Origin: an uncultured Rhodospirillaceae bacterium
GTDB taxonomy: Bacteria; Pseudomonadota; Alphaproteobacteria; UBA8366; GCA-2717185
DNA length: 64,000 nt
Direction of reading: 5' to 3'
Assembly (NCBI GenBank): GCA_964474755.1
Contig: CAYYUG010000010.1
Location: 12,407 to 76,406 of the forward strand
The notes under the pieces are model-generated. The model saw only the letters and a program-made list of their open reading frames with translations. It had not been told where the DNA came from and did no database searches. The translations under genes and the position numbers were made by a program. Below, piece by piece: positions 1-64,000 of the stretch (its first letter is position 1; each line of letters opens with the position of its first letter).

Positions 1-388
1 AGCCGGGCTTGATTTGGTGGAGGTGTCTCCGAATGCCGATCCGCCAGTTTGCAAGATTCTGGATTATGGGAAGTTTAAATACGTTGCGCAGAAAAAGGCC
101 AACGAAACGCGCAAGAAGCAGAGGACTATCGACGTTAAAGAAATTAAGATGCGCCCGAATATCGATAATCACGACTATGATGTGAAGATGCGGTCGATGC
201 TGAAGTTTCTCGATGAGGGTGATAAAGTCAAAGTTACTTTGCGGTTTCGTGGCCGAGAAATGGCGCACCAAGAACTCGGCCGCAAGGTTCTTGAAAGAGT
301 GCGCGTCGATCTCGAAGAGCCGGCGAAGGTTGAACAGTTCCCGCAGATGGAAGGCCGGCAGATGATTATGATCCTGACACCCAAATAG
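1..388 (+). CDS. infC: translation initiation factor IF-3, C-terminal portion (5' end lies upstream of the window)
   Basis: The frame is open from the window edge (frame of nt 2). The translation ..[27 protein letters not shown]...[19 protein letters not shown].. is the conserved IF-3 linker and C-domain. The TTG at 14 used by the ORF track is internal, not the true start. Confidence 0.92.
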
Positions 389-514
389 GCGCCAGCCAAG
401 TTGTCTTCTGATTTGCATCAGAAACGCTGACGTGCCGCATCGCGTCGGTTAAATAGTTATGCGTGATGCCTCAATGCGCTCGATCGCTGGGATTGATAGC
501 CGTAACTGTCCAAT

Positions 515-748
515 TTAGCTTTGGTTCAGAAATCCAGCGACAAAGTAATCGTCTGATACCAGCTTGGCGGCATCGTTTGCTGCCAAAAGAAAGCCAATTT
601 TAGGCATTGCGTATATCAGTTCATGCTGACCCTTGAAGTTAACATGGCTGCAGCCAGTTGGGCTTTCTTTAAAGGGTGTCGATGCGCGGTAGGTACCGAA
701 GGGGCTTTTCGCCGCCGCGACAATGCTCAACGCGACGAATACGTGCAC
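515..748 (-). CDS. hypothetical small protein (77 codons, GTG start), uncertain
   Basis: Only ORF of any length in the 520-bp infC-crotonase spacer. It has a hydrophobic signal-like N-terminus (HVFVALSIVAAA). I recognise no family and see no clear SD. It may be non-coding. Confidence 0.2.
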   Translation of the reverse strand: MHVFVALSIVAAAKSPFGTYRASTPFKESPTGCSHVNFKGQHELIYAMPKIGFLLAANDAAKLVSDDYFVAGFLNQS

Positions 749-906
749 TGTTCCTAATTAATATCTGTGGCGCCATCCTGATCTCGTTCGGTTCGCTCTC
801 AAATGTTACCGTAAGGGCGGCACGTTTGCTGAAGGTGCAGGGCAGTTGATCGTAGCTCGGAGGACGACTGGCCCGGGGCCGCTGTTCGGAGTGTCTTCTC
901 GCGCAA

Positions 907-1674
907 TCAATCGTCGCCATCTAGAAACTTTGCCATGCGCGGCGCCGGCGATCCGCAGCGAAAGGCGGTAGATAGGGATTCGATTCCGGCATGCACGCCG
1001 TCGTCGAGGGACAGCCGTTCCCAGTCTCGCATCAGCTTTTTCTGCAGACGGATGCCAACCGGGCCATTCGCCATGATCATGTTGACAGTTTCGGCAATCG
1101 CTTCGTCCAAATTGGCGGTGGGTACGACCTGTTCTACAAGGCCCCAACTGAGCGCTGTTTCTGCATCTATTGCATCTCCGCGATAGATTAGCCAGCAGGT
1201 CCGACCCCATCCGATCAGGCGTGGAAACAGCGCTGACTCGATAACGGAGGGGAGATCGAACAGCACCTCTGGCATGGCGAAACGCGCATTGTCGCTGGCG
1301 ATGCGGATGTCGCAGGATGCGGCGGTTTCCAGTCCCGCCCCCATGCAGGCACCATTGACGCGGGCTATAACCGGGACCGGCAGTTCGCGGATCGCTTGAT
1401 GGGCGTTCTGTAAAGCTGTGATGTAGGCGCGGCCACTTTTCTCGTCGAAATTGCGCAGCTCTTGCAAATTGGCTCCTGCAATGAAGGAGCGCGTGCCTTC
1501 GCCGGTTAACACGGCTACCCGCAAATATTCGTCTAGGGCGAGATTGCGAAATGTAGTTTCCAACTCGGCAACCAGGCTGCTGGACAGGTTGTTCGCCTTC
1601 GCCATATTTTCGATCGTGACCGTGGCTAAATGGCCCTGTTCGCGTTCGTCAAATTTAACGGCAATGCGAGACAT
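907..1674 (-). CDS. enoyl-CoA hydratase/isomerase (crotonase) family protein
   Basis: 255 aa with crotonase-fold patterns (RVAVLTGEG..SFIAGANL, VNGACMGAGLETAASCDIRIA). ATG at 1674. Confidence 0.85.
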   Translation of the reverse strand: MSRIAVKFDEREQGHLATVTIENMAKANNLSSSLVAELETTFRNLALDEYLRVAVLTGEGTRSFIAGANLQELRNFDEKSGRAYITALQNAHQAIRELPVPVIARVNGACMGAGLETAASCDIRIASDNARFAMPEVLFDLPSVIESALFPRLIGWGRTCWLIYRGDAIDAETALSWGLVEQVVPTANLDEAIAETVNMIMANGPVGIRLQKKLMRDWERLSLDDGVHAGIESLSTAFRCGSPAPRMAKFLDGDD

Positions 1675-1694
1675 CGGTTATCCCATAATTATAA

Positions 1695-2474
1695 TTATAA
1701 GGAATTGCGTTGGGTCATTCCGCCATCGACGGTCACGACCTGGCCGCTTACCCATGACGCTCGCGGGCTGGCAAGATAGGTGACTAGATCGGCAACTTCC
1801 TCCGGCTTGCCCGCACGCCCTTGCGGCAGCTTTGCCAGCAATTCTGGCCAGCGCGCCTTGTCGCCAAATTTCTCCTCCGCCAGGACCTCGTAGATTGTGA
1901 CCATCCGCTCTGTTTCGATCAGGCCCGGATTGACCGCAACGACGCGTACGCCCTTGTCTAGGCTGGCACCGCCGAGCGCACGTGTTAACGCCATGATGCT
2001 GGCATTGCCCATCGAACCAGCAACATAATTAGGTACCGGCGCCTCGCCGGCTGTGCCGATAACATTGACGATAACTCCGTCACCCCGCGTGACCATCGTG
2101 GGATAGACTTCGCGCACTAGATTAATGTAGCCAAAAACTTTCAGATCCCAGGCTTCTCGCCAGGTCGCTTCGTCGATTGCTTCGACCCCGCCAGCGGGGA
2201 TGGCGCCGGCATTGTTGATCAGAATGTCGATGCCGGCGGTATCCGCGGCGAGCTGCCGCATTCGGTCACCGTTTGACAGGTCCGCTGCATGGATTATGAC
2301 CTGCACACCATATTTTTCGTTCAATTCATTGCGAGCTCGAGTCAGATCGGTCTCGGTGCGCGACGCAAGATGAAGGCTGCACCCTTCTTCCGCCAAACGC
2401 TCTGCGATCGCGCGCCCAATGCCCTTCGATCCACCGGTGATTAGTGCTGTCTTGCCCGTTAGCTGCAAGTTCAT
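1695..2474 (-). CDS. short-chain dehydrogenase/reductase (SDR)
   Basis: [10 protein letters not shown] glycine-rich NAD(P) motif and an NNAG motif; classical SDR length. Start placed at ATG 2474, which is preceded by AAGAGGAGA 7 nt upstream. The ORF-track start at 2501 is a GTG further upstream. Confidence 0.9.
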
Positions 2475-2937
2475 TACATATCTCCTCTTTGAGAGAGGCA
2501 CTCTGGCGTTGACTGATGCGCAGCGTCAAGTGGTGGCAGGCATACTGTGGGTAGAGGCCGTTTATCCGCCGGTTTTCGCGTCGCAAGACTGGCTATCAGC
2601 GCGATGGCCCGCCTGCTCCAGCACAGGCCATACCGAAAGTCGACGACGTAATAGGGTATTGCCGCCAAGATCAATGAGAGCGAGCAGTTCAACCGGATTT
2701 GGCGGACCTGCACGTAACAGGGCCTCCAGGGGGCAGTCAGTCTCGACATTACGAAGAAGAACACAATGAAATCCGACAAGTAGCTGCTTTTCGGAGGTAA
2801 ATAGTGGCCAAATGAGGAACGGGTCACAATCGCGGTGTCATTGAAGGGTATGGCGGTTGGACTGGTGGCGCTGGGTCTCAATTTGGCGTGATGAAGTTTT
2901 TGGCAATGCAGTTGGAGAATTGCAAGTCGAGTGTATC

Positions 2938-3567
2938 TCAGTGCTTAGGGGTACCTTTGAGCGCATCTTTGCCCCATAGCGCCTGCAACCGAGCATTACG
3001 ACCGCAATTGAAACGGTAGAATTTATAGCGGACTGGGCTCTTTCTATAGAAGTCCTGGTGATACTCTTCGGCCGGAAAGAAAGGGCCAGCATGCTTGATC
3101 GGTGTGACGATGGGCGCCTTCAGCACCTTGGATTCCTGTAGCTTCTTTTTGACTTCTTCGGCGATGCGCTTCTGCTCCGGCGTTGTCACATAGATCGCCG
3201 TGGTGTAACTGTGGCCGCGGTCGCAGAATTGGCCGCCGCCATCCGTTGGATCGACGCTATGGAATAGAACGCTAACCAGATGCGCGTAGGTGACCTTTTT
3301 CGGATCGTAGGTGACCTGAACTACCTCACGGTGACCAGTATTGGAGGTGACTACTTGCTTGTAGGTTGGGTTCGGTAAATCTCCACCGGAGAATCCTGAA
3401 ATCGTTTTTACAACTCCGGGCACCTTGTCAAAGTCAAATTCCACGCACCAGAAACAGCCGCCAGCAAATATAGCGATCTCCAGCCCTTTCTCGGTTGGTT
3501 CGCTCTGCACTGGATTGGTGAAAAGGATGGCTGATAACAATGATCCCAGGACCAGTGAAACGCTCAT
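2938..3567 (-). CDS. msrA: peptide-methionine (S)-S-oxide reductase MsrA with N-terminal signal-like peptide
   Basis: GCFWCVE active-site motif and conserved MsrA core (GHREVVQVTYDP). The N-terminus MSVSLVLGSLLSAILF suggests export. Confidence 0.9.
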   Translation of the reverse strand: MSVSLVLGSLLSAILFTNPVQSEPTEKGLEIAIFAGGCFWCVEFDFDKVPGVVKTISGFSGGDLPNPTYKQVVTSNTGHREVVQVTYDPKKVTYAHLVSVLFHSVDPTDGGGQFCDRGHSYTTAIYVTTPEQKRIAEEVKKKLQESKVLKAPIVTPIKHAGPFFPAEEYHQDFYRKSPVRYKFYRFNCGRNARLQALWGKDALKGTPKH

Positions 3568-3723
3568 GCGGGGCTTGAGAATGCGTCGATCTCCAAATAA
3601 GCGCGGATTTGTGCTGTCAATTCTTGTTTATTAACAAATAAAATATGGTCAGTGGGCATGAATTCGAGTCTCTTTAAAAAATTTCTACAAAGCTTTATCT
3701 CTTTCCAAACGCTGTGTGCGGCC

Positions 3724-3752
3724 TTGCATCGTGGGGTTCCCAGCGTTATAAG
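3724..3752 (+). promoter_or_regulatory. sigma70-like promoter candidate for rpmI-rplT-pheST
   Basis: TTGCAT (3724-3729), 17-nt spacer, TATAAG (3747-3752), about 100 nt upstream of the rpmI ATG. The leader contains a perfect hairpin ATGCGC-TGGT-GCGCAT at 3811-3826. Confidence 0.4.
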
Positions 3753-3849
3753 GCGCGCGCTAAGAAGGGCGGCTGTGGCCCTGGGTATGCCCTGCCGTTC
3801 GCCAAACGATATGCGCTGGTGCGCATGAAATTCTGACGAGGAAATCGAA

Positions 3850-4050
3850 ATGCCCAAAATGAAGACTAAATCCAGTGCCAAAAAACGGTTCCGTTTGACC
3901 GCCAAAGGCAAGGTACGCTTCAATAGTGCTGGGCTGTCGCACATGCTGCGCCGCCGGTCGCAGAAGATGAAGCGAACCAACCGGGGAACGCAAATTATGG
4001 CCACCCCCGATGCCAAGGTCGTCAAGAAGCATTATCTACCCTATCGTTAG
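3850..4050 (+). CDS. rpmI: 50S ribosomal protein L35
   Basis: 66 aa, [14 protein letters not shown]..., a typical L35 sequence. GAGGA SD at 3837-3841. Confidence 0.95.
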
Positions 4051-4067
4051 AACAACGGAGCCGAACC

Positions 4068-4427
4068 ATGTCACGGGTCAAACGGGGCGTGACGACGCAC
4101 GCCCGTCATCGCAAAGTCATCAAGGCTGCCAAAGGATCACGCGGTCGTTCCAAAAATACTTTCCGCGCCGCCATCCAGCGGGTCGAGAAAAATTTGCAAT
4201 ACGCCTATCGCGACCGGCGCACGCGCAAGCGGGATTTCCGCCGATTGTGGATTCAGCGTATCAACGCGGCGTCACGCCAGCACGGCATGACGTATGCGGT
4301 TTTTATCAACGGGATTAAGAAGGCCGGGATAGATCTCGACCGGAAAGTGCTGTCGGAACTTGCCATAAGCGAGCCGCAGGCCTTTCAATCGCTGGTCGAG
4401 CAGGCTCAGGCGGCGCTCACCGAGTAA
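4068..4427 (+). CDS. rplT: 50S ribosomal protein L20
   Basis: 119 aa, [17 protein letters not shown]...[24 protein letters not shown], a typical L20 sequence. Confidence 0.95.
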
Positions 4428-4451
4428 CGGCTTCTATCGAGGGTTCGGGCG

Positions 4452-5528
4452 ATGGAAAATCTCGACGAACTGCGTGAAGAACTTCTGTCCAAGGCGAGCA
4501 GTGCGGAAAGTCTTGAGACGCTGGAAGAGCTCCGTGTGGCAGTTCTCGGCCGTAATGGGCAGTTAACAAAATTGATGAAGGGGCTCGGCGGGCTCGATCC
4601 CGACGAGCGCCGTGCCGCGGGACAGGCGCTGAACGCAGTCAAGGCTGCGATTACTGACGCGATTGGGTCGCGCCATACGAGACTTGCCGATTCGGCACTT
4701 GATGCGGCTCTGGTCGCTGACCGGGTCGACATCTCCTTGCCGGTGCGCCCTGAGGTGGAAGGCCGCCTTCACCCGATCAGCCAGACTTTTGACGAGATCA
4801 TCGCGATCTTTGGCGACATGGGGTTCACAGTCGCTGAGGGACCGGATATCGAGGACGATTTCCATAATTTTACGGCTTTAAACATACCACCGGAACATCC
4901 GGCGCGGCAGATGCATGACACCTTCTATCTGCCGGAAAAGGAAGGTGGAGAGCGGATGCTGCTGCGAACGCACACCTCGCCAGTTCAAATCCGTGCTATG
5001 CAGTCCACCGAGCCACCGCTTCGGATCATCGTGCCGGGCCGCACCTATCGTTGCGACTCGGATATGACGCACACGCCGATGTTCCACCAGGTTGAGGGGC
5101 TGATTGTCGATGAGTCCTCCCATATGGGCCACCTTAAGGGATGTCTGATCGAGTTTTGTCGCGCATATTTTGAGGTCGACGATGTACCAGTCCGTTTCCG
5201 GCCAAGCTATTTTCCCTTCACCGAACCCTCAGCGGAAGTTGATATTGGCTGCAGCCGTGCCGGTGGCGAATTAAAGATCGGCGCTGGCGACGACTGGCTG
5301 GAAATTCTTGGCTGCGGCATGGTGCATCCCAAGGTGCTGGCGGCTTGCAATGTAGATCCTGATAAATACCAAGGCTTTGCCTTTGGTATGGGGATCGAGC
5401 GCATCGCGATGCTGAAATACGGTATCCCCGACCTCCGTACCTTTTTCGACGCCGACATTCGTTGGCTTCGCCATTACGGATTTGTGCCGCTTGAGGTGCC
5501 GACGTTGTTGCGGGGGCTGACGCCATGA
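4452..5528 (+). CDS. pheS: phenylalanine--tRNA ligase alpha subunit
   Basis: 358 aa with class II aaRS motifs (HPARQMHDTFY, LRTHTSPVQIR, GFAFGMGIERIAML). ATGA overlap with pheT. Confidence 0.95.
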   Translation: MENLDELREELLSKASSAESLETLEELRVAVLGRNGQLTKLMKGLGGLDPDERRAAGQALNAVKAAITDAIGSRHTRLADSALDAALVADRVDISLPVRPEVEGRLHPISQTFDEIIAIFGDMGFTVAEGPDIEDDFHNFTALNIPPEHPARQMHDTFYLPEKEGGERMLLRTHTSPVQIRAMQSTEPPLRIIVPGRTYRCDSDMTHTPMFHQVEGLIVDESSHMGHLKGCLIEFCRAYFEVDDVPVRFRPSYFPFTEPSAEVDIGCSRAGGELKIGAGDDWLEILGCGMVHPKVLAACNVDPDKYQGFAFGMGIERIAMLKYGIPDLRTFFDADIRWLRHYGFVPLEVPTLLRGLTP

Positions 5529-7927
5529 AGTTTACCCTCGGCTGGCTGAAGGATCATCTCGAAATCGACGCACCGATCAACACGATTACTGATCAGTTGA
5601 CTGCGCTCGGCCTTGAGCTGGAAGAACTGCATGACGCGGCTGCAGCCCTCCAGCCCTTCGTAGTGGGCGAGGTGATGTCTTGTGAGCAGCATCCGGACGC
5701 CGATCGTTTACGTGTCTGTGTCGTCGACACTGGCAGTGAGACGACCCAGGTCGTCTGTGGGGCGCCGAATGCGAGAGAGGGTATGAAAGGTGTATTCGCG
5801 CCTTCCGGCACGTATATTCCCGGCACCGGTGTCAATCTCAAGTCAGCCAAAATTCGTGGCGTCGAATCGAATGGCATGCTGTGCTCGGAACGCGAGTTGG
5901 ACCTGACGGACGATCACGAAGGCATCATCGAATTACCAGTCGACGCTCCGGTTGGGCTGTCCTATGTCTCTTATGCCGGGCTCGACGATCCTGTCATCGA
6001 GATAGCACTGACGCCGGATCGGGGCGACTGCGCCGGGGTGCGTGGCATTGCGCGCGACCTATCGGCGACTGGCATTGGAACGTTTAAGCCCTGGCCATAC
6101 GAGATGGTAGAAGGCACATTTGACAGTCCGGTGCAGTGGGCGCGCGACCTCGGCGAGAATGGCAATGCTTGCCCGATGGTGGTCGGCCGCACCTTTCGCG
6201 GTGTGAAGAACGGCCCCAGCCCGCAATGGATGCAGGACCGGCTGCGTGCCATCGGCTTGCGGCCGATCTCCGCGCTGGTGGATATCACCAATTACGTCAC
6301 CATGGATCTCTGCCGGCCGTTGCACGTCTTTGACATCGCTAAACTGGATGGCGATACGCTCACCATGCGGTTCGCCAATACCGGCGAGAAGATCGAAGCT
6401 CTCGACGGCCGGACCTACACGCTGGAAGGCGGTATGGTTGTCATCGGCGATGGGAAGGGCCCGCAGGGTATTGGCGGCATCATGGGCGGAGCGCTGTCTG
6501 GTTGTAACGAGGATACAACAGATGTTTTCCTTGAGGTTGCACTGTTCGATACGGTTGGCACGGCAGCGACGGGTCGCAAGCTCTCTATTGAATCCGACGC
6601 GCGCTACAGGTTCGAGCGCGGCGTCGATCCAGGCTCTGCCCTGTGGGGTGCGGATGTGGCGACCAAGCTAATCCTTGAGATCTGCGGCGGCGAGGCAAGC
6701 CATCTGTCCATTGCGGGTGAGATGCCAGCACCGATGGCACCGATTTCTATGGATCCGAAACGGGTCGCTGCCCTTGGTGGACTGGACGTGCCGGTCGATG
6801 AATCGCAGCGCATTCTCGATGCACTTGGTTTTGAGACGAAGACCGAAGGCGGCCAGATCTTAGCCCAAGTCCCCAGTTGGCGCTTCGACGTGGAAGGCGA
6901 AGCTTGCCTAGTTGAAGAGGTATTGCGGGTGAACGGGTTCGACAATATCCCTGCTGTTCCGTTGGAGCGGGTGACCGCTCTATCGCGTCCAGCGGTGACC
7001 CTGCAGCAGCGACGCGTCGCGTTCGCCAAGAAGGTGTTGGCTGGCCGCGGTATGCTGGAAGCAGTAACCTGGTCCTTCATTCGTGAAACGCAGGCACATC
7101 TCTTCGGTTGGAGCGACGAAACGCTGCGCTTGGCCAATCCGATCAGTGCCGATCTCGATGTCATGCGCCCTTCGATATTGCCGAACTTGATAGCGGCTGT
7201 GGGCCGCAATGCCGACCGCGGGATCGGGGATAGCGCCCTTTTCGAAGTTGGCGCTGTCTGGAAGTCCGATACAATTGGTGGACAGGAGACCGTCGCATCT
7301 GGCGTCCGCGCTGGCTTGAGCGGCTCACGTCATTGGTCTGAGCGGCCCCGTGTCGTTGACGTGTTCGATGTTAAGGCGGACGCGATGGCGGTGTTGGGGG
7401 CGTGCGGAGGTCCGGTCGATAAGTTGCAGGCGACGCCGGATACGCCGAACTGGTATCATCCCGGGCGCTCTGGCGCGCTGCGCCTCGGCAAGAACGTGCT
7501 TGCTTGGTTCGGTGAGATCCATCCGAAAATTCTCGAAGCCTTCGATGTACGTGGGCCGATCTCCGCTTTCGAAGTGTTCCTCGGGGCGGTCCCGCAGCCT
7601 AAGGAGAAGGCAAGCAAGTCGCGCCCGCTGCTCAAGGTCTACCCCTTTCAGCCGGTCAACCGCGACTTTGCCTTCGTCGTCGATCGGGAGGTGCCAGTGG
7701 CGAAGCTGATCGGCGCAATCCGCGTGGCCGATAAGAAGCTGGTTAGCGATATCCGTGTGTTCGATGTTTTTACTGGTGATGCGATTGGCAAGGGCATGAA
7801 GTCCGTAGCTCTGTCCGTTACCTTGCAGCCAGTTCAGGCGACGATGACCGACCAGGAGATCGACGCAGTGGCGGCGAAGATCGTTGCCAATGTTGAGAAA
7901 CAGACAGGCGGTGTGCTACGCGGCTAA
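5525..7927 (+). CDS. pheT: phenylalanine--tRNA ligase beta subunit
   Basis: 800 aa with N-terminal MKFTLGWLKDHL, a tRNA-binding domain, and B3/4, B5 and C-terminal FDX-ACB-like regions. Directly follows pheS. Confidence 0.95.
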   Translation: MKFTLGWLKDHLEIDAPINTITDQLTALGLELEELHDAAAALQPFVVGEVMSCEQHPDADRLRVCVVDTGSETTQVVCGAPNAREGMKGVFAPSGTYIPGTGVNLKSAKIRGVESNGMLCSERELDLTDDHEGIIELPVDAPVGLSYVSYAGLDDPVIEIALTPDRGDCAGVRGIARDLSATGIGTFKPWPYEMVEGTFDSPVQWARDLGENGNACPMVVGRTFRGVKNGPSPQWMQDRLRAIGLRPISALVDITNYVTMDLCRPLHVFDIAKLDGDTLTMRFANTGEKIEALDGRTYTLEGGMVVIGDGKGPQGIGGIMGGALSGCNEDTTDVFLEVALFDTVGTAATGRKLSIESDARYRFERGVDPGSALWGADVATKLILEICGGEASHLSIAGEMPAPMAPISMDPKRVAALGGLDVPVDESQRILDALGFETKTEGGQILAQVPSWRFDVEGEACLVEEVLRVNGFDNIPAVPLERVTALSRPAVTLQQRRVAFAKKVLAGRGMLEAVTWSFIRETQAHLFGWSDETLRLANPISADLDVMRPSILPNLIAAVGRNADRGIGDSALFEVGAVWKSDTIGGQETVASGVRAGLSGSRHWSERPRVVDVFDVKADAMAVLGACGGPVDKLQATPDTPNWYHPGRSGALRLGKNVLAWFGEIHPKILEAFDVRGPISAFEVFLGAVPQPKEKASKSRPLLKVYPFQPVNRDFAFVVDREVPVAKLIGAIRVADKKLVSDIRVFDVFTGDAIGKGMKSVALSVTLQPVQATMTDQEIDAVAAKIVANVEKQTGGVLRG

Positions 7928-8021
7928 TCTAACGCACAGAAATGGCTTCTGACTGCGATTGCAGTTGACGCAAGAGCACGACTCGGCGAGGCTGCGGCGT
8001 ATACTCCATTCAGTCTGACTT

Positions 8022-8666
8022 ATGCCTGCCGTAAAAAAATCCTACACAATCCCCTGTTCCAGTGGTTTTCGCGACCGCGTACAGGCGCTAGCTAATGTGC
8101 GCGATGTAAATGTTGGCGATTTGGCCCGTTCGGTCATGCTCGTTGTGCCAGCAGAGGCTATCGCGGCGACCGCGGATCCAGGCGAGCCGGCCGCTAACGA
8201 CCGGGAGACCGTCGTCCTCAAATCAGGCCGGGGGGCGGGCAAGCCGTGGCGGCGTAAGCCGCGCCTGCAGGTCCGACTGCCCGCAGGACAGGACGTGGTA
8301 ACCCTGCGGCGGGCCCTCAACCTGGCACTTGCTATGGCCGAGGGCGAGCGCAGCGTAAAGGTTGAGTTGTACGGAAAGGAGAACAGTGTGGTCGAGCTTG
8401 ACGTAGCGCTGAAGGAAATCGATCGGTTGCGCTCAATTGTCGGCGCACTGTCTTTTAAGTTGCTACCGCACGGCGTACGTACGCGTGGCGATGCTCACTA
8501 CGTGTTGGGTTTCCCGGTGAACGCTAAACTTGGCTCCGATCTGGTTAAGTCCCGGTTTCGAATGTTGGCCTCGATCCACCATCCGGACAGCCCCTATGGG
8601 GACACGCGTCGCATGAGCCAGCTTAACCAGGCAATGGCGAAGTTTCGCTCGCTCGGCTACACCTGA
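8022..8666 (+). CDS. J-domain-containing protein with RHH-like N-terminus (hypothetical)
   Basis: The C-terminal part YVLGFPVNAKLGSDLVKSRFRMLASIHHPDSPYGD..LNQAMAKFRSL matches the J-domain helix II-HPD-helix III pattern. The N-terminal part KKSYTIPCSSGFRDRVQALA..VGDLARSVMLV resembles a ribbon-helix-helix. Confidence 0.6.
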   Translation: MPAVKKSYTIPCSSGFRDRVQALANVRDVNVGDLARSVMLVVPAEAIAATADPGEPAANDRETVVLKSGRGAGKPWRRKPRLQVRLPAGQDVVTLRRALNLALAMAEGERSVKVELYGKENSVVELDVALKEIDRLRSIVGALSFKLLPHGVRTRGDAHYVLGFPVNAKLGSDLVKSRFRMLASIHHPDSPYGDTRRMSQLNQAMAKFRSLGYT

Positions 8667-9016
8667 TGGTGTAACCGACTGACGGCATTGGTAGGATCGC
8701 TCACCGGCTGATTGTGCACGGCGAAATCCCCCCGAGCCAGGTGTCTGTGTCCGTTTCCTTCGGAGACGCGTGGGCGCCTAGTCCGCAACGTGCCATATAT
8801 CGCGCCTAAATTCGCACCGACGGTGTGGATAATGGTCCTGTGTAACAATTTAAAAAAATTTATAGGCGAGTGATACACAATCAAAGTGTCACAGTAACCT
8901 TCAGCATTTTTCTTGTGTAAATAGAAAACTCTAAACAGGCTCGCGCGGCGATTTGGCACGTGGCTGTATGTACTTGATTTCCTTTATCATAAAAATATGA
9001 ACACACGGATCTATTT

Positions 9017-10027
9017 ATGACGGTTCCGGTCGCCAAGCCTATCGCGGTGTGGTTATTCATCTGCGCCAGTATGGTCGTCGCGATGATGATTATTGGTGCC
9101 ATCACCCGCTTGACTGAATCCGGTCTCTCTATGGTCGAGTGGCGACCCCTGATCGGCACCTGGCCGCCGACCAATTCGGCGGAATGGCAGCGTGTTTTTG
9201 ACCTCTATCGCCAGACTTCGGAATACAAGCTTACCAATGCCGGCATGAGCCTCGCTGAGTTCAAGACGATTTTCTGGTGGGAGTTCATTCACCGTCTTTG
9301 GGGCCGGCTGATCGGAATCGCCTTCGTCATGCCGTTCCTGTTTTTCTTGCTAACGAAACGGATTCCGGGCGGCTATACGCCACACCTCGTCGCGCTGTTC
9401 CTGCTCGGGGGACTGCAGGGCCTGATCGGCTGGTGGATGGTGAAGAGCGGCTTCGTCGACCGCACCGATGTAAGCCAGTACCGCCTGACTGTCCATCTTG
9501 GCATGGCGTTTGGTATTTTGGGGTATTTGCTTTGGTTAGCACTGCGCCTGATTGTGCCGCGCACGTCGGTGCTCGCTGCGCCGCGGCGCTTGGCTTGGGG
9601 GGCGCTTGCCACCGTGTCGCTCACCATTTTAGCCGGTGGTTTGGTCGCGGGATTGAATGCGGGCATGACCTACAACAGCTGGCCGCTGATGGATGGTGAT
9701 ATCGTACCGGCCGGGGTCCTCGAATTGTCCCCCTGGTGGTTGAACGGGGTCGAGAATGTGGCAACCGTTCAGTTCGATCACCGTCTACTCGCCTATGTGA
9801 GCGTCCTTATGGTCCTCTGGTTATGGTTGTCCGTTTGCCGTTCTGCCGTCACGGCGCGCGCGCGGTTCGCTGCTAATATCATGGCAGTCATCGTTGTTGC
9901 ACAAGTCACATTAGGCATCGCTACAATTCTGCTTGTAGTACCGCTTCCGCTAGCCGTGTTACATCAGGTGGGTGCGGCACTGCTGTTCTCGCTCACCCTG
10001 TGGGTGACCTACGAGCTAAGCGGCTGA
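9017..10027 (+). CDS. ctaA: heme A synthase (COX15/CtaA family)
   Basis: 336 aa polytopic membrane protein. TRLTESGLSMVEWRP..WPPTN..W...F..Y and FWWEFIHRLWGRLIG are COX15/CtaA hallmarks. Confidence 0.85.
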   Translation: MTVPVAKPIAVWLFICASMVVAMMIIGAITRLTESGLSMVEWRPLIGTWPPTNSAEWQRVFDLYRQTSEYKLTNAGMSLAEFKTIFWWEFIHRLWGRLIGIAFVMPFLFFLLTKRIPGGYTPHLVALFLLGGLQGLIGWWMVKSGFVDRTDVSQYRLTVHLGMAFGILGYLLWLALRLIVPRTSVLAAPRRLAWGALATVSLTILAGGLVAGLNAGMTYNSWPLMDGDIVPAGVLELSPWWLNGVENVATVQFDHRLLAYVSVLMVLWLWLSVCRSAVTARARFAANIMAVIVVAQVTLGIATILLVVPLPLAVLHQVGAALLFSLTLWVTYELSG

Positions 10028-10907
10028 ACCACAACGCGCCACCCGGTAGGCCTGCTATCATGACCAGCACGCCTAGTGCGACAGAGACGGCGAGAGCGGG
10101 TGCGGCCGCTATTCCGAATAGCCCGAACAGCCAGATCAAACCGGCTTCACGCGGGCCCCAACCCCCAAAACTGATAGGCAAGCTGGTCAGCAGCAGCACT
10201 GGCGGCGTTAGTGCGAGTAGGAGGCCGAAGTCGGGCGCGAGACCGACCGACTGTGCTAACAGATAGGTTGCAAAGCCAGCACCGAGATGGATTAGTAGCG
10301 ATTGACCCAGTATCCAGATACCACCGCGCGAAAATAGGACACGGCGTCCGGCTGCAGCGAAACAACCAAGTGCGGTAATCCAAGCAGTTGATGATTTGGC
10401 TAATGGCGCGGCGAGCGGCAGAGCGCTGCTGCAGCACATTGCGAGGAAAGCCACGAACCAAAGTCCAGGATGCAAGGGGCCAGGCAGCAAAGCGAATCCC
10501 AGTGTAATAAGCGGGAGCAATGCCATTATCGCTGCCACACGCTCTAGTACGATCCCACTGGTCGCCGCGCCGGTAGTCGCCCCCTCTCTGTGCAGCAGCC
10601 AGACGCGCGCCGCATCGCCGACGATGGTGGTTGATAGGGTCTGGTTGAAGAACATAGAGATGAAGAATAGCTGCAGCGCTTTCGGCCAATTCAGGGTGCC
10701 GTCGAGAAGCACAATGATTGTCCGCCACCGCCAGGCGCTTAATACTCCGTGCATCAGCAACACAGCGAACGCAGCAGCGGCGAGACGCCAATCCATATCT
10801 GTCATGTAGTTGAAAGCAGACGAGAGGTCGAAATGCATCCACAACCATGTTAGTAGGGCTGCAGAAATCACGATATTCAATCCGAGCAGCAGGGCCCGTT
10901 TAGGCAT
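9993..10907 (-). CDS. UPF0104 / lysylphosphatidylglycerol-synthase-TM-like (flippase-like) membrane protein
   Basis: Polytopic membrane protein with the WRWR and GDAARV patterns of this family. Start set at ATG 10907 (MPKRALLLG), 11 nt after the upstream gene's stop; the ORF-track start at 10967 would overlap that gene. The 3' end overlaps the ctaA 3' end by 35 nt (convergent). Confidence 0.6.
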   Translation of the reverse strand: MPKRALLLGLNIVISAALLTWLWMHFDLSSAFNYMTDMDWRLAAAAFAVLLMHGVLSAWRWRTIIVLLDGTLNWPKALQLFFISMFFNQTLSTTIVGDAARVWLLHREGATTGAATSGIVLERVAAIMALLPLITLGFALLPGPLHPGLWFVAFLAMCCSSALPLAAPLAKSSTAWITALGCFAAAGRRVLFSRGGIWILGQSLLIHLGAGFATYLLAQSVGLAPDFGLLLALTPPVLLLTSLPISFGGWGPREAGLIWLFGLFGIAAAPALAVSVALGVLVMIAGLPGGALWFSRLARRSPTG

Positions 10908-10918
10908 AGGCGCTTGCC

Positions 10919-12151
10919 TTAATGCGCGCCGGCTCGGTCCAGAATTGCGTGCAACAGCACTTGACATCCGGCCGTGATGTCTTCAGGTGCCGCGTTCTCG
11001 ATCTCGTTGTGGCTGATGCCGTCCTCGCAGGGTACAAAAATCATACCGGTAGGCGCGACCTTGGCCATGTAAACTGCGTCGTGTCCGGCGCCGCTGACGA
11101 TGTCCATATGGGCGTAACCCCCAATCTCTGCGCCTTTACGCACCGCGTCTACGCATTCCGCGTCGAAGACAGTTGCGGGACAGGACCAGATCTGGTTGAA
11201 GTCGAGTTTTAGTGTGTTTGCCGTTGCGGCCTCCTCCGTGACCGCCCGCAGCGCCTCGTTCATCGTGGCCAGCCGCTCGTCGTCCGGATGCCGAAAATCG
11301 ACTGTCAGGAATACCTCACCTGGGATCACGTTGCGGCTGTTTGGGGTCGATTCGATCATACCAACCGTGGAACATGCGCCTGGCTGGAAATCATGGCCGA
11401 TCTTGTTGACGGCCGTCACGATTGATGCCGCACCGACTAGTGCGTCACGCCTTACTGACATTGGGGTCGGACCCGCATGACTTTCCTGGCCAGTGAGTGT
11501 GATCTCATACCATCGCTGTCCTTGGACACCGCTCACGACGCCAATGGTCTTCTTCTGGTCCTCCAGGATTGGGCCCTGTTCGATATGTGCCTCGAAATAC
11601 GCGGTTGCCGGCCGATTGCCGCAGCCTTCGCCACTGTAGCCGATGCGCTGCAGCTCGCCGCCTAGCGTGTTGCCTTCGCGGTCAGTGATCGCCAGAGATT
11701 CCTCGAGATCGAAAACACCGGCATAAGCGCCCGAACCGACCATTGAGGGCGCGAAGCGGCTTCCTTCCTCGTTTGTCCACACCACCACTTCGACCGGCGC
11801 ATCGGTCTCCACATCGGCGTCGTTAAGGGCCCGAACCACCTCTAGGCCGGCCAGCACCCCATAGGCGCCGTCAAACTTGCCGCCTGTCGGCTGGCTATCG
11901 AGATGGCTGCCCGTCATCACAGGTGGTAGGGACTTATTCCGGCCTGGCCGACGCGCGAATATGTTGCCGATGGCATCGTAGGTGACAGTGCAGCCCTCCG
12001 CTTCGCACCAGCGCGTGAATAGGTCGCGGCTGTCGCGGTCCAGATCGGTTAGCGCGAGCCGGTTGACCCCCCCCTTTTTAGTCGCGCCAATCTGTGCCAT
12101 CTCCATGAGGCTGTTCCACAACCTCGAACCGTTTATTGTCAAATTTTCCAT
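10919..12151 (-). CDS. M20-family Zn-dependent amidohydrolase (allantoate amidohydrolase / N-carbamoyl-L-amino-acid hydrolase / beta-ureidopropionase group)
   Basis: 410 aa. GSHLDSQPTGGKFDGAYGV, WTNEEGSRF and SGAGHDA are typical of the hydantoinase/carbamoylase amidase family. Substrate cannot be assigned from sequence alone. Confidence 0.8.
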   Translation of the reverse strand: MENLTINGSRLWNSLMEMAQIGATKKGGVNRLALTDLDRDSRDLFTRWCEAEGCTVTYDAIGNIFARRPGRNKSLPPVMTGSHLDSQPTGGKFDGAYGVLAGLEVVRALNDADVETDAPVEVVVWTNEEGSRFAPSMVGSGAYAGVFDLEESLAITDREGNTLGGELQRIGYSGEGCGNRPATAYFEAHIEQGPILEDQKKTIGVVSGVQGQRWYEITLTGQESHAGPTPMSVRRDALVGAASIVTAVNKIGHDFQPGACSTVGMIESTPNSRNVIPGEVFLTVDFRHPDDERLATMNEALRAVTEEAATANTLKLDFNQIWSCPATVFDAECVDAVRKGAEIGGYAHMDIVSGAGHDAVYMAKVAPTGMIFVPCEDGISHNEIENAAPEDITAGCQVLLHAILDRAGAH

Positions 12152-12362
12152 GCTTGCGAAACTCCGGATGTGCCGGTCAATAGATCATAACGCATAGGGA
12201 GATACGATAAAGCGGGAAGGATCAGTCCTCGATCATCAGTTTGTGTAACGGGTTCCGCCAGCTGGTATCCTTGTCGATACACTACCTCGAATCCACGCCC
12301 AAAATCAGGCTACGGACTGTTTTATCGGAACCTCCAATTTGCGGAGACCCTGCCTCAGTCTG

Positions 12363-13616
12363 TCACTTCACGGCCCCATCCTTCTTCAAGTCCTCTGCCG
12401 CCGTACCGTCAAGTTTTAACCAGTCTTGCAAAACCTCATCGGTGTGTTGGCCAAGCATGGGTGAAGCTTTGATGCGGGTCGGTCGGCCATCCACACGTAC
12501 TGGCCAGGTTGGCATTTTGAACGGTTTGTGCTCCGAATGAACCATTGTCTGCATGATGCCACGCTGCTCGAAAGTGACGTCATTGTTGAGTTCCATCGTA
12601 TCCAGCACAGGCCCTACTGGAATGCCCTCCTCACCAATTTTTTGCATGGCCTCGAACTTGGACTGGGTGCGGGTCCAGGTGCTGACGATCTCGTCTACCT
12701 CTAACTCGTTCGCCACGCGGTCCTGCGGCGTCATATAACGTTCATCGCCAATCAGGTCCTCGCGCCCAACCACCTTTAACAATCGGTTCCAATGCTCTTG
12801 GTTCGCTGCGCTGGTCGAGATGTAGACATAGTCATTCGACCCACCAGGAGCGCAGGGGAACAACCCCTTCGGTGCTGACTGGGTGTCGGCTATCTTACTA
12901 CCGGCCCGCCCCGCAGGTTTGCCAGTCCGGCCGGTAGTTGCAAAATTTGTACGCATATAGTGCAGAATTGCATCCTGCATGGCGACCTGCAGATGATGTC
13001 CCTCGCCGGTTTCCTTGCGTTTGTTGAGAGCACTCACAATGGTGAAAGCCATCACCATGCCTGTTCCCGTATCCCCTATGGAAATGCCAGGCCGGGTTGG
13101 TGGGCCGTCCGCCTCGCCGGTGACGCTGAAGGTGCCACCAGAAGCCTGGGCGATCATGTCGAAAGCGAGGTTCTTCTCGTATGGGCTGCCTTCGCCGAAG
13201 CCCTTGATCTGAGCGTAGATGATGCCGGGATTGATTTCCTTTACTACCTCATAGGACAGACCGAGTCGTTCGATGGCGCCTGGTGCGAAGTTCTCCACCA
13301 TCACGTCAGCTCTGCTGATCATATCCTTAACCAGGGCGAGGCCCTTCTCTGACTTCAGATTAACTGCGATAGATTTCTTGTTAGCGTTGAAGACATGAAA
13401 GTAATAGGGGTCATCATCTGGTTGGCCAGGACGCAACCTACGACCGGGGTCGCCGAGCTTCGGGTTCTCAACCTTAACCACGTCGGCACCCATCCAGGCC
13501 AGCGCCTCGGTGCAAGTGGTGCCGGCCTCGAACTGGGTAAAGTCGACGACCTTTATATTTTCCAGAAACTTGAAGTCGGCAATATCTGCAACGAGTGCAG
13601 CGGTAGTATCCGGCAT
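12363..13616 (-). CDS. frc: family III CoA-transferase, formyl-CoA transferase-like
   Basis: 417 aa. VVDFTQFEAGTTCTE, ADVMVENFAPGA, GDTGTGMVM and QVAMQDAILHYMR align by eye with the Frc/YfdW subfamily. Adjacent to an oxalyl-CoA decarboxylase-like gene. Confidence 0.75.
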   Translation of the reverse strand: MPDTTAALVADIADFKFLENIKVVDFTQFEAGTTCTEALAWMGADVVKVENPKLGDPGRRLRPGQPDDDPYYFHVFNANKKSIAVNLKSEKGLALVKDMISRADVMVENFAPGAIERLGLSYEVVKEINPGIIYAQIKGFGEGSPYEKNLAFDMIAQASGGTFSVTGEADGPPTRPGISIGDTGTGMVMAFTIVSALNKRKETGEGHHLQVAMQDAILHYMRTNFATTGRTGKPAGRAGSKIADTQSAPKGLFPCAPGGSNDYVYISTSAANQEHWNRLLKVVGREDLIGDERYMTPQDRVANELEVDEIVSTWTRTQSKFEAMQKIGEEGIPVGPVLDTMELNNDVTFEQRGIMQTMVHSEHKPFKMPTWPVRVDGRPTRIKASPMLGQHTDEVLQDWLKLDGTAAEDLKKDGAVK

Positions 13617-13702
13617 GTCGGGCTTCCCTTACTGGCTAGTGGCGTGAGATGTGCGGGGTTCAGCAACAAGGTTGGCACAGTTGGCAGGGTTAGGGAAAGA
13701 AC

Positions 13703-13736
13703 CGGCGCGTGAGAACGAATTTTTTCTCACGCGCCG
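13703..13736 (-). terminator. 13-bp perfect stem-loop between the oxc-like and frc-like genes (terminator/attenuator or processing-site candidate)
   Basis: CGGCGCGTGAGAA (13703-13715) pairs with TTCTCACGCGCCG (13724-13736) around an 8-nt loop. On the transcribed (minus) strand it is followed by GTTCTTTCCCT, only a partial U-tract. Confidence 0.4.
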
Positions 13737-13847
13737 TAGACCATGTCTTATGCTGGTTAATCCCTAAAAAACCAGCTGATCAACTTCTGTTCTACCCTCT
13801 ATAACAGATCCACCTCACATATAGGCAGTCTGTCCAGAGGTAACGTA

Positions 13848-15506
13848 TTACGAATGCCACGCAAATTGTTGTGGCTTCCGGGATGCACCTTGTGAGATCA
13901 CAATGTTTACCAACGCAGGACCGTCAAACGCCATCGCCTGCTCCAGCGCTGCCGGGATATCCTTCGGGTCTTCAACGAAAATGCCTTTGCCGCCGAAGTC
14001 CTCCATGACTTTGTCGTAGCGCGCGCCGTAGATAAGTGCGTTTGGCTTCATGTTAATCATTGGGTTCTCGGGAATTTCCGGCATGCCCGGGCCAATACCG
14101 CCATTGTTGAGCACCACGATCTTAGCCGGCAGATTGTAACGGGCTAGCGTTTCCATCTCCATGCCAGAGAAACCAATGGCCGAATCGCCTGAGAGGTGAA
14201 TGATTGGCCTGTCCGGATGCACGACGCACGCGGCAACAGCGTGACCTAGACCAACGCCCATCGTGCCGTAGGTGCCTGCGTTCAGGCAGGATCGTGCGTT
14301 GGATACCGGCAGCATCGTGAGCCCGATATCCATTGTGCCGGCGCCCTCGGCGCTCAGAATAGCGTTCTCCGGCATCCAGGCGGCGACATCACGCAATGCG
14401 CGAAAGTAATTCGCTGGCGCAGCATCGTCGTTCAGCTGTGCTTGGAGCGTCGTCACATTCGACGAAATTTTTTCGTCCAGTGCCGTACGCCACGGTGTGT
14501 CCTTCGGGTAAAACCACTGCCGCCCTTCGAGGGCCTGGTTCAACTGCCCCATGATTGACTTGCCATCACCGACAAGCGCCACTTCCGACGGCTTGTTGTG
14601 ACCAATCTCCTCGGGTGCGATGTCGAGTTGAATGACTTTGGCGTCAGGTGCGAAACGCGGTGGCAGACCAAAGTGGAAAATCCAATTGAACCGAGCGCCC
14701 ATCAGGAAAATGACATCCGCCTGCTGCAGAGCAAGTGTTCGGGCTGCGGAGGCCGCGAGCGGATGCTCATCAGGGACGACACCTTTGCCCATTGGGGAGC
14801 GTACGAACGGGATCTGCGTGCGATCGATAAAGTCGCGCACCTCATCTTCCGCCTGGGCCCAGGCCATGCCCTTGCCAACGAGGGCAAGCGGCCGCTCGGC
14901 TCCTTCAAGGAGGTCCAGCGCTGCCTCAATATTTTCCGTAGGAGCGATCGTACGCGGTGGCTCCGGTACGCGCTCAACCTGCACGATTTCATCGAGGTCG
15001 CATTCTCCCCCGATAATATCGTCTGGCATATCAAGATAGCAGGCGCCTGGGCGGCCAAAAGTTGCGTGCCGCGTCGCCATCTCAACGTAGTAGGGAATGC
15101 GTTTAACACTTTCGATGCCGTGCGCAAACTTACAAAACGGGGTGGCGATGTGGACTTGGCGTTCCTCCTGAAAGGCGCCCATGCCCCCTCGATAGGTTTC
15201 CGAGGCGCCGCCGATCAGAATCATTGGCCAGCAGTTTTGTTGGGCGTTCGCCAAGCCTGCCAGACCATGCACTACACCCGGCCCTGTCACAACGATGCAA
15301 GCACCCGGGCGGCCAGTCATATAGCCGTAGGCTTGTGCAGCGTAGGATGCGGCTTGCTCGTTGCGCATGCCTACATAGTTGATGCCTTCTTCCTGTGCCG
15401 CAGCGGCAATCGGGCCTACAGGAAAGCCGACGACGCCAAACAGATGGTCGATGCCTTGCTGTTTCAGACTTCTTGCTATCAGGGTTGCACCTGTGATCTT
15501 GCTCAT
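13848..15506 (-). CDS. oxc: ThDP-dependent oxalyl-CoA decarboxylase / 2-hydroxyacyl-CoA lyase family enzyme
   Basis: 552 aa with ThDP fold (GVVGFP..., GDSAIGFSGMEMETLARYNLP...NNGG). It closely resembles the Oxc/HACL1 pattern and is paired with frc. Oxc cannot be told from HACL by eye. Confidence 0.7.
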   Translation of the reverse strand: MSKITGATLIARSLKQQGIDHLFGVVGFPVGPIAAAAQEEGINYVGMRNEQAASYAAQAYGYMTGRPGACIVVTGPGVVHGLAGLANAQQNCWPMILIGGASETYRGGMGAFQEERQVHIATPFCKFAHGIESVKRIPYYVEMATRHATFGRPGACYLDMPDDIIGGECDLDEIVQVERVPEPPRTIAPTENIEAALDLLEGAERPLALVGKGMAWAQAEDEVRDFIDRTQIPFVRSPMGKGVVPDEHPLAASAARTLALQQADVIFLMGARFNWIFHFGLPPRFAPDAKVIQLDIAPEEIGHNKPSEVALVGDGKSIMGQLNQALEGRQWFYPKDTPWRTALDEKISSNVTTLQAQLNDDAAPANYFRALRDVAAWMPENAILSAEGAGTMDIGLTMLPVSNARSCLNAGTYGTMGVGLGHAVAACVVHPDRPIIHLSGDSAIGFSGMEMETLARYNLPAKIVVLNNGGIGPGMPEIPENPMINMKPNALIYGARYDKVMEDFGGKGIFVEDPKDIPAALEQAMAFDGPALVNIVISQGASRKPQQFAWHS

Positions 15507-15728
15507 TTAATTCATCTCCCATCTTTTTTCATCTAAGAGTTCTACGTAGGAAGTTAACCGACGACATCAAAACATGCTATTGCTTCAAATAGCGTGGATT
15601 CCCTCCAACAAATACTCAGTGTAGACGCCGAGGCACGAAGAATCCTAGTCCGATGGACACTAAATCTAAATTCTGGTCATGACCTACATTGGTATTTGAG
15701 GATTTGATATCCGCGTATCCGTCAAAAT

Positions 15729-16991
15729 TTACCGTCCTAAGGCCCTGTCGCTATCCGGATTATTGGAAAAATGGACGCGGATACGCTCTACGGCTGCATT
15801 ATTAATGGTGAAAGTCATCAGAAGACCACTCATCAGGACGGTGCCGGCCAGCAGCCACGAAAGGGTGTCGTAGCTAAATTGCGCGACCAGAACGCCGCCA
15901 ATGGCCGCGCCCGCGGCGGTGCCACCCCAATTGCTGCAGGAAATGACACCAGCAAGGGCCCCTCGAGAGGCACCGCCGGCCTCTGCGAGCAAGATCATGA
16001 GAACGGTCGTGACCGGCACGATCAGCAGCATGAATAGTCCTGCCACTGATACTGAGAACCAGGGCCCGCTTTCGAGGAAAAACACGCCTAGTCCTGGAAC
16101 AATCGCCGCCAGTAACAATCCGGCGGTTATGGAAAGCCGTCGGGTGCTGCCCCCGATTTTGCCGCCCAGTAGCGGTGCCGCCATCGCCCAGAGGGCGACT
16201 GCGGCCACTGGCAGAGCAACATCTACAGTCTTCAAGCTATAGGTCACGATCAGGAAAGCCGGAAAGAAGGTAACGATTACGCCCCAGGTGACACGCGCCA
16301 GAAAATTAGTCCCTGCCATGTACCATGTGACAGGGAGCGCGGCGACCTGGCGCAATCGTTGCGCCAGCGCAAGCCGGGCCGCTTTGCGCCGGTAATAGGG
16401 TAACAGCACGAATAAGGTTAGCGAGGTGCAGAGTAGTGTTACGCCCAAGACTAGAAAGGAGACGCGCCAACCTGCGAATTCGGCGAGCACGGCTGCCAAA
16501 GGCAGGCCTATGACGCTGCTTGTTCCCGGCTGCATGGTGATAATGGCAATCGACATGGGTCTGCGTGGAACGGGGAAGACGTCGCCGACCAGCGCGATGC
16601 AGGTAGGGGGCACCATGCCACCGCCAATCCCTACTAGAACGCTGAACCCCGCGGCTAAGGCAAATCCGGGCGCCATCGCAATGCCAAGAGTACCAGCCGC
16701 CAGGCAGCTGGTTCCGAGAAGCAGGACTGGCTTTCGGCCATAGGTGTCGGAGAAGGCCCCCGCGATCAGTGCTGTGGTTGCCCAGGCCGCGGCGGCAGTG
16801 GTCACAAGCTGTCCTGCCACCGGGACCGAGGTATCGAATGTGGCTGCCATATCTACCAACAGCGGCCCCATCATTGCCACCGCCGTGACGGCAAGAAAAA
16901 CCGCGAACGCCATGCTGCTCAGCAAGAGCATGAAGCCTATGTTGCTTATAGCGTGCCGTGATACCACGATCCGGTCCGTTCGAACGGCCAA
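15729..16991 (-). CDS. MFS transporter
   Basis: 420 aa, about 12 TM segments, with the DTYGRKP MFS loop motif. The ORF-track start is a TTG; an ATG at 16931 is an alternative. Confidence 0.8.
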   Translation of the reverse strand: MAVRTDRIVVSRHAISNIGFMLLLSSMAFAVFLAVTAVAMMGPLLVDMAATFDTSVPVAGQLVTTAAAAWATTALIAGAFSDTYGRKPVLLLGTSCLAAGTLGIAMAPGFALAAGFSVLVGIGGGMVPPTCIALVGDVFPVPRRPMSIAIITMQPGTSSVIGLPLAAVLAEFAGWRVSFLVLGVTLLCTSLTLFVLLPYYRRKAARLALAQRLRQVAALPVTWYMAGTNFLARVTWGVIVTFFPAFLIVTYSLKTVDVALPVAAVALWAMAAPLLGGKIGGSTRRLSITAGLLLAAIVPGLGVFFLESGPWFSVSVAGLFMLLIVPVTTVLMILLAEAGGASRGALAGVISCSNWGGTAAGAAIGGVLVAQFSYDTLSWLLAGTVLMSGLLMTFTINNAAVERIRVHFSNNPDSDRALGR

Positions 16992-17139
16992 TGCTGGCCG
17001 AGGTTAATCCGATTACCTTTTTTAGCAGTTGCGCACCGGCTAATCACGTGGCCAGGATTGAAGTGGGGACCCAAGTGACACATATTGGTAGGCCCTGCTG
17101 CTACTATCTTGCAGTTCCAATTACAAAACCATTTCAGCA

Positions 17140-18090
17140 ATGAATGACCCCTTCGCCGGGATAGATCCTGACGCACCAGACTGGTTCCGAACCGCGATTA
17201 CTCATCCCGTCCAATCTCAATTTGTTGAGGTTTTGGGATGTCGGATTCATTATCTCGCCTGGTTCCGCTCAGCAGCGGAGGGGGCATGTGTGCCGAAGAC
17301 CCCCGGCTTGTTGCTTATCCATGGAGGCGGAGCGCACGCGAACTGGTGGCGGTTCATTGCGCCGTTCTTTGCCGACAGTCATCGCGTCTGTGCCATTGAC
17401 CTCTCGGGCATGGGCGAAAGTGGAGCCCGCAATCTTTATTCGTCTGAATCATGGGCTGCCGAAATTGATGCGGTACTTTGCGACGCCGGGCTGTTTGTTG
17501 AGGGATCGGATCCGAACAGCCCGAAGCCACTAGTCGTGGGCCATAGTTTCGGTGGGCTTATGGCAATGAAATTTGGTGCAAAGTCTGGTCACCGTCTCGG
17601 CGGTACTGTGATAGTGGACTCCCCAGTTCAGGATCCAGCCGAAACGCCGTTGCCGGAACCGGCGAATTCGACCCGTATGGGGCCGCCGATTTATCCCGAC
17701 CAGACGACGGCGCTATCCCGCTTTCGGCTGATGCCAGCGCAGCCCTGCGAGAACGACTTCATCACAAATTACATCGCCCGCACCTCTATCCGCGAAGTCG
17801 AAGGCGGTTGGTCCTGGAAGTTTGATTTCAGGGTAATGGGTTCGCGCCGGTTCGGTGAGCCCTATCGCGCTGAACTTGGGGCCTTGAAAGGCCGTGTTGC
17901 TCTCATCTATGGCGAGAAAAGTGCCATAGTTTCTCCGCAGACCGTTGCCTATATGTCTCAGTTAATGGGCCAAGAGGCGCCTATCGTCGAGATCCCCAAC
18001 GCGCATCATCACTTAATGCTCGACCAACCGCTTGCTTTTGTCGCCGCGCTCCGCGCAATTCTTGACACGTGGTCCCGCCACCCGAGATAG
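17140..18090 (+). CDS. alpha/beta-fold hydrolase
   Basis: 316 aa. LLLIHGGGAHANWW oxyanion region, GHSFGG nucleophile elbow and a C-terminal NAHHHLMLDQP histidine region. Confidence 0.8.
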   Translation: MNDPFAGIDPDAPDWFRTAITHPVQSQFVEVLGCRIHYLAWFRSAAEGACVPKTPGLLLIHGGGAHANWWRFIAPFFADSHRVCAIDLSGMGESGARNLYSSESWAAEIDAVLCDAGLFVEGSDPNSPKPLVVGHSFGGLMAMKFGAKSGHRLGGTVIVDSPVQDPAETPLPEPANSTRMGPPIYPDQTTALSRFRLMPAQPCENDFITNYIARTSIREVEGGWSWKFDFRVMGSRRFGEPYRAELGALKGRVALIYGEKSAIVSPQTVAYMSQLMGQEAPIVEIPNAHHHLMLDQPLAFVAALRAILDTWSRHPR

Positions 18091-18108
18091 GGGTAAATTT
18101 TTTCACTG
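18088..18108. repeat. copy 1 of a 19-21-nt intergenic motif TAGGG(G)TAAATTTTT(T)CACTG
   Basis: TAGGGGTAAATTTTTTCACTG. The second copy is at 46559-46577 and differs only by one G and one T. Confidence 0.6.
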
Positions 18109-18142
18109 AAAGATGTAATGTCAGACAGCGTTCTTTCAGGTG
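18104..18142. terminator. hairpin in the convergent spacer between the hydrolase gene and typA (possible bidirectional terminator)
   Basis: CACTGAAAGA (18104-18113) pairs with TCTTTCAG(G)TG (18132-18142): 8 contiguous bp plus 2 after a 1-nt bulge, with an 18-nt loop. There is a T6 run on the 5' side, which would read as an A-run for the plus strand and a U-run for the minus strand. Confidence 0.35.
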
Positions 18143-18159
18143 CGGGAATTCGTTATGGC

Positions 18160-19983
18160 CTAAGCGCTTTCCTTCAGCCGAGAAGCCTTCTTGCGTTCGT
18201 GTGGATCCAGGTGGCGTTTGCGTAAGCGAATACTATCCGGTGTGACCTCGACTAACTCATCATCCTCAATATAGGCTATCGCCTGCTCCAGCGAGAGCTT
18301 GCGTGGCGGCGATAGCGTGACCGCATCATCTTTACCGGCGGCGCGAATGTTAGTGAGTTGTTTAGCCTTCAACGGGTTTACTTCGAGATCGTTACCGCGA
18401 CTGTTCTCGCCGATGATCATGCCGCCATAGACCGGCACGCCAGAGCCTATGAATAGGGTTGCTCGTGCCTCAAAACCCATCAATCCGTAGGCCACACTCT
18501 TGCCATTGCTGATCGAGACTAGCACCCCGTTGCGTCGCCCTTCGATGAGCCCAGCATAGGGACCGTATTCCCGATACAAACGATTGATGACGCCGGTGCC
18601 GCGGGTCTCTGTCAGGAAGTCGCCGTGATAACCGATTAATCCGCGCGAGGGTGCCACAATGCTGAGCCGCAGTTTGCCACCGCCGGATGGGCGCATCTCT
18701 TCAATCCTGCCGCGCCGTGCGGCGATGGATTCCATGACAGTGCCGGAAAAACCTTCATCTACGTCGATTACCACATCCTCATAAGGCTCGAGCGTAGCAC
18801 CACTTTTGGTGTCCTTGCGTGTCAGTACGCGCGGTCGGCTAATCGACAGCTCGAAGCCTTCTCGACGCATTGTCTCGATAAGTACGCCGAGCTGCAACTC
18901 ACCGCGGCCTGCGACCTCAAAGGCGTCAGCATCCTCTGTCTCAGTCACCTGAATCGCGACATTTCCTTCTGCTTCGGCAAGTAGCCGCGAGCGGATTAGC
19001 CTGGACGTGACCTTCTTTCCAGACTGACCAGCGAGCGGAGAGTCGTTGATCGAGAAGATCATCGCCAAGGTCGGAGGGTCAACTGGCTCGGCAGGTAGGC
19101 TGTCGCCGACCTCAAGATCGCATAGCGTATTGGATACAGTCGCTGTGCCGAAACCGGCTAGCGCAATTATGTCGCCGGCATGGGCCTCTTCGACCGGGGA
19201 GCGGGCGACACCATCGAAGCGCAGTACCTTGGTGATCCGCGTCTGGTCTACTTTGTTGCCGTCTCGGTCAAGCGCCTGCGCCGTCATATTCTGAGTGACC
19301 GTGCCCGCCTCTATGCGGCCGGTCAGTACACGTCCAAGGAAGGGGTCACTTTCAAGGGTGGTCGCAAGCATGCGGAACGGGCCTTGGCCGGTCACACTCG
19401 GTTCTGGCACGTGGTTGATTACTGTCTCGAACAGGATAGCCATATTGTCGGTTAGCTGCTCCGACTCTGCTGCCGCGCGCCCTTCCTTGGCTGAGGCGAA
19501 CAGAATTGGAAAATCGAGCTGTTCGTCACTGGCTTCCAGAGCTACGAACAGATCAAACACCTCGTCATGCACCTCGTCTGGCCGCGCGTCTAGCTTGTCC
19601 ACCTTGTTGACGACGACAATCGGCTTGAGGCCGAGCTTCAACGCCTTTGTAGTGACAAATTTGGTTTGGGGCATTGGCCCTTCCGAGGCATCGACAAGCA
19701 GCAGTACACCATCGACCATGCCCAGAATACGCTCCACCTCACCCCCGAAATCAGCATGGCCTGGTGTATCGACAATGTTGATGCGGGTTTCGCCCCAGGT
19801 GATGGAGGCGCATTTCGACAGGATGGTGATACCGCGCTCGCGCTCCTGGTCGTTCGAATCCATGATCCGTTCAACGACTTGTTGGTTTTCTCGGAAATGC
19901 CCGCTCTGTTGCAGCAGAGCGTCGACGAGCGTGGTTTTGCCATGGTCGACATGGGCGATGATGGCGATATTGCGGATTTCCAC
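18160..19983 (-). CDS. typA: translational GTPase TypA/BipA
   Basis: 607 aa. IRNIAIIAHVDHGKTTLVD, DTPGHADFGGEVER and NKVD G-motifs, with EF-G-like domains. Confidence 0.95.
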   Translation of the reverse strand: MEIRNIAIIAHVDHGKTTLVDALLQQSGHFRENQQVVERIMDSNDQERERGITILSKCASITWGETRINIVDTPGHADFGGEVERILGMVDGVLLLVDASEGPMPQTKFVTTKALKLGLKPIVVVNKVDKLDARPDEVHDEVFDLFVALEASDEQLDFPILFASAKEGRAAAESEQLTDNMAILFETVINHVPEPSVTGQGPFRMLATTLESDPFLGRVLTGRIEAGTVTQNMTAQALDRDGNKVDQTRITKVLRFDGVARSPVEEAHAGDIIALAGFGTATVSNTLCDLEVGDSLPAEPVDPPTLAMIFSINDSPLAGQSGKKVTSRLIRSRLLAEAEGNVAIQVTETEDADAFEVAGRGELQLGVLIETMRREGFELSISRPRVLTRKDTKSGATLEPYEDVVIDVDEGFSGTVMESIAARRGRIEEMRPSGGGKLRLSIVAPSRGLIGYHGDFLTETRGTGVINRLYREYGPYAGLIEGRRNGVLVSISNGKSVAYGLMGFEARATLFIGSGVPVYGGMIIGENSRGNDLEVNPLKAKQLTNIRAAGKDDAVTLSPPRKLSLEQAIAYIEDDELVEVTPDSIRLRKRHLDPHERKKASRLKESA

Positions 19984-20231
19984 GAAGGGTTCCTTGCACG
20001 AGTGAGTAAGGGGAGGGCGGCCGCTCCGCGTTGGCCGCCTTCTAATCGATTGGCTCAGGAAAATCCAGCCCCTGAAGGCGAAGTCGCCATTCGCAGGGGC
20101 TTATTGCTTTTCTATGAGGTGTCCGTACGCGTCCGTAACTCAGCTGCATAGAGCAGTTAATTCTGAAGTATTTATCATTATTAAGTTTTTTTTATGAATA
20201 AAAACAATGTTTTATAGAAAATATTGTCTCG

Positions 20232-20310
20232 AATTAACGATGTGTGAATGATTGGTGCATTATTGATGTAAGCAGTTTTAAATTAACGATAATTCTGATA
20301 TTGGTTCATT
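20232..20310 (+). repeat. two ~30-nt imperfect direct repeats upstream of the tRNA
   Basis: AATTAACGATGTGTGAATGATTGGTGCATT (20232-20261) and AATTAACGATAATTCTGATATTGGTTCATT (20281-20310) share 21 of 30 positions by my count. They lie in AT-rich DNA. Confidence 0.5.
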
Positions 20311-20316
20311 TCATAA

Positions 20317-20393
20317 GGGCCCGTAGCTCATCCGGATAGAGCGCGAGATTCCTAATCTCGAGGTAGCAGGTTCGAGTCCTGCCGGGCTCACCA
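20317..20393 (+). tRNA. tRNA-Arg (anticodon CCT)
   Basis: 77-nt cloverleaf folded by hand. Acceptor GGGCCCG/CGGGCTC (one G-U), D-arm GCTC/GAGC, anticodon stem CGAGA/TCTCG with loop TTCCTAA, T-arm GCAGG-TTCGAGT-CCTGC, discriminator A and an encoded CCA. Confidence 0.95.
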
Positions 20394-20617
20394 GTAATTA
20401 TCTCATATCAGCCTATAACGGCTTCTAGAGAGTGTTTTCAAACACATAGGCGCATTACCATCGGACCAATACTTTTATCTATTTAACAAATGGTTTGGAA
20501 TGCCTTGTCTGGACGTTTGGCAGGCATAACTGCCGAAAAAAATTGTAACTGGTAATCTTTTAAAGTTATTCCATGAGATGGTTTAGCGCGGAGTTTGCGA
20601 CTTACCCATTAATGATT

Positions 20618-20644
20618 GTTTGCTTATGGTTTGTCTAATGTTTG
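20618..20644 (+). repeat. three TGTTTG-type repeats phased at exactly 11 nt
   Basis: GTTTG occurs at 20618, 20629 and 20640 (contexts TTGTTTGC, GGTTTGTC, TGTTTGTG). Further copies are at 20593 and 20668. Confidence 0.55.
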
Positions 20645-20651
20645 TGGGTAA

Positions 20652-20679
20652 TTTCATAAACAATGTCGTTTGTTATAAT
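20652..20679 (+). promoter_or_regulatory. extended -10 promoter candidate for the downstream monooxygenase gene
   Basis: TGTTATAAT (20671-20679), that is TGn + a perfect TATAAT. A weak -35 TTTCAT lies at 20652-20657 with a 16-nt spacer. About 115 nt upstream of ATG 20795. Confidence 0.4.
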
Positions 20680-20794
20680 TTTAGTTGAGATGCGGATGGT
20701 GGGTTCCGACCAATAGAAACAACCTGCGCGGAATTTGGCGATGACCAAGACGAGCGCAGCAAATCAACTTTCGAAATTCACGGAGTTATTTTAC

Positions 20795-22150
20795 ATGTCC
20801 GACAGCACCGTCCGGAGCATGAACCTCGCGGTATTTCTCACATCGTGCGGGAACTATCACCATTTAGGATGGCGGCACCCAGAAGCTTGGGTGGATGGCA
20901 GCACCAACATCAAACGATGGGTAGAGATGGCGGGAATAGCGGAGCGTGCGAAACTCGATATGCTTTTTATCGCCGATCAGATTGCCATCGTGGGAGGTGA
21001 AGAACTATCTGCTATCGAGAATAGCTCTAAAGTAAATCGCTTCGAACCGATGACTTTGCTTTCTGCTCTCACTGCGCACACTCAAAACATCGGCCTTGCG
21101 GGTACGTGCGCTACCAGCTACTCCGAGCCGTATACCGTCGCGCGGATGTTTGCCTCACTCGACCATCTATCAGGGGGCCGCGCAGGTTGGAACTGTGTGA
21201 CTGGAGGTCAGAAGGAAGAGGCCCAGAATTTTAGTCTTGAACGCCACGCGGCCCATGCGGACCGCTACGAGCGAGCTAATGAATTTGCAAATGTGGTGAT
21301 GGGACTGTGGGATAGTTTTGAAGAAGATGCCTTGGTCTACAACAAAGAAAGCGGACGTTTTTTTGACGCTTCCAAAATTCATACTCTCAACCACCGGGGC
21401 AAATATTTCTCCGTGCGTGGTCCACTTAATGTATCGCGTTCGCCCCAAGGGTGGCCTGTAGTAATTCAGGCTGGCGGATCAGATGAGACAATTGAGATGG
21501 CGTCAAGAATCGCGGATGTTCTTTTCACAGCCCAGGCAGATTTTGATTCTGCGCGTGATTTTTACCATCGGGTAAAGACTGCTGTATGCGCGCGGGGACG
21601 ACCGGCGGACTCTATCCGTGTTATGCCCGGGCTCTCGGTGTTTGTCGCTCCTACGCGCGAGGAAGCGGAAGATAAGTTTGATGCACTTCATGACATGGTT
21701 GATGTGAAGGATGCGATTGAAGGACTCAGCCGTCTCCTAGGAGGGGTCGACCTTTCCGACTTTGATCCGGAAGCACCAATGCCAGCGTTAGAAGGCAATG
21801 ACCTTCGTAAGAGTGGACCAGGCACATTCGTGCGAATTGGACGCGAGAACAACTACACACTGGGACAAGTAGCGGTGCAAGCAAAGGCCGCTCGCAACCA
21901 CTGTCTTGTCATAGGCACAGTTGAAGAGGTCGCGGATCACATGGAGAACTGGTTTCTAAATGGTGCCGCAGACGGCTTTAATCTGTTACCCGCGATAGTT
22001 CCTGGCACCTTGACTGACTTCTGTAAATTAGTGGTGCCTGAGCTTCAATCACGAGGTCTATTTCGCTCTGAATACGAAGGCGTGACATTGAGGGGGAACA
22101 TGGGCCTCGGAGGCCCTCGGATGAGCGATCGCCACGATTGGGCTCCTTAA
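20795..22150 (+). CDS. luciferase-like (LLM) FMN-dependent monooxygenase, NtaA/SnaA/DszA subfamily
   Basis: MNLAVFLTSCGNYHHLGWRHPEAW... is the typical N-terminus of this subfamily. Start set at ATG 20795 with GGAG 9 nt upstream; the ORF-track TTG at 20735 is less likely. Confidence 0.85.
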   Translation: MSDSTVRSMNLAVFLTSCGNYHHLGWRHPEAWVDGSTNIKRWVEMAGIAERAKLDMLFIADQIAIVGGEELSAIENSSKVNRFEPMTLLSALTAHTQNIGLAGTCATSYSEPYTVARMFASLDHLSGGRAGWNCVTGGQKEEAQNFSLERHAAHADRYERANEFANVVMGLWDSFEEDALVYNKESGRFFDASKIHTLNHRGKYFSVRGPLNVSRSPQGWPVVIQAGGSDETIEMASRIADVLFTAQADFDSARDFYHRVKTAVCARGRPADSIRVMPGLSVFVAPTREEAEDKFDALHDMVDVKDAIEGLSRLLGGVDLSDFDPEAPMPALEGNDLRKSGPGTFVRIGRENNYTLGQVAVQAKAARNHCLVIGTVEEVADHMENWFLNGAADGFNLLPAIVPGTLTDFCKLVVPELQSRGLFRSEYEGVTLRGNMGLGGPRMSDRHDWAP

Positions 22151-22432
22151 ACTTATCTGAACAAAGAGCCGGTGTTGTCCCGGAGGTATTGTTAAAACCT
22201 GGCTAATTTCCAGAAAAATCTCTGCCTATCGGGGCAATAACAAATAACAATGCATTTCATACTTTTTTGCCAGAAGTACCTTTATATTCCTAACATTGGT
22301 ATTGAGGGTACTAGCTCTATTGGGCATGCCAGTATTTCTCATGATATTTCAGTTGCCGAGGTCCGTGTGGCGTAGCGAAGCTCGCAAGGCAATTATAAAG
22401 CCAACCCCTAAAACGATTTTCTCCGCGCCAGG

Positions 22433-24814
22433 TCAGGCCTTTGCCGCTCTGTCCATTGCTTCAAGGATGCGGCGCGGCGTGTACGGTGTTTCGTTGAATT
22501 CTGCGCCGGTCACGGCGAAGGCATCGCGCAGCGCGTTGCCAATCGCAGCCGGCGGGGCGATGGTACCGCCTTCACCCATGCCCTTGAGACCGTATCGGGT
22601 GAATTTGGCGGGCGTCACTATGTGGCCGATCTTGATGTCGGGAACCTCAGTCGCACCTGGCAGTAAATAATCGGCGAATGTTGTAGCCAGAGGCTGGCCG
22701 TTCTCGTCGAAGACGCTTTCCTCATAGAGAGCGGTGCCTATGCCCTGCGCGACGCCACCAACAATCTGACCGTCGACGATCATCGGATTGACCACGTTAC
22801 CGCAATCCTCAACCACCGCGTAGTCCATCAGTTCTGCTGCGCCGGTTTGGGGATCGACCGCGATCACGGCGGCGTGGGTGGCGTAGGAAAAGACCCCCGT
22901 CGACTCATTTGGTTCGTAGGTCGCCGTCGCGTCCAGTGCAGGGTCGATGCCGTCTGGTAGTGCTTCCTGACGCAAATGGGCAATACGGGCAAGCTCCGCG
23001 ATGGGGATCGATCCGGTGCCGCCCCGCGCTTCCCCATGGGCGAACCGCACCAGTTCGACTGTGCACTGCAGATGATGGGCGGCGATGACAGCCAGCTTCT
23101 CTCGCAAGATGATACAGGCGTTAGAGACAGCGCCACCGCTCATCACCATGGAGCGTGAGGCGAAAGTCCCAAAACCAAACGGAGACATTCCGGTATCGCC
23201 GAACTTCACCATGATATTGTCAGGGTGGATGCTCAATTCCTCATGTGCGACCTGAGACAGGGTTGTTTCTAACCCTTGGCCGTGAGAATGAATGCCGACC
23301 AGCAGAACGAGTGTGCCGTCCGGATTGATCCGAGCCGTGGCGCTTTCGTAACCAGGAATGATAGGTGAGCCACGCCGTGTCCATTCCGCCGCGCCATGTG
23401 CTGTCTGTTCGGTGTAACTGGAGAGACCCACCCCCCAGAACCGGCCGTCCTCCGCGAGGCCCTGCCGGGCGCGGATGCCCTCATAGTCAACCAGGCTCGC
23501 CGCGCGGCGCACGCTTTCCGGGTAATCGCCATTGTCGAATCGCATGCCTCCAACCGCTTCGTAGGGCATCTTGTCGGCAGGCACCATGTTGGCTATGCGA
23601 ACATCCAACGGATCACGGCCGACCGCACGGGCGACCTCGTCGATGGTGCGCTCGATGGCGAAGCAGGCTCCGGGCCGTGCAACACCGCGATATACGCCCA
23701 GGGGCGGCTTGTTGGTCGCAACAGTCCAGGTCCGGCATCGCATGTGCTCTATCCGATACGGTCCCGTCAGATTGCGCGCCGCCATTCCGGTTTCCATAAA
23801 AGGACCCGAGTGCCAAAGCGCGTAGGCGCCTGCGTTGACGGTCAGTTCCGCATCGATGCCCTGAATCAACCCATCGTGGTTGGCGTAGGCGGTTACCCGG
23901 TAGACATGTTCGCGCGCCTGTGGTGCAGCCATCAGATGTTCGCGCCGATCCTCGAGCCATCGGATTGGCTTACCGGTTTCTAGCGCGATAGCACAGACGA
24001 CGATCTCCTCCGGCATGAGCCGGGCCTTTCCGCCAAACCCGCCGCCCACATCGGGGGCAATGATACGCAGTTGATGGGTCGGAAGGTTCAGCATTTGCGA
24101 CAGTCCGGTGCGCATCAGATGCGGGATCTGCGTTGACAGATAGACCAGCAATTCACTGGCCCGCTCGTCCCAGTGCGCCAGAACCGCGCGAGGTTCCAGT
24201 GGCGAAGTAGACTGCCGGTTCATCCGATAGTCCCGCGTGACCACCACTGGCGCGTTGCGGACGCTGTCGATATCGCCACCGGCGATGTCCGCCTGAACGA
24301 AGACATTGTCGCCCCATTCGTCATGTACCAGGGCGGGTGGGTCGTCACGCGCTACCAAAGGGTCGGACAGGGCCGGCATTTCTTCTATATCGGCAATGAG
24401 CGCGTCGGTCAGGTCCTCTGCTTCGGCCCTGTTGGAACCAAGGCAGGCCGCGATGCATTCCCCTGCGTAGCGAACTTTTTCTGTGGCGAGCGCATGATGA
24501 TCGGCCGGCTTGAAACCCGGTACGGAAGGCTCCACGCGAACTGGGTTGATGCGGGTCAATCTTGCGGCCGTGTAGACCCGGTCTTCCTTTCCTTCGGGGA
24601 TTTCGATCCCCAGCAAGCGACCATGCGCATGAGCGCTGCGGAGGAAAGCGACATCCAATGTTCCCGGGATCGTCACATCGGCGACGTACAGGCCCTTGCC
24701 GCGCAGAAAACGTTGGTCCTCCTTGCGCGGCAACCGTGCGCCGACGCCTAATGCCGTATCCTTGGAGTTAGTCACCTGGCTGCTTACACGCCACCGGGCA
24801 GCACGTGTGCCCAT
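22433..24814 (-). CDS. xanthine dehydrogenase/CoxL-family molybdopterin-binding large subunit (B)
   Basis: PRKEDQRFLRGKG N-terminal motif, APDVGGGFGGK, VYRGVARP and a C-terminal GLKGMGEGG glutamate loop. ATG 24814 overlaps the ubiD-family gene by 31 nt. An alternative GTG at 24775 lies 8 nt after that gene's stop. Confidence 0.85.
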   Translation of the reverse strand: MGTRAARWRVSSQVTNSKDTALGVGARLPRKEDQRFLRGKGLYVADVTIPGTLDVAFLRSAHAHGRLLGIEIPEGKEDRVYTAARLTRINPVRVEPSVPGFKPADHHALATEKVRYAGECIAACLGSNRAEAEDLTDALIADIEEMPALSDPLVARDDPPALVHDEWGDNVFVQADIAGGDIDSVRNAPVVVTRDYRMNRQSTSPLEPRAVLAHWDERASELLVYLSTQIPHLMRTGLSQMLNLPTHQLRIIAPDVGGGFGGKARLMPEEIVVCAIALETGKPIRWLEDRREHLMAAPQAREHVYRVTAYANHDGLIQGIDAELTVNAGAYALWHSGPFMETGMAARNLTGPYRIEHMRCRTWTVATNKPPLGVYRGVARPGACFAIERTIDEVARAVGRDPLDVRIANMVPADKMPYEAVGGMRFDNGDYPESVRRAASLVDYEGIRARQGLAEDGRFWGVGLSSYTEQTAHGAAEWTRRGSPIIPGYESATARINPDGTLVLLVGIHSHGQGLETTLSQVAHEELSIHPDNIMVKFGDTGMSPFGFGTFASRSMVMSGGAVSNACIILREKLAVIAAHHLQCTVELVRFAHGEARGGTGSIPIAELARIAHLRQEALPDGIDPALDATATYEPNESTGVFSYATHAAVIAVDPQTGAAELMDYAVVEDCGNVVNPMIVDGQIVGGVAQGIGTALYEESVFDENGQPLATTFADYLLPGATEVPDIKIGHIVTPAKFTRYGLKGMGEGGTIAPPAAIGNALRDAFAVTGAEFNETPYTPRRILEAMDRAAKA

Positions 24815-26238
24815 TTTTCCCGGATGCGGTCATCAAGTTCCCGGCTGGAGCGAGCGACGGTGGGAAAATCATCCATGCGGTCCCACGGCCGGCAGGCATC
24901 AATGACGACGCGCGAATTGCGTTTGTCCGTATCGCTGTCATAGCACATCGGATCGAGCGAGGTGCTCCAGCAGCCATCGAGCCTTTCCAAATCTATACGC
25001 GGATCGAAGCGAGTGCACATCGCCCACAGAACGTCGTTAGTGTTGGTTGGATCGATATCGTCATCGACGACGACAACCCAGCGGTTGGTGTAGCCGCCGG
25101 CGTAGCATTGCGAAGCGATCAGACCAGCCTGCTTGGAATGGCCTCCATAGCGTTGTTTGATCGAAACAGTCAGCCACAACCGGCTGCCGCCTGCCTCGTG
25201 TGCGCATACGCCTTGAATATCAGGAATACCCGCCGCTTCCAGCTGGTTCCACACGGCACCGCTACGATAGCTGCCCAAATAATATGTGTTGTCGTTTGGC
25301 GGTACGGCGGGGATCACCCCCAGCAGGACGGGATCGTCGCGATGCATGAAAGTCTCGATCCGGATGGCAGGTTGCCGCCGTTTACCCCCGGCATAGTATC
25401 CCGTCCATTCGCCGAGTGGCCCCTCTTCGATGAGATCGTCCTTCATGATGAATCCTTCGAAGGCGATCTCCGCATTGGCCGGGACGGGGATGCCGGTGCG
25501 CGGCATTTCCAGGGTTCGCACAGGTTCTCCGAAGATACCGCCGACCGCGTCGTATTCGCTAACCCCTTGTGGGATTTCCAGACCGGCGATCATCAGCAGG
25601 GTAGGATGCATGCCGGCTACGACGGCGACCGGGCATGGCTCACCTCTGCTATGATACTTGTCCATAATCAGGCGGCCATGCCGGCCTGGCGACATCATTA
25701 CAGAGGCAGTCTTCGGCCCGTGGGTTTGCACCCTGTAGGCACCGTAATTCACCCAACCCGTGTCCGGGTCTTTCATCACCACCATGCATCCGGTGCCGAT
25801 GAACGGGCCGCCATCATGTTCGTGCCAGGTCGGCGTCGGGATCGAAGTGATGTCAATGGCATCGCCCTCGATCACGTTTTCATGCAACGCGCCTGTGGTC
25901 ACGACCTCCGGCGCGCATTTTGGCGCGTTTTTCATATAGTCTCGCCACCACAGCACTAAGTCGAGCTCCGAACCATCGGCCGGTAGTCCAAGCGCGATAT
26001 TAATCCGCGCGACGGATGTCAGGACGTTGGCGAGCACGCGATGGCCTGTCGGGAAGCCCGGCACTTCGTCGAACAGGATTGCTGGATTACCCATTTGCCG
26101 CTGATAGAGATCGAGGATCCCACCAATCTCTTCGGTCGTCTCGGCACCCGTGATTGTCTTCAGCGCCCCTTCCGCCTCCACTGCCTCCATCCAGTGTCGG
26201 AGATCCTGGTCCCAGTTGCGTCCTGAACTATCCGCCAT
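24784..26238 (-). CDS. UbiD-family (prenylated-FMN dependent) aromatic acid decarboxylase
   Basis: About 484 aa. It has a UbiD N-terminal region (NPAILFDEVPGFP), the EEGPLGEWTGYY catalytic-loop pattern and a VVVVDDDIDP motif. Start at ATG 26238, preceded by AGGAGA. Confidence 0.9.
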   Translation of the reverse strand: MADSSGRNWDQDLRHWMEAVEAEGALKTITGAETTEEIGGILDLYQRQMGNPAILFDEVPGFPTGHRVLANVLTSVARINIALGLPADGSELDLVLWWRDYMKNAPKCAPEVVTTGALHENVIEGDAIDITSIPTPTWHEHDGGPFIGTGCMVVMKDPDTGWVNYGAYRVQTHGPKTASVMMSPGRHGRLIMDKYHSRGEPCPVAVVAGMHPTLLMIAGLEIPQGVSEYDAVGGIFGEPVRTLEMPRTGIPVPANAEIAFEGFIMKDDLIEEGPLGEWTGYYAGGKRRQPAIRIETFMHRDDPVLLGVIPAVPPNDNTYYLGSYRSGAVWNQLEAAGIPDIQGVCAHEAGGSRLWLTVSIKQRYGGHSKQAGLIASQCYAGGYTNRWVVVVDDDIDPTNTNDVLWAMCTRFDPRIDLERLDGCWSTSLDPMCYDSDTDKRNSRVVIDACRPWDRMDDFPTVARSSRELDDRIREKWAHVLPGGV

Positions 26239-26248
26239 TTTGGATCTC

Positions 26249-28636
26249 CTAAACCTTGCCCAGCGCATGCAGCACGGTTTCCGGTGTCATCGGCTGTGCC
26301 GTGACCACTGCATCAAAGGGGCGGAGTGCATTATTGACTGCGCACATGACAACGCCTGGTGCGGCTCCCGTTCCGGATTCGCCGGCTCCCTTGGCGCCAA
26401 GCTCTGACTCACTTGTTGGCGTTTCGATATGGGCGACTTCGATATCCGGCATTTCCGATGCCATTGGTGTGAGGTAATCAGCCATCGAGCCGTTCAGTAG
26501 CTGCCCGTTATCGTCGTATAGACAATGTTCGTAGAGCGCGCCGCCGAGACCCTGCACGCATCCACCGCGCACCTGCTCGTCGGCGAGGTTAGGGTTGATG
26601 ATGCGGCCGCAATCTTCGACCACCCAATGTTTCAGGAGACGGATAAATCCGGTGTCGACATCGACTTCCACATAAGCACCGTGAATACCGTTGGTGAAGA
26701 TGTAGGGCAGTCCGGTAAGCCGAAAGCGGCGGGTCGTTGATAAAGTGGGCTGATAGTCGTTTGGCAGCTCGCCTAGCTGGAAATGCCCAATACGGCCGAT
26801 TTCCGACAGGGAGATGCGCACTTCATCGCTACCCGCGGTGACGACGTTGCCGGCGACTATGTCGAGGGTCTGAGCATCGGACTGCAGCAGGATACCGGCC
26901 ATGCTGAGGATTTCCCGCCGCAAATCGCGGCTCGCCTGATAGACCGCTTCGCCGCCGATCGCCGTGGCGCGAGATGCGTAGGTGCCGCCGCCATAGGGCA
27001 CGGCATCCGTGTCACCTTCTATGACGCGGATGCTCTCAAGGGGTACGCCGAGCGCGGTGGCTGCGATCTGTCCCATGACTGTATCTACGCCCTGGCCTTG
27101 GTCGGTGACGCCGACGGTGCAAATCACACCGCCGGAGGGTTCTAGCTTGATCGTGCAGGCGTCCTGCGAGGCGATTGGGGCACCGCCTGAGCCGTAATAG
27201 CCCTGTGGGCCGGGCGCGGTACCCTTGATGAAGCCGGCTATGCCGATGCCGCGATGCACTCCCTGTTCGCGCAGAGCTTCTTGCTCTCGCTTTAGTCCCT
27301 CGTAATCCATCAGACCAACCAGCTTATCTAGGCATGCTTCGTGCGAAAGATCGTTGACCGGAACGCCTGATGGCGCAACATTCGGATAACCACCATCCGG
27401 CATCACGTTGCGGCGACGAAAAACCACGGGGTCCATGCCCAAGGTTTCGGCCGCACGGTCGACCATGTGCTCACCGACGGAGATGCCGATTGGATGGCCG
27501 ACAGCCCGGTATTGCGAGGTGGGCACCTTATTGAGATAGACCACGGTGGTCTTGGCGCGATAGTTCTGGAACTTGTACGGTCCGGCGGTAATATTAAGAA
27601 CTTGATTGGCTTCGAACACGCTGGTCCGTGGATAGGCGGAATAGGCGCCCACACCCGCTAAATCGTCGATTTCCACTGCTTGGATGTCACCTTCCTTGCT
27701 GACCGCGATGCGGGCGGAGATCTGGTGCTCGCGCGCGTGGATATCGGAGACGAAGGATTCTAATCGGTCGGCGATGAACTTCACTGGCCGCCCCAGTTGA
27801 ATAGATGCTGCGGTTGCGGCGACTTCGTCGCCGAAAGTATGAATTTTCAAGCCAAAGGATCCACCGACATCGGGCGCTATGATGCGGACATTGTGTTCTG
27901 GCACTCCGAGTGTTCGAGCGAAGACGGCCTGGATCATATGCGGAACCTGGCTGCTGGTATGAATAGTCAACCGCTGCGTGCCGGGATCATAGTCGGCGAG
28001 TAGTGCCCGCGGTTCGAGGCTAACCGCCGTGTGGCGGCCAAAAGAGAAATCTTCCTTGAGCACGATATCGGCCGAAGCAAAGGCATCGTCGACAGCGCCG
28101 CGATCGATTGTTTTAGTGAAGGCGAGATTGTCGCCGAGATCGGGATGCAGGACCGGTGTGTTCGCGTCGAGGGCCGTTTCGGCTTCTGTCGTTGGCGGGA
28201 TCACCTCCCACTCGATGGCAACTTGTTCGCAGGCATCTTCCGCCAGCGCTCGGCTCTCAGCTACGACCATGACAACCGGCTCCCCTTGCCAGCAGGCTCG
28301 GTCCACCGCCATCGCAAATTGAGGGGCAGATTTCATGCCTTCGAAACAAGACAGCGTACCGATCCAGGGACCGGTGCTTCGCTCGGCCAACTCCGCGCCA
28401 GTCATAATCAGCACGACACCTGGCATCGTTTCGGCTTCCGCGGCATCGATCTTGAGAATTCTGGCATGCGCGTGCGGGCTGCGCACAAATGCCGCATGGA
28501 CGGTACGTGGCAGACTTATGTCGTCCGTATAGCGGCCGCGACCAGCCACGGTCCGCCGCGCGCTCGTCCGGGAAAGTGAGCGGCCGATATGGCTGTTTGG
28601 CCCCTCGAACACGCTGTTGGAAACGCTGTCGTTCAT
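26249..28636 (-). CDS. xanthine dehydrogenase/CoxL-family molybdopterin-binding large subunit (A)
   Basis: 795 aa from ATG 28636 (ATGA overlap with the upstream 2Fe-2S gene). ARRTVAGRGRYTDD, APDVGGSFGLK, QYRAVGHP and GAKGAGESG motifs. The ORF-track start at 28816 lies inside the upstream gene. Confidence 0.85.
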   Translation of the reverse strand: MNDSVSNSVFEGPNSHIGRSLSRTSARRTVAGRGRYTDDISLPRTVHAAFVRSPHAHARILKIDAAEAETMPGVVLIMTGAELAERSTGPWIGTLSCFEGMKSAPQFAMAVDRACWQGEPVVMVVAESRALAEDACEQVAIEWEVIPPTTEAETALDANTPVLHPDLGDNLAFTKTIDRGAVDDAFASADIVLKEDFSFGRHTAVSLEPRALLADYDPGTQRLTIHTSSQVPHMIQAVFARTLGVPEHNVRIIAPDVGGSFGLKIHTFGDEVAATAASIQLGRPVKFIADRLESFVSDIHAREHQISARIAVSKEGDIQAVEIDDLAGVGAYSAYPRTSVFEANQVLNITAGPYKFQNYRAKTTVVYLNKVPTSQYRAVGHPIGISVGEHMVDRAAETLGMDPVVFRRRNVMPDGGYPNVAPSGVPVNDLSHEACLDKLVGLMDYEGLKREQEALREQGVHRGIGIAGFIKGTAPGPQGYYGSGGAPIASQDACTIKLEPSGGVICTVGVTDQGQGVDTVMGQIAATALGVPLESIRVIEGDTDAVPYGGGTYASRATAIGGEAVYQASRDLRREILSMAGILLQSDAQTLDIVAGNVVTAGSDEVRISLSEIGRIGHFQLGELPNDYQPTLSTTRRFRLTGLPYIFTNGIHGAYVEVDVDTGFIRLLKHWVVEDCGRIINPNLADEQVRGGCVQGLGGALYEHCLYDDNGQLLNGSMADYLTPMASEMPDIEVAHIETPTSESELGAKGAGESGTGAAPGVVMCAVNNALRPFDAVVTAQPMTPETVLHALGKV

Positions 28637-29121
28637 GACGCCTTCTCCAGCCGCTGTTTCAAGGTGGTTTCGACGGCATCGACGATTGCGTGATATCCGG
28701 TACAACGGCAGTAGTTGCCGGACAGGAATTCGCGAATTTCTGCGCGTGTTTTTGGTGTAGCCTCGCGTAGCAATTCCGCTGCGGTGATCAGCATTCCGGG
28801 TGTGCAGAAGCCGCATTGTAGAGCGTCACGTTCAACAAAATTTTCTTGCAGATCGGCGATTTCGCCGCTTGCCGTCAGCCCTTCGACGGTCTCGATGTTG
28901 GTGCCGTCCGCCTGTATGGCGAGGATCAGGCAGCCTCTCACCACATCGCCATCGAGGCGCACAGAACAGGCGCCGCAGATCCCATGCTCACAGCCCAGAT
29001 GGGAACCGGTTAGGGCAAGTTCGCCGCGAAGAAAATCGACCAGATGTTGACGTGCATCGACTAGCTTGGTCACCTTGTCGCCATTCACCGTGAGAGTGAT
29101 AGTCTTAGTCTCGTCGCTCAT
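28633..29121 (-). CDS. (2Fe-2S)-binding small subunit, CoxS/XdhC-N type (set 2)
   Basis: GCEHGICGACSV, CGFCTPGM and CRCTGY cluster motifs. ATG 29121 forms an ATGA overlap with the upstream FAD-subunit stop. Confidence 0.9.
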   Translation of the reverse strand: MSDETKTITLTVNGDKVTKLVDARQHLVDFLRGELALTGSHLGCEHGICGACSVRLDGDVVRGCLILAIQADGTNIETVEGLTASGEIADLQENFVERDALQCGFCTPGMLITAAELLREATPKTRAEIREFLSGNYCRCTGYHAIVDAVETTLKQRLEKAS

Positions 29122-29987
29122 GCCGCCCTCGCCCGCTCGATTGCGCAATCCAGCACGCGGCCAGTTAGCACGCGCTGTAGATGCAGCTTAAATTCAGCAC
29201 TGCCTTGCAGATTGTCCATCGGGTCCAGGTCTTTGGATAGGGCCGCAATCGCAGACGACCGGCTGTCCGCTGACCAGGGTTTCCCCGCGATCGCGGCGGC
29301 GGCATTCGATGCGAGTGTCGGCCGATCTTCGCTGGCAAAATAGACCAAACGCGCATCCGTGACGGTTTCTTCATCGATTTCAGCCGAGCAGGCGACACCG
29401 GCGATGGCAAAGTCTCCTTGTCGACGGCTTAGTTCCATGAAGGCGTGAAAGGTTTGAGAGCTCTGACAAGGGATTTGGATTTCAGTCAGCATCTCGTCTG
29501 GCTCCCGCTCAGTCTCGAATAAACCCTTGAAAAAATCTCCTGCCTTGACGTGTCGTTGCCCGCGCACGCTTTCGACCACGATCGTCGCATTAAGCGCCAA
29601 CGCGCAGGCCGGCAGCTCAGCCGCGGGATCGGCGAGCGCAATGCTGCCGCCGAATGTACCGCGATTGCGCACGGCAACATGGGCCACATGCGGCATTGCC
29701 TCTGCGATCAGGGGCAGGTGCTTGGCGACGATCGGCGATTGTAGGACCGACGTGTGCCGTGTCAGCGCTCCGATACGAACCATGTCGTCTTCGACAGAAA
29801 TTCCTTCGAGCGCATCAAGCCGATTGATATCGATCAATAGATCGGGCTTTGACAGCCGCATGTTTAGTGTAGGCATCAAACTCTGACCTCCTGCGAGGAT
29901 GTTTGCTTCATCCCTGTGTTCCGAAAGGAGTTCCAAAGCCTGTTCCACGCTTTCGGCGCGCGTATAGGTCAGTTTTGGTGATTTCAT
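29118..29987 (-). CDS. FAD-binding medium subunit, CoxM type (set 2)
   Basis: LAGGQSLMPTLNMRL and RNRGTFGGSIA FAD-binding patterns. Start set at ATG 29987 (MKSPKLTYTRAES); the ORF-track start at 30152 would run into the upstream gene. Confidence 0.85.
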   Translation of the reverse strand: MKSPKLTYTRAESVEQALELLSEHRDEANILAGGQSLMPTLNMRLSKPDLLIDINRLDALEGISVEDDMVRIGALTRHTSVLQSPIVAKHLPLIAEAMPHVAHVAVRNRGTFGGSIALADPAAELPACALALNATIVVESVRGQRHVKAGDFFKGLFETEREPDEMLTEIQIPCQSSQTFHAFMELSRRQGDFAIAGVACSAEIDEETVTDARLVYFASEDRPTLASNAAAAIAGKPWSADSRSSAIAALSKDLDPMDNLQGSAEFKLHLQRVLTGRVLDCAIERARAA

Positions 29988-30024
29988 GGTGCCATCCCCG
30001 CCCGATAGTGTCGCTCGCTCAAAT

Positions 30025-30513
30025 TTAGTTTCCTCTTTTTTCGATTGTTGCCCGCTGTACTTCCAGCACCGACATAATAGCGCGGACAATGCCGGCATAT
30101 CCGGTGCAGCGGCAAATGTTTCCTGCGAGTTCGAGGCGCACCCGATCCTCATCAGCGTTCGGTAGCCGGTTTACGATATCGCGTGCGGTGAATAGCATCG
30201 CGGGCGTGCAATAACCGCATTGTAGACCGTGATGTTCCGTGAACGCGTCTTGCAGTGCCGCGATTACTGGATCCGAATTGCTGCCCTCAATTGTCCGAAT
30301 ATCTGCTCCGTCGCAGCTAATCGCGAAGAGTATGCAGGATCGCACCGGTTCTTCGTCCACCAAGATCGTGCAGGCGCCGCATACTCCATGCTCGCAACCG
30401 AGATGAATACCGGTAAGCCGATGCTGTTCGCGCAGAAAATCGGCAAGTGTAGTTCTCGGCTCAACGGGTGCAGTGACCGTTTCACCATTGATTGTTAGTG
30501 AAACGTTCATCAT
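30025..30513 (-). CDS. (2Fe-2S)-binding small subunit, CoxS type (set 1)
   Basis: GCEHGVCGACTI, CGYCTPAM and CRCTGY. ATGA overlap with the upstream FAD-subunit gene. Confidence 0.9.
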   Translation of the reverse strand: MMNVSLTINGETVTAPVEPRTTLADFLREQHRLTGIHLGCEHGVCGACTILVDEEPVRSCILFAISCDGADIRTIEGSNSDPVIAALQDAFTEHHGLQCGYCTPAMLFTARDIVNRLPNADEDRVRLELAGNICRCTGYAGIVRAIMSVLEVQRATIEKRGN

Positions 30514-31340
30514 GTGCTGTAGGCCTGTGCAACTGCGCGCTGCAACGCAATCGCGTGCATCCGTAGCTTAAAAGGGTCGAACGCTTCGCCGGTTTCGGTT
30601 AGTGCCTTGCTCGCTGCCTCGGTATCAAAACGGGTGCCATCGGTTTGTGCGATTGTGGCGGCAGCAGATTCCAGTAGCAACGGTGCGGCCTCGGTTCCGG
30701 CGAGTACGAGCCGGGCGACCCTGGTTGTAGGATCGTATACATAGGCTCCGATCGACTCCGCGAATTCACCTGGTTTGCGGCAAATTTTGTAATAACCCCA
30801 TCGCGCCGCATCAGAAAGAATCGGTAACCGTACCCCACGCACAATTTCGTCTTCTTCGAGAGCGACCGTAAAGGCACTCTGTTGAAATGCGTTGATCCCG
30901 ATCTCCCGACTGCCTGCAGGGCCGTCGATGACTATATGCGCTCCCAATGCCCTCAAGGCCGCTGGCCAGTCCCCTGCTGGATCGGCATGGACAAGGCTGC
31001 CGCCAATAGTGCCTCGGTTGCGCACAGCGCGATAAGCGATGCCCGCGGCGACATGTACCATCATTCCTCGGGTTACATCGGGTAGTATCCCGTCTTCAAT
31101 GTTTGCGTGGGTCACCAGCGCCCCGACAAACAAATGATCGGTCGCCTGTGTTACCGCTTTCAAAGGTTCAAGGTCGCGAATATCAATAAGTCGATCCGGC
31201 CGCGCCAAGCGTAAATTCATCATGGGGCCGAGTGACTGACTACCTGCCAAAACTTTGCTGTCGCCTTCTATTGATGTCAGCGCTGTCACTGCCTCAGCCA
31301 AATCGCTAGTTTTTTTGTAGTCGAATTTTGCTGCTTTCAT
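30510..31340 (-). CDS. FAD-binding medium subunit, CoxM type (set 1); first gene of the operon
   Basis: LAGSQSLGPMMNLRL and RNRGTIGGSLVHADP patterns; 276 aa. Confidence 0.85.
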   Translation of the reverse strand: MKAAKFDYKKTSDLAEAVTALTSIEGDSKVLAGSQSLGPMMNLRLARPDRLIDIRDLEPLKAVTQATDHLFVGALVTHANIEDGILPDVTRGMMVHVAAGIAYRAVRNRGTIGGSLVHADPAGDWPAALRALGAHIVIDGPAGSREIGINAFQQSAFTVALEEDEIVRGVRLPILSDAARWGYYKICRKPGEFAESIGAYVYDPTTRVARLVLAGTEAAPLLLESAAATIAQTDGTRFDTEAASKALTETGEAFDPFKLRMHAIALQRAVAQAYST

Positions 31341-31829
31341 CGCTCTATCTTGAGCTTATCCCTGTAACCATGCCGGCCATGAAAGCATGGTATGGTATCG
31401 TGGGAGACAGCCGCAACGGTCAAGAGATCGAAAGTTTACCCGGTTGTCCGCAATTTAGATGGAGTAAAGATCGACGAAGAAACCGCTTTATCACCCAGCG
31501 TTGCCCTGCTTCGCCAACAATCTGAACAGGCGATTCTGTGCATCGTTGGCCGCCCTGGAGGCATGTGATTATGGTCTGGAACGGTTCGATCGGATCGCCA
31601 GCATGCTGGCCTGTTGGATAGGCGAAAGTGGGTTACCGGAGGGCTTCAATAGCTAGGTACGCTGCTTCAAACTACTCGGTGACGTGACGGCCTACACGGG
31701 CACTGCCGGCGAATGCAGGCCATCGACGATGCAAAGGGTCGTATCAAGTTTGGCGTCCAGGCAATCTGCCAGCGCGACTAGATTACCGCGCGGGGTTTGG
31801 CGAAGCTGTATATCCCTTGGCGGCAGAAG

Positions 31830-32681
31830 TTAAACCGGACGCGTCCCGTTCACCGTCACGCGGTTCATATAGCGTTTTTGTCCGGGATAGTCGTTCAGTG
31901 CCTTGTGCATGACGCAACGATTATCCCAGAAGGCTATTGAACCCTTCTCCCATCGGAAACGGCAGGTGAATTCCGGTCGATGGCTGTGGTCGAACAAAAA
32001 TTCGAGCAACGGCTTGCTCTCCGTTTCTGCCATGCCTTTGAAGCGGTGGGTGCGTGGCCGGCATACGAACAGCGCCTTACGGCCGGTTTCCGGATGGGTA
32101 CGTACCACTGGATGTTCCATTTCAGGTTCGTCTTCCTCGTCCGGGTCGTCGCGCAGTTTACTGGTCATCTTAGCATTGCGTTCTGGTGTTGCGTTGGGTG
32201 CCTGGACGCGGTTGTCGTGAACTGCGACTAGCTTATCCAGCATTTTGCGCATGCCTTCGGACAGGGCTTCGTAGGCGAGGTATTGGTTGGCAAATAGTGT
32301 ATCTCCGCCGACTGACGGTACGTCTAGCGCATAGAGAATTGAGCCTAGCGGTGGCTTCTCCAGATGGGTTAGATCCTGATGCCAACTGCCGCCGACAATC
32401 TTGGTGTGCTCGGGGTCCTTACGGATCGGGAAAATTTCCGGATGGCCCTCAAGTGGAACATAGCGCGGATGCACGTTCAGGCTGCCGAAGCGTCCGCCGA
32501 ATTTCTTGTGTTGATCCTCGGTTAAATCTTGGTCCCGGAAGAAGATAACGAGGTTCTCATGAAAGGCGCGTTGCACTTCCGCAAAGGTTTCATTGCCGAG
32601 ATCCTCCGACAGATCAACCCCAAAAATCTCTGCGCCACACCCGCCGGAGAGTGGTTTTACTTTGATGCGGTTGTAGGTCAC
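31830..32681 (-). CDS. TauD/TfdA-family Fe(II)/2-oxoglutarate dioxygenase (paralogue 1)
   Basis: 283 aa. WHQDLTH (HxD iron ligands), HPETGRKALF and FWDNRCVMH C-terminal motifs. Confidence 0.85.
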   Translation of the reverse strand: MTYNRIKVKPLSGGCGAEIFGVDLSEDLGNETFAEVQRAFHENLVIFFRDQDLTEDQHKKFGGRFGSLNVHPRYVPLEGHPEIFPIRKDPEHTKIVGGSWHQDLTHLEKPPLGSILYALDVPSVGGDTLFANQYLAYEALSEGMRKMLDKLVAVHDNRVQAPNATPERNAKMTSKLRDDPDEEDEPEMEHPVVRTHPETGRKALFVCRPRTHRFKGMAETESKPLLEFLFDHSHRPEFTCRFRWEKGSIAFWDNRCVMHKALNDYPGQKRYMNRVTVNGTRPV

Positions 32682-32761
32682 GCGGTTTCCTTCCCGTTTT
32701 CGTCTAGCCTAACACTTTTGATGGTAGACTAAATGACGTTAATTCCATAACGCACATACTG

Positions 32762-33553
32762 TTAGACAGCCATCCGCCTTGGCGTCCGGGCCACCATATG
32801 TAGCACCAAATAGGCCGCCATGGCGGCGACGAGATGTTTAAAAGTATGGCCGCTGACTGCGCCGCCGAGTGCGTTGAAGACTGCAAGGTCGGACCGGTCG
32901 AGCACTATGGCCACACCGTATGTAAGGAAGACAATGAGCAGTGGAGCGGAAGGCATATAGTAGCCGCTTGGGAATAGCCATAAGATGAGCGGCAAGGTGA
33001 TTATCGGAAAGAATTTAACCAAAACATAAAAACGTAAATCGCCAGCGCCCACACTTTCGCTCCAATTCCAGTAGATAACGCTCGCGGCGCCGAGGAGGAT
33101 GAGGAGTGGCAAGAGCCAGCGGTTGCCGGTGCGACGGTCGATCCGGTCGGCGAGGATAGCTGCGAAAAGGGACATGAAGGCGGTAGTCATGGGCAGTCGG
33201 TCCCAGAACAGTCGTGGAGTATCCGGCATCAAGTGGTAATAAGCTGATCCTATTCCTATTAGCGTTACAGCAGCGAAAAAGACAATATACGGTGCGGCAT
33301 CTGTCCCTTCTGCAAAGATGTCTCTCCTCCGCCTACCCAGTAAAGTTGCCAGGCCTAGCAGACCCACCACCATAAATGCTGCGCTCGAAAGCACGTCGCC
33401 GAAATTGGGGATACCGCAAAGCGATCGCATATCGGCGAAACGGTGGTATTCTGGGTTCTGCGGAACAGACGGCACTAAGTTGGCGCCGACCAAAGTAACT
33501 ACGAACAGACCTAATAGAATTGCGATCCGTTGTTGTTTGGTCAGTATCCGCAT
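32762..33553 (-). CDS. polytopic membrane protein, possibly alkaline-ceramidase-like
   Basis: About 7 TM segments. EYHRFADMRSLCGIPNFGDVLSS resembles the conserved N-terminal motif of bacterial ceramidase-domain proteins, recalled from memory only. Start set at ATG 33553, preceded by GGGAGG; the ORF-track TTG at 33580 is less likely. Confidence 0.45.
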   Translation of the reverse strand: MRILTKQQRIAILLGLFVVTLVGANLVPSVPQNPEYHRFADMRSLCGIPNFGDVLSSAAFMVVGLLGLATLLGRRRRDIFAEGTDAAPYIVFFAAVTLIGIGSAYYHLMPDTPRLFWDRLPMTTAFMSLFAAILADRIDRRTGNRWLLPLLILLGAASVIYWNWSESVGAGDLRFYVLVKFFPIITLPLILWLFPSGYYMPSAPLLIVFLTYGVAIVLDRSDLAVFNALGGAVSGHTFKHLVAAMAAYLVLHMVARTPRRMAV

Positions 33554-33847
33554 AGCGCCTCCCGTATGCTGTTTCGGCAACCATATAGGTCAATTACAAA
33601 TAGGCTACCTTGCCAGTTTCGATTTACCGAGAAAGCGCAGACGCGCCGTTCAATGACAGGTTAGGCCAACTAGGTTAAGCCATAGACGTGGACCTTTTTG
33701 CATGGTGCCGCAAAATTGCCAAGATCGCCGTAATTTTTTGTTGCGACGCGAATTTTTGAAGTGCAGTGCCCGTTTTGCTGAGTGAAGCAAGACGCCCGCG
33801 GGACTGGGCTGAACTGGAAGGTTAGGCTCTGGGTTGCGAATAATTTG

Positions 33848-35290
33848 CTAGCTGTTAGCTGCCTCCCGCATCGCAGAGTAGGCTGACAGGGCCCGTTGTC
33901 GGCTTACGCGTAAATCGACGATGGGTCGCGGGTAGGTTTTGTCCAAAACGACGCCCGCTTCTATTAAGGTGGTCGCTGGCGTTCCCCATGGTTCGTGGAT
34001 GTGCTTCGCCGGCATTGCGGCGAGCTCTGGCACGTAGCGCCTCACATAGGTTCCCTCCGGGTCAAACTTTCGACCCTGCAGAACCGGGTTAAAGATCCGG
34101 AAATAAGGTGCTGCATCGGCTCCCGACCCGGCGACCCATTGCCAGCCAGCCGAGTTGTTGGCCAAGTCGGCGTCTACCAACTTATCCCAAAACCACGCCT
34201 CGCCCGCCCGCCAGTCAATTAGCAGGTTCTTGACCAGCAGGGACGCCACGATCATGCGCACCCGATTATGCATCCAACCGGTCTGCCACAATTCGCGCAT
34301 ACCCGCATCGACAATTGGAATCCCTGTCTGACCGCTCTGCCAGGCGCGCAGTCCATCGGGATCGTCGGGCCAGCGCATGTTCGCGAATTTGGCTTGAAAG
34401 GGCGCTTCCGGCAAGGTTGGCCAATGGAACAGTAGGTGTTTGGAGAACTCCCGCCACGCAAGCTCGCGTTGAAACGCGTGGCCCCCACCTGCAGTCTCCG
34501 GCGCAGCTTCGATCTTGGCTAGTGTAGCGTGCCAGCATTGGTGTGGACTGATTTCACCAAAATGTAGATGCGGCGATAGTCGGGAGGTCCCGGCAAAATC
34601 CGGCCGATTGCGCAACTCTGAATAATCCTTTAACGGGCCTTCTAGGAAATCGACCATCCTTGCACGGGCTCCTGCCTCACCTGGTTGCCAGGTTTCTCGC
34701 AACCCGCCGGCCCAGTCGGGTGCTGTCGGCAGCAATCGTAAATGCTCAAGCGAGTCTCCCGCCGGAACATATGCAGGAACTGGGATTGTTTTGGGCCGGA
34801 GCAGCGGAATTTTCGGCATTGGCGCACTCAGACAGGCTTTCCAGAACGGTGTGAAGACGCGGAAAGGGGTATCAGATTTTGTCCGCAGCGCTTCCGGTTC
34901 GAACAACAAATCGCCGGAAAAGCGTTTAATCACGAAGCCAGTATCGGCAAGCTCGTTTTCTGTAGCATGGGCCCAAGGTTCGTAAGCTCTAGTGAAGTAA
35001 AGCGCAGAGGCTCCAGTCTCCGCCATTAAGGTTTTCAAGACACTTAGTGCTGGGCCGCGGCGCAGGATCAATGGACATCCGAGTTGCGCTAAATCGCGCG
35101 CCAAGGCTGCGAGGCTGTTATGCAGCCACCAACGGCTCGCCTCACCCATCCTCCACACGCCTGGTGTTTTATCGTCAAGCACATAGACCGGTAGAACGGG
35201 CTGACCAGACTCACATGCAGCAGAGAGGGCACGATTGTCGCTTAAGCGAAGGTCATGCCGGAACCAGAACAGAACGGGGGCGGTGGACAT
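33848..35290 (-). CDS. phrB: deoxyribodipyrimidine photolyase (class I CPD photolyase/cryptochrome family)
   Basis: 480 aa. FWFRHDLRLSDNRAL N-terminal motif, a C-terminal FAD-binding region (TGIPIVDAGMREL..TGWMHNRVRM) and WQWVAGSGADAAPYFRIFNP. Confidence 0.9.
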   Translation of the reverse strand: MSTAPVLFWFRHDLRLSDNRALSAACESGQPVLPVYVLDDKTPGVWRMGEASRWWLHNSLAALARDLAQLGCPLILRRGPALSVLKTLMAETGASALYFTRAYEPWAHATENELADTGFVIKRFSGDLLFEPEALRTKSDTPFRVFTPFWKACLSAPMPKIPLLRPKTIPVPAYVPAGDSLEHLRLLPTAPDWAGGLRETWQPGEAGARARMVDFLEGPLKDYSELRNRPDFAGTSRLSPHLHFGEISPHQCWHATLAKIEAAPETAGGGHAFQRELAWREFSKHLLFHWPTLPEAPFQAKFANMRWPDDPDGLRAWQSGQTGIPIVDAGMRELWQTGWMHNRVRMIVASLLVKNLLIDWRAGEAWFWDKLVDADLANNSAGWQWVAGSGADAAPYFRIFNPVLQGRKFDPEGTYVRRYVPELAAMPAKHIHEPWGTPATTLIEAGVVLDKTYPRPIVDLRVSRQRALSAYSAMREAANS

Positions 35291-35410
35291 GGCGTATCTT
35301 CAGCTAATTTTTTTTATTTTACGCAAGACCTTACACAGCGGATCATGCGTGTTTGCGCTTGCGGTGGCAATCGATACCATCTTGGCTAGTCATGGTTTTG
35401 GGGCGGTGAT

Positions 35411-35734
35411 GTGAAAATCGAACGAACTGAAACGTTTCAGGTTCAATTGGAGGAAGGTACCACTTGCCAACGCAGCGAATTCGTTCGCATCTGGACCAAT
35501 GATGGTTTGTATGGCGCCGGCGAGGGCTTGTCCATGCAGGGCGAGACCTCTTCTCTGCTGGCGATCCAGCATGACAACGCGCCGGCTTGGATCGGCACTG
35601 ATCCGACCGACCACGCGGAGCCGCAGGACTGGCTGATGCACAAGCTGGTCAAGCAAGGACCGGAATGGAGGCTGACCGGCGTCCCCGCCGCATCGACGTC
35701 AACGCTTAACACACAGGAATTAAGGGGTAAGTAG
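35411..35734 (+). pseudogene. N-terminal remnant of an enolase-superfamily (mandelate racemase/muconate lactonizing enzyme) gene
   Basis: 107 codons with a GTG start. MKIERTETF...FVRIWTNDGLYGAGEG...IGTDPTD...W follows the MR_MLE N-domain pattern. It stops right after ..ELRGK (compare the family's DLKGK), 1 nt before the PrpD-family ATG. No barrel domain follows. Confidence 0.4.
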
Positions 35735-35735
35735 C

Positions 35736-37121
35736 ATGACGTCACTCAGTCGTCAGTTCGCCGAATGGGTCGTCGGACTCAAATATGAAGATTTGCCAAT
35801 GGCCGTCGTGGATCGCGCCAAGGGGCTCACTCTGCACGCTTTTTCTTCTGCATTAGTTGGACGGGGCTTTCCGGATGCTGAACAGGCGCTTCGCATGATG
35901 CAGGAAGAAGAAGGAGGTGGCGGGGCGGCCACTGTGATCGTCGATGGAGCGAAGTTGACCAAGGCGGGCGCGGCGCTGGTCAATTCTGAGATGATGTTTG
36001 CTGGCGGTAAGTGGGATACTTTCCGCATGCTAACCCATCCGGGCTGCGCGATCATTCCCTCGACCCTAGTCTCGGCGGAGCTCGAAGGTGCATCGGGTCG
36101 CGAATACATCACTGGGCTTGTTGCCGGCTATGAGATTATGGAACGTATGGCGGCAGACTTTATCCCCACCGTCATGTCACGCGGGTTCCATCCAGGTCCT
36201 GTTTTCGGCATCTTCGGTGCTGCGATGTCGGCAGCTAAGATCACTGGCCTCGACGCAGAACAGGTGCATGGTACGATCGCACAATGCGTCAATCTGGCAA
36301 GCGGTAATGTCGAAGGTGCGCGCAGTGGTGGAAAGTCTCTGCGCGAGGGTGGTGCCGTCCGCAATGCACTGCTGGCCGTTGCCATGGCAAGGCACGGAAC
36401 GCCCGGCGGAGAGACGGTGCTGGAGGGAGAGGGTGGCTTTTACCATTCTTATACTGGCAACAATCTCGGCAAACTGCGCTACAGCTTCACCGGTGACAAT
36501 GCAACCAACCTGGATAAGCTGACACAAGGGCTCGGCCAGGACTGGATGTTCCTGGAGACGCTGTATCGCATCTATTCGACACCGGGCTACAACATCGCAC
36601 ATGTTGACGTGACTGCAGCCTTGTGTGCGGAGCATGATATCCAATACGCGGATGTGGATCGGGTCGTCAGTCACGTTAATTTTCTGGAAACGCAATATCC
36701 CAGCCCCGCTTTTCCGTCGCGTGGCACCATTCCAAAGATCGACAGCCCGCACTATTACGCAGCTTATGGTGTGGTGAAACGCGGCTTTCCGCTGCTGAAA
36801 AACGTTGCCCGCAAGGTTGGCGAGGCAGATCCGCCGGAAGTGATCGACCTGATGAAGAGGGTAGAGATCGTGCCGGTCCACGCTCACACTCTTTTCGGTC
36901 CGACGGTGACGATACATCTGAAGGATGGCCGAAGCTTCACAAAGGTTGCGACGGGTCGCGAGTTCATCTGGGACTTCGACGAAGAGGTACGCCGGGTCCG
37001 CGAACTGATACCTGGTCTGCCAATTCCAAAAGCGCAGTTCGAAGATTTGATTGAAGCGTGTCGGGGCCTCGATGGCTTAGCAAAGGCGGATAAGCTGATC
37101 GAATTGAGTTTAATTGGTTAA
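35736..37121 (+). CDS. MmgE/PrpD-family protein (2-methylcitrate dehydratase-like)
   Basis: 461 aa with typical PrpD-family N-terminus (FAEWVVGLKYEDLP..VVDRAK..LLHAF..) and length. Confidence 0.85.
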   Translation: MTSLSRQFAEWVVGLKYEDLPMAVVDRAKGLTLHAFSSALVGRGFPDAEQALRMMQEEEGGGGAATVIVDGAKLTKAGAALVNSEMMFAGGKWDTFRMLTHPGCAIIPSTLVSAELEGASGREYITGLVAGYEIMERMAADFIPTVMSRGFHPGPVFGIFGAAMSAAKITGLDAEQVHGTIAQCVNLASGNVEGARSGGKSLREGGAVRNALLAVAMARHGTPGGETVLEGEGGFYHSYTGNNLGKLRYSFTGDNATNLDKLTQGLGQDWMFLETLYRIYSTPGYNIAHVDVTAALCAEHDIQYADVDRVVSHVNFLETQYPSPAFPSRGTIPKIDSPHYYAAYGVVKRGFPLLKNVARKVGEADPPEVIDLMKRVEIVPVHAHTLFGPTVTIHLKDGRSFTKVATGREFIWDFDEEVRRVRELIPGLPIPKAQFEDLIEACRGLDGLAKADKLIELSLIG

Positions 37122-37445
37122 AGGTCAGACATCACCGAACCTCAACCACTGTCATACCCTATCAAGTCGGGGATATTGCAATGCAAGGAGCTAGCCTGAC
37201 CTGAAGTCCATCAATTCGGCACGAGGATGGGCTTCATTTCATCGCCTTTCAGGATCAGATCGTAGCTGGGCAGACCTTCCAATAGCGGTAATGCGTGACC
37301 GTGGATCAGGTCTGTTTTTAGTGGTTAAGGCGTCGCGATTTTAAGACTGAATTAGCCATTTCCCGTTTCCGGCATGTCATGTTTGGTTAGATCCAGTCTG
37401 CGGTCCCCATCGATCGTGTTTGGAATTTCTGGCATTGGGCGCTCG

Positions 37446-37976
37446 CTAAATTTGGTGGATGTCGATGGCACCGTCGATGACGTTTTCCAGCAACACTATT
37501 TTCTTTTGTTTGATTTTGAGATCGTCGCCGACGCGGTACAAGGTGTAGTCATACCAACCACCGCGAATTTGTTTTCCCCAGCGTGGATCATTACACAAAG
37601 TCAACCACTTCGCTGATGCTTCGATCGTATCGCCATTGTCTTCGACAATGCGCACTGTATTGACTAGATGGCTTGTCCGGGCCAACGGCGTGGTGGCGTA
37701 TGCTTGGCCAGAGGTCAGTCGGTAGAGCCGTGCCTCCAACGCCGGCTTGCCGGTAAGATAGATCATGTTGACTTCCAGCTCTGGGTCGTTGGTTAACTCG
37801 TCCTCAGTCGCCCATGACGGTACCCAGTAGATGCAGTCCTGGGTGTAGAGGTCGGCCCAGCCCGACCATTCCCGCCGGTCCAGCAAGTCCGCTTCCAGAT
37901 AGAGCAGGTCACGGACCGCGTTGTAGCTGCCGCTCGCCGAACTCACGACACTACGCCGCCCATCAAGTCTCGCCAT
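37446..37976 (-). CDS. aromatic ring-hydroxylating dioxygenase, beta (small) subunit
   Basis: NTF2-like beta-subunit pattern (LYLEADLLDRREWSGWADLYTQDCIYWVPSW). An alternative GTG start at 37946 forms a GTGA overlap with the alpha-subunit stop. Confidence 0.85.
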   Translation of the reverse strand: MARLDGRRSVVSSASGSYNAVRDLLYLEADLLDRREWSGWADLYTQDCIYWVPSWATEDELTNDPELEVNMIYLTGKPALEARLYRLTSGQAYATTPLARTSHLVNTVRIVEDNGDTIEASAKWLTLCNDPRWGKQIRGGWYDYTLYRVGDDLKIKQKKIVLLENVIDGAIDIHQI

Positions 37977-39256
37977 TTGCGGAAAAAGCCATAATACAGT
38001 GTCTCTTGATCGTAGGTTGTGCCGCTGGTCACCGGATCGGCGCCGATACAGCTTGCCGCATCGTCCGGTCCCTTGAAGGCTATCCCAAGCCCACGATCGA
38101 GCCCGCTCCAGCGCGATAGGGTGCCTGCAGCGCCGAGCTGACAGTCCTCCAACGCCGCCAGATCGTCCGGTGTTGCCATACCGGTTACTGTATAAAAATC
38201 CTCGAATTTGCGCAGGCGTGCAGCGCGCGCCTTGCGGCTCTCCCCTTTCGGGGCGATGCAGTATACGCGCACTTCGGTGCGGTCCGGCGCAATCGGTCGT
38301 GTCACGCGGATTTGTGTCGAGGGCTGGTCCATCAGGTGGACGTTAGGGAAGAGGTAGAGATTTCGGCCGCGCCGGAGCATCCAGTCGACCTTTTCCTGAG
38401 GGAAATCCTGCAGCAGCTGTTCCTTGGCTTCGTAAAGCGGCATGACCTCCGGCGTCTCACGCTGAGACCAGATCATGTTGTGGCCGTTGCCGAAATCATA
38501 GCAACCGGCGGGTTGGGTGCCACGCAACCTGCCTGACTCGGTTCGTCGCATGTCCGCATTGTCGCCCATTTTTTCGCGCTGCTGCATGGCGCGGACGAAA
38601 ACTTGATGCACCGTGCTGACATGGTATCCATCGACACCGTTCTCCGCGTTTAGCTTCCAGTTGCCGCGCACTAAGTAGGTCTGGCCGCCACGCACCACTT
38701 CCATCCCTTTCGGCGACTGGTCGGCCAGATGATCGATGAATGGCAGGGTCTCGCCTAGATGGCTTTCCAGCGGCTCGACGCTGGCATCGAGGCACCCGAA
38801 GACGAACCCCTTGTAACTTTGCACGCGCGGCACCGGTGTCAGTCCCTTGCGTGCGCTTTCCGGGGTGCCACCCGGCCAGCCCTTCGCTTCGTCTTTCACA
38901 TGGGTGCATTTGCCCTTGGTGTCGTAGCACCATCCATGGAAGCGACATGCAATTGTCTGCATCGTGCCCCGCCGCCGAGGCGTGAGTATTGCGCCACGAT
39001 GGGCACAGGCATTGATGAAAGCGCCAATGCCGTCATCTTCCTGACGGATGACGAAGACTGGCTGCTGGCCAATATTTGTTGCGTAATAATCGCCATGTTT
39101 GATCACCTGACTTTCGTGACAGAGATATACCCAGGTCTTGCCGAACACGCGTTCCATCTCAGCGGAGAACACCGCTGGATCGGTGTAAAGGCGTCGGTCG
39201 ATGCGAAAGACACCGTCTTCGGTGCGGTCTTCGATGAATTGGGCCGTGTCGTCCAT
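37943..39256 (-). CDS. Rieske (2Fe-2S) aromatic ring-hydroxylating dioxygenase, alpha subunit
   Basis: Rieske motif CAHRGA...CRFHGW and catalytic DGYHVSTVH. Start set at ATG 39256 (MDDTAQFIEDR..); the ORF-track GTG at 39334 is upstream. Confidence 0.85.
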   Translation of the reverse strand: MDDTAQFIEDRTEDGVFRIDRRLYTDPAVFSAEMERVFGKTWVYLCHESQVIKHGDYYATNIGQQPVFVIRQEDDGIGAFINACAHRGAILTPRRRGTMQTIACRFHGWCYDTKGKCTHVKDEAKGWPGGTPESARKGLTPVPRVQSYKGFVFGCLDASVEPLESHLGETLPFIDHLADQSPKGMEVVRGGQTYLVRGNWKLNAENGVDGYHVSTVHQVFVRAMQQREKMGDNADMRRTESGRLRGTQPAGCYDFGNGHNMIWSQRETPEVMPLYEAKEQLLQDFPQEKVDWMLRRGRNLYLFPNVHLMDQPSTQIRVTRPIAPDRTEVRVYCIAPKGESRKARAARLRKFEDFYTVTGMATPDDLAALEDCQLGAAGTLSRWSGLDRGLGIAFKGPDDAASCIGADPVTSGTTYDQETLYYGFFRKWRDLMGGVVS

Positions 39257-39646
39257 GGATTTAGCTTCGGTCGTTTTTGGGTGTAGAGATGGTAGCAGAT
39301 AACACATTCCTGATTCGACAGGCTGTTTATTCACACGCTACGGTCCGGCGTATGTAAGTGGGAAGACGATTATGGTTGAAGATTTGGATGCGAACGAAAT
39401 TTTGATGGGCAAAAATTGCGTTGTTGCAGCTGTATCCCATGTCATTTCCGCATCATGGGTTCGGCCAGGATATGGAAACGCTGCATTCGGTTGCCGATCC
39501 AGAAAATTTAAGTTTTGACGACTTCCATAGGATTAAAATGGAACCAGACCGCACATATATTTTATGCGAGGAAACGAGAGAGCGTATGACATCGCTGATG
39601 ATTTCTGTGATGAATTCCCAGAAGGTCGGGTAACGGGGCCTTCCCG

Positions 39647-40846
39647 ATGCGCCGTCCGCTATGGATCATAATCCTCAGCGCCGGGGCCTGCGTCGGGCTT
39701 ACGCTCGGTTTCCGGCAGGCGCTTGGGCTATTCCTGACACCTATTTCTCTGGATACCGGGATAGGGAGAGAAACATTCGCCCTGAGCCTGGGATTGGCCA
39801 ATCTGTTCTGGGGTTTGACGGCGCCCTTTGCTGGTGCGATCGCCGACCGGTTTGGAGCCGGGCGGGTCGCGGCCGCGGGCGGTCTCTGCTACGCAGCTGG
39901 ACTGGCGGCTTTTACCTTAAGCGGCGATGGGGAGCAGCTGATCTTCGGTGGTATCCTGATCGGCTGCGGTTTGAGCGGGGCGGGCTTTTCCGTCGTGCTG
40001 GGCGCGGTCGGCCGCGCCGCACCAGAAGAAAAACGAGGCACAGCGCTGGGGGCGGTGGCCATGGGCGGGTCGATCGGCCAATTTGCGGCGCTACCCTACA
40101 CGTTCGCTTTCCTAGAGGGGTACAGCTGGACCATAAGCCTGTTCGCCCTGTCGATGACAACACTGCTGATCGTGCCGATTGCTTGGGGCCTGTCAGGCAA
40201 GCCGTCGCGCGAGGAAGGTCTCGCTCGGCAGACGATTGCCCAGGCGCTGAGCGAGGCGTTACGCAGCCCGAGTTTTTGGTTACTTAATACCGGTTTCTTC
40301 GCCTGCGGCTTCCATCTTGCCTTCATCACTGTGCATTTCCCGGCCTATCTCGCCGATCAGGGCTTCGCGCCCTGGCTTGCGACTGCTTCGCTTACTGTGC
40401 TTGGCATCTGCAACATCATTGGTAGCTATGGCAGCGGGGTGCTGGGCGACAAGTTTCCAAAGAAATTTGTGCTCAGCTTCATGTATCTTGGTCGGGCAGT
40501 GATTTTCGCTGGTTTCCTGCTGTTGCCAGTTTCCGAGGCTACAGTGATTGCCTTCGGCGCGCTGATGGGCTTCCTGTGGATCGGTACTGTGCCGCTGACC
40601 AGTGCGCTGGTTGCTACTATGTTTGGCACTAGCTACCTATCGATGCTCTTCGGTTTAGTGTTTTTCGGACATCAACTTGGCAGCTTCCTCGGCGCTTGGT
40701 TGGCGGGCCATTTTTACGATTTGATGGGCAGCTACGACGTCGTGTGGTGGCTAAGCGTTGCCATCGGCTTGATCTCCGCGGCACTACACTGGCCAATCGC
40801 AGAGCGTCCGGTCGAACGGCTAGCTGAGGCGGAGACCGCGTCTTGA
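39647..40846 (+). CDS. MFS transporter (oxalate/formate-antiporter-like/monocarboxylate-type by eye)
   Basis: 399 aa, 12 predicted TM segments, with LFWGLTAPFAGAIADRFG-type loop motifs. Confidence 0.8.
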   Translation: MRRPLWIIILSAGACVGLTLGFRQALGLFLTPISLDTGIGRETFALSLGLANLFWGLTAPFAGAIADRFGAGRVAAAGGLCYAAGLAAFTLSGDGEQLIFGGILIGCGLSGAGFSVVLGAVGRAAPEEKRGTALGAVAMGGSIGQFAALPYTFAFLEGYSWTISLFALSMTTLLIVPIAWGLSGKPSREEGLARQTIAQALSEALRSPSFWLLNTGFFACGFHLAFITVHFPAYLADQGFAPWLATASLTVLGICNIIGSYGSGVLGDKFPKKFVLSFMYLGRAVIFAGFLLLPVSEATVIAFGALMGFLWIGTVPLTSALVATMFGTSYLSMLFGLVFFGHQLGSFLGAWLAGHFYDLMGSYDVVWWLSVAIGLISAALHWPIAERPVERLAEAETAS

Positions 40847-41506
40847 TCGACCCTGTCTCCATCCCGGTCTGACACCTTAAGTAAAGTATCAAATTTTGTG
40901 ATGCGATGCTGTGTGAGACTGGCTTCGCTTGCATGGTCGAAAGACGCTCGACTTTAGGTTTAGTGGGCGCTAACCGGAGTTATGGTTCAATGCGCGACTG
41001 GACATGGTGTCGGTGCTTAGGAACTCAGACAGACATGTCTGCCTTTGCACGCCAAACTTAAGCGTGGTCAGAGCCGGCGCTGCAAGCGGTTGGAAGGGAT
41101 GCTGGTGCACTGTGCTTTCGAAAGGCTTCAACACCCACCTATTACGGCATATTCATTTTCGACCTCGATGGTATTAAAAACGAGGCGGTGACGTCTCCCG
41201 ACGCGTTTGTGGTACTGCCATTTTCTTGCCGTCGAGTACCGTCGCCTCTGTGGCGTTAGGTGCACTGCGATAGTAGATCCCGTCGATGCCTATCGCTCTA
41301 CAAATCAAAGTCCAGACACAGGCCGGTCTCGCTGGCTAGCTTGTGGACTTGGCGCGGCATTATTTCCTCGGATTTTAGTTTGCACAGCTTGATTTGGATA
41401 AGCGTGTTGTCGATGAGAATAAAAAAAGGGGCGTGTTGAACATCATCGCGTTTTGCGAGCATGCGGGTATACACTAATGCCGATACTCATTGCAGGTGAG
41501 GGTGGC

Positions 41507-43234
41507 ATGAATATGGAAATCGATACCGGTTCGACGTCGAGCGATCGCACCGCGGCGGACGCGATCCTGATCCGTTTGCGCCAGGCCGGCGTACGCTATC
41601 TGTTTGCCAACGCTGGGACCGACTTCGCCTCGATTGTAGAATCGATGGCCAGCGATGAGAGTGGGTCGATGGTCGAGCCCGTGCTGGTGCCGCACGAGGC
41701 CGTGGCCGTAGCGATGGCGCATGGCTACACGATGGTCACCGGTGAACCGCAGGCTGTTATGGTGCATGTAAGCGTAGGCACGGCGAACGCACTGTGTGCA
41801 GTGATAAACGCCAGCCGTCTGGAAATCCCAATGATCTTTATGGCTGGCCGAACGCCGATCACTGAGGACCGAACAGCAGCGGAAGGTGCTCGCACAGTTT
41901 ATGTGCACTGGGCGCAGGAGATGTACGACCAGGGTGCGATGGTACGCGAGATGGTTAAGTGGGACTACGAGCTGCGGGCGCCGGACGAGGTCGACAAGGT
42001 GATCGATCGAGCGCTCAACTTAGCGCAGAGTATGCCGAAGGGGCCGGCCTACCTATCGCTGCCGCGTGAGGTGTTGGCCGCGCCCGCACCGACGCCTGCA
42101 AACGCGGCCCTTCGCGTCGCGCCATCGCCGACCCATCCCGATCCGGCGGCGATCACAGAAGTGGCTGAGGTTCTGCTGGCGGCGGAAAACCCGCTTATCA
42201 TCACCGCAGATACAGGTCGAGAGCCAGAAGCCATGAAATATCTGGCGACGCTGACGGAGCGGTTTGCGCTTCCGGTGATCCCCGCCTTTCCTCGCTATCT
42301 AAACCTGCCTAGCGATCATCCTATGCTACTGGACTATGCGGTCGGTCCGCATATCAAAGCTGCTGACGTGGTGCTTGTGCTCGACAGCGACGTGCCCTGG
42401 ATCCCGGCCAAGGACGGTTCACCGGCGAACGCGAAAGTGATCCATATGGGCACCGACCCGCTCTACAGCGGTTACCCGATGCGCGGCTATCCCTGTGACA
42501 TCGCGATTGCGGCACCTTCATCGATCTCGCTGCCGGCACTCTCGGCGGCGATGGAGAGGAGCTATGCCGTCCATAAGACAGGAATTGCTGCGCGCCGCGC
42601 TCGTATCGACGAGGCCCGCCAGATAGTCCGCGCCCGTTGGCAGCAGATAGAAGAGGGGATGGAGACGGCAACGCCAATCCACCCCGCCTGGCTGTCGCGC
42701 TGCGTCGGCGACCTGATGGATGACAATGCAATCCTGATAAACGAGATGGGTGTGGCTTTGCCGCATGTATCGCTTTCGAACCCGGGGAGTTTCTTCGCGG
42801 CGAGCCCGGTAAGCGGCTTGGGTTGGGGGTTAGGCGCGGCGGTCGGCGCCAAATTGGCCGCGCCGGACAAGCTGGTCATTGCAGCAATTGGTGACGGTTC
42901 CTACTATTTCGGTAACCCAGCGGCAGCGCACTATTGTGCCCGCGCATATGACCTGCCGGTTTTATATATCATCCTTGATAATTCGGCATGGGGTGCGGTT
43001 CGCCGCGCTGTCCGCGATATGTACCCGGACGGACGCGCGGTGCGGTCGAACAACATGCCATTGACCAGCCTAGAGCCGATGGTCGCTTTCGATAAAGCGT
43101 GCGAAGCCGCCGGCGGTTATGGGGAACGGGTCGAGGTCCCTGATGAGCTGCCTAAGGCACTCGAACGGGCAAAGCATGCGGTGACAGTGGAAAAACGCCA
43201 GGCCTTGCTGCATGTGGTGCTCGGAGGGGCATAG
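41507..43234 (+). CDS. thiamine-diphosphate-dependent enzyme (acetolactate-synthase-like fold)
   Basis: N-terminal Pyr domain (ILIRLRQAGVRYLFANAGTDF) and C-terminal PP domain (IGDGSYYF...LDNSAWG). Start at ATG 41507 after GGTGAGGG; the ORF-track TTG at 41453 is upstream. Confidence 0.8.
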   Translation: MNMEIDTGSTSSDRTAADAILIRLRQAGVRYLFANAGTDFASIVESMASDESGSMVEPVLVPHEAVAVAMAHGYTMVTGEPQAVMVHVSVGTANALCAVINASRLEIPMIFMAGRTPITEDRTAAEGARTVYVHWAQEMYDQGAMVREMVKWDYELRAPDEVDKVIDRALNLAQSMPKGPAYLSLPREVLAAPAPTPANAALRVAPSPTHPDPAAITEVAEVLLAAENPLIITADTGREPEAMKYLATLTERFALPVIPAFPRYLNLPSDHPMLLDYAVGPHIKAADVVLVLDSDVPWIPAKDGSPANAKVIHMGTDPLYSGYPMRGYPCDIAIAAPSSISLPALSAAMERSYAVHKTGIAARRARIDEARQIVRARWQQIEEGMETATPIHPAWLSRCVGDLMDDNAILINEMGVALPHVSLSNPGSFFAASPVSGLGWGLGAAVGAKLAAPDKLVIAAIGDGSYYFGNPAAAHYCARAYDLPVLYIILDNSAWGAVRRAVRDMYPDGRAVRSNNMPLTSLEPMVAFDKACEAAGGYGERVEVPDELPKALERAKHAVTVEKRQALLHVVLGGA

Positions 43235-43373
43235 AGTAATAGCACGCCTAAAATTTTAGGTTTATCCAACGACTATGTCCGTGGTGCCATCTTTCTGAAG
43301 GCAAACCTTGGCGCAGCCTTAACTCTGGAACTGTAGACCTTATCCGGCATGTTAGCTCTGGGGATATTTAAAC

Positions 43374-44612
43374 CTAGTCTGATGCCGCCATCTGCGCCGC
43401 ATCCTTCGCCGCCATTCGCGCTTTAAGTTCTTCCGGGGTCAGCCGGACGATGTCGGCATTCTGATGGCTAAAAATGTCGTAGACCTTGGTTTCTAGGTCC
43501 TCGAGTGTAAGCCGTCCGCTGAGCACATTGTCTTTCCACGTTGCGTGCTCTCCCTCCAGCGCGTGAAATTCTGGCATTACCTCCTCGGCGAACATCTTCA
43601 GGCTGCCGCAGATATCCTCGTGGCTGGTTTTTCCTGCCTGGTTCAGCAGTATTACCTGATCGACATGTGCTTCCTGGAACTGGTGCAGTTTCTCGCGGAT
43701 CGTAGCGGGAGAGCCGATCAGGGCGCCCTTGAAGGCGTCCTGCGCCTTGTCACTATGCCGCCAGTCCTGAAATTCTTCCCAAAGATTGCCTTTACCTGGC
43801 GCGTCTACACCCTTCCGACCGTAATAGGACAGCGCGAAGATAAAGAAGGTCCAGCCGGACGCCTTTTCATAGGCCTCTTCGTCCGTCTCAGCACACATAA
43901 AGCCAGACACCATGGCGATGTTTGGGTTGATCGGGTGCTCGGTTAGCCGGTTCGGTCTGTGTAGCAGATTGTTGTAGTACTTATTTACCCAGGCGGTTGC
44001 TGCGTCTGGAGAAACGAAGGTGAAGCCGAGTGCCCCCATTCCCCATTCGCCGGCCTGGCCGATGGTTTTGATGTTTGAGCAAGCGACCCATAGCGGCGGG
44101 TGCGGTTTTTGGTACGGTTTTGGAATCACGTTGCGCGCGGGGAAATCGTGGTATTCGCCGTGGAACTCCCAACTCTCCTTAGTGAACATAGGGATAATTG
44201 CTTTGACAGCTTCCTCCCAACGGTCGCGCTTGCTGCGTACCTGGGTGCCGAACGGATGCAATTCAGCTGGACCTGCGCCTTCGCCCATGCCGAACTCGAC
44301 GCGGCCTTTAGACAGCAGATCGAGGGTCGCGACCCGCTCTGCCACGCGATGCGGCTGGTTGGTCGGTAGTTGGATCACACCATGGCCGAGCCGGATGCTT
44401 TTTGTTCGCTGGCTGGCCGCTCCGAGAAAGACTTCCGGCGCTGAGGAATGGCTGTACTCCTCTAAAAAATGGTGCTCGACCTCCCAGGCGTAGTCGTAGC
44501 CCAACTTGTCGGCTAGTTCGATCTGCGTCAGGGAATTTTGTAGCAGTTCGTATTCCGAATGCTCTTGCCATGGGCGCGGCAGCTGGTGCTCGTAAAAGAT
44601 ACCGAATTTCAT
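43374..44612 (-). CDS. luciferase-like (LLM) flavin-dependent oxidoreductase
   Basis: MKFGIFYEHQLPRPW..., GRVEFGMGEG and an LLM TIM-barrel pattern. 412 aa with a C-terminal extension. Confidence 0.85.
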   Translation of the reverse strand: MKFGIFYEHQLPRPWQEHSEYELLQNSLTQIELADKLGYDYAWEVEHHFLEEYSHSSAPEVFLGAASQRTKSIRLGHGVIQLPTNQPHRVAERVATLDLLSKGRVEFGMGEGAGPAELHPFGTQVRSKRDRWEEAVKAIIPMFTKESWEFHGEYHDFPARNVIPKPYQKPHPPLWVACSNIKTIGQAGEWGMGALGFTFVSPDAATAWVNKYYNNLLHRPNRLTEHPINPNIAMVSGFMCAETDEEAYEKASGWTFFIFALSYYGRKGVDAPGKGNLWEEFQDWRHSDKAQDAFKGALIGSPATIREKLHQFQEAHVDQVILLNQAGKTSHEDICGSLKMFAEEVMPEFHALEGEHATWKDNVLSGRLTLEDLETKVYDIFSHQNADIVRLTPEELKARMAAKDAAQMAASD

Positions 44613-44641
44613 ATCCTGTTTTTCTCTTCGTTGCGGGCCGC

Positions 44642-45532
44642 TTAGAAGGGCGCGTCGCCTTTTATCATGATTTTATGCATGCGGCGTTGGTAGCCGTCAT
44701 AATCATTAATTGCGAAATGCTGACAGCAGCGGTTATCCCACATCGCCATAGCGTTCACCGACCAGCGGAAGCGGCAGGTGAATTCTGGGCGTGTCGCATT
44801 TGCTTTTAGGAAGTCGAGCAGCGGTTGGCTTTCCGCTTCTGTCCATCCTTCGAACCGCTCCGTATGGCCGCCTATATAGAGTAGTTTGCGTCCAGTTTCT
44901 GGATGGATGCGCACCACCGGATGCGAGGAAATCGTCTGTGCGCTGCCAGGATCAATCTGGGCCATGTGTATCGTGCCGTCCTGCACGCGCTCGGCACGAG
45001 TTTTTCCTGACGGGTGGTTCTTGCTGTCGCCGTTGTGGATTGCTCGCAGACCTTGTAGCGACGCCTTCATCCCCTCCGACAGAGTCTCGTATGCGAGATA
45101 CATGTTGGAGAACATGGTATCGCCGCGCCCTTCCGGCATCTCATGGCTGTAAAGCATCGTCGCCTTGGCTGGCTTCGGCGTATACATCTGGTCGGAGTGC
45201 CATCGTCCTCCGGCATTTGATTTCATCACTGGCGTCTTTAGGACCTCCGTGATCTCGGGATGTTCGTCCATCGCCTTGTTAAACAAGTGCACATGTATCT
45301 CGCCGAACCGTTTTGCGAATTTGATCTGCTGCGGAGGTGTGATGCTCTGATTGCGGAAGAAGACGACGTTGTGCTCCAGCCAGGCGCGGTAGATCTCGTC
45401 CTGTGTCTCTTGATCTACGCCGTCGGCAATATCGACGCCCTCGATTTCGGCGCCCAGCGCACCGGCAATCGGCTTCACGGCGATGCGTTTGTAGCTGAAT
45501 TCTTCTAATTCCGTCGTGGCGATCTCGGCCAT
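44642..45532 (-). CDS. TauD/TfdA-family Fe(II)/2-oxoglutarate dioxygenase (paralogue 2)
   Basis: 296 aa. WHSDQMY (HxD), HPETGRKLLY and MWDNRCCQH. Confidence 0.85.
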   Translation of the reverse strand: MAEIATTELEEFSYKRIAVKPIAGALGAEIEGVDIADGVDQETQDEIYRAWLEHNVVFFRNQSITPPQQIKFAKRFGEIHVHLFNKAMDEHPEITEVLKTPVMKSNAGGRWHSDQMYTPKPAKATMLYSHEMPEGRGDTMFSNMYLAYETLSEGMKASLQGLRAIHNGDSKNHPSGKTRAERVQDGTIHMAQIDPGSAQTISSHPVVRIHPETGRKLLYIGGHTERFEGWTEAESQPLLDFLKANATRPEFTCRFRWSVNAMAMWDNRCCQHFAINDYDGYQRRMHKIMIKGDAPF

Positions 45533-45725
45533 CTGTCACTCCGGTATGTTTCGTATCAGTGGTGTGCATTATTGCGCATGCGGCTGTACATCGCTAGCGC
45601 AAGCCAAAAAATGCGCAGAAACACTGGGTTTTTAAGCGATTTTACAAACCAGGCATATTGACCCGCGGGGCTTTGCACTTTATTTGCGGTGCGGTTGGAA
45701 ACTCCGGTCGGTATGGGTAATTTTC

Positions 45726-46535
45726 ATGTCATTCAGAGAACGTGTCGGCGTGGCCGTCGATCACCCCAAGGTTCAACAATTTATCGTTACCCTTATCGTC
45801 GTAAACGCGATAACGCTCGGCATGGAAACCTCGGCCGATCTCATTGAGGGGTGGGCACATCTATTCCACGCGTTCGATGCTTTAGTACTCACAATATTTG
45901 TCACCGAAATCGCCGCGAAGCTGTTTGCTCGCGGTGTTGGATTTTTCAAGGACGGTTGGAACATCTTCGACTTTTTGGTAGTCGGCATCGCGCTCATTCC
46001 GGCGTCGGGTCCGCTGGCGGTACTGCGGGCCCTTCGAGTTTTGCGCGTTTTGAGGCTGATGTCGGTGGTCCCGGCGATGCGCAACGTTATCCAGGCGCTG
46101 ATTACGGCAATTCCAGGTATGGTCTCAATCGTCGGCCTAATCGCTCTGATATTCTATGTCGCCTCCGTCTTGGCGACCAATTTCTTTGGCGCCGATTTCG
46201 AGGAATGGTTCGGCAGCGTTGGGGCATCGATGTATTCACTGTTTCAGATCATGACCCTGGAAAGCTGGTCGATGGGTATCGTACGACCGGTGATGCTGGA
46301 GCACCCTTGGGCCTGGGCATTCTTTATCCCCTTCATCCTGATCACGAGTTTCGCTGTCATCAACCTTTTTATCGGGGTCATTGTCGATGCGATGCAGACA
46401 CAGCATCGCCAAGAAGCGGACGAAATCGAGCAGCAAATGGAGACGGATATGGCCGAGCTGCGGCTAGAAATCACTGGATTAAGACAGGAGATTTCTAGGT
46501 TGCAGGACTCTCTGAGCCGGATAGCCGCAGATTGA
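45726..46535 (+). CDS. bacterial voltage-gated sodium channel (NaChBac/NavAb family, BacNav)
   Basis: Six-TM layout. The S4 segment LRALRVLRVLRLMSVVPAMR has Arg every third residue. The pore FQIMTLESWSMGIVRPVM carries the TLESWSM selectivity filter. There is a C-terminal heptad coiled coil (MAELRLEITGLRQEISRLQDSL). Start at ATG 45726; the ORF-track TTG at 45684 is upstream. Confidence 0.85.
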   Translation: MSFRERVGVAVDHPKVQQFIVTLIVVNAITLGMETSADLIEGWAHLFHAFDALVLTIFVTEIAAKLFARGVGFFKDGWNIFDFLVVGIALIPASGPLAVLRALRVLRVLRLMSVVPAMRNVIQALITAIPGMVSIVGLIALIFYVASVLATNFFGADFEEWFGSVGASMYSLFQIMTLESWSMGIVRPVMLEHPWAWAFFIPFILITSFAVINLFIGVIVDAMQTQHRQEADEIEQQMETDMAELRLEITGLRQEISRLQDSLSRIAAD

Positions 46536-46558
46536 CCGGACTTCGGTGGAGGCTAAGC

Positions 46559-46577
46559 TAGGGTAAATTTTTCACTG
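46559..46577. repeat. copy 2 of the intergenic motif TAGGG(G)TAAATTTTT(T)CACTG
   Basis: TAGGGTAAATTTTTCACTG, located between the channel gene stop (46535) and the MaoC-like ATG (46589). Confidence 0.6.
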
Positions 46578-46588
46578 GGAGCCCTGCC

Positions 46589-47446
46589 ATGCCGATCAAC
46601 GCTGGCGCCGTTGGAAATCTCATCGAGACCTACAATGTCGATGTCGACGTCCGTAAATGCCTCGCCTACGCGGCAGGGATGGGCGAGACAGCGGATATCT
46701 ATTTCGATGATGCGCGCACTGGTGGGATAGTAGCGCCGCCGGCCTATGTCGCCTCGCTGGAATGGCCGGCGTCACGCGATATCCGGACTACCACCGCCTT
46801 TGGTGCATCCCCTGAAGAAATGCGGTGCGGAGTGCACGCGGCGCAGGACACGCAGTTCCACCGGCTAATTAGGCCCGGCGAGCGTATCTGTGTTAGCGGT
46901 GAATTGGTTGCCATAAGGAGGGTGACCCCCGGGGCACTGACTGTCACTAGGATTGATCTGACCACGGTTGCGGGCGAGAAAGTTGCCACGACCTATACTA
47001 CCGGGATCAGCCGCGGCGTTGACGTCAATGGCGATGATCAGGTTATCGAGGCGGTGCCAGACTGGCCCGACGACGCGCTGTCTGGCGATTGGACTGAGAT
47101 GGCGATCCCTATAGCACGCGAGATGCCACACGTTTATACCGAATGCGCGGATATCTGGAACCCGATCCACACTGAACGCAAAGTAGCACTGGCGGCAGGA
47201 TTGCCGGATATTATCCTGCACGGCACGGCGACCTGGGCATTAGCAGTGCGGGAGATAGTGTCTAAACAACTTGGCAGCGATCCTGCGCGGCTTGCCCGTT
47301 TCAGTGGACGCTTCACCGGCATGGTAATTCCCGGCAACGACATCATCGTTCGTCATGCCGCTACTGTGAAAGGCGCGGTCTATGAAGTGATTGCCGCGGA
47401 CGGGTCTAAGGCAATTAGTGCAGGTCGGGCCTTGTTCCGCGACTGA
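46589..47446 (+). CDS. MaoC-like (double hot-dog) dehydratase family protein
   Basis: 285 aa. The C-terminal half has the MaoC pattern (DIWNPIHTERKVALAAGLPDIILHG). The N-terminal half resembles the MaoC N-terminal/FAS1-like hot-dog. Confidence 0.7.
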   Translation: MPINAGAVGNLIETYNVDVDVRKCLAYAAGMGETADIYFDDARTGGIVAPPAYVASLEWPASRDIRTTTAFGASPEEMRCGVHAAQDTQFHRLIRPGERICVSGELVAIRRVTPGALTVTRIDLTTVAGEKVATTYTTGISRGVDVNGDDQVIEAVPDWPDDALSGDWTEMAIPIAREMPHVYTECADIWNPIHTERKVALAAGLPDIILHGTATWALAVREIVSKQLGSDPARLARFSGRFTGMVIPGNDIIVRHAATVKGAVYEVIAADGSKAISAGRALFRD

Positions 47447-47515
47447 TTGGCGCTGTCCTGTGTCAGGGTCTAAGCTGAAATCAATCAGGGAAAGACAGTT
47501 AAGGGAGGAAGTCCT

Positions 47516-48568
47516 TTGAGCAAGAGAATTGCAATGGTCGGCAGTGGAGCCGTCGGTGGTTACGTTGCCGGCCACATGGTGCGTAACGGCGCTCAAGTTA
47601 CCCTGGTTGACGCCTGGCCCGATCACGTTGAAAAGATGAATGCGGACGGCCTGAGCCTGCGTGGCACCACAGACGCCGAGAGCCACGAGGTGCCGGTCAA
47701 TGCAATCAATATTTGCGAGGTCTCCAACCTGCCGAAGGGTGGTCCGATTGATATCGCATTCATTTCGGTGAAGTCTTATGAAACCCAGTTCGCTGCAGCC
47801 TTGATTCGTGACTATCTAGCACCCGACGGTTTTGTAGTATCGTTGCAGAATGCGATAAACGAGGAGGCGATCGCCGATGTTGTTGGCGCACATCGGGTTA
47901 TCGGGTGTATCGCTAGCTCGATCAGCTGTGGCCTTGAAGGCCCGGCGTTGGTGCGCCGCCACGTGCCTATCCGGGGCGACAGCTACACGGTGTTCCGCGC
48001 TGGTGAACTGCACGGCCGGGTCACAGAGCGGGTCGAAGAAATTGCCGAACTGGTTGGTCATACTGACAGTTCCAAGGTGACAACCGACATTTGGGGCGAG
48101 CGTTGGACCAAGCTGGTGATAAATTCAAGCCATAACGGCCTATCTGCCTGCACTGGTCTTGGTGGCAATGGCATGGTGCGCGACGATGGCGCCCGCTCGG
48201 TCAATATTAGGCTCACTGCGGAAACCTTGAGGGTCGGGCGTGCGCTTGGCTTCGTCGTGCAGACCAAGAAAGGCACCACGGCTGATCAATGGTATGCTGC
48301 TGCGGAAGGCGATAAGAAGGCGCTCCAGGAGATCGAGGAATTGCTGTTCGCAGAAATCGGCACCCGCAGCGATAGCGCCCGGCCGTCCATGGGGCAGGAC
48401 ATGATCAAGGGTCGCAAGACCGAAATCGACGCGATGAATGGTTTCGTCTGTGATAAGGGTGTCGAGGTCGGTATTCCGACGCCGATGAATGCGGCAATGG
48501 TGGATCTAGTGAAACGCTGCGAGCGCGGCGAATTAATCCCGGATGCGAGCAACGTTGCGAACCTTTAG
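47516..48568 (+). CDS. 2-dehydropantoate 2-reductase (ketopantoate reductase, PanE/ApbA) family oxidoreductase, paralogue A
   Basis: IAMVGSGAVGGYVAG Rossmann motif, a KSYET motif and a C-terminal PSMGQDMIKGRKTEIDAMNG motif. TTG start with AAGGGAGGAAG SD. Confidence 0.8.
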   Translation: MSKRIAMVGSGAVGGYVAGHMVRNGAQVTLVDAWPDHVEKMNADGLSLRGTTDAESHEVPVNAINICEVSNLPKGGPIDIAFISVKSYETQFAAALIRDYLAPDGFVVSLQNAINEEAIADVVGAHRVIGCIASSISCGLEGPALVRRHVPIRGDSYTVFRAGELHGRVTERVEEIAELVGHTDSSKVTTDIWGERWTKLVINSSHNGLSACTGLGGNGMVRDDGARSVNIRLTAETLRVGRALGFVVQTKKGTTADQWYAAAEGDKKALQEIEELLFAEIGTRSDSARPSMGQDMIKGRKTEIDAMNGFVCDKGVEVGIPTPMNAAMVDLVKRCERGELIPDASNVANL

Positions 48569-48600
48569 CCGGTGAGCCGGGATACGGATTGGAGAAAGAA

Positions 48601-49653
48601 ATGGGCTTGAAAATCGCAATCGTTGGGGCTGGCGCGGTCGGCGCGCAGGTTGGCGCTTTCATGGTCAAGAATGGTGAAGACGTTGTCTTCATTGATGGCT
48701 GGCCGGAACATGTTGAGAAGATGCGTGTCGACGGGCTGCATCTGACCGGTGTGACGGAGGCAGAAGAGTTCACTGTCCCAGTCAACGCTATACATTTTTC
48801 TGATGTTCAGGCGCTATCCAAGGATCGGCCAATCGATATCGCTTTCGTCTGCATGAAGTCATACGAGACGGAAATGGCGACCTATTTGATCAAACCTTAT
48901 CTGGCACCGGATGGCTTTGTCGTCTCGCTACAGAACTGCATGAACGAGGAGTTTATCGCCGGCATTGTCGGTTGGGGCAAGGTCGTCGGCTGCATTGCGG
49001 CGAAGATCTCGGTCGAGCTGCGTGGTCCAGCTCACGTAAACCGAAATGTGCCTGTTCATGGCAATTCGCATACCGTGTTCCGGGCAGGCGAGGTTCATAG
49101 CGTGGAGACCGAACGAACACGCGAGGTTGCCCGACTATGCGGCTATACTGATAGTTCCATGGTGACGACTAACCTTTGGGGAGAACGCTGGAGCAAGCTT
49201 TGCCTCAACGGTAGCAGCAACGGTGTGTCAGCGAGCACGGGTCTGGGCGGTGCTGCTATCGCTGCCGACCCGCATTTGCGCGGCGTGAAGATGAAACTGA
49301 TCTCGGAATGCATCCGCGTCGGTCGCGCGTCCGGCTTTGGCCTCGAGAAGCTGGGTGGCCTAGAGGCTGATGTATATGTTGCGGCGGCTGAAGGCGATGG
49401 TGAAGCACGTAAAATCGTCGAGGACAACTACATCACCACTGCCGGTAAAGGAAATCCAAATGCGCGCCCGTCAATGGGGCAGGACATGATGAAGGGCCGT
49501 CGCACTGAGATCGACTTCATGAATGGTCTGGTCGTGCAGAAGGGCAAGGAAGTTGGGATTGCCACACCGGCCAACGAGGCGCTGATCGCCGCTGTTAAGA
49601 AGGTGGAACGCGGCGAATTCGAGGCTAGCCCGGATCTATTGGCGGGTATCTAG
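48601..49653 (+). CDS. ketopantoate reductase family oxidoreductase, paralogue B (tandem duplicate of A)
   Basis: IAIVGAGAVGAQVG, KSYET and PSMGQDMMKGRRTEIDFMNG. Collinear with paralogue A over the full length. ATG 48601 follows GGAGAAAGAA. Confidence 0.8.
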   Translation: MGLKIAIVGAGAVGAQVGAFMVKNGEDVVFIDGWPEHVEKMRVDGLHLTGVTEAEEFTVPVNAIHFSDVQALSKDRPIDIAFVCMKSYETEMATYLIKPYLAPDGFVVSLQNCMNEEFIAGIVGWGKVVGCIAAKISVELRGPAHVNRNVPVHGNSHTVFRAGEVHSVETERTREVARLCGYTDSSMVTTNLWGERWSKLCLNGSSNGVSASTGLGGAAIAADPHLRGVKMKLISECIRVGRASGFGLEKLGGLEADVYVAAAEGDGEARKIVEDNYITTAGKGNPNARPSMGQDMMKGRRTEIDFMNGLVVQKGKEVGIATPANEALIAAVKKVERGEFEASPDLLAGI

Positions 49654-49677
49654 GTCAGAAGCGTGCGTTCAGCTTTT

Positions 49678-50088
49678 TCAGTTGTGTAGTTTTGCGCCTT
49701 TGGTCACCTTGTCGACAATTTTTTTGTCGTCCCTTAGCGCTAGGCCGGCGACGGGCATGTCGTCTGGCTGATAGGCCTTGACGGTGGCGCGATTTGCCGC
49801 GTCGTATCCGGTTGCAAACATGTCTTCGATATAGAGCGAGAGGCGCACGCCGCGTCCTATGGCGCGTTTATAGATCTTCTGGATGCTCTTCGGGGTGGCA
49901 GAGAGTACGATCACCGGCTGGATGGATAGCGCGTTATAGTGATTGCCAGCGGCATCCTCGTAAGGTTCGCCCAGTAAATTTTCAGTCGCTCCGACAATGC
50001 CGCTGGTTAGAAAGGCTGTGACGTTCAGCTTTTGCCAGGTGGCGAGATCATCGCGGAGTATAATAGCGATTTTAGTTTCAAAGTTCAT
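49678..50088 (-). CDS. DUF2000-family protein
   Basis: 136 aa. KIAIILRDDLATWQKLNVTAFLTSGI matches my memory of the DUF2000 N-terminal signature. Not verifiable here. Confidence 0.5.
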   Translation of the reverse strand: MNFETKIAIILRDDLATWQKLNVTAFLTSGIVGATENLLGEPYEDAAGNHYNALSIQPVIVLSATPKSIQKIYKRAIGRGVRLSLYIEDMFATGYDAANRATVKAYQPDDMPVAGLALRDDKKIVDKVTKGAKLHN

Positions 50089-50428
50089 GGCATGTGTGCC
50101 CGCGGTAATGGCGGTTATCAGAGGTGTGTGCCGTATGGGCAGTGCGCTGAGCCGATGTGTCCCAAACCGCTCAAGCTGCCCGGTATTCTCCTAAATCCAA
50201 GTACATCGTTAGACGGACCGGTTCGTGCCAAACGGCTGGAACGAATGACCTGGAAGATGTGTGGAATGTTGTCTGCCGTCGTGTGGTTGAAGATGAGAGC
50301 TACGCTTTCCTATAGGTTTGAGCCTGTCTGGTAACAACGAAGTTAAAATATATCAAGCTCGTCGGGACCTCCGCCTGGGCCGAACATCCCGCTGCCGGTG
50401 TATCTGACACCCTAATTGGGCGCTAAAA

Positions 50429-51265
50429 TTAGATCGGCCGATCACCCTGTACGGTCGTACGATGCATGTGTCGCGTGAAGCGCTTGTCGTCATAGTGTTG
50501 GGCGCAGTGCATGGTGCAACGGTTGTCCCAGAACACAACATCTCCCTCACGCCATTTGTGCTTGTAAATGAATTGGTCATCCTCGCAATGGCTGTACAGC
50601 TCACCGAGCAGTTTGCTGCTTTCCACTTTGTCCATTCCGACGACGTATTTTAGCAGTTTGCCGCCTAGATAAAGCGCCTTGCGGCCGGTTTCCGGGTGGG
50701 TTCGTACTAGCGGATGGTCGTATCCGGGCAGACGAGCTTGTTGTTTGTTGCTGAGGCTGAAATTGTCGTGGCTGTGGTTGTATATATGCATGCCGCGCAT
50801 TGTGTGGATAAGCGCTTTCATCTCGGGGGTTAACGCCTCGTAGGCTGATGTCATGTCACAGAACCAGGTATCACCGCTGCCGTCTGCCGGGATCTCTATC
50901 GCATAGAGCAATGAACCAAGCGCTGGTTGCTTTTCGTAGGACTGATCGGTGTGCCAGAACCGACCGGCGTCCGGCAGCCCCACATACTGGCCATCTTTGG
51001 TTTTGTTTGAGACCAGCAGAATTTCTGGATATCCTTCTAGTAATTGATCCTTCAGCACATGGATCGCCAACGGTCCAAAGCGGCGCGAAAATTGGATTTG
51101 ATCGCCTGGTGTCATCTCCTGGTCGCGGATCACAATGACCCCATGTTTGAGGTGCGCCGCCTTAATGGTTGAGAATTGCGCATCTTCATCACGCTTCAGA
51201 TCGGCACCGACGATTTCGGCAAAAAAATTCGTGTCGGACAGCCGGTTTACCTGGATCGACGACAT
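50429..51265 (-). CDS. TauD/TfdA-family Fe(II)/2-oxoglutarate dioxygenase (paralogue 3)
   Basis: 278 aa. WHTDQSY (HxD), HPETGRKALYLG and FWDNRCTMH. Confidence 0.85.
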   Translation of the reverse strand: MSSIQVNRLSDTNFFAEIVGADLKRDEDAQFSTIKAAHLKHGVIVIRDQEMTPGDQIQFSRRFGPLAIHVLKDQLLEGYPEILLVSNKTKDGQYVGLPDAGRFWHTDQSYEKQPALGSLLYAIEIPADGSGDTWFCDMTSAYEALTPEMKALIHTMRGMHIYNHSHDNFSLSNKQQARLPGYDHPLVRTHPETGRKALYLGGKLLKYVVGMDKVESSKLLGELYSHCEDDQFIYKHKWREGDVVFWDNRCTMHCAQHYDDKRFTRHMHRTTVQGDRPI

Positions 51266-51403
51266 GCATTCCCTCTACTCATAGTTTCTCAGCCTCAAGA
51301 TACTCTTTCAGTCGCTGTCTCGGAATGGGTCTAACATTCTATTCTGTTGGGCTGTAATCATTCTATAACGCAGCCAAGATTTTGGTAGCGGGGAGGATTT
51401 AAA

Positions 51404-52753
51404 ATGCCGGGATACACTGATAGCCGCGGTCATGCGCTTTTCACGAAAAGCGCAGATGCGGCAGCGGCGTTTAACGCGGGAATGCACAGCTTCGTCTGTT
51501 GGCGCACCGATACGTTTGCGCATCTGGATTCGGCAGTTGAAACTGATCCAGATTTCGCACTAGCTCGTCTAGCGAAAGGCTGGATGCTTCAAACTGCGCG
51601 AAGTGCTGCCTTCAAGCCGGCAATCGATGATCTCTTGCAAGCTTCCGCGCTGCTGATTGACCCTGCAGACGATCGCGCACGCGCCTACTTCGATAGTCTC
51701 GACGCCGCAGTGAACGGACGAGGCGTAGAAGCGTCAACCATCATGGAAGCAATGCTCGCCCGTCATCCGACAGACTTATTGGCGCATCGGCTTGTGCAGT
51801 TCGAGTTGTTCTGGAATGGGCGATCAGCGTGGATGCGTGAAATTTCCGAACGCGCCGCGCCAGCGTGGCGTGACAATATGGTTGATTACGGCTGTTTCCA
51901 GTCGGTGCGGGCCTTCTCGTTCGAGGAAACTGGTGATTACGACGCAGCTGACCGGTGCGGACGCGACGCGGTGGAAATAGATCCACACGACTGCTGGGGC
52001 ACGCATGCGATCGCCCATGTTCTGTTGATGCAAGGAAAAATCGAGGAGGGCGTGGGTTGGCTGGAAAGGCTAAGTGTTAACTGGGAGGATGCCAATCAGA
52101 TAGGCCACCATCTATGGTGGCATCTGTGCCTATTCTTGTTAGAACGCGGAGAGCATGAACATATCCTCGATTTGTTAACTACGCGGATTCGTAATCCAAA
52201 ATCTCCTTTGGTCAAAGCAGCTCCCGACGCCACAATTGACCTGCAGAACGTCGCCTCGTTGCTCATGCGGTTGGTCTTGCGCGGTGTTGATATCGCTGAC
52301 CGTTGGAACATCATGGCTGATATCTGTGCCGATCGAGTTCACAACCACGCCAATGCCTTTAGCAACGCACATGACATGATGGTGCTGGCGGGCAGCGGGC
52401 AGTTTGACCAGGCGGAAAAATTGCTGGAAAGCATGCGCGCCTTTGCAGTGACTGGTGATGGCAACCTAGTGACGTCCTACCGTGTTGCTGGGATCGCGGT
52501 GTGCGAAGCGGTCTTGGCGCATTTCCGTGGTGACTACGCACGGGTTGTCGAGTTGCTGGCGCCCGTGCGTCACGATATGCATCTATTCGGAGGTAGTCAT
52601 GCCCAGCGCGACGTTTTTTACCAAATACTGGTTTATGCCGCCTGCCGCGAGGGCTTTAATGAGTTGATACCGCTGTATCTCGCCGATATCGATCGAATAG
52701 GTTTCGATCTAGTGGATCAACGCACACTTTATCGTGATGCGAGAGTGGCGTGA
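51404..52753 (+). CDS. tetratricopeptide-repeat protein (TTC38-like)
   Basis: 449 aa, all-helical repeat architecture. The N-terminal region resembles TTC38-family proteins. Strong GGGAGGA SD 6 nt upstream. Confidence 0.5.
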   Translation: MPGYTDSRGHALFTKSADAAAAFNAGMHSFVCWRTDTFAHLDSAVETDPDFALARLAKGWMLQTARSAAFKPAIDDLLQASALLIDPADDRARAYFDSLDAAVNGRGVEASTIMEAMLARHPTDLLAHRLVQFELFWNGRSAWMREISERAAPAWRDNMVDYGCFQSVRAFSFEETGDYDAADRCGRDAVEIDPHDCWGTHAIAHVLLMQGKIEEGVGWLERLSVNWEDANQIGHHLWWHLCLFLLERGEHEHILDLLTTRIRNPKSPLVKAAPDATIDLQNVASLLMRLVLRGVDIADRWNIMADICADRVHNHANAFSNAHDMMVLAGSGQFDQAEKLLESMRAFAVTGDGNLVTSYRVAGIAVCEAVLAHFRGDYARVVELLAPVRHDMHLFGGSHAQRDVFYQILVYAACREGFNELIPLYLADIDRIGFDLVDQRTLYRDARVA

Positions 52754-52763
52754 GTGGCCTAAT

Positions 52764-53390
52764 TTAGCTGGGAGGCCAGGTTCCTGAGAAGGGTTTGATC
52801 AGTGCCCTTTGGACCAGTTCCAGGTGATCTTGTCCGTAGAACATGTCGCCACCTACGAAATAAGTCGGTGAACCGAAGATGGATCGTTCGATAGCCTCCT
52901 TCGTATTGGCTTCATAAATTGCCTGTGTTTTTGATGCGAGTGCTGTATCGAGTAACGGTTTAGGGTCAAGGCCAACTTCTGAACTTATCGCCGATAGCGT
53001 GTTCCTATTGTCCAGATCTGCATCATCCCGCCAGTGTGCCTCAAGCATGCGATGTGCCAGAGGCCCGATATCAAGACCTTGCTCCAAGCCGGCAATCAGC
53101 ATCCCATTTGAGAGAGCGATGCCGTTATCGTGATGCGTCGGATGGCGCGGCAGAATACCGATACCCCGAGCTTCGGCCCAGCGCACAATTTCGCGACCGG
53201 AGAAATACAACCGGCGTTGTGGTGTAAGCCCATTCGTTGGGCCTGGTCCGGTCACGGCGACGACTGCCCGTAAATCCATTGGACGGTGCACGATCGAATG
53301 ACCGCCGGTTCGGGCAATTTCCATAAATTTAGCGGAGCCGATATAGGCGTAGCCGGAATGGGCGGAATAGAAATATTCGATTTCGGCCAT
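52764..53390 (-). CDS. 2-hydroxychromene-2-carboxylate isomerase (DsbA-like thioredoxin-fold) family protein
   Basis: 208 aa. IEYFYSAHSGYAYIG N-terminus and the C-terminal FGSPTYFVGGDMFYGQD pattern typical of the HCCA isomerase family. Confidence 0.8.
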   Translation of the reverse strand: MAEIEYFYSAHSGYAYIGSAKFMEIARTGGHSIVHRPMDLRAVVAVTGPGPTNGLTPQRRLYFSGREIVRWAEARGIGILPRHPTHHDNGIALSNGMLIAGLEQGLDIGPLAHRMLEAHWRDDADLDNRNTLSAISSEVGLDPKPLLDTALASKTQAIYEANTKEAIERSIFGSPTYFVGGDMFYGQDHLELVQRALIKPFSGTWPPS

Positions 53391-53467
53391 AATGTGATCC
53401 GTATTTGCTTTTGCATGGGCGCGGCCGGAAGGCTATCACCTGAAGATAGACCAAAGGGAGAATTTCT

Positions 53468-54283
53468 ATGAACGCGACGAAACTAAAACGTACTCTCAAA
53501 TCTGGCGGGCACGTCTTCGGCTGCATGCTGTCGCAGATGGCCTCGACGCGCTTCGAGCAGGTGCTCTCCGGTAGTACGCTGGATTACGCAATCATAGATT
53601 CTGAGCACGGGTCGCGCGACCGAACAGAGATCCAAAACCTCTGTGGCATGTTGCGCCGAGCTGACATCACGCCGGTTGTCCGGGTACCAATCCCGAAGAC
53701 AGAATGGGTGGCGATGGCGCTTGATGCGGGGACAGCGGGTGTTCTCGTGCCCTATTGTGAAACGGTCGAAGAGGTCCAGGCAGTTGTGGCAACGGCGAAA
53801 TGGCATCCGCTCAAAGGCGAGTATTTGCGCCGTGCGGTCGAGGAGAACAAGCTACCGAGCCCGGATACTAAAAAGTATCTGCAGAACCGTCGCAAAGAAA
53901 ATTTTGTCATCATTGGTATTGAGTCGGAACCGGCCTACAGCAATCTCGACGCAATTTTGGATGTCGGCGGGATCGACGGCATCTTTATTGGCCCGAACGA
54001 CATGTCGACCTCACTCGGTATTCCCGACGACTATTCGAACCGAAAATATTTACGTGTCGTCGAGGACATCATCAAACGCTGCGCGGAGCGTAAGATTCCG
54101 GTGATGGTTCATCAACAGACGATCGAAACATCTACCAAGGTGATTAAGTTGGGTGCCCGCTTCGTGCTGCATTCAAGCGATGGTCGCATGTTGCAGCGGA
54201 TCATTCAGCAGGAGATGAACCAATTGCGTAAGATCGCCGGAGCGACAGCCAAGGCGACTAAGGATACTGTTGAGACAGTCTGA
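53468..54283 (+). CDS. HpcH/HpaI-family class II aldolase
   Basis: LKSGGHVFGCM..., DYAIIDSEHG, VRVP and LDAGTAGVLVPY match the HpcH/HpaI aldolase pattern. Confidence 0.8.
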   Translation: MNATKLKRTLKSGGHVFGCMLSQMASTRFEQVLSGSTLDYAIIDSEHGSRDRTEIQNLCGMLRRADITPVVRVPIPKTEWVAMALDAGTAGVLVPYCETVEEVQAVVATAKWHPLKGEYLRRAVEENKLPSPDTKKYLQNRRKENFVIIGIESEPAYSNLDAILDVGGIDGIFIGPNDMSTSLGIPDDYSNRKYLRVVEDIIKRCAERKIPVMVHQQTIETSTKVIKLGARFVLHSSDGRMLQRIIQQEMNQLRKIAGATAKATKDTVETV

Positions 54284-54376
54284 GTTGGTTTGGCGCCAAA
54301 GGTGGCGCAGGTCATAATTCTAAAAATTGAAGAGCGGATAGGATCCTCTGTCCGCGACTAGGGAGAATTCGTTAGC

Positions 54377-55387
54377 ATGAAAGTGACGGTTTATGGCGCC
54401 GGCGCAATCGGCGGGCATTTGGGGGCGCATTTGAAGCGGCACGGCTGCGATGTCAGCCTTATCGCACGCGGTGCACATCTGGAGGCGATGCGAACGAACG
54501 GTCTGAAGCAGATCACCAAAGATGGGGAATTCATCACCCATCCGCACGTCACCGACGACCCTGCAACATTAGGACCGCAGGATTATGTGGTGATGTCTTT
54601 GAAATCTTATCAGGCGCCGGGTGTGGTTGATGCGCTTCAGCCGCTGCTTGGACCCGATACGGTTGTGGCGACGGCAATGAATGGGATCCCTTGGTGGTAT
54701 TTCTACAAATTGCGGGGCCCTTGGGAGAACTACCGCGTTAAGGCAGTCGATCCCGACGACAAGCAATGGAATGGTATCGGGCCAGAACGCGCAATTGGCT
54801 GCATCACCTATGTTGCTAGCGAGGTGGTCGAGCCAGGCGTAGTAAAATCCGCCGGCACGTCGTTCCGGTACCAAATTGGCGAGCCAGACGGTGCGGAGTC
54901 AGAACGCTGCAAGCGCTTCCAGGAAGTCGTTGATGCGTCTGGGATCACCTGTCAAATCCGCCCGGAAATCCGCAAGGACATATGGGTCAAACTGATGGGC
55001 AATATGGCCTATAATCCAACCAGTGCGCTAACCCTCGCCCATGCGGGAGCGATGGTGGAAGATGCTGATATGGAGGCGCTGCTGCGCCGCTTGATGGCAG
55101 AAGTAATCTCGATCGGCACCGCTTTAGGCGCTAACCCGAACGCATCGATTGATGCTCGCATCGAGGGTACGCGAGAGGGTGCAGCGTTCCACAAGACCTC
55201 AATGCTGCAGGATCTGGAGCGCGGGCGTCAGATGGAAATTTCTCCTATCGTTGGCGCGGCGGCGGAGCTGGCGCGTTTGGCCGGCGTCGAAACGCCGACG
55301 GTTGATACGGTTCTCGCACTTGTGCAATTGCGTGCGCAGATGACCGGACAACTTCCGGGTGCCCCTGCTATCAAAGTGCCGGCGTAG
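54377..55387 (+). CDS. ketopantoate reductase family oxidoreductase, paralogue C
   Basis: MKVTVYGAGAIGGHLG Rossmann motif, LKSYQ and TSMLQDLERGRQMEI C-terminal motif. Confidence 0.8.
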   Translation: MKVTVYGAGAIGGHLGAHLKRHGCDVSLIARGAHLEAMRTNGLKQITKDGEFITHPHVTDDPATLGPQDYVVMSLKSYQAPGVVDALQPLLGPDTVVATAMNGIPWWYFYKLRGPWENYRVKAVDPDDKQWNGIGPERAIGCITYVASEVVEPGVVKSAGTSFRYQIGEPDGAESERCKRFQEVVDASGITCQIRPEIRKDIWVKLMGNMAYNPTSALTLAHAGAMVEDADMEALLRRLMAEVISIGTALGANPNASIDARIEGTREGAAFHKTSMLQDLERGRQMEISPIVGAAAELARLAGVETPTVDTVLALVQLRAQMTGQLPGAPAIKVPA

Positions 55388-55394
55388 CCGGAGC

Positions 55395-56144
55395 ATGGTC
55401 ATGAACAATAAAGCTTCTGAACTCCTCAAAGGCATTAAACTTAAACGCGGACCAGACCAACACACCTTTACTGCCATCGGCCGTTGCCCCCGCACTGGGC
55501 GGCTTGGAGTGGGGGTGACGACAGGTGAGATCGGTACTGGTGGGCGGGTTCCCTCAGTGATGGCAAATGTTGGTGCCGTAGGGACGCAGGCTTCAACCGA
55601 TCCGCGGCTCGGACCTCTTGCCATCAAGCTGCTGGAACTGGGCTATCCTGCATCTCGGGTAATGGCGGAACTCGAGGCTAGCGACCCTTATATAGAATAT
55701 CGACAGCTTGGCATTGTTGATCGGTTCGGCCGCACCGCTGTACGCACAGGCTCAAGCAACAATCCCTGGGCAGGGCACGAGACTGGGAATGGCTGGGTCG
55801 TAATGGGTAACGCTGTGGTCGATGAAGGGGTGGTCGCAGCGATGGCTAACGCTATGCGCGAGCATGAGGCAGAAGATATCGAGACCCGTCTGATGCATTC
55901 GATCAGCGCTGGTACCGACGCCGGCGGCCAGCCGGATGGTCAGCGTGCGGCGGCTATCTTAGTCCATGAAAATGAAAGCTACGCAATCATCAATCTACGC
56001 GTTGATGATCATGATGAGCCAATGCAGGAACTGTGGCGGCTGTTTGAGAAGATGCGCCCACTGGTGCCATATTACCGGCAGCGGCCTGACGACCCAACGC
56101 TTGGCCGCGTCGTTGACTGGAAGAAGGAACAAGGGATTGATTGA
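55395..56144 (+). CDS. DUF1028-family (Ntn-hydrolase-like fold) protein
   Basis: HTFTAIGRCPRTGRLGVGVTTG corresponds to the family's usual extreme N-terminus (MTFSI.AR..). Here it is preceded by about 24 extra residues. An alternative ATG at 55401 has better GGAG spacing. Confidence 0.65.
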   Translation: MVMNNKASELLKGIKLKRGPDQHTFTAIGRCPRTGRLGVGVTTGEIGTGGRVPSVMANVGAVGTQASTDPRLGPLAIKLLELGYPASRVMAELEASDPYIEYRQLGIVDRFGRTAVRTGSSNNPWAGHETGNGWVVMGNAVVDEGVVAAMANAMREHEAEDIETRLMHSISAGTDAGGQPDGQRAAAILVHENESYAIINLRVDDHDEPMQELWRLFEKMRPLVPYYRQRPDDPTLGRVVDWKKEQGID

Positions 56145-56629
56145 TCCGACGCAGTCTAATGTGAAAGTAGCGCCGGATTTTTATTTCTTGGAGCACATCC
56201 TTCATCATTCTGCTAAAGATTTATTCCCTTAGCTGCTAACCCGTAATTCCCGCCAAAAGGCCCTCGTGCTCGATCCAGTAGCTTCTATTGGTCCAGCCGG
56301 TTCGTTCAATAACTGCCTAAAAGCTTTCTTGGATGGGCTTTTAGCTGCGCTTCCAAGCGTCCACGGACGACATCGGAGGATGAAGGCGGCATAGACGTGA
56401 CTGAGTGAACGACCAACCTTGTGAAATTTCCTGCATGTCCAGCGCAATGCGCGACGGTTATTTTTTTGGAGATTAGATTGCTCACTGTCCGTCACGTGCA
56501 ACAGAATTTTTCGAAAGCCTATCCCTACTCCTCTGCGGTGTGCCGTATTAAGGGCGGGTGGTGCGATGTCCGAACCGACTTTGGTCAATTACTATCCTGT
56601 ATGGACCACGGCGAAGAAAGCGAGAACAC

Positions 56630-57682
56630 ATGATGAGGAAGCAGGTTTTCTACTTCAATTTCCTAACCAATCCGCAGGCATTCGAGAAAACCCTGACCCA
56701 GGATGGTGACATCGGATTGACGAAATTGACACATGATATGCCGGATACGGAAATCGACGCGGTGCTACAGCGAGCGCATGGCTATCAGATTCGTGGTAAT
56801 TGGCGCGATGTGCCGGACGATTATCGTGGTCATGCTGCCCTGATCGAGCGTTGTCCAAGTCTGTTGGCGATCTCGACCGGAGGTGCCGGTTACGATACGA
56901 TTCATGTAGACGATTGCACAGCGGCGGGTGTGCTAGCGGTTAGTCAGGCAGGAATGAACGCCGAAGCTGTTGCGGAGCATGCAGTTGGCATGATGCTGTC
57001 GTTGACCAAGAAGATTGCCCAAGTAAATCAGGCGCTGCGCCGCGACCGGGATTGGGTGCGTCGCGATTACATAAATAATGATATCTACGGCAAGACGCTG
57101 GGAATTGTGGGGCTGGGTCAGATAGGTACTCGAGTGGCTGAAATCTGCCGGCTTGCCTTTGGCATGACGATACTGGCAGTTCATCCACGTTTGACGGTGG
57201 AACAAGCGGCGCAGCGAGGCGCTAAGCTCGTGTCATTAGAAACCGCGCTGGAGAACAGCGACTTCCTGCTCGTTGCGTGCGGCCTTAATGATGAAACTCG
57301 CGGTCTTTTTGGTGCGGGTGAATTCGAGCGCATGAAGCCTACTGCCTATTTCGTCACCATCGGCCGCGGGGGTATCCATGACGAGGTGGCGCTGGCCGAT
57401 GCGCTTTCAGACGGTCAGTTAGCGGGAGCGGGACTTGACGTATGGATTGACGAACCGCCGCCACTCGATCATCCGCTGCTTAAATTTGATAATGTATTTG
57501 CCTCACCGCACATTGCCGCAATTACGCCGGAAAGTGCGTTGAAGGCGATGACCGAGGCGGCCAATCAGTGGCGGCTGATCCTGTCCGGTCGGCGTCCGCC
57601 TCGACTGGCCAACCCCGAGGCTTGGCCTGCTTTCAAAGAGCGCTTCCAGCGGATCATGGGCACACCGGCGGGAGAGGACTAA
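56630..57682 (+). CDS. D-isomer-specific 2-hydroxyacid dehydrogenase (NAD-binding)
   Basis: GIVGLGQIGTRVA NAD motif, a catalytic R..E..H region and a SPHIAA motif. Start at ATG 56630 or 56633; the ORF-track GTG at 56558 is upstream. Confidence 0.85.
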   Translation: MMRKQVFYFNFLTNPQAFEKTLTQDGDIGLTKLTHDMPDTEIDAVLQRAHGYQIRGNWRDVPDDYRGHAALIERCPSLLAISTGGAGYDTIHVDDCTAAGVLAVSQAGMNAEAVAEHAVGMMLSLTKKIAQVNQALRRDRDWVRRDYINNDIYGKTLGIVGLGQIGTRVAEICRLAFGMTILAVHPRLTVEQAAQRGAKLVSLETALENSDFLLVACGLNDETRGLFGAGEFERMKPTAYFVTIGRGGIHDEVALADALSDGQLAGAGLDVWIDEPPPLDHPLLKFDNVFASPHIAAITPESALKAMTEAANQWRLILSGRRPPRLANPEAWPAFKERFQRIMGTPAGED

Positions 57683-59076
57683 CCAACTACAACCGGATCG
57701 ATCTCGCCGATTATCCAACGCGCGATGGCAGTCATCCGAGCATCCTGGTGTGGCTGGCCCATCACCTGGGCGCCAACTGGCATGCCGCCTACACTCATCA
57801 TCGGCATGGTCACGCAGGGTGCGAACAGCATCGAACTCGGTGTGTTGAAAATCGCATCACCGGTTGGTCGTGGCGCCAGTGGTTGTCCTTGTATGTCACC
57901 TGGCCAAAGCGGCGCTGGGCCAGGACAACTTAGCGTGATGGCCGCGTCCGCCATGTTGCCGATCGCCGCATGGGCTCGCTGCGCGGCTTCGCGGGCCAGC
58001 AACGCCGTGCGGTAGTCGTCCGGTGACATCGCCTCCGCCTTGGCTAGGCCAGCCTTGGCGCGCTCGCTGACAAACTCTCCTTTCTGGTTGACTAAATTTC
58101 GCTGCGCCCAGCGGTTCTCCCAGGGCGTTATGTTACCGGTAATAGCGGGTGCATCGAATATCGTTTGTTCTAGCTTCTGGACAAGTGGATGATCGTTCCT
58201 GCGCAGCAAGGTTACGCCGGCGCCCTCTAGGTTTCCCAACAGCCCTTCGAAGGCGCCCTTGCTCTGGTCGTCAAGCATCGACCAGCCGGCGGTCTCCAGA
58301 ACGATCAGCGTGTCTGGTTTTGAGGCGACTGGCGCTGATGCTGGCCCAAACAAGCCGAGTGCTCCCCTATCGCCGCCGGCGCGTTTGGCAATTTCGATCG
58401 CCACCTGCCACATATCCTCAATGCAACCGGCATGCGTGCCGTGAGTGCTCATGCTTGTCGCCTGCCGTTCACCTCGGTTGATGCCACCTTGTGTCGGTTT
58501 TAACGCAACATTGCCGCAATAGGCAGCAGGTCGGATGATTGAGCCGCCGACCTGCGTACCGATGGCAGTTGGCACCATCCGCGCCGCCACTGCCGCGGCC
58601 GAGCCCGAGGAGGAGCCGCCTGGCGTGCGGGTAGTGTCGAAAGGGTTAGTGGTTGGCCCCGGGTGCGAACCGCCAAGTTCCGCAGTAACCGTCTTGCCCA
58701 GCACTACGGCACCCGCTTCGCGCAGAGCCCAGACTGCGGCGTTGTCATTTTTTGGGAAGTTGCCAGCATAAGCTTCGCAGCCCATCTGCGTCGGCATATC
58801 CTTAGTTTCCAGTAAATCCTTGATGCTGATCGGTAGCCCGTCGATCGCCGAAAGCGTCTTACCGTCCTTGTAGCGTTGGTTGCTGGCGTCCGCGGCTTCA
58901 CGAGCGCCGTCCTCGTTCAGCACCACATATGCTTTTACCTCCGGCTCGCGTTTGGCGATGGTCTCAAGACAGCGTTCCAGATAGGCACGCGGTGTGTCGG
59001 AGCCGTTCTGGAAAGCGGGTACCTTGTCGTGAAAGGTTAGTGCCTGAAAATTGCGTGGGTCGTAGCTGTCAGCCAT
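57679..59076 (-). CDS. amidase (amidase-signature family)
   Basis: GGSSSGSAAAVA signature sequence; 465 aa. Its stop overlaps the stop of the convergent 2-hydroxyacid dehydrogenase gene (CTAA). Confidence 0.9.
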   Translation of the reverse strand: MADSYDPRNFQALTFHDKVPAFQNGSDTPRAYLERCLETIAKREPEVKAYVVLNEDGAREAADASNQRYKDGKTLSAIDGLPISIKDLLETKDMPTQMGCEAYAGNFPKNDNAAVWALREAGAVVLGKTVTAELGGSHPGPTTNPFDTTRTPGGSSSGSAAAVAARMVPTAIGTQVGGSIIRPAAYCGNVALKPTQGGINRGERQATSMSTHGTHAGCIEDMWQVAIEIAKRAGGDRGALGLFGPASAPVASKPDTLIVLETAGWSMLDDQSKGAFEGLLGNLEGAGVTLLRRNDHPLVQKLEQTIFDAPAITGNITPWENRWAQRNLVNQKGEFVSERAKAGLAKAEAMSPDDYRTALLAREAAQRAHAAIGNMADAAITLSCPGPAPLWPGDIQGQPLAPRPTGDAIFNTPSSMLFAPCVTMPMMSVGGMPVGAQVMGQPHQDARMTAIARWIIGEIDPVVVG

Positions 59077-59187
59077 CGCTTGGTCTCCTTATACCATTTG
59101 CTGATCTTGGCAGGTAAGCGGTTGGGGTTCAACGTGGAGCGATGATTGGCTACAGTAAATAAAGCGCAATCAATCGGAGACTGATTT

Positions 59188-59592
59188 ATGTCCGCACGAC
59201 CAGCCCCTTTTAATGGCATTCGCCATGTCGCCTTTGTCGTACCAAACCTCGAGGAATGTGAAAAATTCTACACTGAGGTGATGGGTATGGAGATCTTGAA
59301 CCGCGCCAACGAAAACCTCGTTTATTTGACATGCGGTAACGATAATCTGTCACTCGCCCGCGCTAAGAATCCAACAGACGGTAAAAGCTGCTTCGATCAT
59401 TATGGCTTCATCGTTCGCTCTAAGGATGAGTTAGATGGCTGGTATGGCTACTTTAAGGCGGAAGGTGTTGAGGTTATGGACCAGCCGCACGATCACGCTG
59501 ATGGCGCGCGCAGCTTCCACGTCAAGGACCCCGCAGGCAACGTCATTCAGCCTATCTATCACCCTGCCATTTCCGGGCAGACGTTTAATTAG
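59188..59592 (+). CDS. VOC-family (glyoxalase/bleomycin resistance/extradiol dioxygenase fold) protein
   Basis: 134 aa. GIRHVAFVVPNLEECEKFYTEVMGM and a second beta-alpha-beta-beta-beta module. Confidence 0.8.
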   Translation: MSARPAPFNGIRHVAFVVPNLEECEKFYTEVMGMEILNRANENLVYLTCGNDNLSLARAKNPTDGKSCFDHYGFIVRSKDELDGWYGYFKAEGVEVMDQPHDHADGARSFHVKDPAGNVIQPIYHPAISGQTFN

Positions 59593-59595
59593 CGG

Positions 59596-60729
59596 CTATC
59601 GCGACAGCGCGCGACTGATCACCAGACGTTGAATGTCATTGGTGCCTTCGTAGATTTTGCAGACCCGTACGTCGCGGTAGATACGCTCCAATGGGTAGTC
59701 TTCTAGATAGCCGTAACCGCCGAGCGTCTGGATCGCGTCGGAACAGACTTTCTCTGCCATCTCGGAAGTTGCAACCTTTGCCATCGACGCCTCGATGAGA
59801 CAGGGTTGACCAGCATCGCGCAGAGCGGCGGCGTGCCAGACCAGTTGTCGTGCCGCCTCAATCTCCGTCGCCATGTCGGCGAGGCGAAAACCTACCGCCT
59901 GATGCTCGAAGATCGGTTTGCCCATGCTCTCCCGCTCTTGCGCGTAGGTGAGCGCGATTTCGAAGGCAGAACGCGCCATACCGACCGCCTGCGAAGCGAT
60001 ACCGATACGTCCGCTCTCCAGGTTTGCTAGCGCGATGCGGTAACCTTCGCCCTCTTCGGCAAGCCGGTTCTCTTCCGGAACCTCGACATTTTCCAGCACG
60101 ATTTGACAGGTGTCGGAAGCCCGCTGACCCAACTTTTTCTCAACCCGGGCAACGATATAGCCGGGATTGTCGGTAGGCACAATGAAGGCGCTGATACCGT
60201 GCTTACCCGTGTCTGGCCCAGTGCGCGCGAATACCAGAGCGATGTCTGCATTTTTCCCGGTAGTTACGAACTGTTTGGTGCCGTTCAAAATGTAATGTCC
60301 GTTCCGCCGCTCTGCCGTGGTTTTCAAGGTTGAGGCATCGGAGCCCGCATGCGGCTCTGTCAGGCAAAAGCAACTCAGAATTTTACCGCTGGCAAGGGCT
60401 GGAAGATATCGGTCTTGCTGATCTCTGTTGCCGTATTGGATAATCGGCAGGCAGCCGACGGAATTGTGCCCGCTGACTGCGGTAGATAGGCCGCCGCAGC
60501 CCGCAGCAATCTCCTCCAGCATTGCGGCGTAGGCGAGGTGGTCGGCACCAACGCCGCCCTTGTCGGCCGGCACCAGCATGCCAAGGAAACCAAGCCTGCC
60601 CATCTCAGCCATGGTGTCCCGCGAAAAATGACTGTCGCGGTCCCAGTCCGCGGCGTGCGGCAAGAGATGCTCGCGAGAGAAACGTGCCGCGGTATCGCGG
60701 ATCAGTGCCTGTTCTTCGTTCAGGAGCAT
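59596..60729 (-). CDS. acyl-CoA dehydrogenase
   Basis: 377 aa with ACAD N, middle and C domains (CLTEPHAGSD, YEGTNDIQRLVISR). Confidence 0.9.
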   Translation of the reverse strand: MLLNEEQALIRDTAARFSREHLLPHAADWDRDSHFSRDTMAEMGRLGFLGMLVPADKGGVGADHLAYAAMLEEIAAGCGGLSTAVSGHNSVGCLPIIQYGNRDQQDRYLPALASGKILSCFCLTEPHAGSDASTLKTTAERRNGHYILNGTKQFVTTGKNADIALVFARTGPDTGKHGISAFIVPTDNPGYIVARVEKKLGQRASDTCQIVLENVEVPEENRLAEEGEGYRIALANLESGRIGIASQAVGMARSAFEIALTYAQERESMGKPIFEHQAVGFRLADMATEIEAARQLVWHAAALRDAGQPCLIEASMAKVATSEMAEKVCSDAIQTLGGYGYLEDYPLERIYRDVRVCKIYEGTNDIQRLVISRALSR

Positions 60730-61748
60730 CAGTCGTCGAGCTTATAAGTTGTCACTGCGACGTCGTGATAGAGCTTTGCTTTTTCATCCGTGGAGTAGTT
60801 CACGGTCAGTCGCTTAAAAGAATTGTAGAGCACGTTATAACTGCAGCTCAGTTTATCGACCGGAAAGTTCGATTCAAACATGCAGCGGTCAACGCCGAAC
60901 TTTTCGATAGTGTATTCATAATACGGCCGGGTCGCCTCGCAGAGTTCCTCACTGGTTGGTGGTTTTGCTTTTTCGTGCCATGCGAAGCCGTTCACTTCCA
61001 TGTTGATGCCACCCAGCTTGGCGCGGACATTTTCGCATTGCGCAAGTTCTTCAATCGAACTCTGCCACGTCGCAAAGACCTCGTCTCCCTTTCCCTTATA
61101 GGGACCGATACCGATCGGGCTGCCGAAATGATCTAAGATGATAACCGTGTCCGGGAAAGCGCGGGCTAGATTGGTGACGTCGGGGATTTGTGGATGATAG
61201 CACCAGGCCTCATAGCTGAGGTTGCGGGGCGCCAGATGCTTGAAGCCGGCGCGAAAATCATTCCGCAGAACCATATCGCCGGGCGGGTTAGTGCGATGGT
61301 TCGCGACTTCCTTGTTATTGTCCCATGCCATACCAAGCCGAATGCCTTTGAACCGTCCACCGCCGGCGTCGATCTGTTTGTCCAACACATCGGCGGCAGC
61401 GTCGCCGATCTTTAGGTCACAGGTACCGATTATTCCCTGCGCCACCCGCGCGTCGCCATATAGGCCGGATGCGCTCATCGCGGCGATACCGCGCACGAAC
61501 TCGGTCTCTCCGATCGCCTTCATTGCCTCCGGCCCGTTGGTCTTGAACATAGCGCCGCATTCGATGAATACGGTGGAGACGATGTTGTGACCCGCATCAA
61601 GGTCTTCAAGGATTTCGTCCAGCAGGTAGCGCGGTTGGGTGTGCTCGGTCTTGAACTCCCACAGATGATGGTGCGGGTCGCAAATCGGCAGATCCGGTTC
61701 CAGGGTTTCCTCCACCGTCTGTGCTAGCCAATCGTCATGCGTGCCCAT
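60729..61748 (-). CDS. amidohydrolase-2 (ACMSD-like metal-dependent hydrolase/decarboxylase) family protein
   Basis: PICDPHHHLWEF metal-binding N-terminal motif in a TIM-barrel amidohydrolase_2 pattern. Its stop shares 1 nt with the ACAD ATG (TGATG). Confidence 0.8.
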   Translation of the reverse strand: MGTHDDWLAQTVEETLEPDLPICDPHHHLWEFKTEHTQPRYLLDEILEDLDAGHNIVSTVFIECGAMFKTNGPEAMKAIGETEFVRGIAAMSASGLYGDARVAQGIIGTCDLKIGDAAADVLDKQIDAGGGRFKGIRLGMAWDNNKEVANHRTNPPGDMVLRNDFRAGFKHLAPRNLSYEAWCYHPQIPDVTNLARAFPDTVIILDHFGSPIGIGPYKGKGDEVFATWQSSIEELAQCENVRAKLGGINMEVNGFAWHEKAKPPTSEELCEATRPYYEYTIEKFGVDRCMFESNFPVDKLSCSYNVLYNSFKRLTVNYSTDEKAKLYHDVAVTTYKLDD

Positions 61749-61864
61749 CGTCCACCTACTTTTGCTGTATAGCTTCGAATAATCACTGAAACCCTTTCAG
61801 GCCGCGCTGTCAAAGCGGCGGCGATCGGTTAGAGTGCATCGTCTATTACTGGTGAAGGGTTTTC

Positions 61865-63340
61865 ATGACTTCGGTAACGCTTAACGAAGTCCGACGTGGC
61901 TTCTATCTCGACTCGGTTGCGCTCATGCGGGTTGCGCGTACGGTCGCGGAAATGCAGGGCATAGAGGAAGCTGCGTTGATGATGGGGTCGCCTGCAAACC
62001 GTGATTTAATGCGAGATGCCGGAATATTGAGCGACGACGGAGAAGGGGCAGAGCCCAACGATCTCGTTATTGCGGTGCGGGCAGTGGATCGATCTGCGGC
62101 GGTGGCAGCGCTCGTGGAAGCTGCAAACCAAATCGACCGTCCGAAATTATCCAGCGACGCTGCCGTTTGGCGGCCAAAAACCTTGAGGCAGGCCGCTAAG
62201 ATGGCGCCCGAGGCAAACATAGCGCTCATTTCTGTGCCAGGTGACTTTGCGGTTGCAGAAGCGCGCAAAGCGCTTCGGCAGGGTCTTCACGCAATGATTT
62301 TTAGTGACAATATCCCGGTTGAGTCGGAACGTGCCCTTAAGGAAGAGGCCCGCGACGCGGGGTTGCTCGTCATGGGACCGGACTGTGGCACGGCAATCCT
62401 TGGCGGCGTGCCTCTCGCCTTTGCCAACTCCGTGCCTCGCGGCGACATTGGTATTATTGGTGCCTCCGGCACTGGCATCCAGGAGGTGAGCTGTCTAATA
62501 GCGCAAAACGGTGGCGGTATATCGCAGGCTATCGGCGTCGGTGGTCGCGACCTTTCGGCCGAGGTTGGTGGAATCACTACACTGATGGCGATAGATCAAT
62601 TGGATGCGGATCCGGCAACCGCCCATATCGTGCTGATTTCCAAGCCTCCGGCGGCGGATGTTGCAGAACGGGTAGCCGCGCACATCGCTAAAAGTCCAAA
62701 ATCCTTTACGGTCTGCTTTATTGGCAGTGATGTGCCGGCTCTGCCCAGCAATGCTGTCGCGGCCACGACCTTGAAGGGCGCTGCGATGCAAGCTTTGGGA
62801 GGTTTGGAGGACCAGTTCGTCACAACAGAAATTTCTTCGATTGGTGACCGAACGGTTCTCGGCCTATTTTCTGGTGGAACCTTATGCGCCGAGGCGCAGA
62901 TCATCTTCTGGGGAGGGGGCGAAGCCGTCGTGTCCAACGCGCCGGTGCCGAATGCAGGTCCGATTGCTTCGACTGGACACCGTTTCCTCGACCTCGGCAG
63001 CGATGAATATACGAAGGGCCGGCCGCACCCGATGATCGATCCCGGCGTGCGCGACACGCCCTTGGCGGCGGGGTTGCGGGATCCGGCAGTGGGCGCGGTG
63101 CTGCTGGATATCGTTATTGGCTATGGTGCGCACTACGATCCGGCTGGTCACCTCGCAGCGCAACTCCGCGCGCAGGCCCGGAATGAAACGCTTGTCATAG
63201 CCTCGGTAACGGGTACGGATAGTGATCCGCAAATTCGCAGTGTACAAGAATCCGCGCTGCGGTCCGTGGGCATTGCCGTTTTACCTTCGAATGCGGACGC
63301 TGCGGCCTACGCATTGGCCTGCCTTCGCGCGAGTGAGTGA
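61865..63340 (+). CDS. FdrA-family protein (succinyl-CoA-synthetase-alpha-like CoA-binding/ligase fold)
   Basis: Collinear by eye with E. coli FdrA (GFYLDSVALMR, MMGSPANRDLM, LLVMGPDCGTAILGGVPLAFAN, IGIIGASGTGIQE, GVGGRDLS, GRPHPMIDP). At 491 aa it is shorter than the E. coli protein at the C-terminus. Confidence 0.8.
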   Translation: MTSVTLNEVRRGFYLDSVALMRVARTVAEMQGIEEAALMMGSPANRDLMRDAGILSDDGEGAEPNDLVIAVRAVDRSAAVAALVEAANQIDRPKLSSDAAVWRPKTLRQAAKMAPEANIALISVPGDFAVAEARKALRQGLHAMIFSDNIPVESERALKEEARDAGLLVMGPDCGTAILGGVPLAFANSVPRGDIGIIGASGTGIQEVSCLIAQNGGGISQAIGVGGRDLSAEVGGITTLMAIDQLDADPATAHIVLISKPPAADVAERVAAHIAKSPKSFTVCFIGSDVPALPSNAVAATTLKGAAMQALGGLEDQFVTTEISSIGDRTVLGLFSGGTLCAEAQIIFWGGGEAVVSNAPVPNAGPIASTGHRFLDLGSDEYTKGRPHPMIDPGVRDTPLAAGLRDPAVGAVLLDIVIGYGAHYDPAGHLAAQLRAQARNETLVIASVTGTDSDPQIRSVQESALRSVGIAVLPSNADAAAYALACLRASE

Positions 63341-63342
63341 CC

Positions 63343-64000
63343 ATGCTGCAAACGGTGAGGTCTCGGCGGGGCATGGTGGTAGCACCGCATCATCTGGCAG
63401 CCCGCGCTGGAGCGCGGATCCTGGAAGAGGGCGGCAATGCCATCGAAGCGATGGTTGCAGCTGCGAGTGCGATCGCAATTACCTATCCGCATATGAATGG
63501 CCTGGGGGGCGATAATTTTTGGCTGATCCATACACCCGGACAAGATGTCGTTGGGATTGATGCATGCGGCGGCGCAGCGGGCAAAGCTGATTGCGCATTA
63601 TTTAAGGCACATGACAAGATACCGGAACGGGGACCGCTGGCAGCGTTGACGGTGGCTGGCGCTGTCTCGGGCTGGCAGGAGGCCCTGACTATAAGTAGGT
63701 CTGACTGGGGCGGTACGATACCGATCGACCGACTGCTTGAAGAGGCTACTTTCCTGGCTGATGATGGGATAGCCGTCACTCGTACGCAAGCCGTTAATAC
63801 CGCCGGTAAACTGACAGAATTGAGCGGCGTGCCGGGGTATACCGAAACCTACCTCGATGCTGGTACTATTCCGCAGGAGGGTGATCGTTTCCGGCAACCG
63901 CGTTTGGCGGAAACGCTGCGTCATTTGGTTCGAAACGGCTTTGAAAATTTCTATCGTGGTGATTTGGCAAAGGCAATTTCTGCTGATCTGATGAAAGTTG
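63343..64000 (+). CDS. gamma-glutamyltransferase-family Ntn hydrolase (3' end beyond window)
   Basis: Not in the ORF track because it is open at the window end. My translation from ATG 63343 is MLQTVRSRRGMVVAPHHLAARAGARILEEGGNAIEAMVAAASAIAITYPHMNGLGGDNFWLIH..., the GGT-family N-terminal pattern. It starts 2 nt after the FdrA-like stop. Confidence 0.8.
   Translation, partial: MLQTVRSRRGMVVAPHHLAARAGARILEEGGNAIEAMVAAASAIAITYPHMNGLGGDNFWLIHTPGQDVVGIDACGGAAGKADCALFKAHDKIPERGPLAALTVAGAVSGWQEALTISRSDWGGTIPIDRLLEEATFLADDGIAVTRTQAVNTAGKLTELSGVPGYTETYLDAGTIPQEGDRFRQPRLAETLRHLVRNGFENFYRGDLAKAISADLMKV

Follow-up and report, generated by a model that had tools for sequence, protein, structure and literature searches.

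Seven intact genes lie on the minus strand of the window, the whole 64-kb stretch of DNA from a marine alphaproteobacterium that was analysed here, and run from position 31340 down to 22433 in the order M1-S1-M2-S2-LA-UbiD-LB. Every one of the seven open reading frames has a single terminal stop, and the frames and the Pfam architecture of their products confirm the genes, coordinates, strand and order given in the original prediction. The features are listed below with the evidence for each.

31341-31829, minus strand: non-coding leader, 489 nt, between a TauD-family gene and M1 (sequence)
30510-31340, minus strand: M1, FAD-binding medium subunit, 276 aa, partner of LB (Pfam FAD_binding_5, E 9e-42)
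30025-30513, minus strand: S1, 2x[2Fe-2S] small subunit, 162 aa, partner of LB (Pfam Fer2 and Fer2_2)
29118-29987, minus strand: M2, FAD-binding medium subunit, 289 aa, partner of LA (Pfam FAD_binding_5 and CO_deh_flav_C)
28633-29121, minus strand: S2, 2x[2Fe-2S] small subunit, 162 aa, partner of LA (Pfam Fer2 and Fer2_2)
26249-28636, minus strand: LA, molybdopterin-binding large subunit, 795 aa, CoxL/QorL-like (Pfam Ald_Xan_dh_C, MoCoBD_1 and MoCoBD_2)
24784-26238, minus strand: UbiD-family (prFMN) decarboxylase, 484 aa, PhdA-like (Pfam UbiD_N, UbiD and UbiD_C)
22433-24775, minus strand: LB, molybdopterin-binding large subunit, 780 aa, CoxL/QorL-like (Pfam Ald_Xan_dh_C, MoCoBD_1 and MoCoBD_2)

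Neighbouring genes of the operon either overlap by 4 nt or lie 8-37 nt apart, supporting a single compact co-directional unit that is probably co-transcribed. The ATGA overlaps at M1/S1, M2/S2 and S2/LA, the 37-nt spacing between S1 and M2 and the 10 nt between LA and UbiD were found as predicted; the last of these carries TAGGAGA, within which a Shine-Dalgarno-like AGGAGA lies 5 nt upstream of the UbiD ATG (at 6-11 nt). Terminator-like matches occur about as often as chance allows, with no excess over shuffled sequence. Two starts had been proposed for LB, and GTG 24775, 8 nt past the UbiD stop, is the most likely: orthologues in four relatives (L010-L013) begin at the equivalent site (MANSEDK, MTTEETK or MTTSENK, against (V)TNSKDTA in the window), and LB is likewise 780 aa in the NCBI annotation of the same organism (L005). 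The alternative, ATG 24814, was dropped on the strength of these orthologue starts and of L012 and L013, where the overlapping frame is closed.

The operon encodes two complete, divergent three-subunit Mo-hydroxylases, the paired subunits sharing 32% (LA-LB), 30% (M1-M2) and 47% (S1-S2) identity. Both large subunits retain the Mo-site Gln, the GG(S/G)FG motif and the catalytic Glu, LA in SSQVPH, APDVGGSFGLK and KGAGESG and LB in STQIPH, APDVGGGFGGK and KGMGEGG. All eight cysteines are kept in S1 (C40/45/48/60 and C99/102/134/136) and in S2 (C44/49/52/64 and C103/106/138/140), while the medium subunits carry AGSQSL and TIGGS (M1) and AGGQSL and TFGGS (M2). Pfam finds no CO_deh_flav_C match in M1 at E<=0.001; since M1 residues 1-270 align with M2 and M1 orthologues elsewhere show the identical Pfam pattern, this C-terminal domain is divergent, not missing. 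Compared with the relative L011, dN/dS is 0.05-0.10 for all seven genes (0.05 for M1), indicating strong purifying selection on each of them. With the FeS and Mo-site residues all present and dN/dS low, neither hydroxylase set is a decaying duplicate.

The active-site loop is NKVPTSQYRAVGHP in LA and NKPPLGVYRGVARP in LB, where CoxL of M. smegmatis has the CO-dehydrogenase loop VAYACSFR. The loop strings previously quoted for the two subunits are therefore present and the CO-dehydrogenase loop is missing from both, which supports the view that neither enzyme is a CO dehydrogenase. NCBIfam models for CO dehydrogenase, 4-hydroxybenzoyl-CoA reductase (4-HBCR) and the beta subunit of phenylphosphate carboxylase do match strongly, as would be expected if the locus encoded one or more aerobic CO dehydrogenases or an anaerobic pair of phenylphosphate carboxylase and 4-HBCR, but every score is well under the curated cut-off, LA reaching no equivalog cut-off. 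The loop AYxCSFR is replaced, coxD/E/F/G genes and the other phenylphosphate carboxylase subunits are absent, and the 4-HBCR beta model spans 321 positions against the 276 and 289 aa of M1 and M2, whose best-aligned part is the N-terminal ~115 residues. The beta subunit of 4-HBCR has an extra Fe-S insertion, for which M1 and M2 have no room. We regard either of these identities as barely credible.

Among solved structures, the closest relative of both large subunits is QorL of quinoline 2-oxidoreductase (1T3Q; E 1e-136 for LA and 3e-137 for LB). KdhL (7DQX) is another N-heterocycle hydroxylase of the CoxL clade, grouped with QorL as a comparator. The XDH family also includes aldehyde oxidoreductases, and the Mo enzyme or enzymes could instead oxidise an aromatic aldehyde to the acid that UbiD then decarboxylates, with no hydroxylation of the ring. 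Such a route would account for a UbiD gene between two oxidoreductases, and subunits of archaeal glyceraldehyde dehydrogenase head the NCBIfam matches for LB, M1, M2, S1 and S2. These scores are, however, far below every equivalog cut-off, and aldehyde oxidoreductases reach only ~157 bits against ~460 for quinoline 2-oxidoreductase and CoxL. The sequence itself favours neither aldehyde oxidation nor ring hydroxylation, and overall we consider the aldehyde route unlikely.

The best solved relative of the UbiD protein is PhdA (7PDA); the two are 43% identical across 463 aligned positions (E 8e-113). The orthogroup alignment shows no variation at N164, R169, H187, E228, E272 and E277, and EGPLGEWTGY aligns with EGPFGEMHGY of Fdc1; the protein retains the residues matching the catalytic motif of Fdc1. 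Identity with PhdA (43%) and resemblance to QorL are too low for substrate specificity to be carried over.

No UbiX, XdhC/CoxF-type gene, regulator or transporter adjoins the operon, a point of the original prediction that Pfam and tblastn bear out. A Pfam search of every long non-nested ORF found no UbiX or XdhC/CoxD-G gene within the 64-kb window, and tblastn with two UbiX proteins gave no match there. Nor does any ring-cleavage or downstream enzyme adjoin the operon in the window and, with importer and regulator lacking as well, its pathway context is missing. Genes for MFS transporters are found elsewhere in the window (15729-16991 and 39647-40846). An alignment of the window, L011 and L012 reveals a leader block at ~31361-31400 that is conserved with L011 and contains the palindrome CCATGCTTTCATGG at 31377-31390. 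The leader stretch holds no sigma-70-like consensus and no Rfam family at E<=1. It is a candidate promoter/operator region.

All seven genes are present in at least three independent assemblies of the same organism (L005, L007 and L008), and the search for neighbourhood conservation recovered the seven-gene order in diverged relatives (L010-L013 and L099) down to 78% identity for UbiD and 54% for M1. The arrangement is not a chance juxtaposition. We surveyed 80 species-level genomes with the PhdA-like UbiD orthogroup, counting XDH-family L genes within 10 kb, and found one in 48 of the 80, a linkage conserved among alphaproteobacteria. The partner is of the LA type in 19 of those 48 (M2-S2-LA, usually divergent from UbiD) and of the LB type in 23 (UbiD-LB-M1-S1 or variants); two or more L genes lie near UbiD in 16 genomes. 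Only in the marine clade of the window do both modules co-occur. The interleaved seven-gene order is a fusion, specific to this lineage, of two modules that are each widespread, and not a unique system.

Comparative gene order also settles which medium and small subunits go with which large one, a question that had been left to structural modelling. M2-S2-LA occurs in that order, with all three genes detected, at 13 loci, mostly in marine Rhodospirillaceae MAGs, and M1 orthologues adjoin LB-type L genes elsewhere (L002, L037, L071, L015, L020, L038, L070/L092, L095 and L097). M1-S1 belong with LB and M2-S2 with LA, and the layout is therefore nested, M1-S1-[M2-S2-LA]-UbiD-LB. A complete second enzyme is not universal, as L014 and L093 have an LB-type L without M1-S1. 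The arrangement in L093 is M-S-L-UbiD on one strand, in L092 three L genes and an ABC importer surround UbiD, and a Paraburkholderia UbiD homologue (42%) lies near XDH-family genes and a CoxG-like gene. In D. shibae an LA-like enzyme (54%) has a TetR regulator and a TRAP importer as its neighbours, a context compatible with an organic-acid substrate.

It might be argued that independent operons, or an operon and a stray gene, were joined by rearrangement and that the three enzymes serve different pathways. The LA-type and LB-type modules are separate in most genomes, 32 of the 80 UbiD orthologues have no XDH-family gene nearby, and plasmids of Methylobacterium, Dinoroseobacter and Geminicoccaceae carry LA-like and LB-like enzymes (50-55% identity) but no UbiD with them. 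One clade among the 32 has Rieske oxygenases beside UbiD instead, and UbiD is thus not strictly dependent on a Mo partner. On the other hand, each module on its own accompanies this UbiD orthogroup in dozens of genomes, the fused order with its overlapping or close genes was kept while M1 fell to 54% identity, and purifying selection is similar on all genes. We find an accidental union improbable, and these gene neighbourhoods lend strong support to a functional link between UbiD and the hydroxylases. The pairing of hydroxylases with a UbiD decarboxylase in the original prediction is upheld by the 48 linked genomes; two successive hydroxylations of one substrate, which it also proposed, are only inferred. 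Each hydroxylase type pairs alone with UbiD in other genomes.

We think it rather likely that the operon is transcribed and translated as a single unit and supplies three enzymes for the breakdown of a (hetero)aromatic carboxylic acid. These would be two Mo-hydroxylases, M2-S2-LA and M1-S1-LB, and a PhdA-like prFMN-dependent UbiD decarboxylase. Each hydroxylase would place a water-derived hydroxyl on an electron-poor ring carbon, typically beside a ring nitrogen, with electrons passing from Moco through 2x[2Fe-2S] and FAD to an acceptor, while UbiD would release the ring carboxylate as CO2. The nearest characterised relative of UbiD decarboxylates an N-heteroaromatic acid, phenazine-1-carboxylate, and both L subunits have the quinoline enzyme as their nearest solved relative. 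The most economical order is hydroxylation, decarboxylation and hydroxylation of the carbon freed by decarboxylation, the net effect of which would be an O2-independent "decarboxylative hydroxylation". Instead of hydroxylating one substrate twice in succession, the hydroxylases could equally act before and after decarboxylation, or on two related substrates. The prFMN and Moco-insertion functions would presumably be supplied by genes elsewhere in the genome. UbiX was absent within 10 kb of the UbiD orthologue in all loci fetched for the orthogroup, which counts against this reading: of the characterised catabolic UbiDs compared here, the lumazine XCDC and HmfF, like the UbiD family decarboxylase WP_011255033 of EbN1, each have a UbiX or HmfG gene adjoining them or in the same cluster.

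The closest annotated plasmid homologue of the UbiD protein is the third UbiD of Aromatoleum aromaticum EbN1 plasmid 2, WP_011255029 (44.5% identity), in an island that also holds UbiX, two further UbiD and CoA-transferase genes. It is preceded by an ABC importer, an arrangement shared with many window UbiD orthologues, but its neighbouring binding protein shows no homology to the NMT1-type protein at the alphaproteobacterial loci, and unlike the window UbiD it has no XDH-family genes nearby. PhdA, the phenazine-1-carboxylate decarboxylase of Mycolicibacterium fortuitum, has the three-domain architecture and catalytic motif in common with the window UbiD, which differs in having no UbiX (PhdB-type) partner near it. 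No link of PhdA to Mo-hydroxylases is known. QorMSL of Pseudomonas putida 86 shares the M/S/L composition of the window hydroxylases, and QorL matches LA and LB over their full length (~460 bits) with the Gln, GGxFG and catalytic Glu in common. The loops resemble one another and still differ (AYRGVGF in QorL, QYRAVGH in LA, VYRGVAR in LB); Qor is distant from LA and LB, with no equivalog-level match, and has no associated decarboxylase.

The statement that characterised decarboxylases of such routes are not UbiD enzymes is out of date, as both lumazine cluster I (PMC12391406) and the hmf furan clusters (PMC8091172) use UbiD. The latter comprise hmfABCDE and hmfFG, and in the beta-proteobacterial order hmfABCDFGE the UbiD gene lies inside an operon that also encodes all three subunits (L, M and S) of a Mo-hydroxylase (PMC8091172), as it does in the window. 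The window operon could accordingly be read as a furan (HMF/FDCA/furoate) pathway, with UbiD as the FDCA decarboxylase HmfF and one hydroxylase as the furoyl-CoA dehydrogenase HmfABC. Solved HmfF (6H6V) matches the window UbiD at only E 9e-42, however, against 8e-113 for PhdA; the furoyl-CoA synthetase (hmfD), hydrolase (hmfE) and UbiX (hmfG) genes are absent from the operon and its flanks. This assignment is highly improbable. The hmf hydroxylase also differs in acting on a CoA thioester.

Lumazine cluster I of Cupriavidus sp. LA-1 encodes LuDH, a DHL isomerase, a UbiD-type xanthine-8-carboxylate decarboxylase and UbiX (PMC12391406), and is a characterised bacterial pairing of a three-subunit XDH-family hydroxylase with a prFMN UbiD, here acting on an N-heteroaromatic carboxylate. 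Its Mo enzyme hydroxylates twice, loss of the carboxylate leaves a carbon beside N free, and the route ends with conversion of xanthine-8-carboxylate to xanthine and then, presumably, a xanthine oxidoreductase (PMC12391406). These last steps are a precedent for the logic of decarboxylation followed by hydroxylation. That the window operon is itself a variant of this cluster, with a lumazine dehydrogenase, a xanthine-8-carboxylate decarboxylase and a xanthine-oxidising CoxL-type enzyme, is very unlikely: although xanthine is oxidised by a COX-group enzyme in the lumazine organism and the LA-like operon of M. radiotolerans adjoins uraH and uraD, a syntenic copy of the cluster on S. meliloti pSymB (L094) shows only 30% identity for UbiD, 31% for LA and 29% for LB. 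The isomerase subunits (two amidohydrolase-2), GTP-binding protein, UbiX, deaminase, nucleobase transporter and GntR regulator are missing from the operon and its neighbourhood, and a single operon of the window encodes two distinct hydroxylases. With identities of about 30% and the accessory genes lacking, the operon is not orthologous to lumazine cluster I or the hmf cluster. The Mo-hydroxylase/UbiD gene partnership is widespread and conserved, yet it has characterised precedents.

The seven genes at 22433-31340 on the minus strand each read as an ORF with a single terminal stop, and their Pfam assignments are listed here in operon order, with M for an FAD-binding medium subunit, S for a 2x[2Fe-2S] small subunit and L for a molybdopterin-binding large subunit.

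30510-31340, minus strand: M1, Pfam FAD_binding_5
30025-30513, minus strand: S1, Pfam Fer2 and Fer2_2
29118-29987, minus strand: M2, Pfam FAD_binding_5 and CO_deh_flav_C
28633-29121, minus strand: S2, Pfam Fer2 and Fer2_2
26249-28636, minus strand: LA, Pfam hammerhead domain and two Moco-binding domains
24784-26238, minus strand: UbiD decarboxylase, Pfam UbiD_N, UbiD and UbiD_C
22433-24775, minus strand: LB, Pfam architecture as in LA, 780 aa from GTG 24775

Re-reading of the junction strings bore out the tight spacing of the original prediction, with ATGA overlaps at M1/S1, M2/S2 and S2/LA, a 37-nt gap before M2, and a 10-nt gap carrying TAGGAGA before the UbiD gene. Of the two starts proposed for LB, GTG 24775 is much the likelier, and ATG 24814, with its 31-nt overlap of the UbiD gene, is not supported. 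The LB orthologues in the related loci L010-L013 start at the position matching GTG 24775, the frame needed for the overlap is closed in L012 and L013, and the NCBI annotation of the same organism in another assembly (L005) also gives an LB of 780 aa; we therefore place LB at 22433-24775, starting 8 nt past the UbiD stop. Public gene calls omit M2 in L004 (6346-7118) and S1 in L005 (1930-2453), both assemblies of this same organism. By tblastn S1 is full-length in L005, and no M2 match covering at least half of the query was found in L004. These omissions look like annotation or assembly gaps, with the L004 case unexplained.

Both large subunits contain PF01315, PF02738 and PF20256, all above gathering scores, and alignment to the quinoline 2-oxidoreductase QorL agrees with the earlier statement that each retains the Gln, the APDVGG(S/G)FG motif and the catalytic Glu; the strings are SSQVPH, APDVGGSFG and KGAGES in LA and STQIPH, APDVGGGFG and KGMGEG in LB, all of which align to their QorL equivalents. 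All eight cluster cysteines are kept in S1 and S2, as CX4CX2CX11C and CX2CX31CXC in both. M2 has the canonical motifs AGGQSL and TFGGS together with both Pfam domains, and M1 has AGSQSL and TIGGS and a C-terminal domain that falls under the Pfam threshold yet can be aligned to M2 up to residue 270, a Pfam pattern that its orthologues elsewhere share. M1 and M2 thus match CoxM-type medium subunits with predicted FAD binding. It had been considered beforehand that one enzyme set might be a decaying duplicate. Neither is decaying: the FeS and Mo residues are intact, and dN/dS against the relative L011 is 0.05-0.10 for all seven genes (dS about 1 for five genes, 1.2 for S1 and about 2 for M1). Identity between the sets is only 32% for LA-LB, 30% for M1-M2 and 47% for S1-S2, so that they are old paralogues rather than a recent duplicate. 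Matches to solved structures settle the predicted family membership at the level of sequence, LA and LB both being closest to QorL (about 460 bits) and Mycobacterium smegmatis CoxL (about 450 bits), and none of the subunits reaches an NCBIfam equivalog cut-off.

A rival explanation is that these are CO dehydrogenases or enzymes of the anaerobic phenol type. Where M. smegmatis CoxL has GGVAYACSFR, the LA loop reads NKVPTSQYRAVGHP and the LB loop NKPPLGVYRGVARP; TSQYRAVGHP in LA and LGVYRGVARP in LB occupy the position of the CO-dehydrogenase loop. The VAYxCSFR loop with its Cu-binding Cys is therefore missing from both proteins, as the original prediction had it. With a cut-off of 991, the NCBIfam CODH models reach no more than 465 and 447 bits, and annotation of the 64-kb window turned up none of coxD, coxE, coxF and coxG. 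On these three grounds form I aerobic CO dehydrogenase was rejected. As for 4-hydroxybenzoyl-CoA reductase, whose beta subunit carries an extra Fe-S insertion, model TIGR03194 gives 403 and 333 bits, well short of its cut-off of 995; M1 (276 aa) and M2 (289 aa) are shorter than the 321-position beta model, to which the N-terminal 115 or so residues alone align best. This candidate is very unlikely as well.

The UbiD protein has the three-domain architecture PF20695, PF01977 and PF20696 and scores 266.7 bits against TIGR00148, above the cut-off of 244.85. Residues N164, R169, H187, E228, E272 and E277 are invariant in an alignment of 16 orthologues, and EGPLGEWTGY aligns to EGPFGEMHGY of Fdc1. 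In Fdc1 we take N168, R173, H191, E233, E277 and E282 to be the catalytic Glu-Arg-Glu network together with the metal and prFMN-phosphate ligands, and N164, R169, H187 and E228 presumably correspond to the Fdc1 positions, to which we assigned them by motif. A loss of catalytic or prFMN-binding residues would have spoken against a working decarboxylase; the alignment predicts that they are kept. Among solved structures the nearest is PhdA, which decarboxylates phenazine-1-carboxylate (7PDA; E 8e-113, 43% identity), with HudA (185 bits), Fdc1 (157 bits) and HmfF (146-149 bits) far behind. By these scores the protein is of the same broad clade as PhdA, and because identity is just 43% a shared substrate does not follow.

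A tblastn search found no UbiX anywhere in the window, nor in the 10-kb flanks of the UbiD orthologue in the relatives' loci (L010-L089, L092, L093, L098 and L099), and prFMN is assumed to come from a housekeeping ubiX elsewhere in the genome. In contrast to these loci, UbiX adjoins UbiD in the lumazine-type cluster of Sinorhizobium meliloti pSymB and in the plasmid island of A. aromaticum EbN1. Plasmid 2 of EbN1 encodes the closest annotated plasmid homologue of our UbiD (44.5%), an uncharacterised third UbiD (L090 8911-10425) that directly follows an ABC importer and precedes genes for a porin and a DMT transporter; the island also holds UbiX, UbiD and CoA-transferase genes.

Relatives were sought with two conserved UbiD peptides, one genome per species, giving at least 583 relatives among the 600 motif matches listed, and the seven window proteins were mapped onto the 10-kb flanks of the best 80 of these (66-93% UbiD identity). 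Within this best 80 of at least 583, one or more XDH-family L genes lie within 10 kb of the UbiD orthologue in 48 loci: an LA-type L (55-92% identity) in 19/80, usually in the order M2-S2-LA, an LB-type L (48-87%) in 23/80, and more distant L types in 17/80, with two or more L genes in 16/80. Outside the window clade, wherever all three genes were detected, the M2-S2-LA block is divergent from the UbiD gene. LB-type layouts are UbiD-LB-M1-S1 in several loci (e.g. the cultured Rhodoplanes roseus, where ABC genes come next) and UbiD-M1-S1-LB in others. Gene order across these loci settles the predicted pairing, in which M2-S2 would serve LA and M1-S1 would serve LB, and by which the window layout is nested, M1-S1-[M2-S2-LA]-UbiD-LB.

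Another rival is that the operon is a lineage-specific fusion of functionally independent modules. LA and LB types occur together only in the window clade (L010-L014) among the best 80 of at least 583 relatives, and a neighbour-joining tree of the UbiD proteins has partner type tracking clade, the window clade forming a separate branch. The full seven-gene order is also found in a more distant marine contig, L099 (UbiD 78%, LA 73%, LB 63%, M1 54%), and has therefore been kept through substantial divergence. The check for a conserved M-S-M-S-L-UbiD-L neighbourhood thus located it in the window clade and L099, the LA and LB modules being mostly separate elsewhere. Partial and variant layouts are as follows.

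L014, a member of the window clade: M2-S2-LA-UbiD-LB, without M1-S1
L098, a further orthogroup locus: LA-UbiD, without LB
L093, a further orthogroup locus: M-S-L of another type, then UbiD, plus a lone LB-type L (70%)
L092, a further orthogroup locus: three L genes and an NMT1-type ABC importer around UbiD

LB-type proteins without their own M1-S1 (L014, 11431-13797, 79%; L093, 14628-16946, 70%) stand beside a different M-S-L set, which suggests that LB may share the medium and small subunits of another enzyme or use ones encoded elsewhere. Two UbiD paralogues (67-73% to the window protein) occur within a few kb or in tandem in each of L021, L023 and L063, flanking XDH-family genes. In a Defluviicoccus-related clade (L046, L049, L057, L059, L065, L069 and L076), no Mo-hydroxylase genes were found near the UbiD orthologue; genes for a Rieske (VanA-like) oxygenase, an amidase, an FAD_binding_2-type flavoprotein and a TRAP permease lie a few kb from it, and the Rieske set looks like an alternative, O2-dependent set of partners for UbiD. 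The NMT1-type binding protein encoded beside orthologues was considered as a clue to the ligand and set aside, its one PDB match being weak (E 1e-6) and without ligand information; it is not homologous to the binding protein adjoining the EbN1 UbiD.

Pfam searches of the window's long non-nested ORFs agree with the original prediction that no UbiX, XdhC/CoxD-G, regulator or transporter gene adjoins the operon. Upstream there is a 489-nt leader and then a TauD-family dioxygenase gene (31830-32681, minus strand); downstream and convergent are a luciferase-like monooxygenase gene (20735-22150, plus strand), a tRNA-Arg gene and bipA. In the leader, a block at 31361-31400 (minus strand), about 20-60 nt upstream of the M1 start, is conserved between the window and L011 and less so in L012, and contains the palindrome CCATGCTTTCATGG at 31377-31390, a possible candidate for an operator or promoter element. 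A Moco or other riboswitch upstream of M1 was rejected, as no Rfam family matches the leader. Consensus scans for promoters and terminators gave counts not above the shuffled expectation, and offer no evidence for or against internal signals. The tRNA-Arg(CCT) gene (20317-20393, plus strand) lies 2 kb downstream of the operon in the window's lowest-G+C stretch (0.39, 20200-20599). A genomic-island origin was rejected, since the G+C of the operon (0.58-0.61) is near that of the window and relatives retain the upstream TauD-family gene.

TauD/TfdA-family dioxygenase genes also occur at 44642-45532 and 50429-51265 (both minus strand), and a second luciferase-like monooxygenase gene at 43374-44612 (minus strand). 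In L011 and L014, too, the TauD gene lies upstream of the operon, and L056, L084 and L089 have TauD homologues at a distance of one or two genes from their UbiD orthologue, which hints at a possible functional link. Further catabolic genes in the surrounding 30 kb (37446-39334, minus; 35736-37121, plus; 12363-15506, minus; 41453-43234, plus) belong to a set that comprises Rieske dioxygenase alpha and beta, MmgE/PrpD, a family III CoA-transferase, two ThDP enzymes and MFS transporters, and none is tied to the operon by synteny in other genomes. The window proteins recur in marine metagenome assemblies and in the NCBI MAG GCA_036138995.1 (named Pseudomonadota bacterium), and the nearest species-level genomes, among the matches listed, are marine Rhodospirillaceae/Rhodospirillales MAGs.

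We consider it probable, though by no means certain, that the operon is catabolic and that its three enzymes share as substrate one (hetero)aromatic carboxylate or a few related ones. M2S2LA and M1S1LB would carry out two water-dependent hydroxylations and UbiD one prFMN-dependent decarboxylation, with UbiX and Moco-insertion functions presumably supplied by genes elsewhere in the genome. From the chemistry of the families and the lumazine precedent we infer that the order could be to hydroxylate, decarboxylate, and then hydroxylate the freed carbon; a rival reading is aldehyde oxidation followed by decarboxylation. More speculatively, and with the odds in our view against it, PhdA-like UbiD enzymes and their XDH-family partners might form a widespread, undescribed O2-independent relay of decarboxylative hydroxylation. 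In such a relay UbiD would remove the carboxylate from a ring carbon next to N, a Mo-hydroxylase would put a water-derived OH there, and the other alpha-position would be left to a second hydroxylase. The window operon would then be the most complete version, degrading a common natural oceanic N-heteroaromatic acid.

Marine and soil alphaproteobacteria have many CoxL-like Mo enzymes without the CO-dehydrogenase signature, most of them orphan as to substrate, and the main value of the operon is as a handle on their function. The UbiD orthogroup is large, with at least 583 relatives in the species-representative genome collection, and its physical linkage to at least three CoxL-like clades (48/80 in the best 80 of at least 583) makes that handle testable, as the UbiD substrate would constrain those of the linked hydroxylases. 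If the relay is real, some of the orphan CoxL-like proteins abundant in marine alphaproteobacteria would gain a function, and there would be a new O2-independent pair of biocatalysts, one hydroxylating regioselectively and the other (de)carboxylating reversibly. Should a common natural heteroaromatic acid prove to be the substrate, a route would be added to dissolved organic nitrogen turnover. If the link is a mere lineage-specific fusion of ordinary catabolic modules, the result is a useful annotation and nothing beyond.

Plasmid homologues of LA (54-56%) and LB (about 50%) carry generic annotations only. The LA-like enzymes adjoin urate genes and CoxG (Methylobacterium radiotolerans) or TetR and TRAP genes (D. 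shibae), and the LB-like enzymes occur with an amidohydrolase, an alpha/beta hydrolase and an ABC importer (Methylobacterium, a Geminicoccaceae strain). As substrate guides these homologues (50-56%) were set aside, their neighbourhoods being suggestive and identifying no substrate. On M. radiotolerans pMRAD01 (L095; 29841-32610, 33984-37754) the genes uraH, uraH, uraD and one for an FAD oxidoreductase directly adjoin an LA-like M-S-L operon (55%) that is accompanied by an ABC importer and CoxG, an arrangement hinting that this CoxL-like enzyme acts on a purine-like compound. Homarine (N-methylpicolinate) catabolism was discarded as a marine candidate, the published pathway being the unrelated flavin-type homABCDER.

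The families themselves are known, and the lumazine and hmf systems already show a Mo-hydroxylase and a UbiD sharing a cluster. What appears to be uncharacterised in the searchable literature is the pairing of a PhdA-like UbiD orthogroup with several clades of CoxL-like enzymes, as well as its fusion into a nested double-hydroxylase operon without a dedicated UbiX. Close synteny or orthology to a characterised cluster, which had been named as the finding that would undo any claim of novelty, was not found with either of the two known systems. In the open-access literature on UbiD with pyridine-dicarboxylates, CoxL or xanthine dehydrogenase, only the lumazine paper was relevant (PMC12391406).

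It remains to weigh a lumazine-type or hmf-type pathway as an alternative. Clusters of the order hmfABCDFGE likewise have a UbiD gene inside a Mo-hydroxylase operon, a second precedent (PMC8091172). The window UbiD is not HmfF-like (HmfF 6H6V, E 9e-42, versus PhdA, E 8e-113), and no AMP-ligase, hydratase or UbiX gene adjoins the operon, hmfD (CoA ligase), hmfE and hmfG (UbiX) being absent; hmf membership was rejected on both counts. Lumazine cluster I of Cupriavidus resembles the window operon in having a Mo-hydroxylase and a UbiD in one cluster: the three-subunit Mo enzyme there carries out two hydroxylations of lumazine, the product is converted to xanthine-8-carboxylate by an amidohydrolase-2 isomerase, and UbiD with its UbiX takes this on to xanthine (PMC12391406). 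The amidohydrolase-2 isomerase alpha and beta subunits and the GTP-binding protein are missing from the operon and its flanks, the window's sole Amidohydro_2 gene (60729-61748) lying about 29 kb off. S. meliloti pSymB (L094) carries a genuine syntenic copy of the lumazine cluster, consisting of two amidohydrolases, UbiD, UbiX, an NCS2 transporter, a GTPase, L-S-M and GntR, to which the window proteins show 30% (UbiD), 31% (LA) and 29% (LB) identity. At 29-31% identity orthology was rejected, and the window operon is therefore analogous to lumazine cluster I in its logic without being a member of it.
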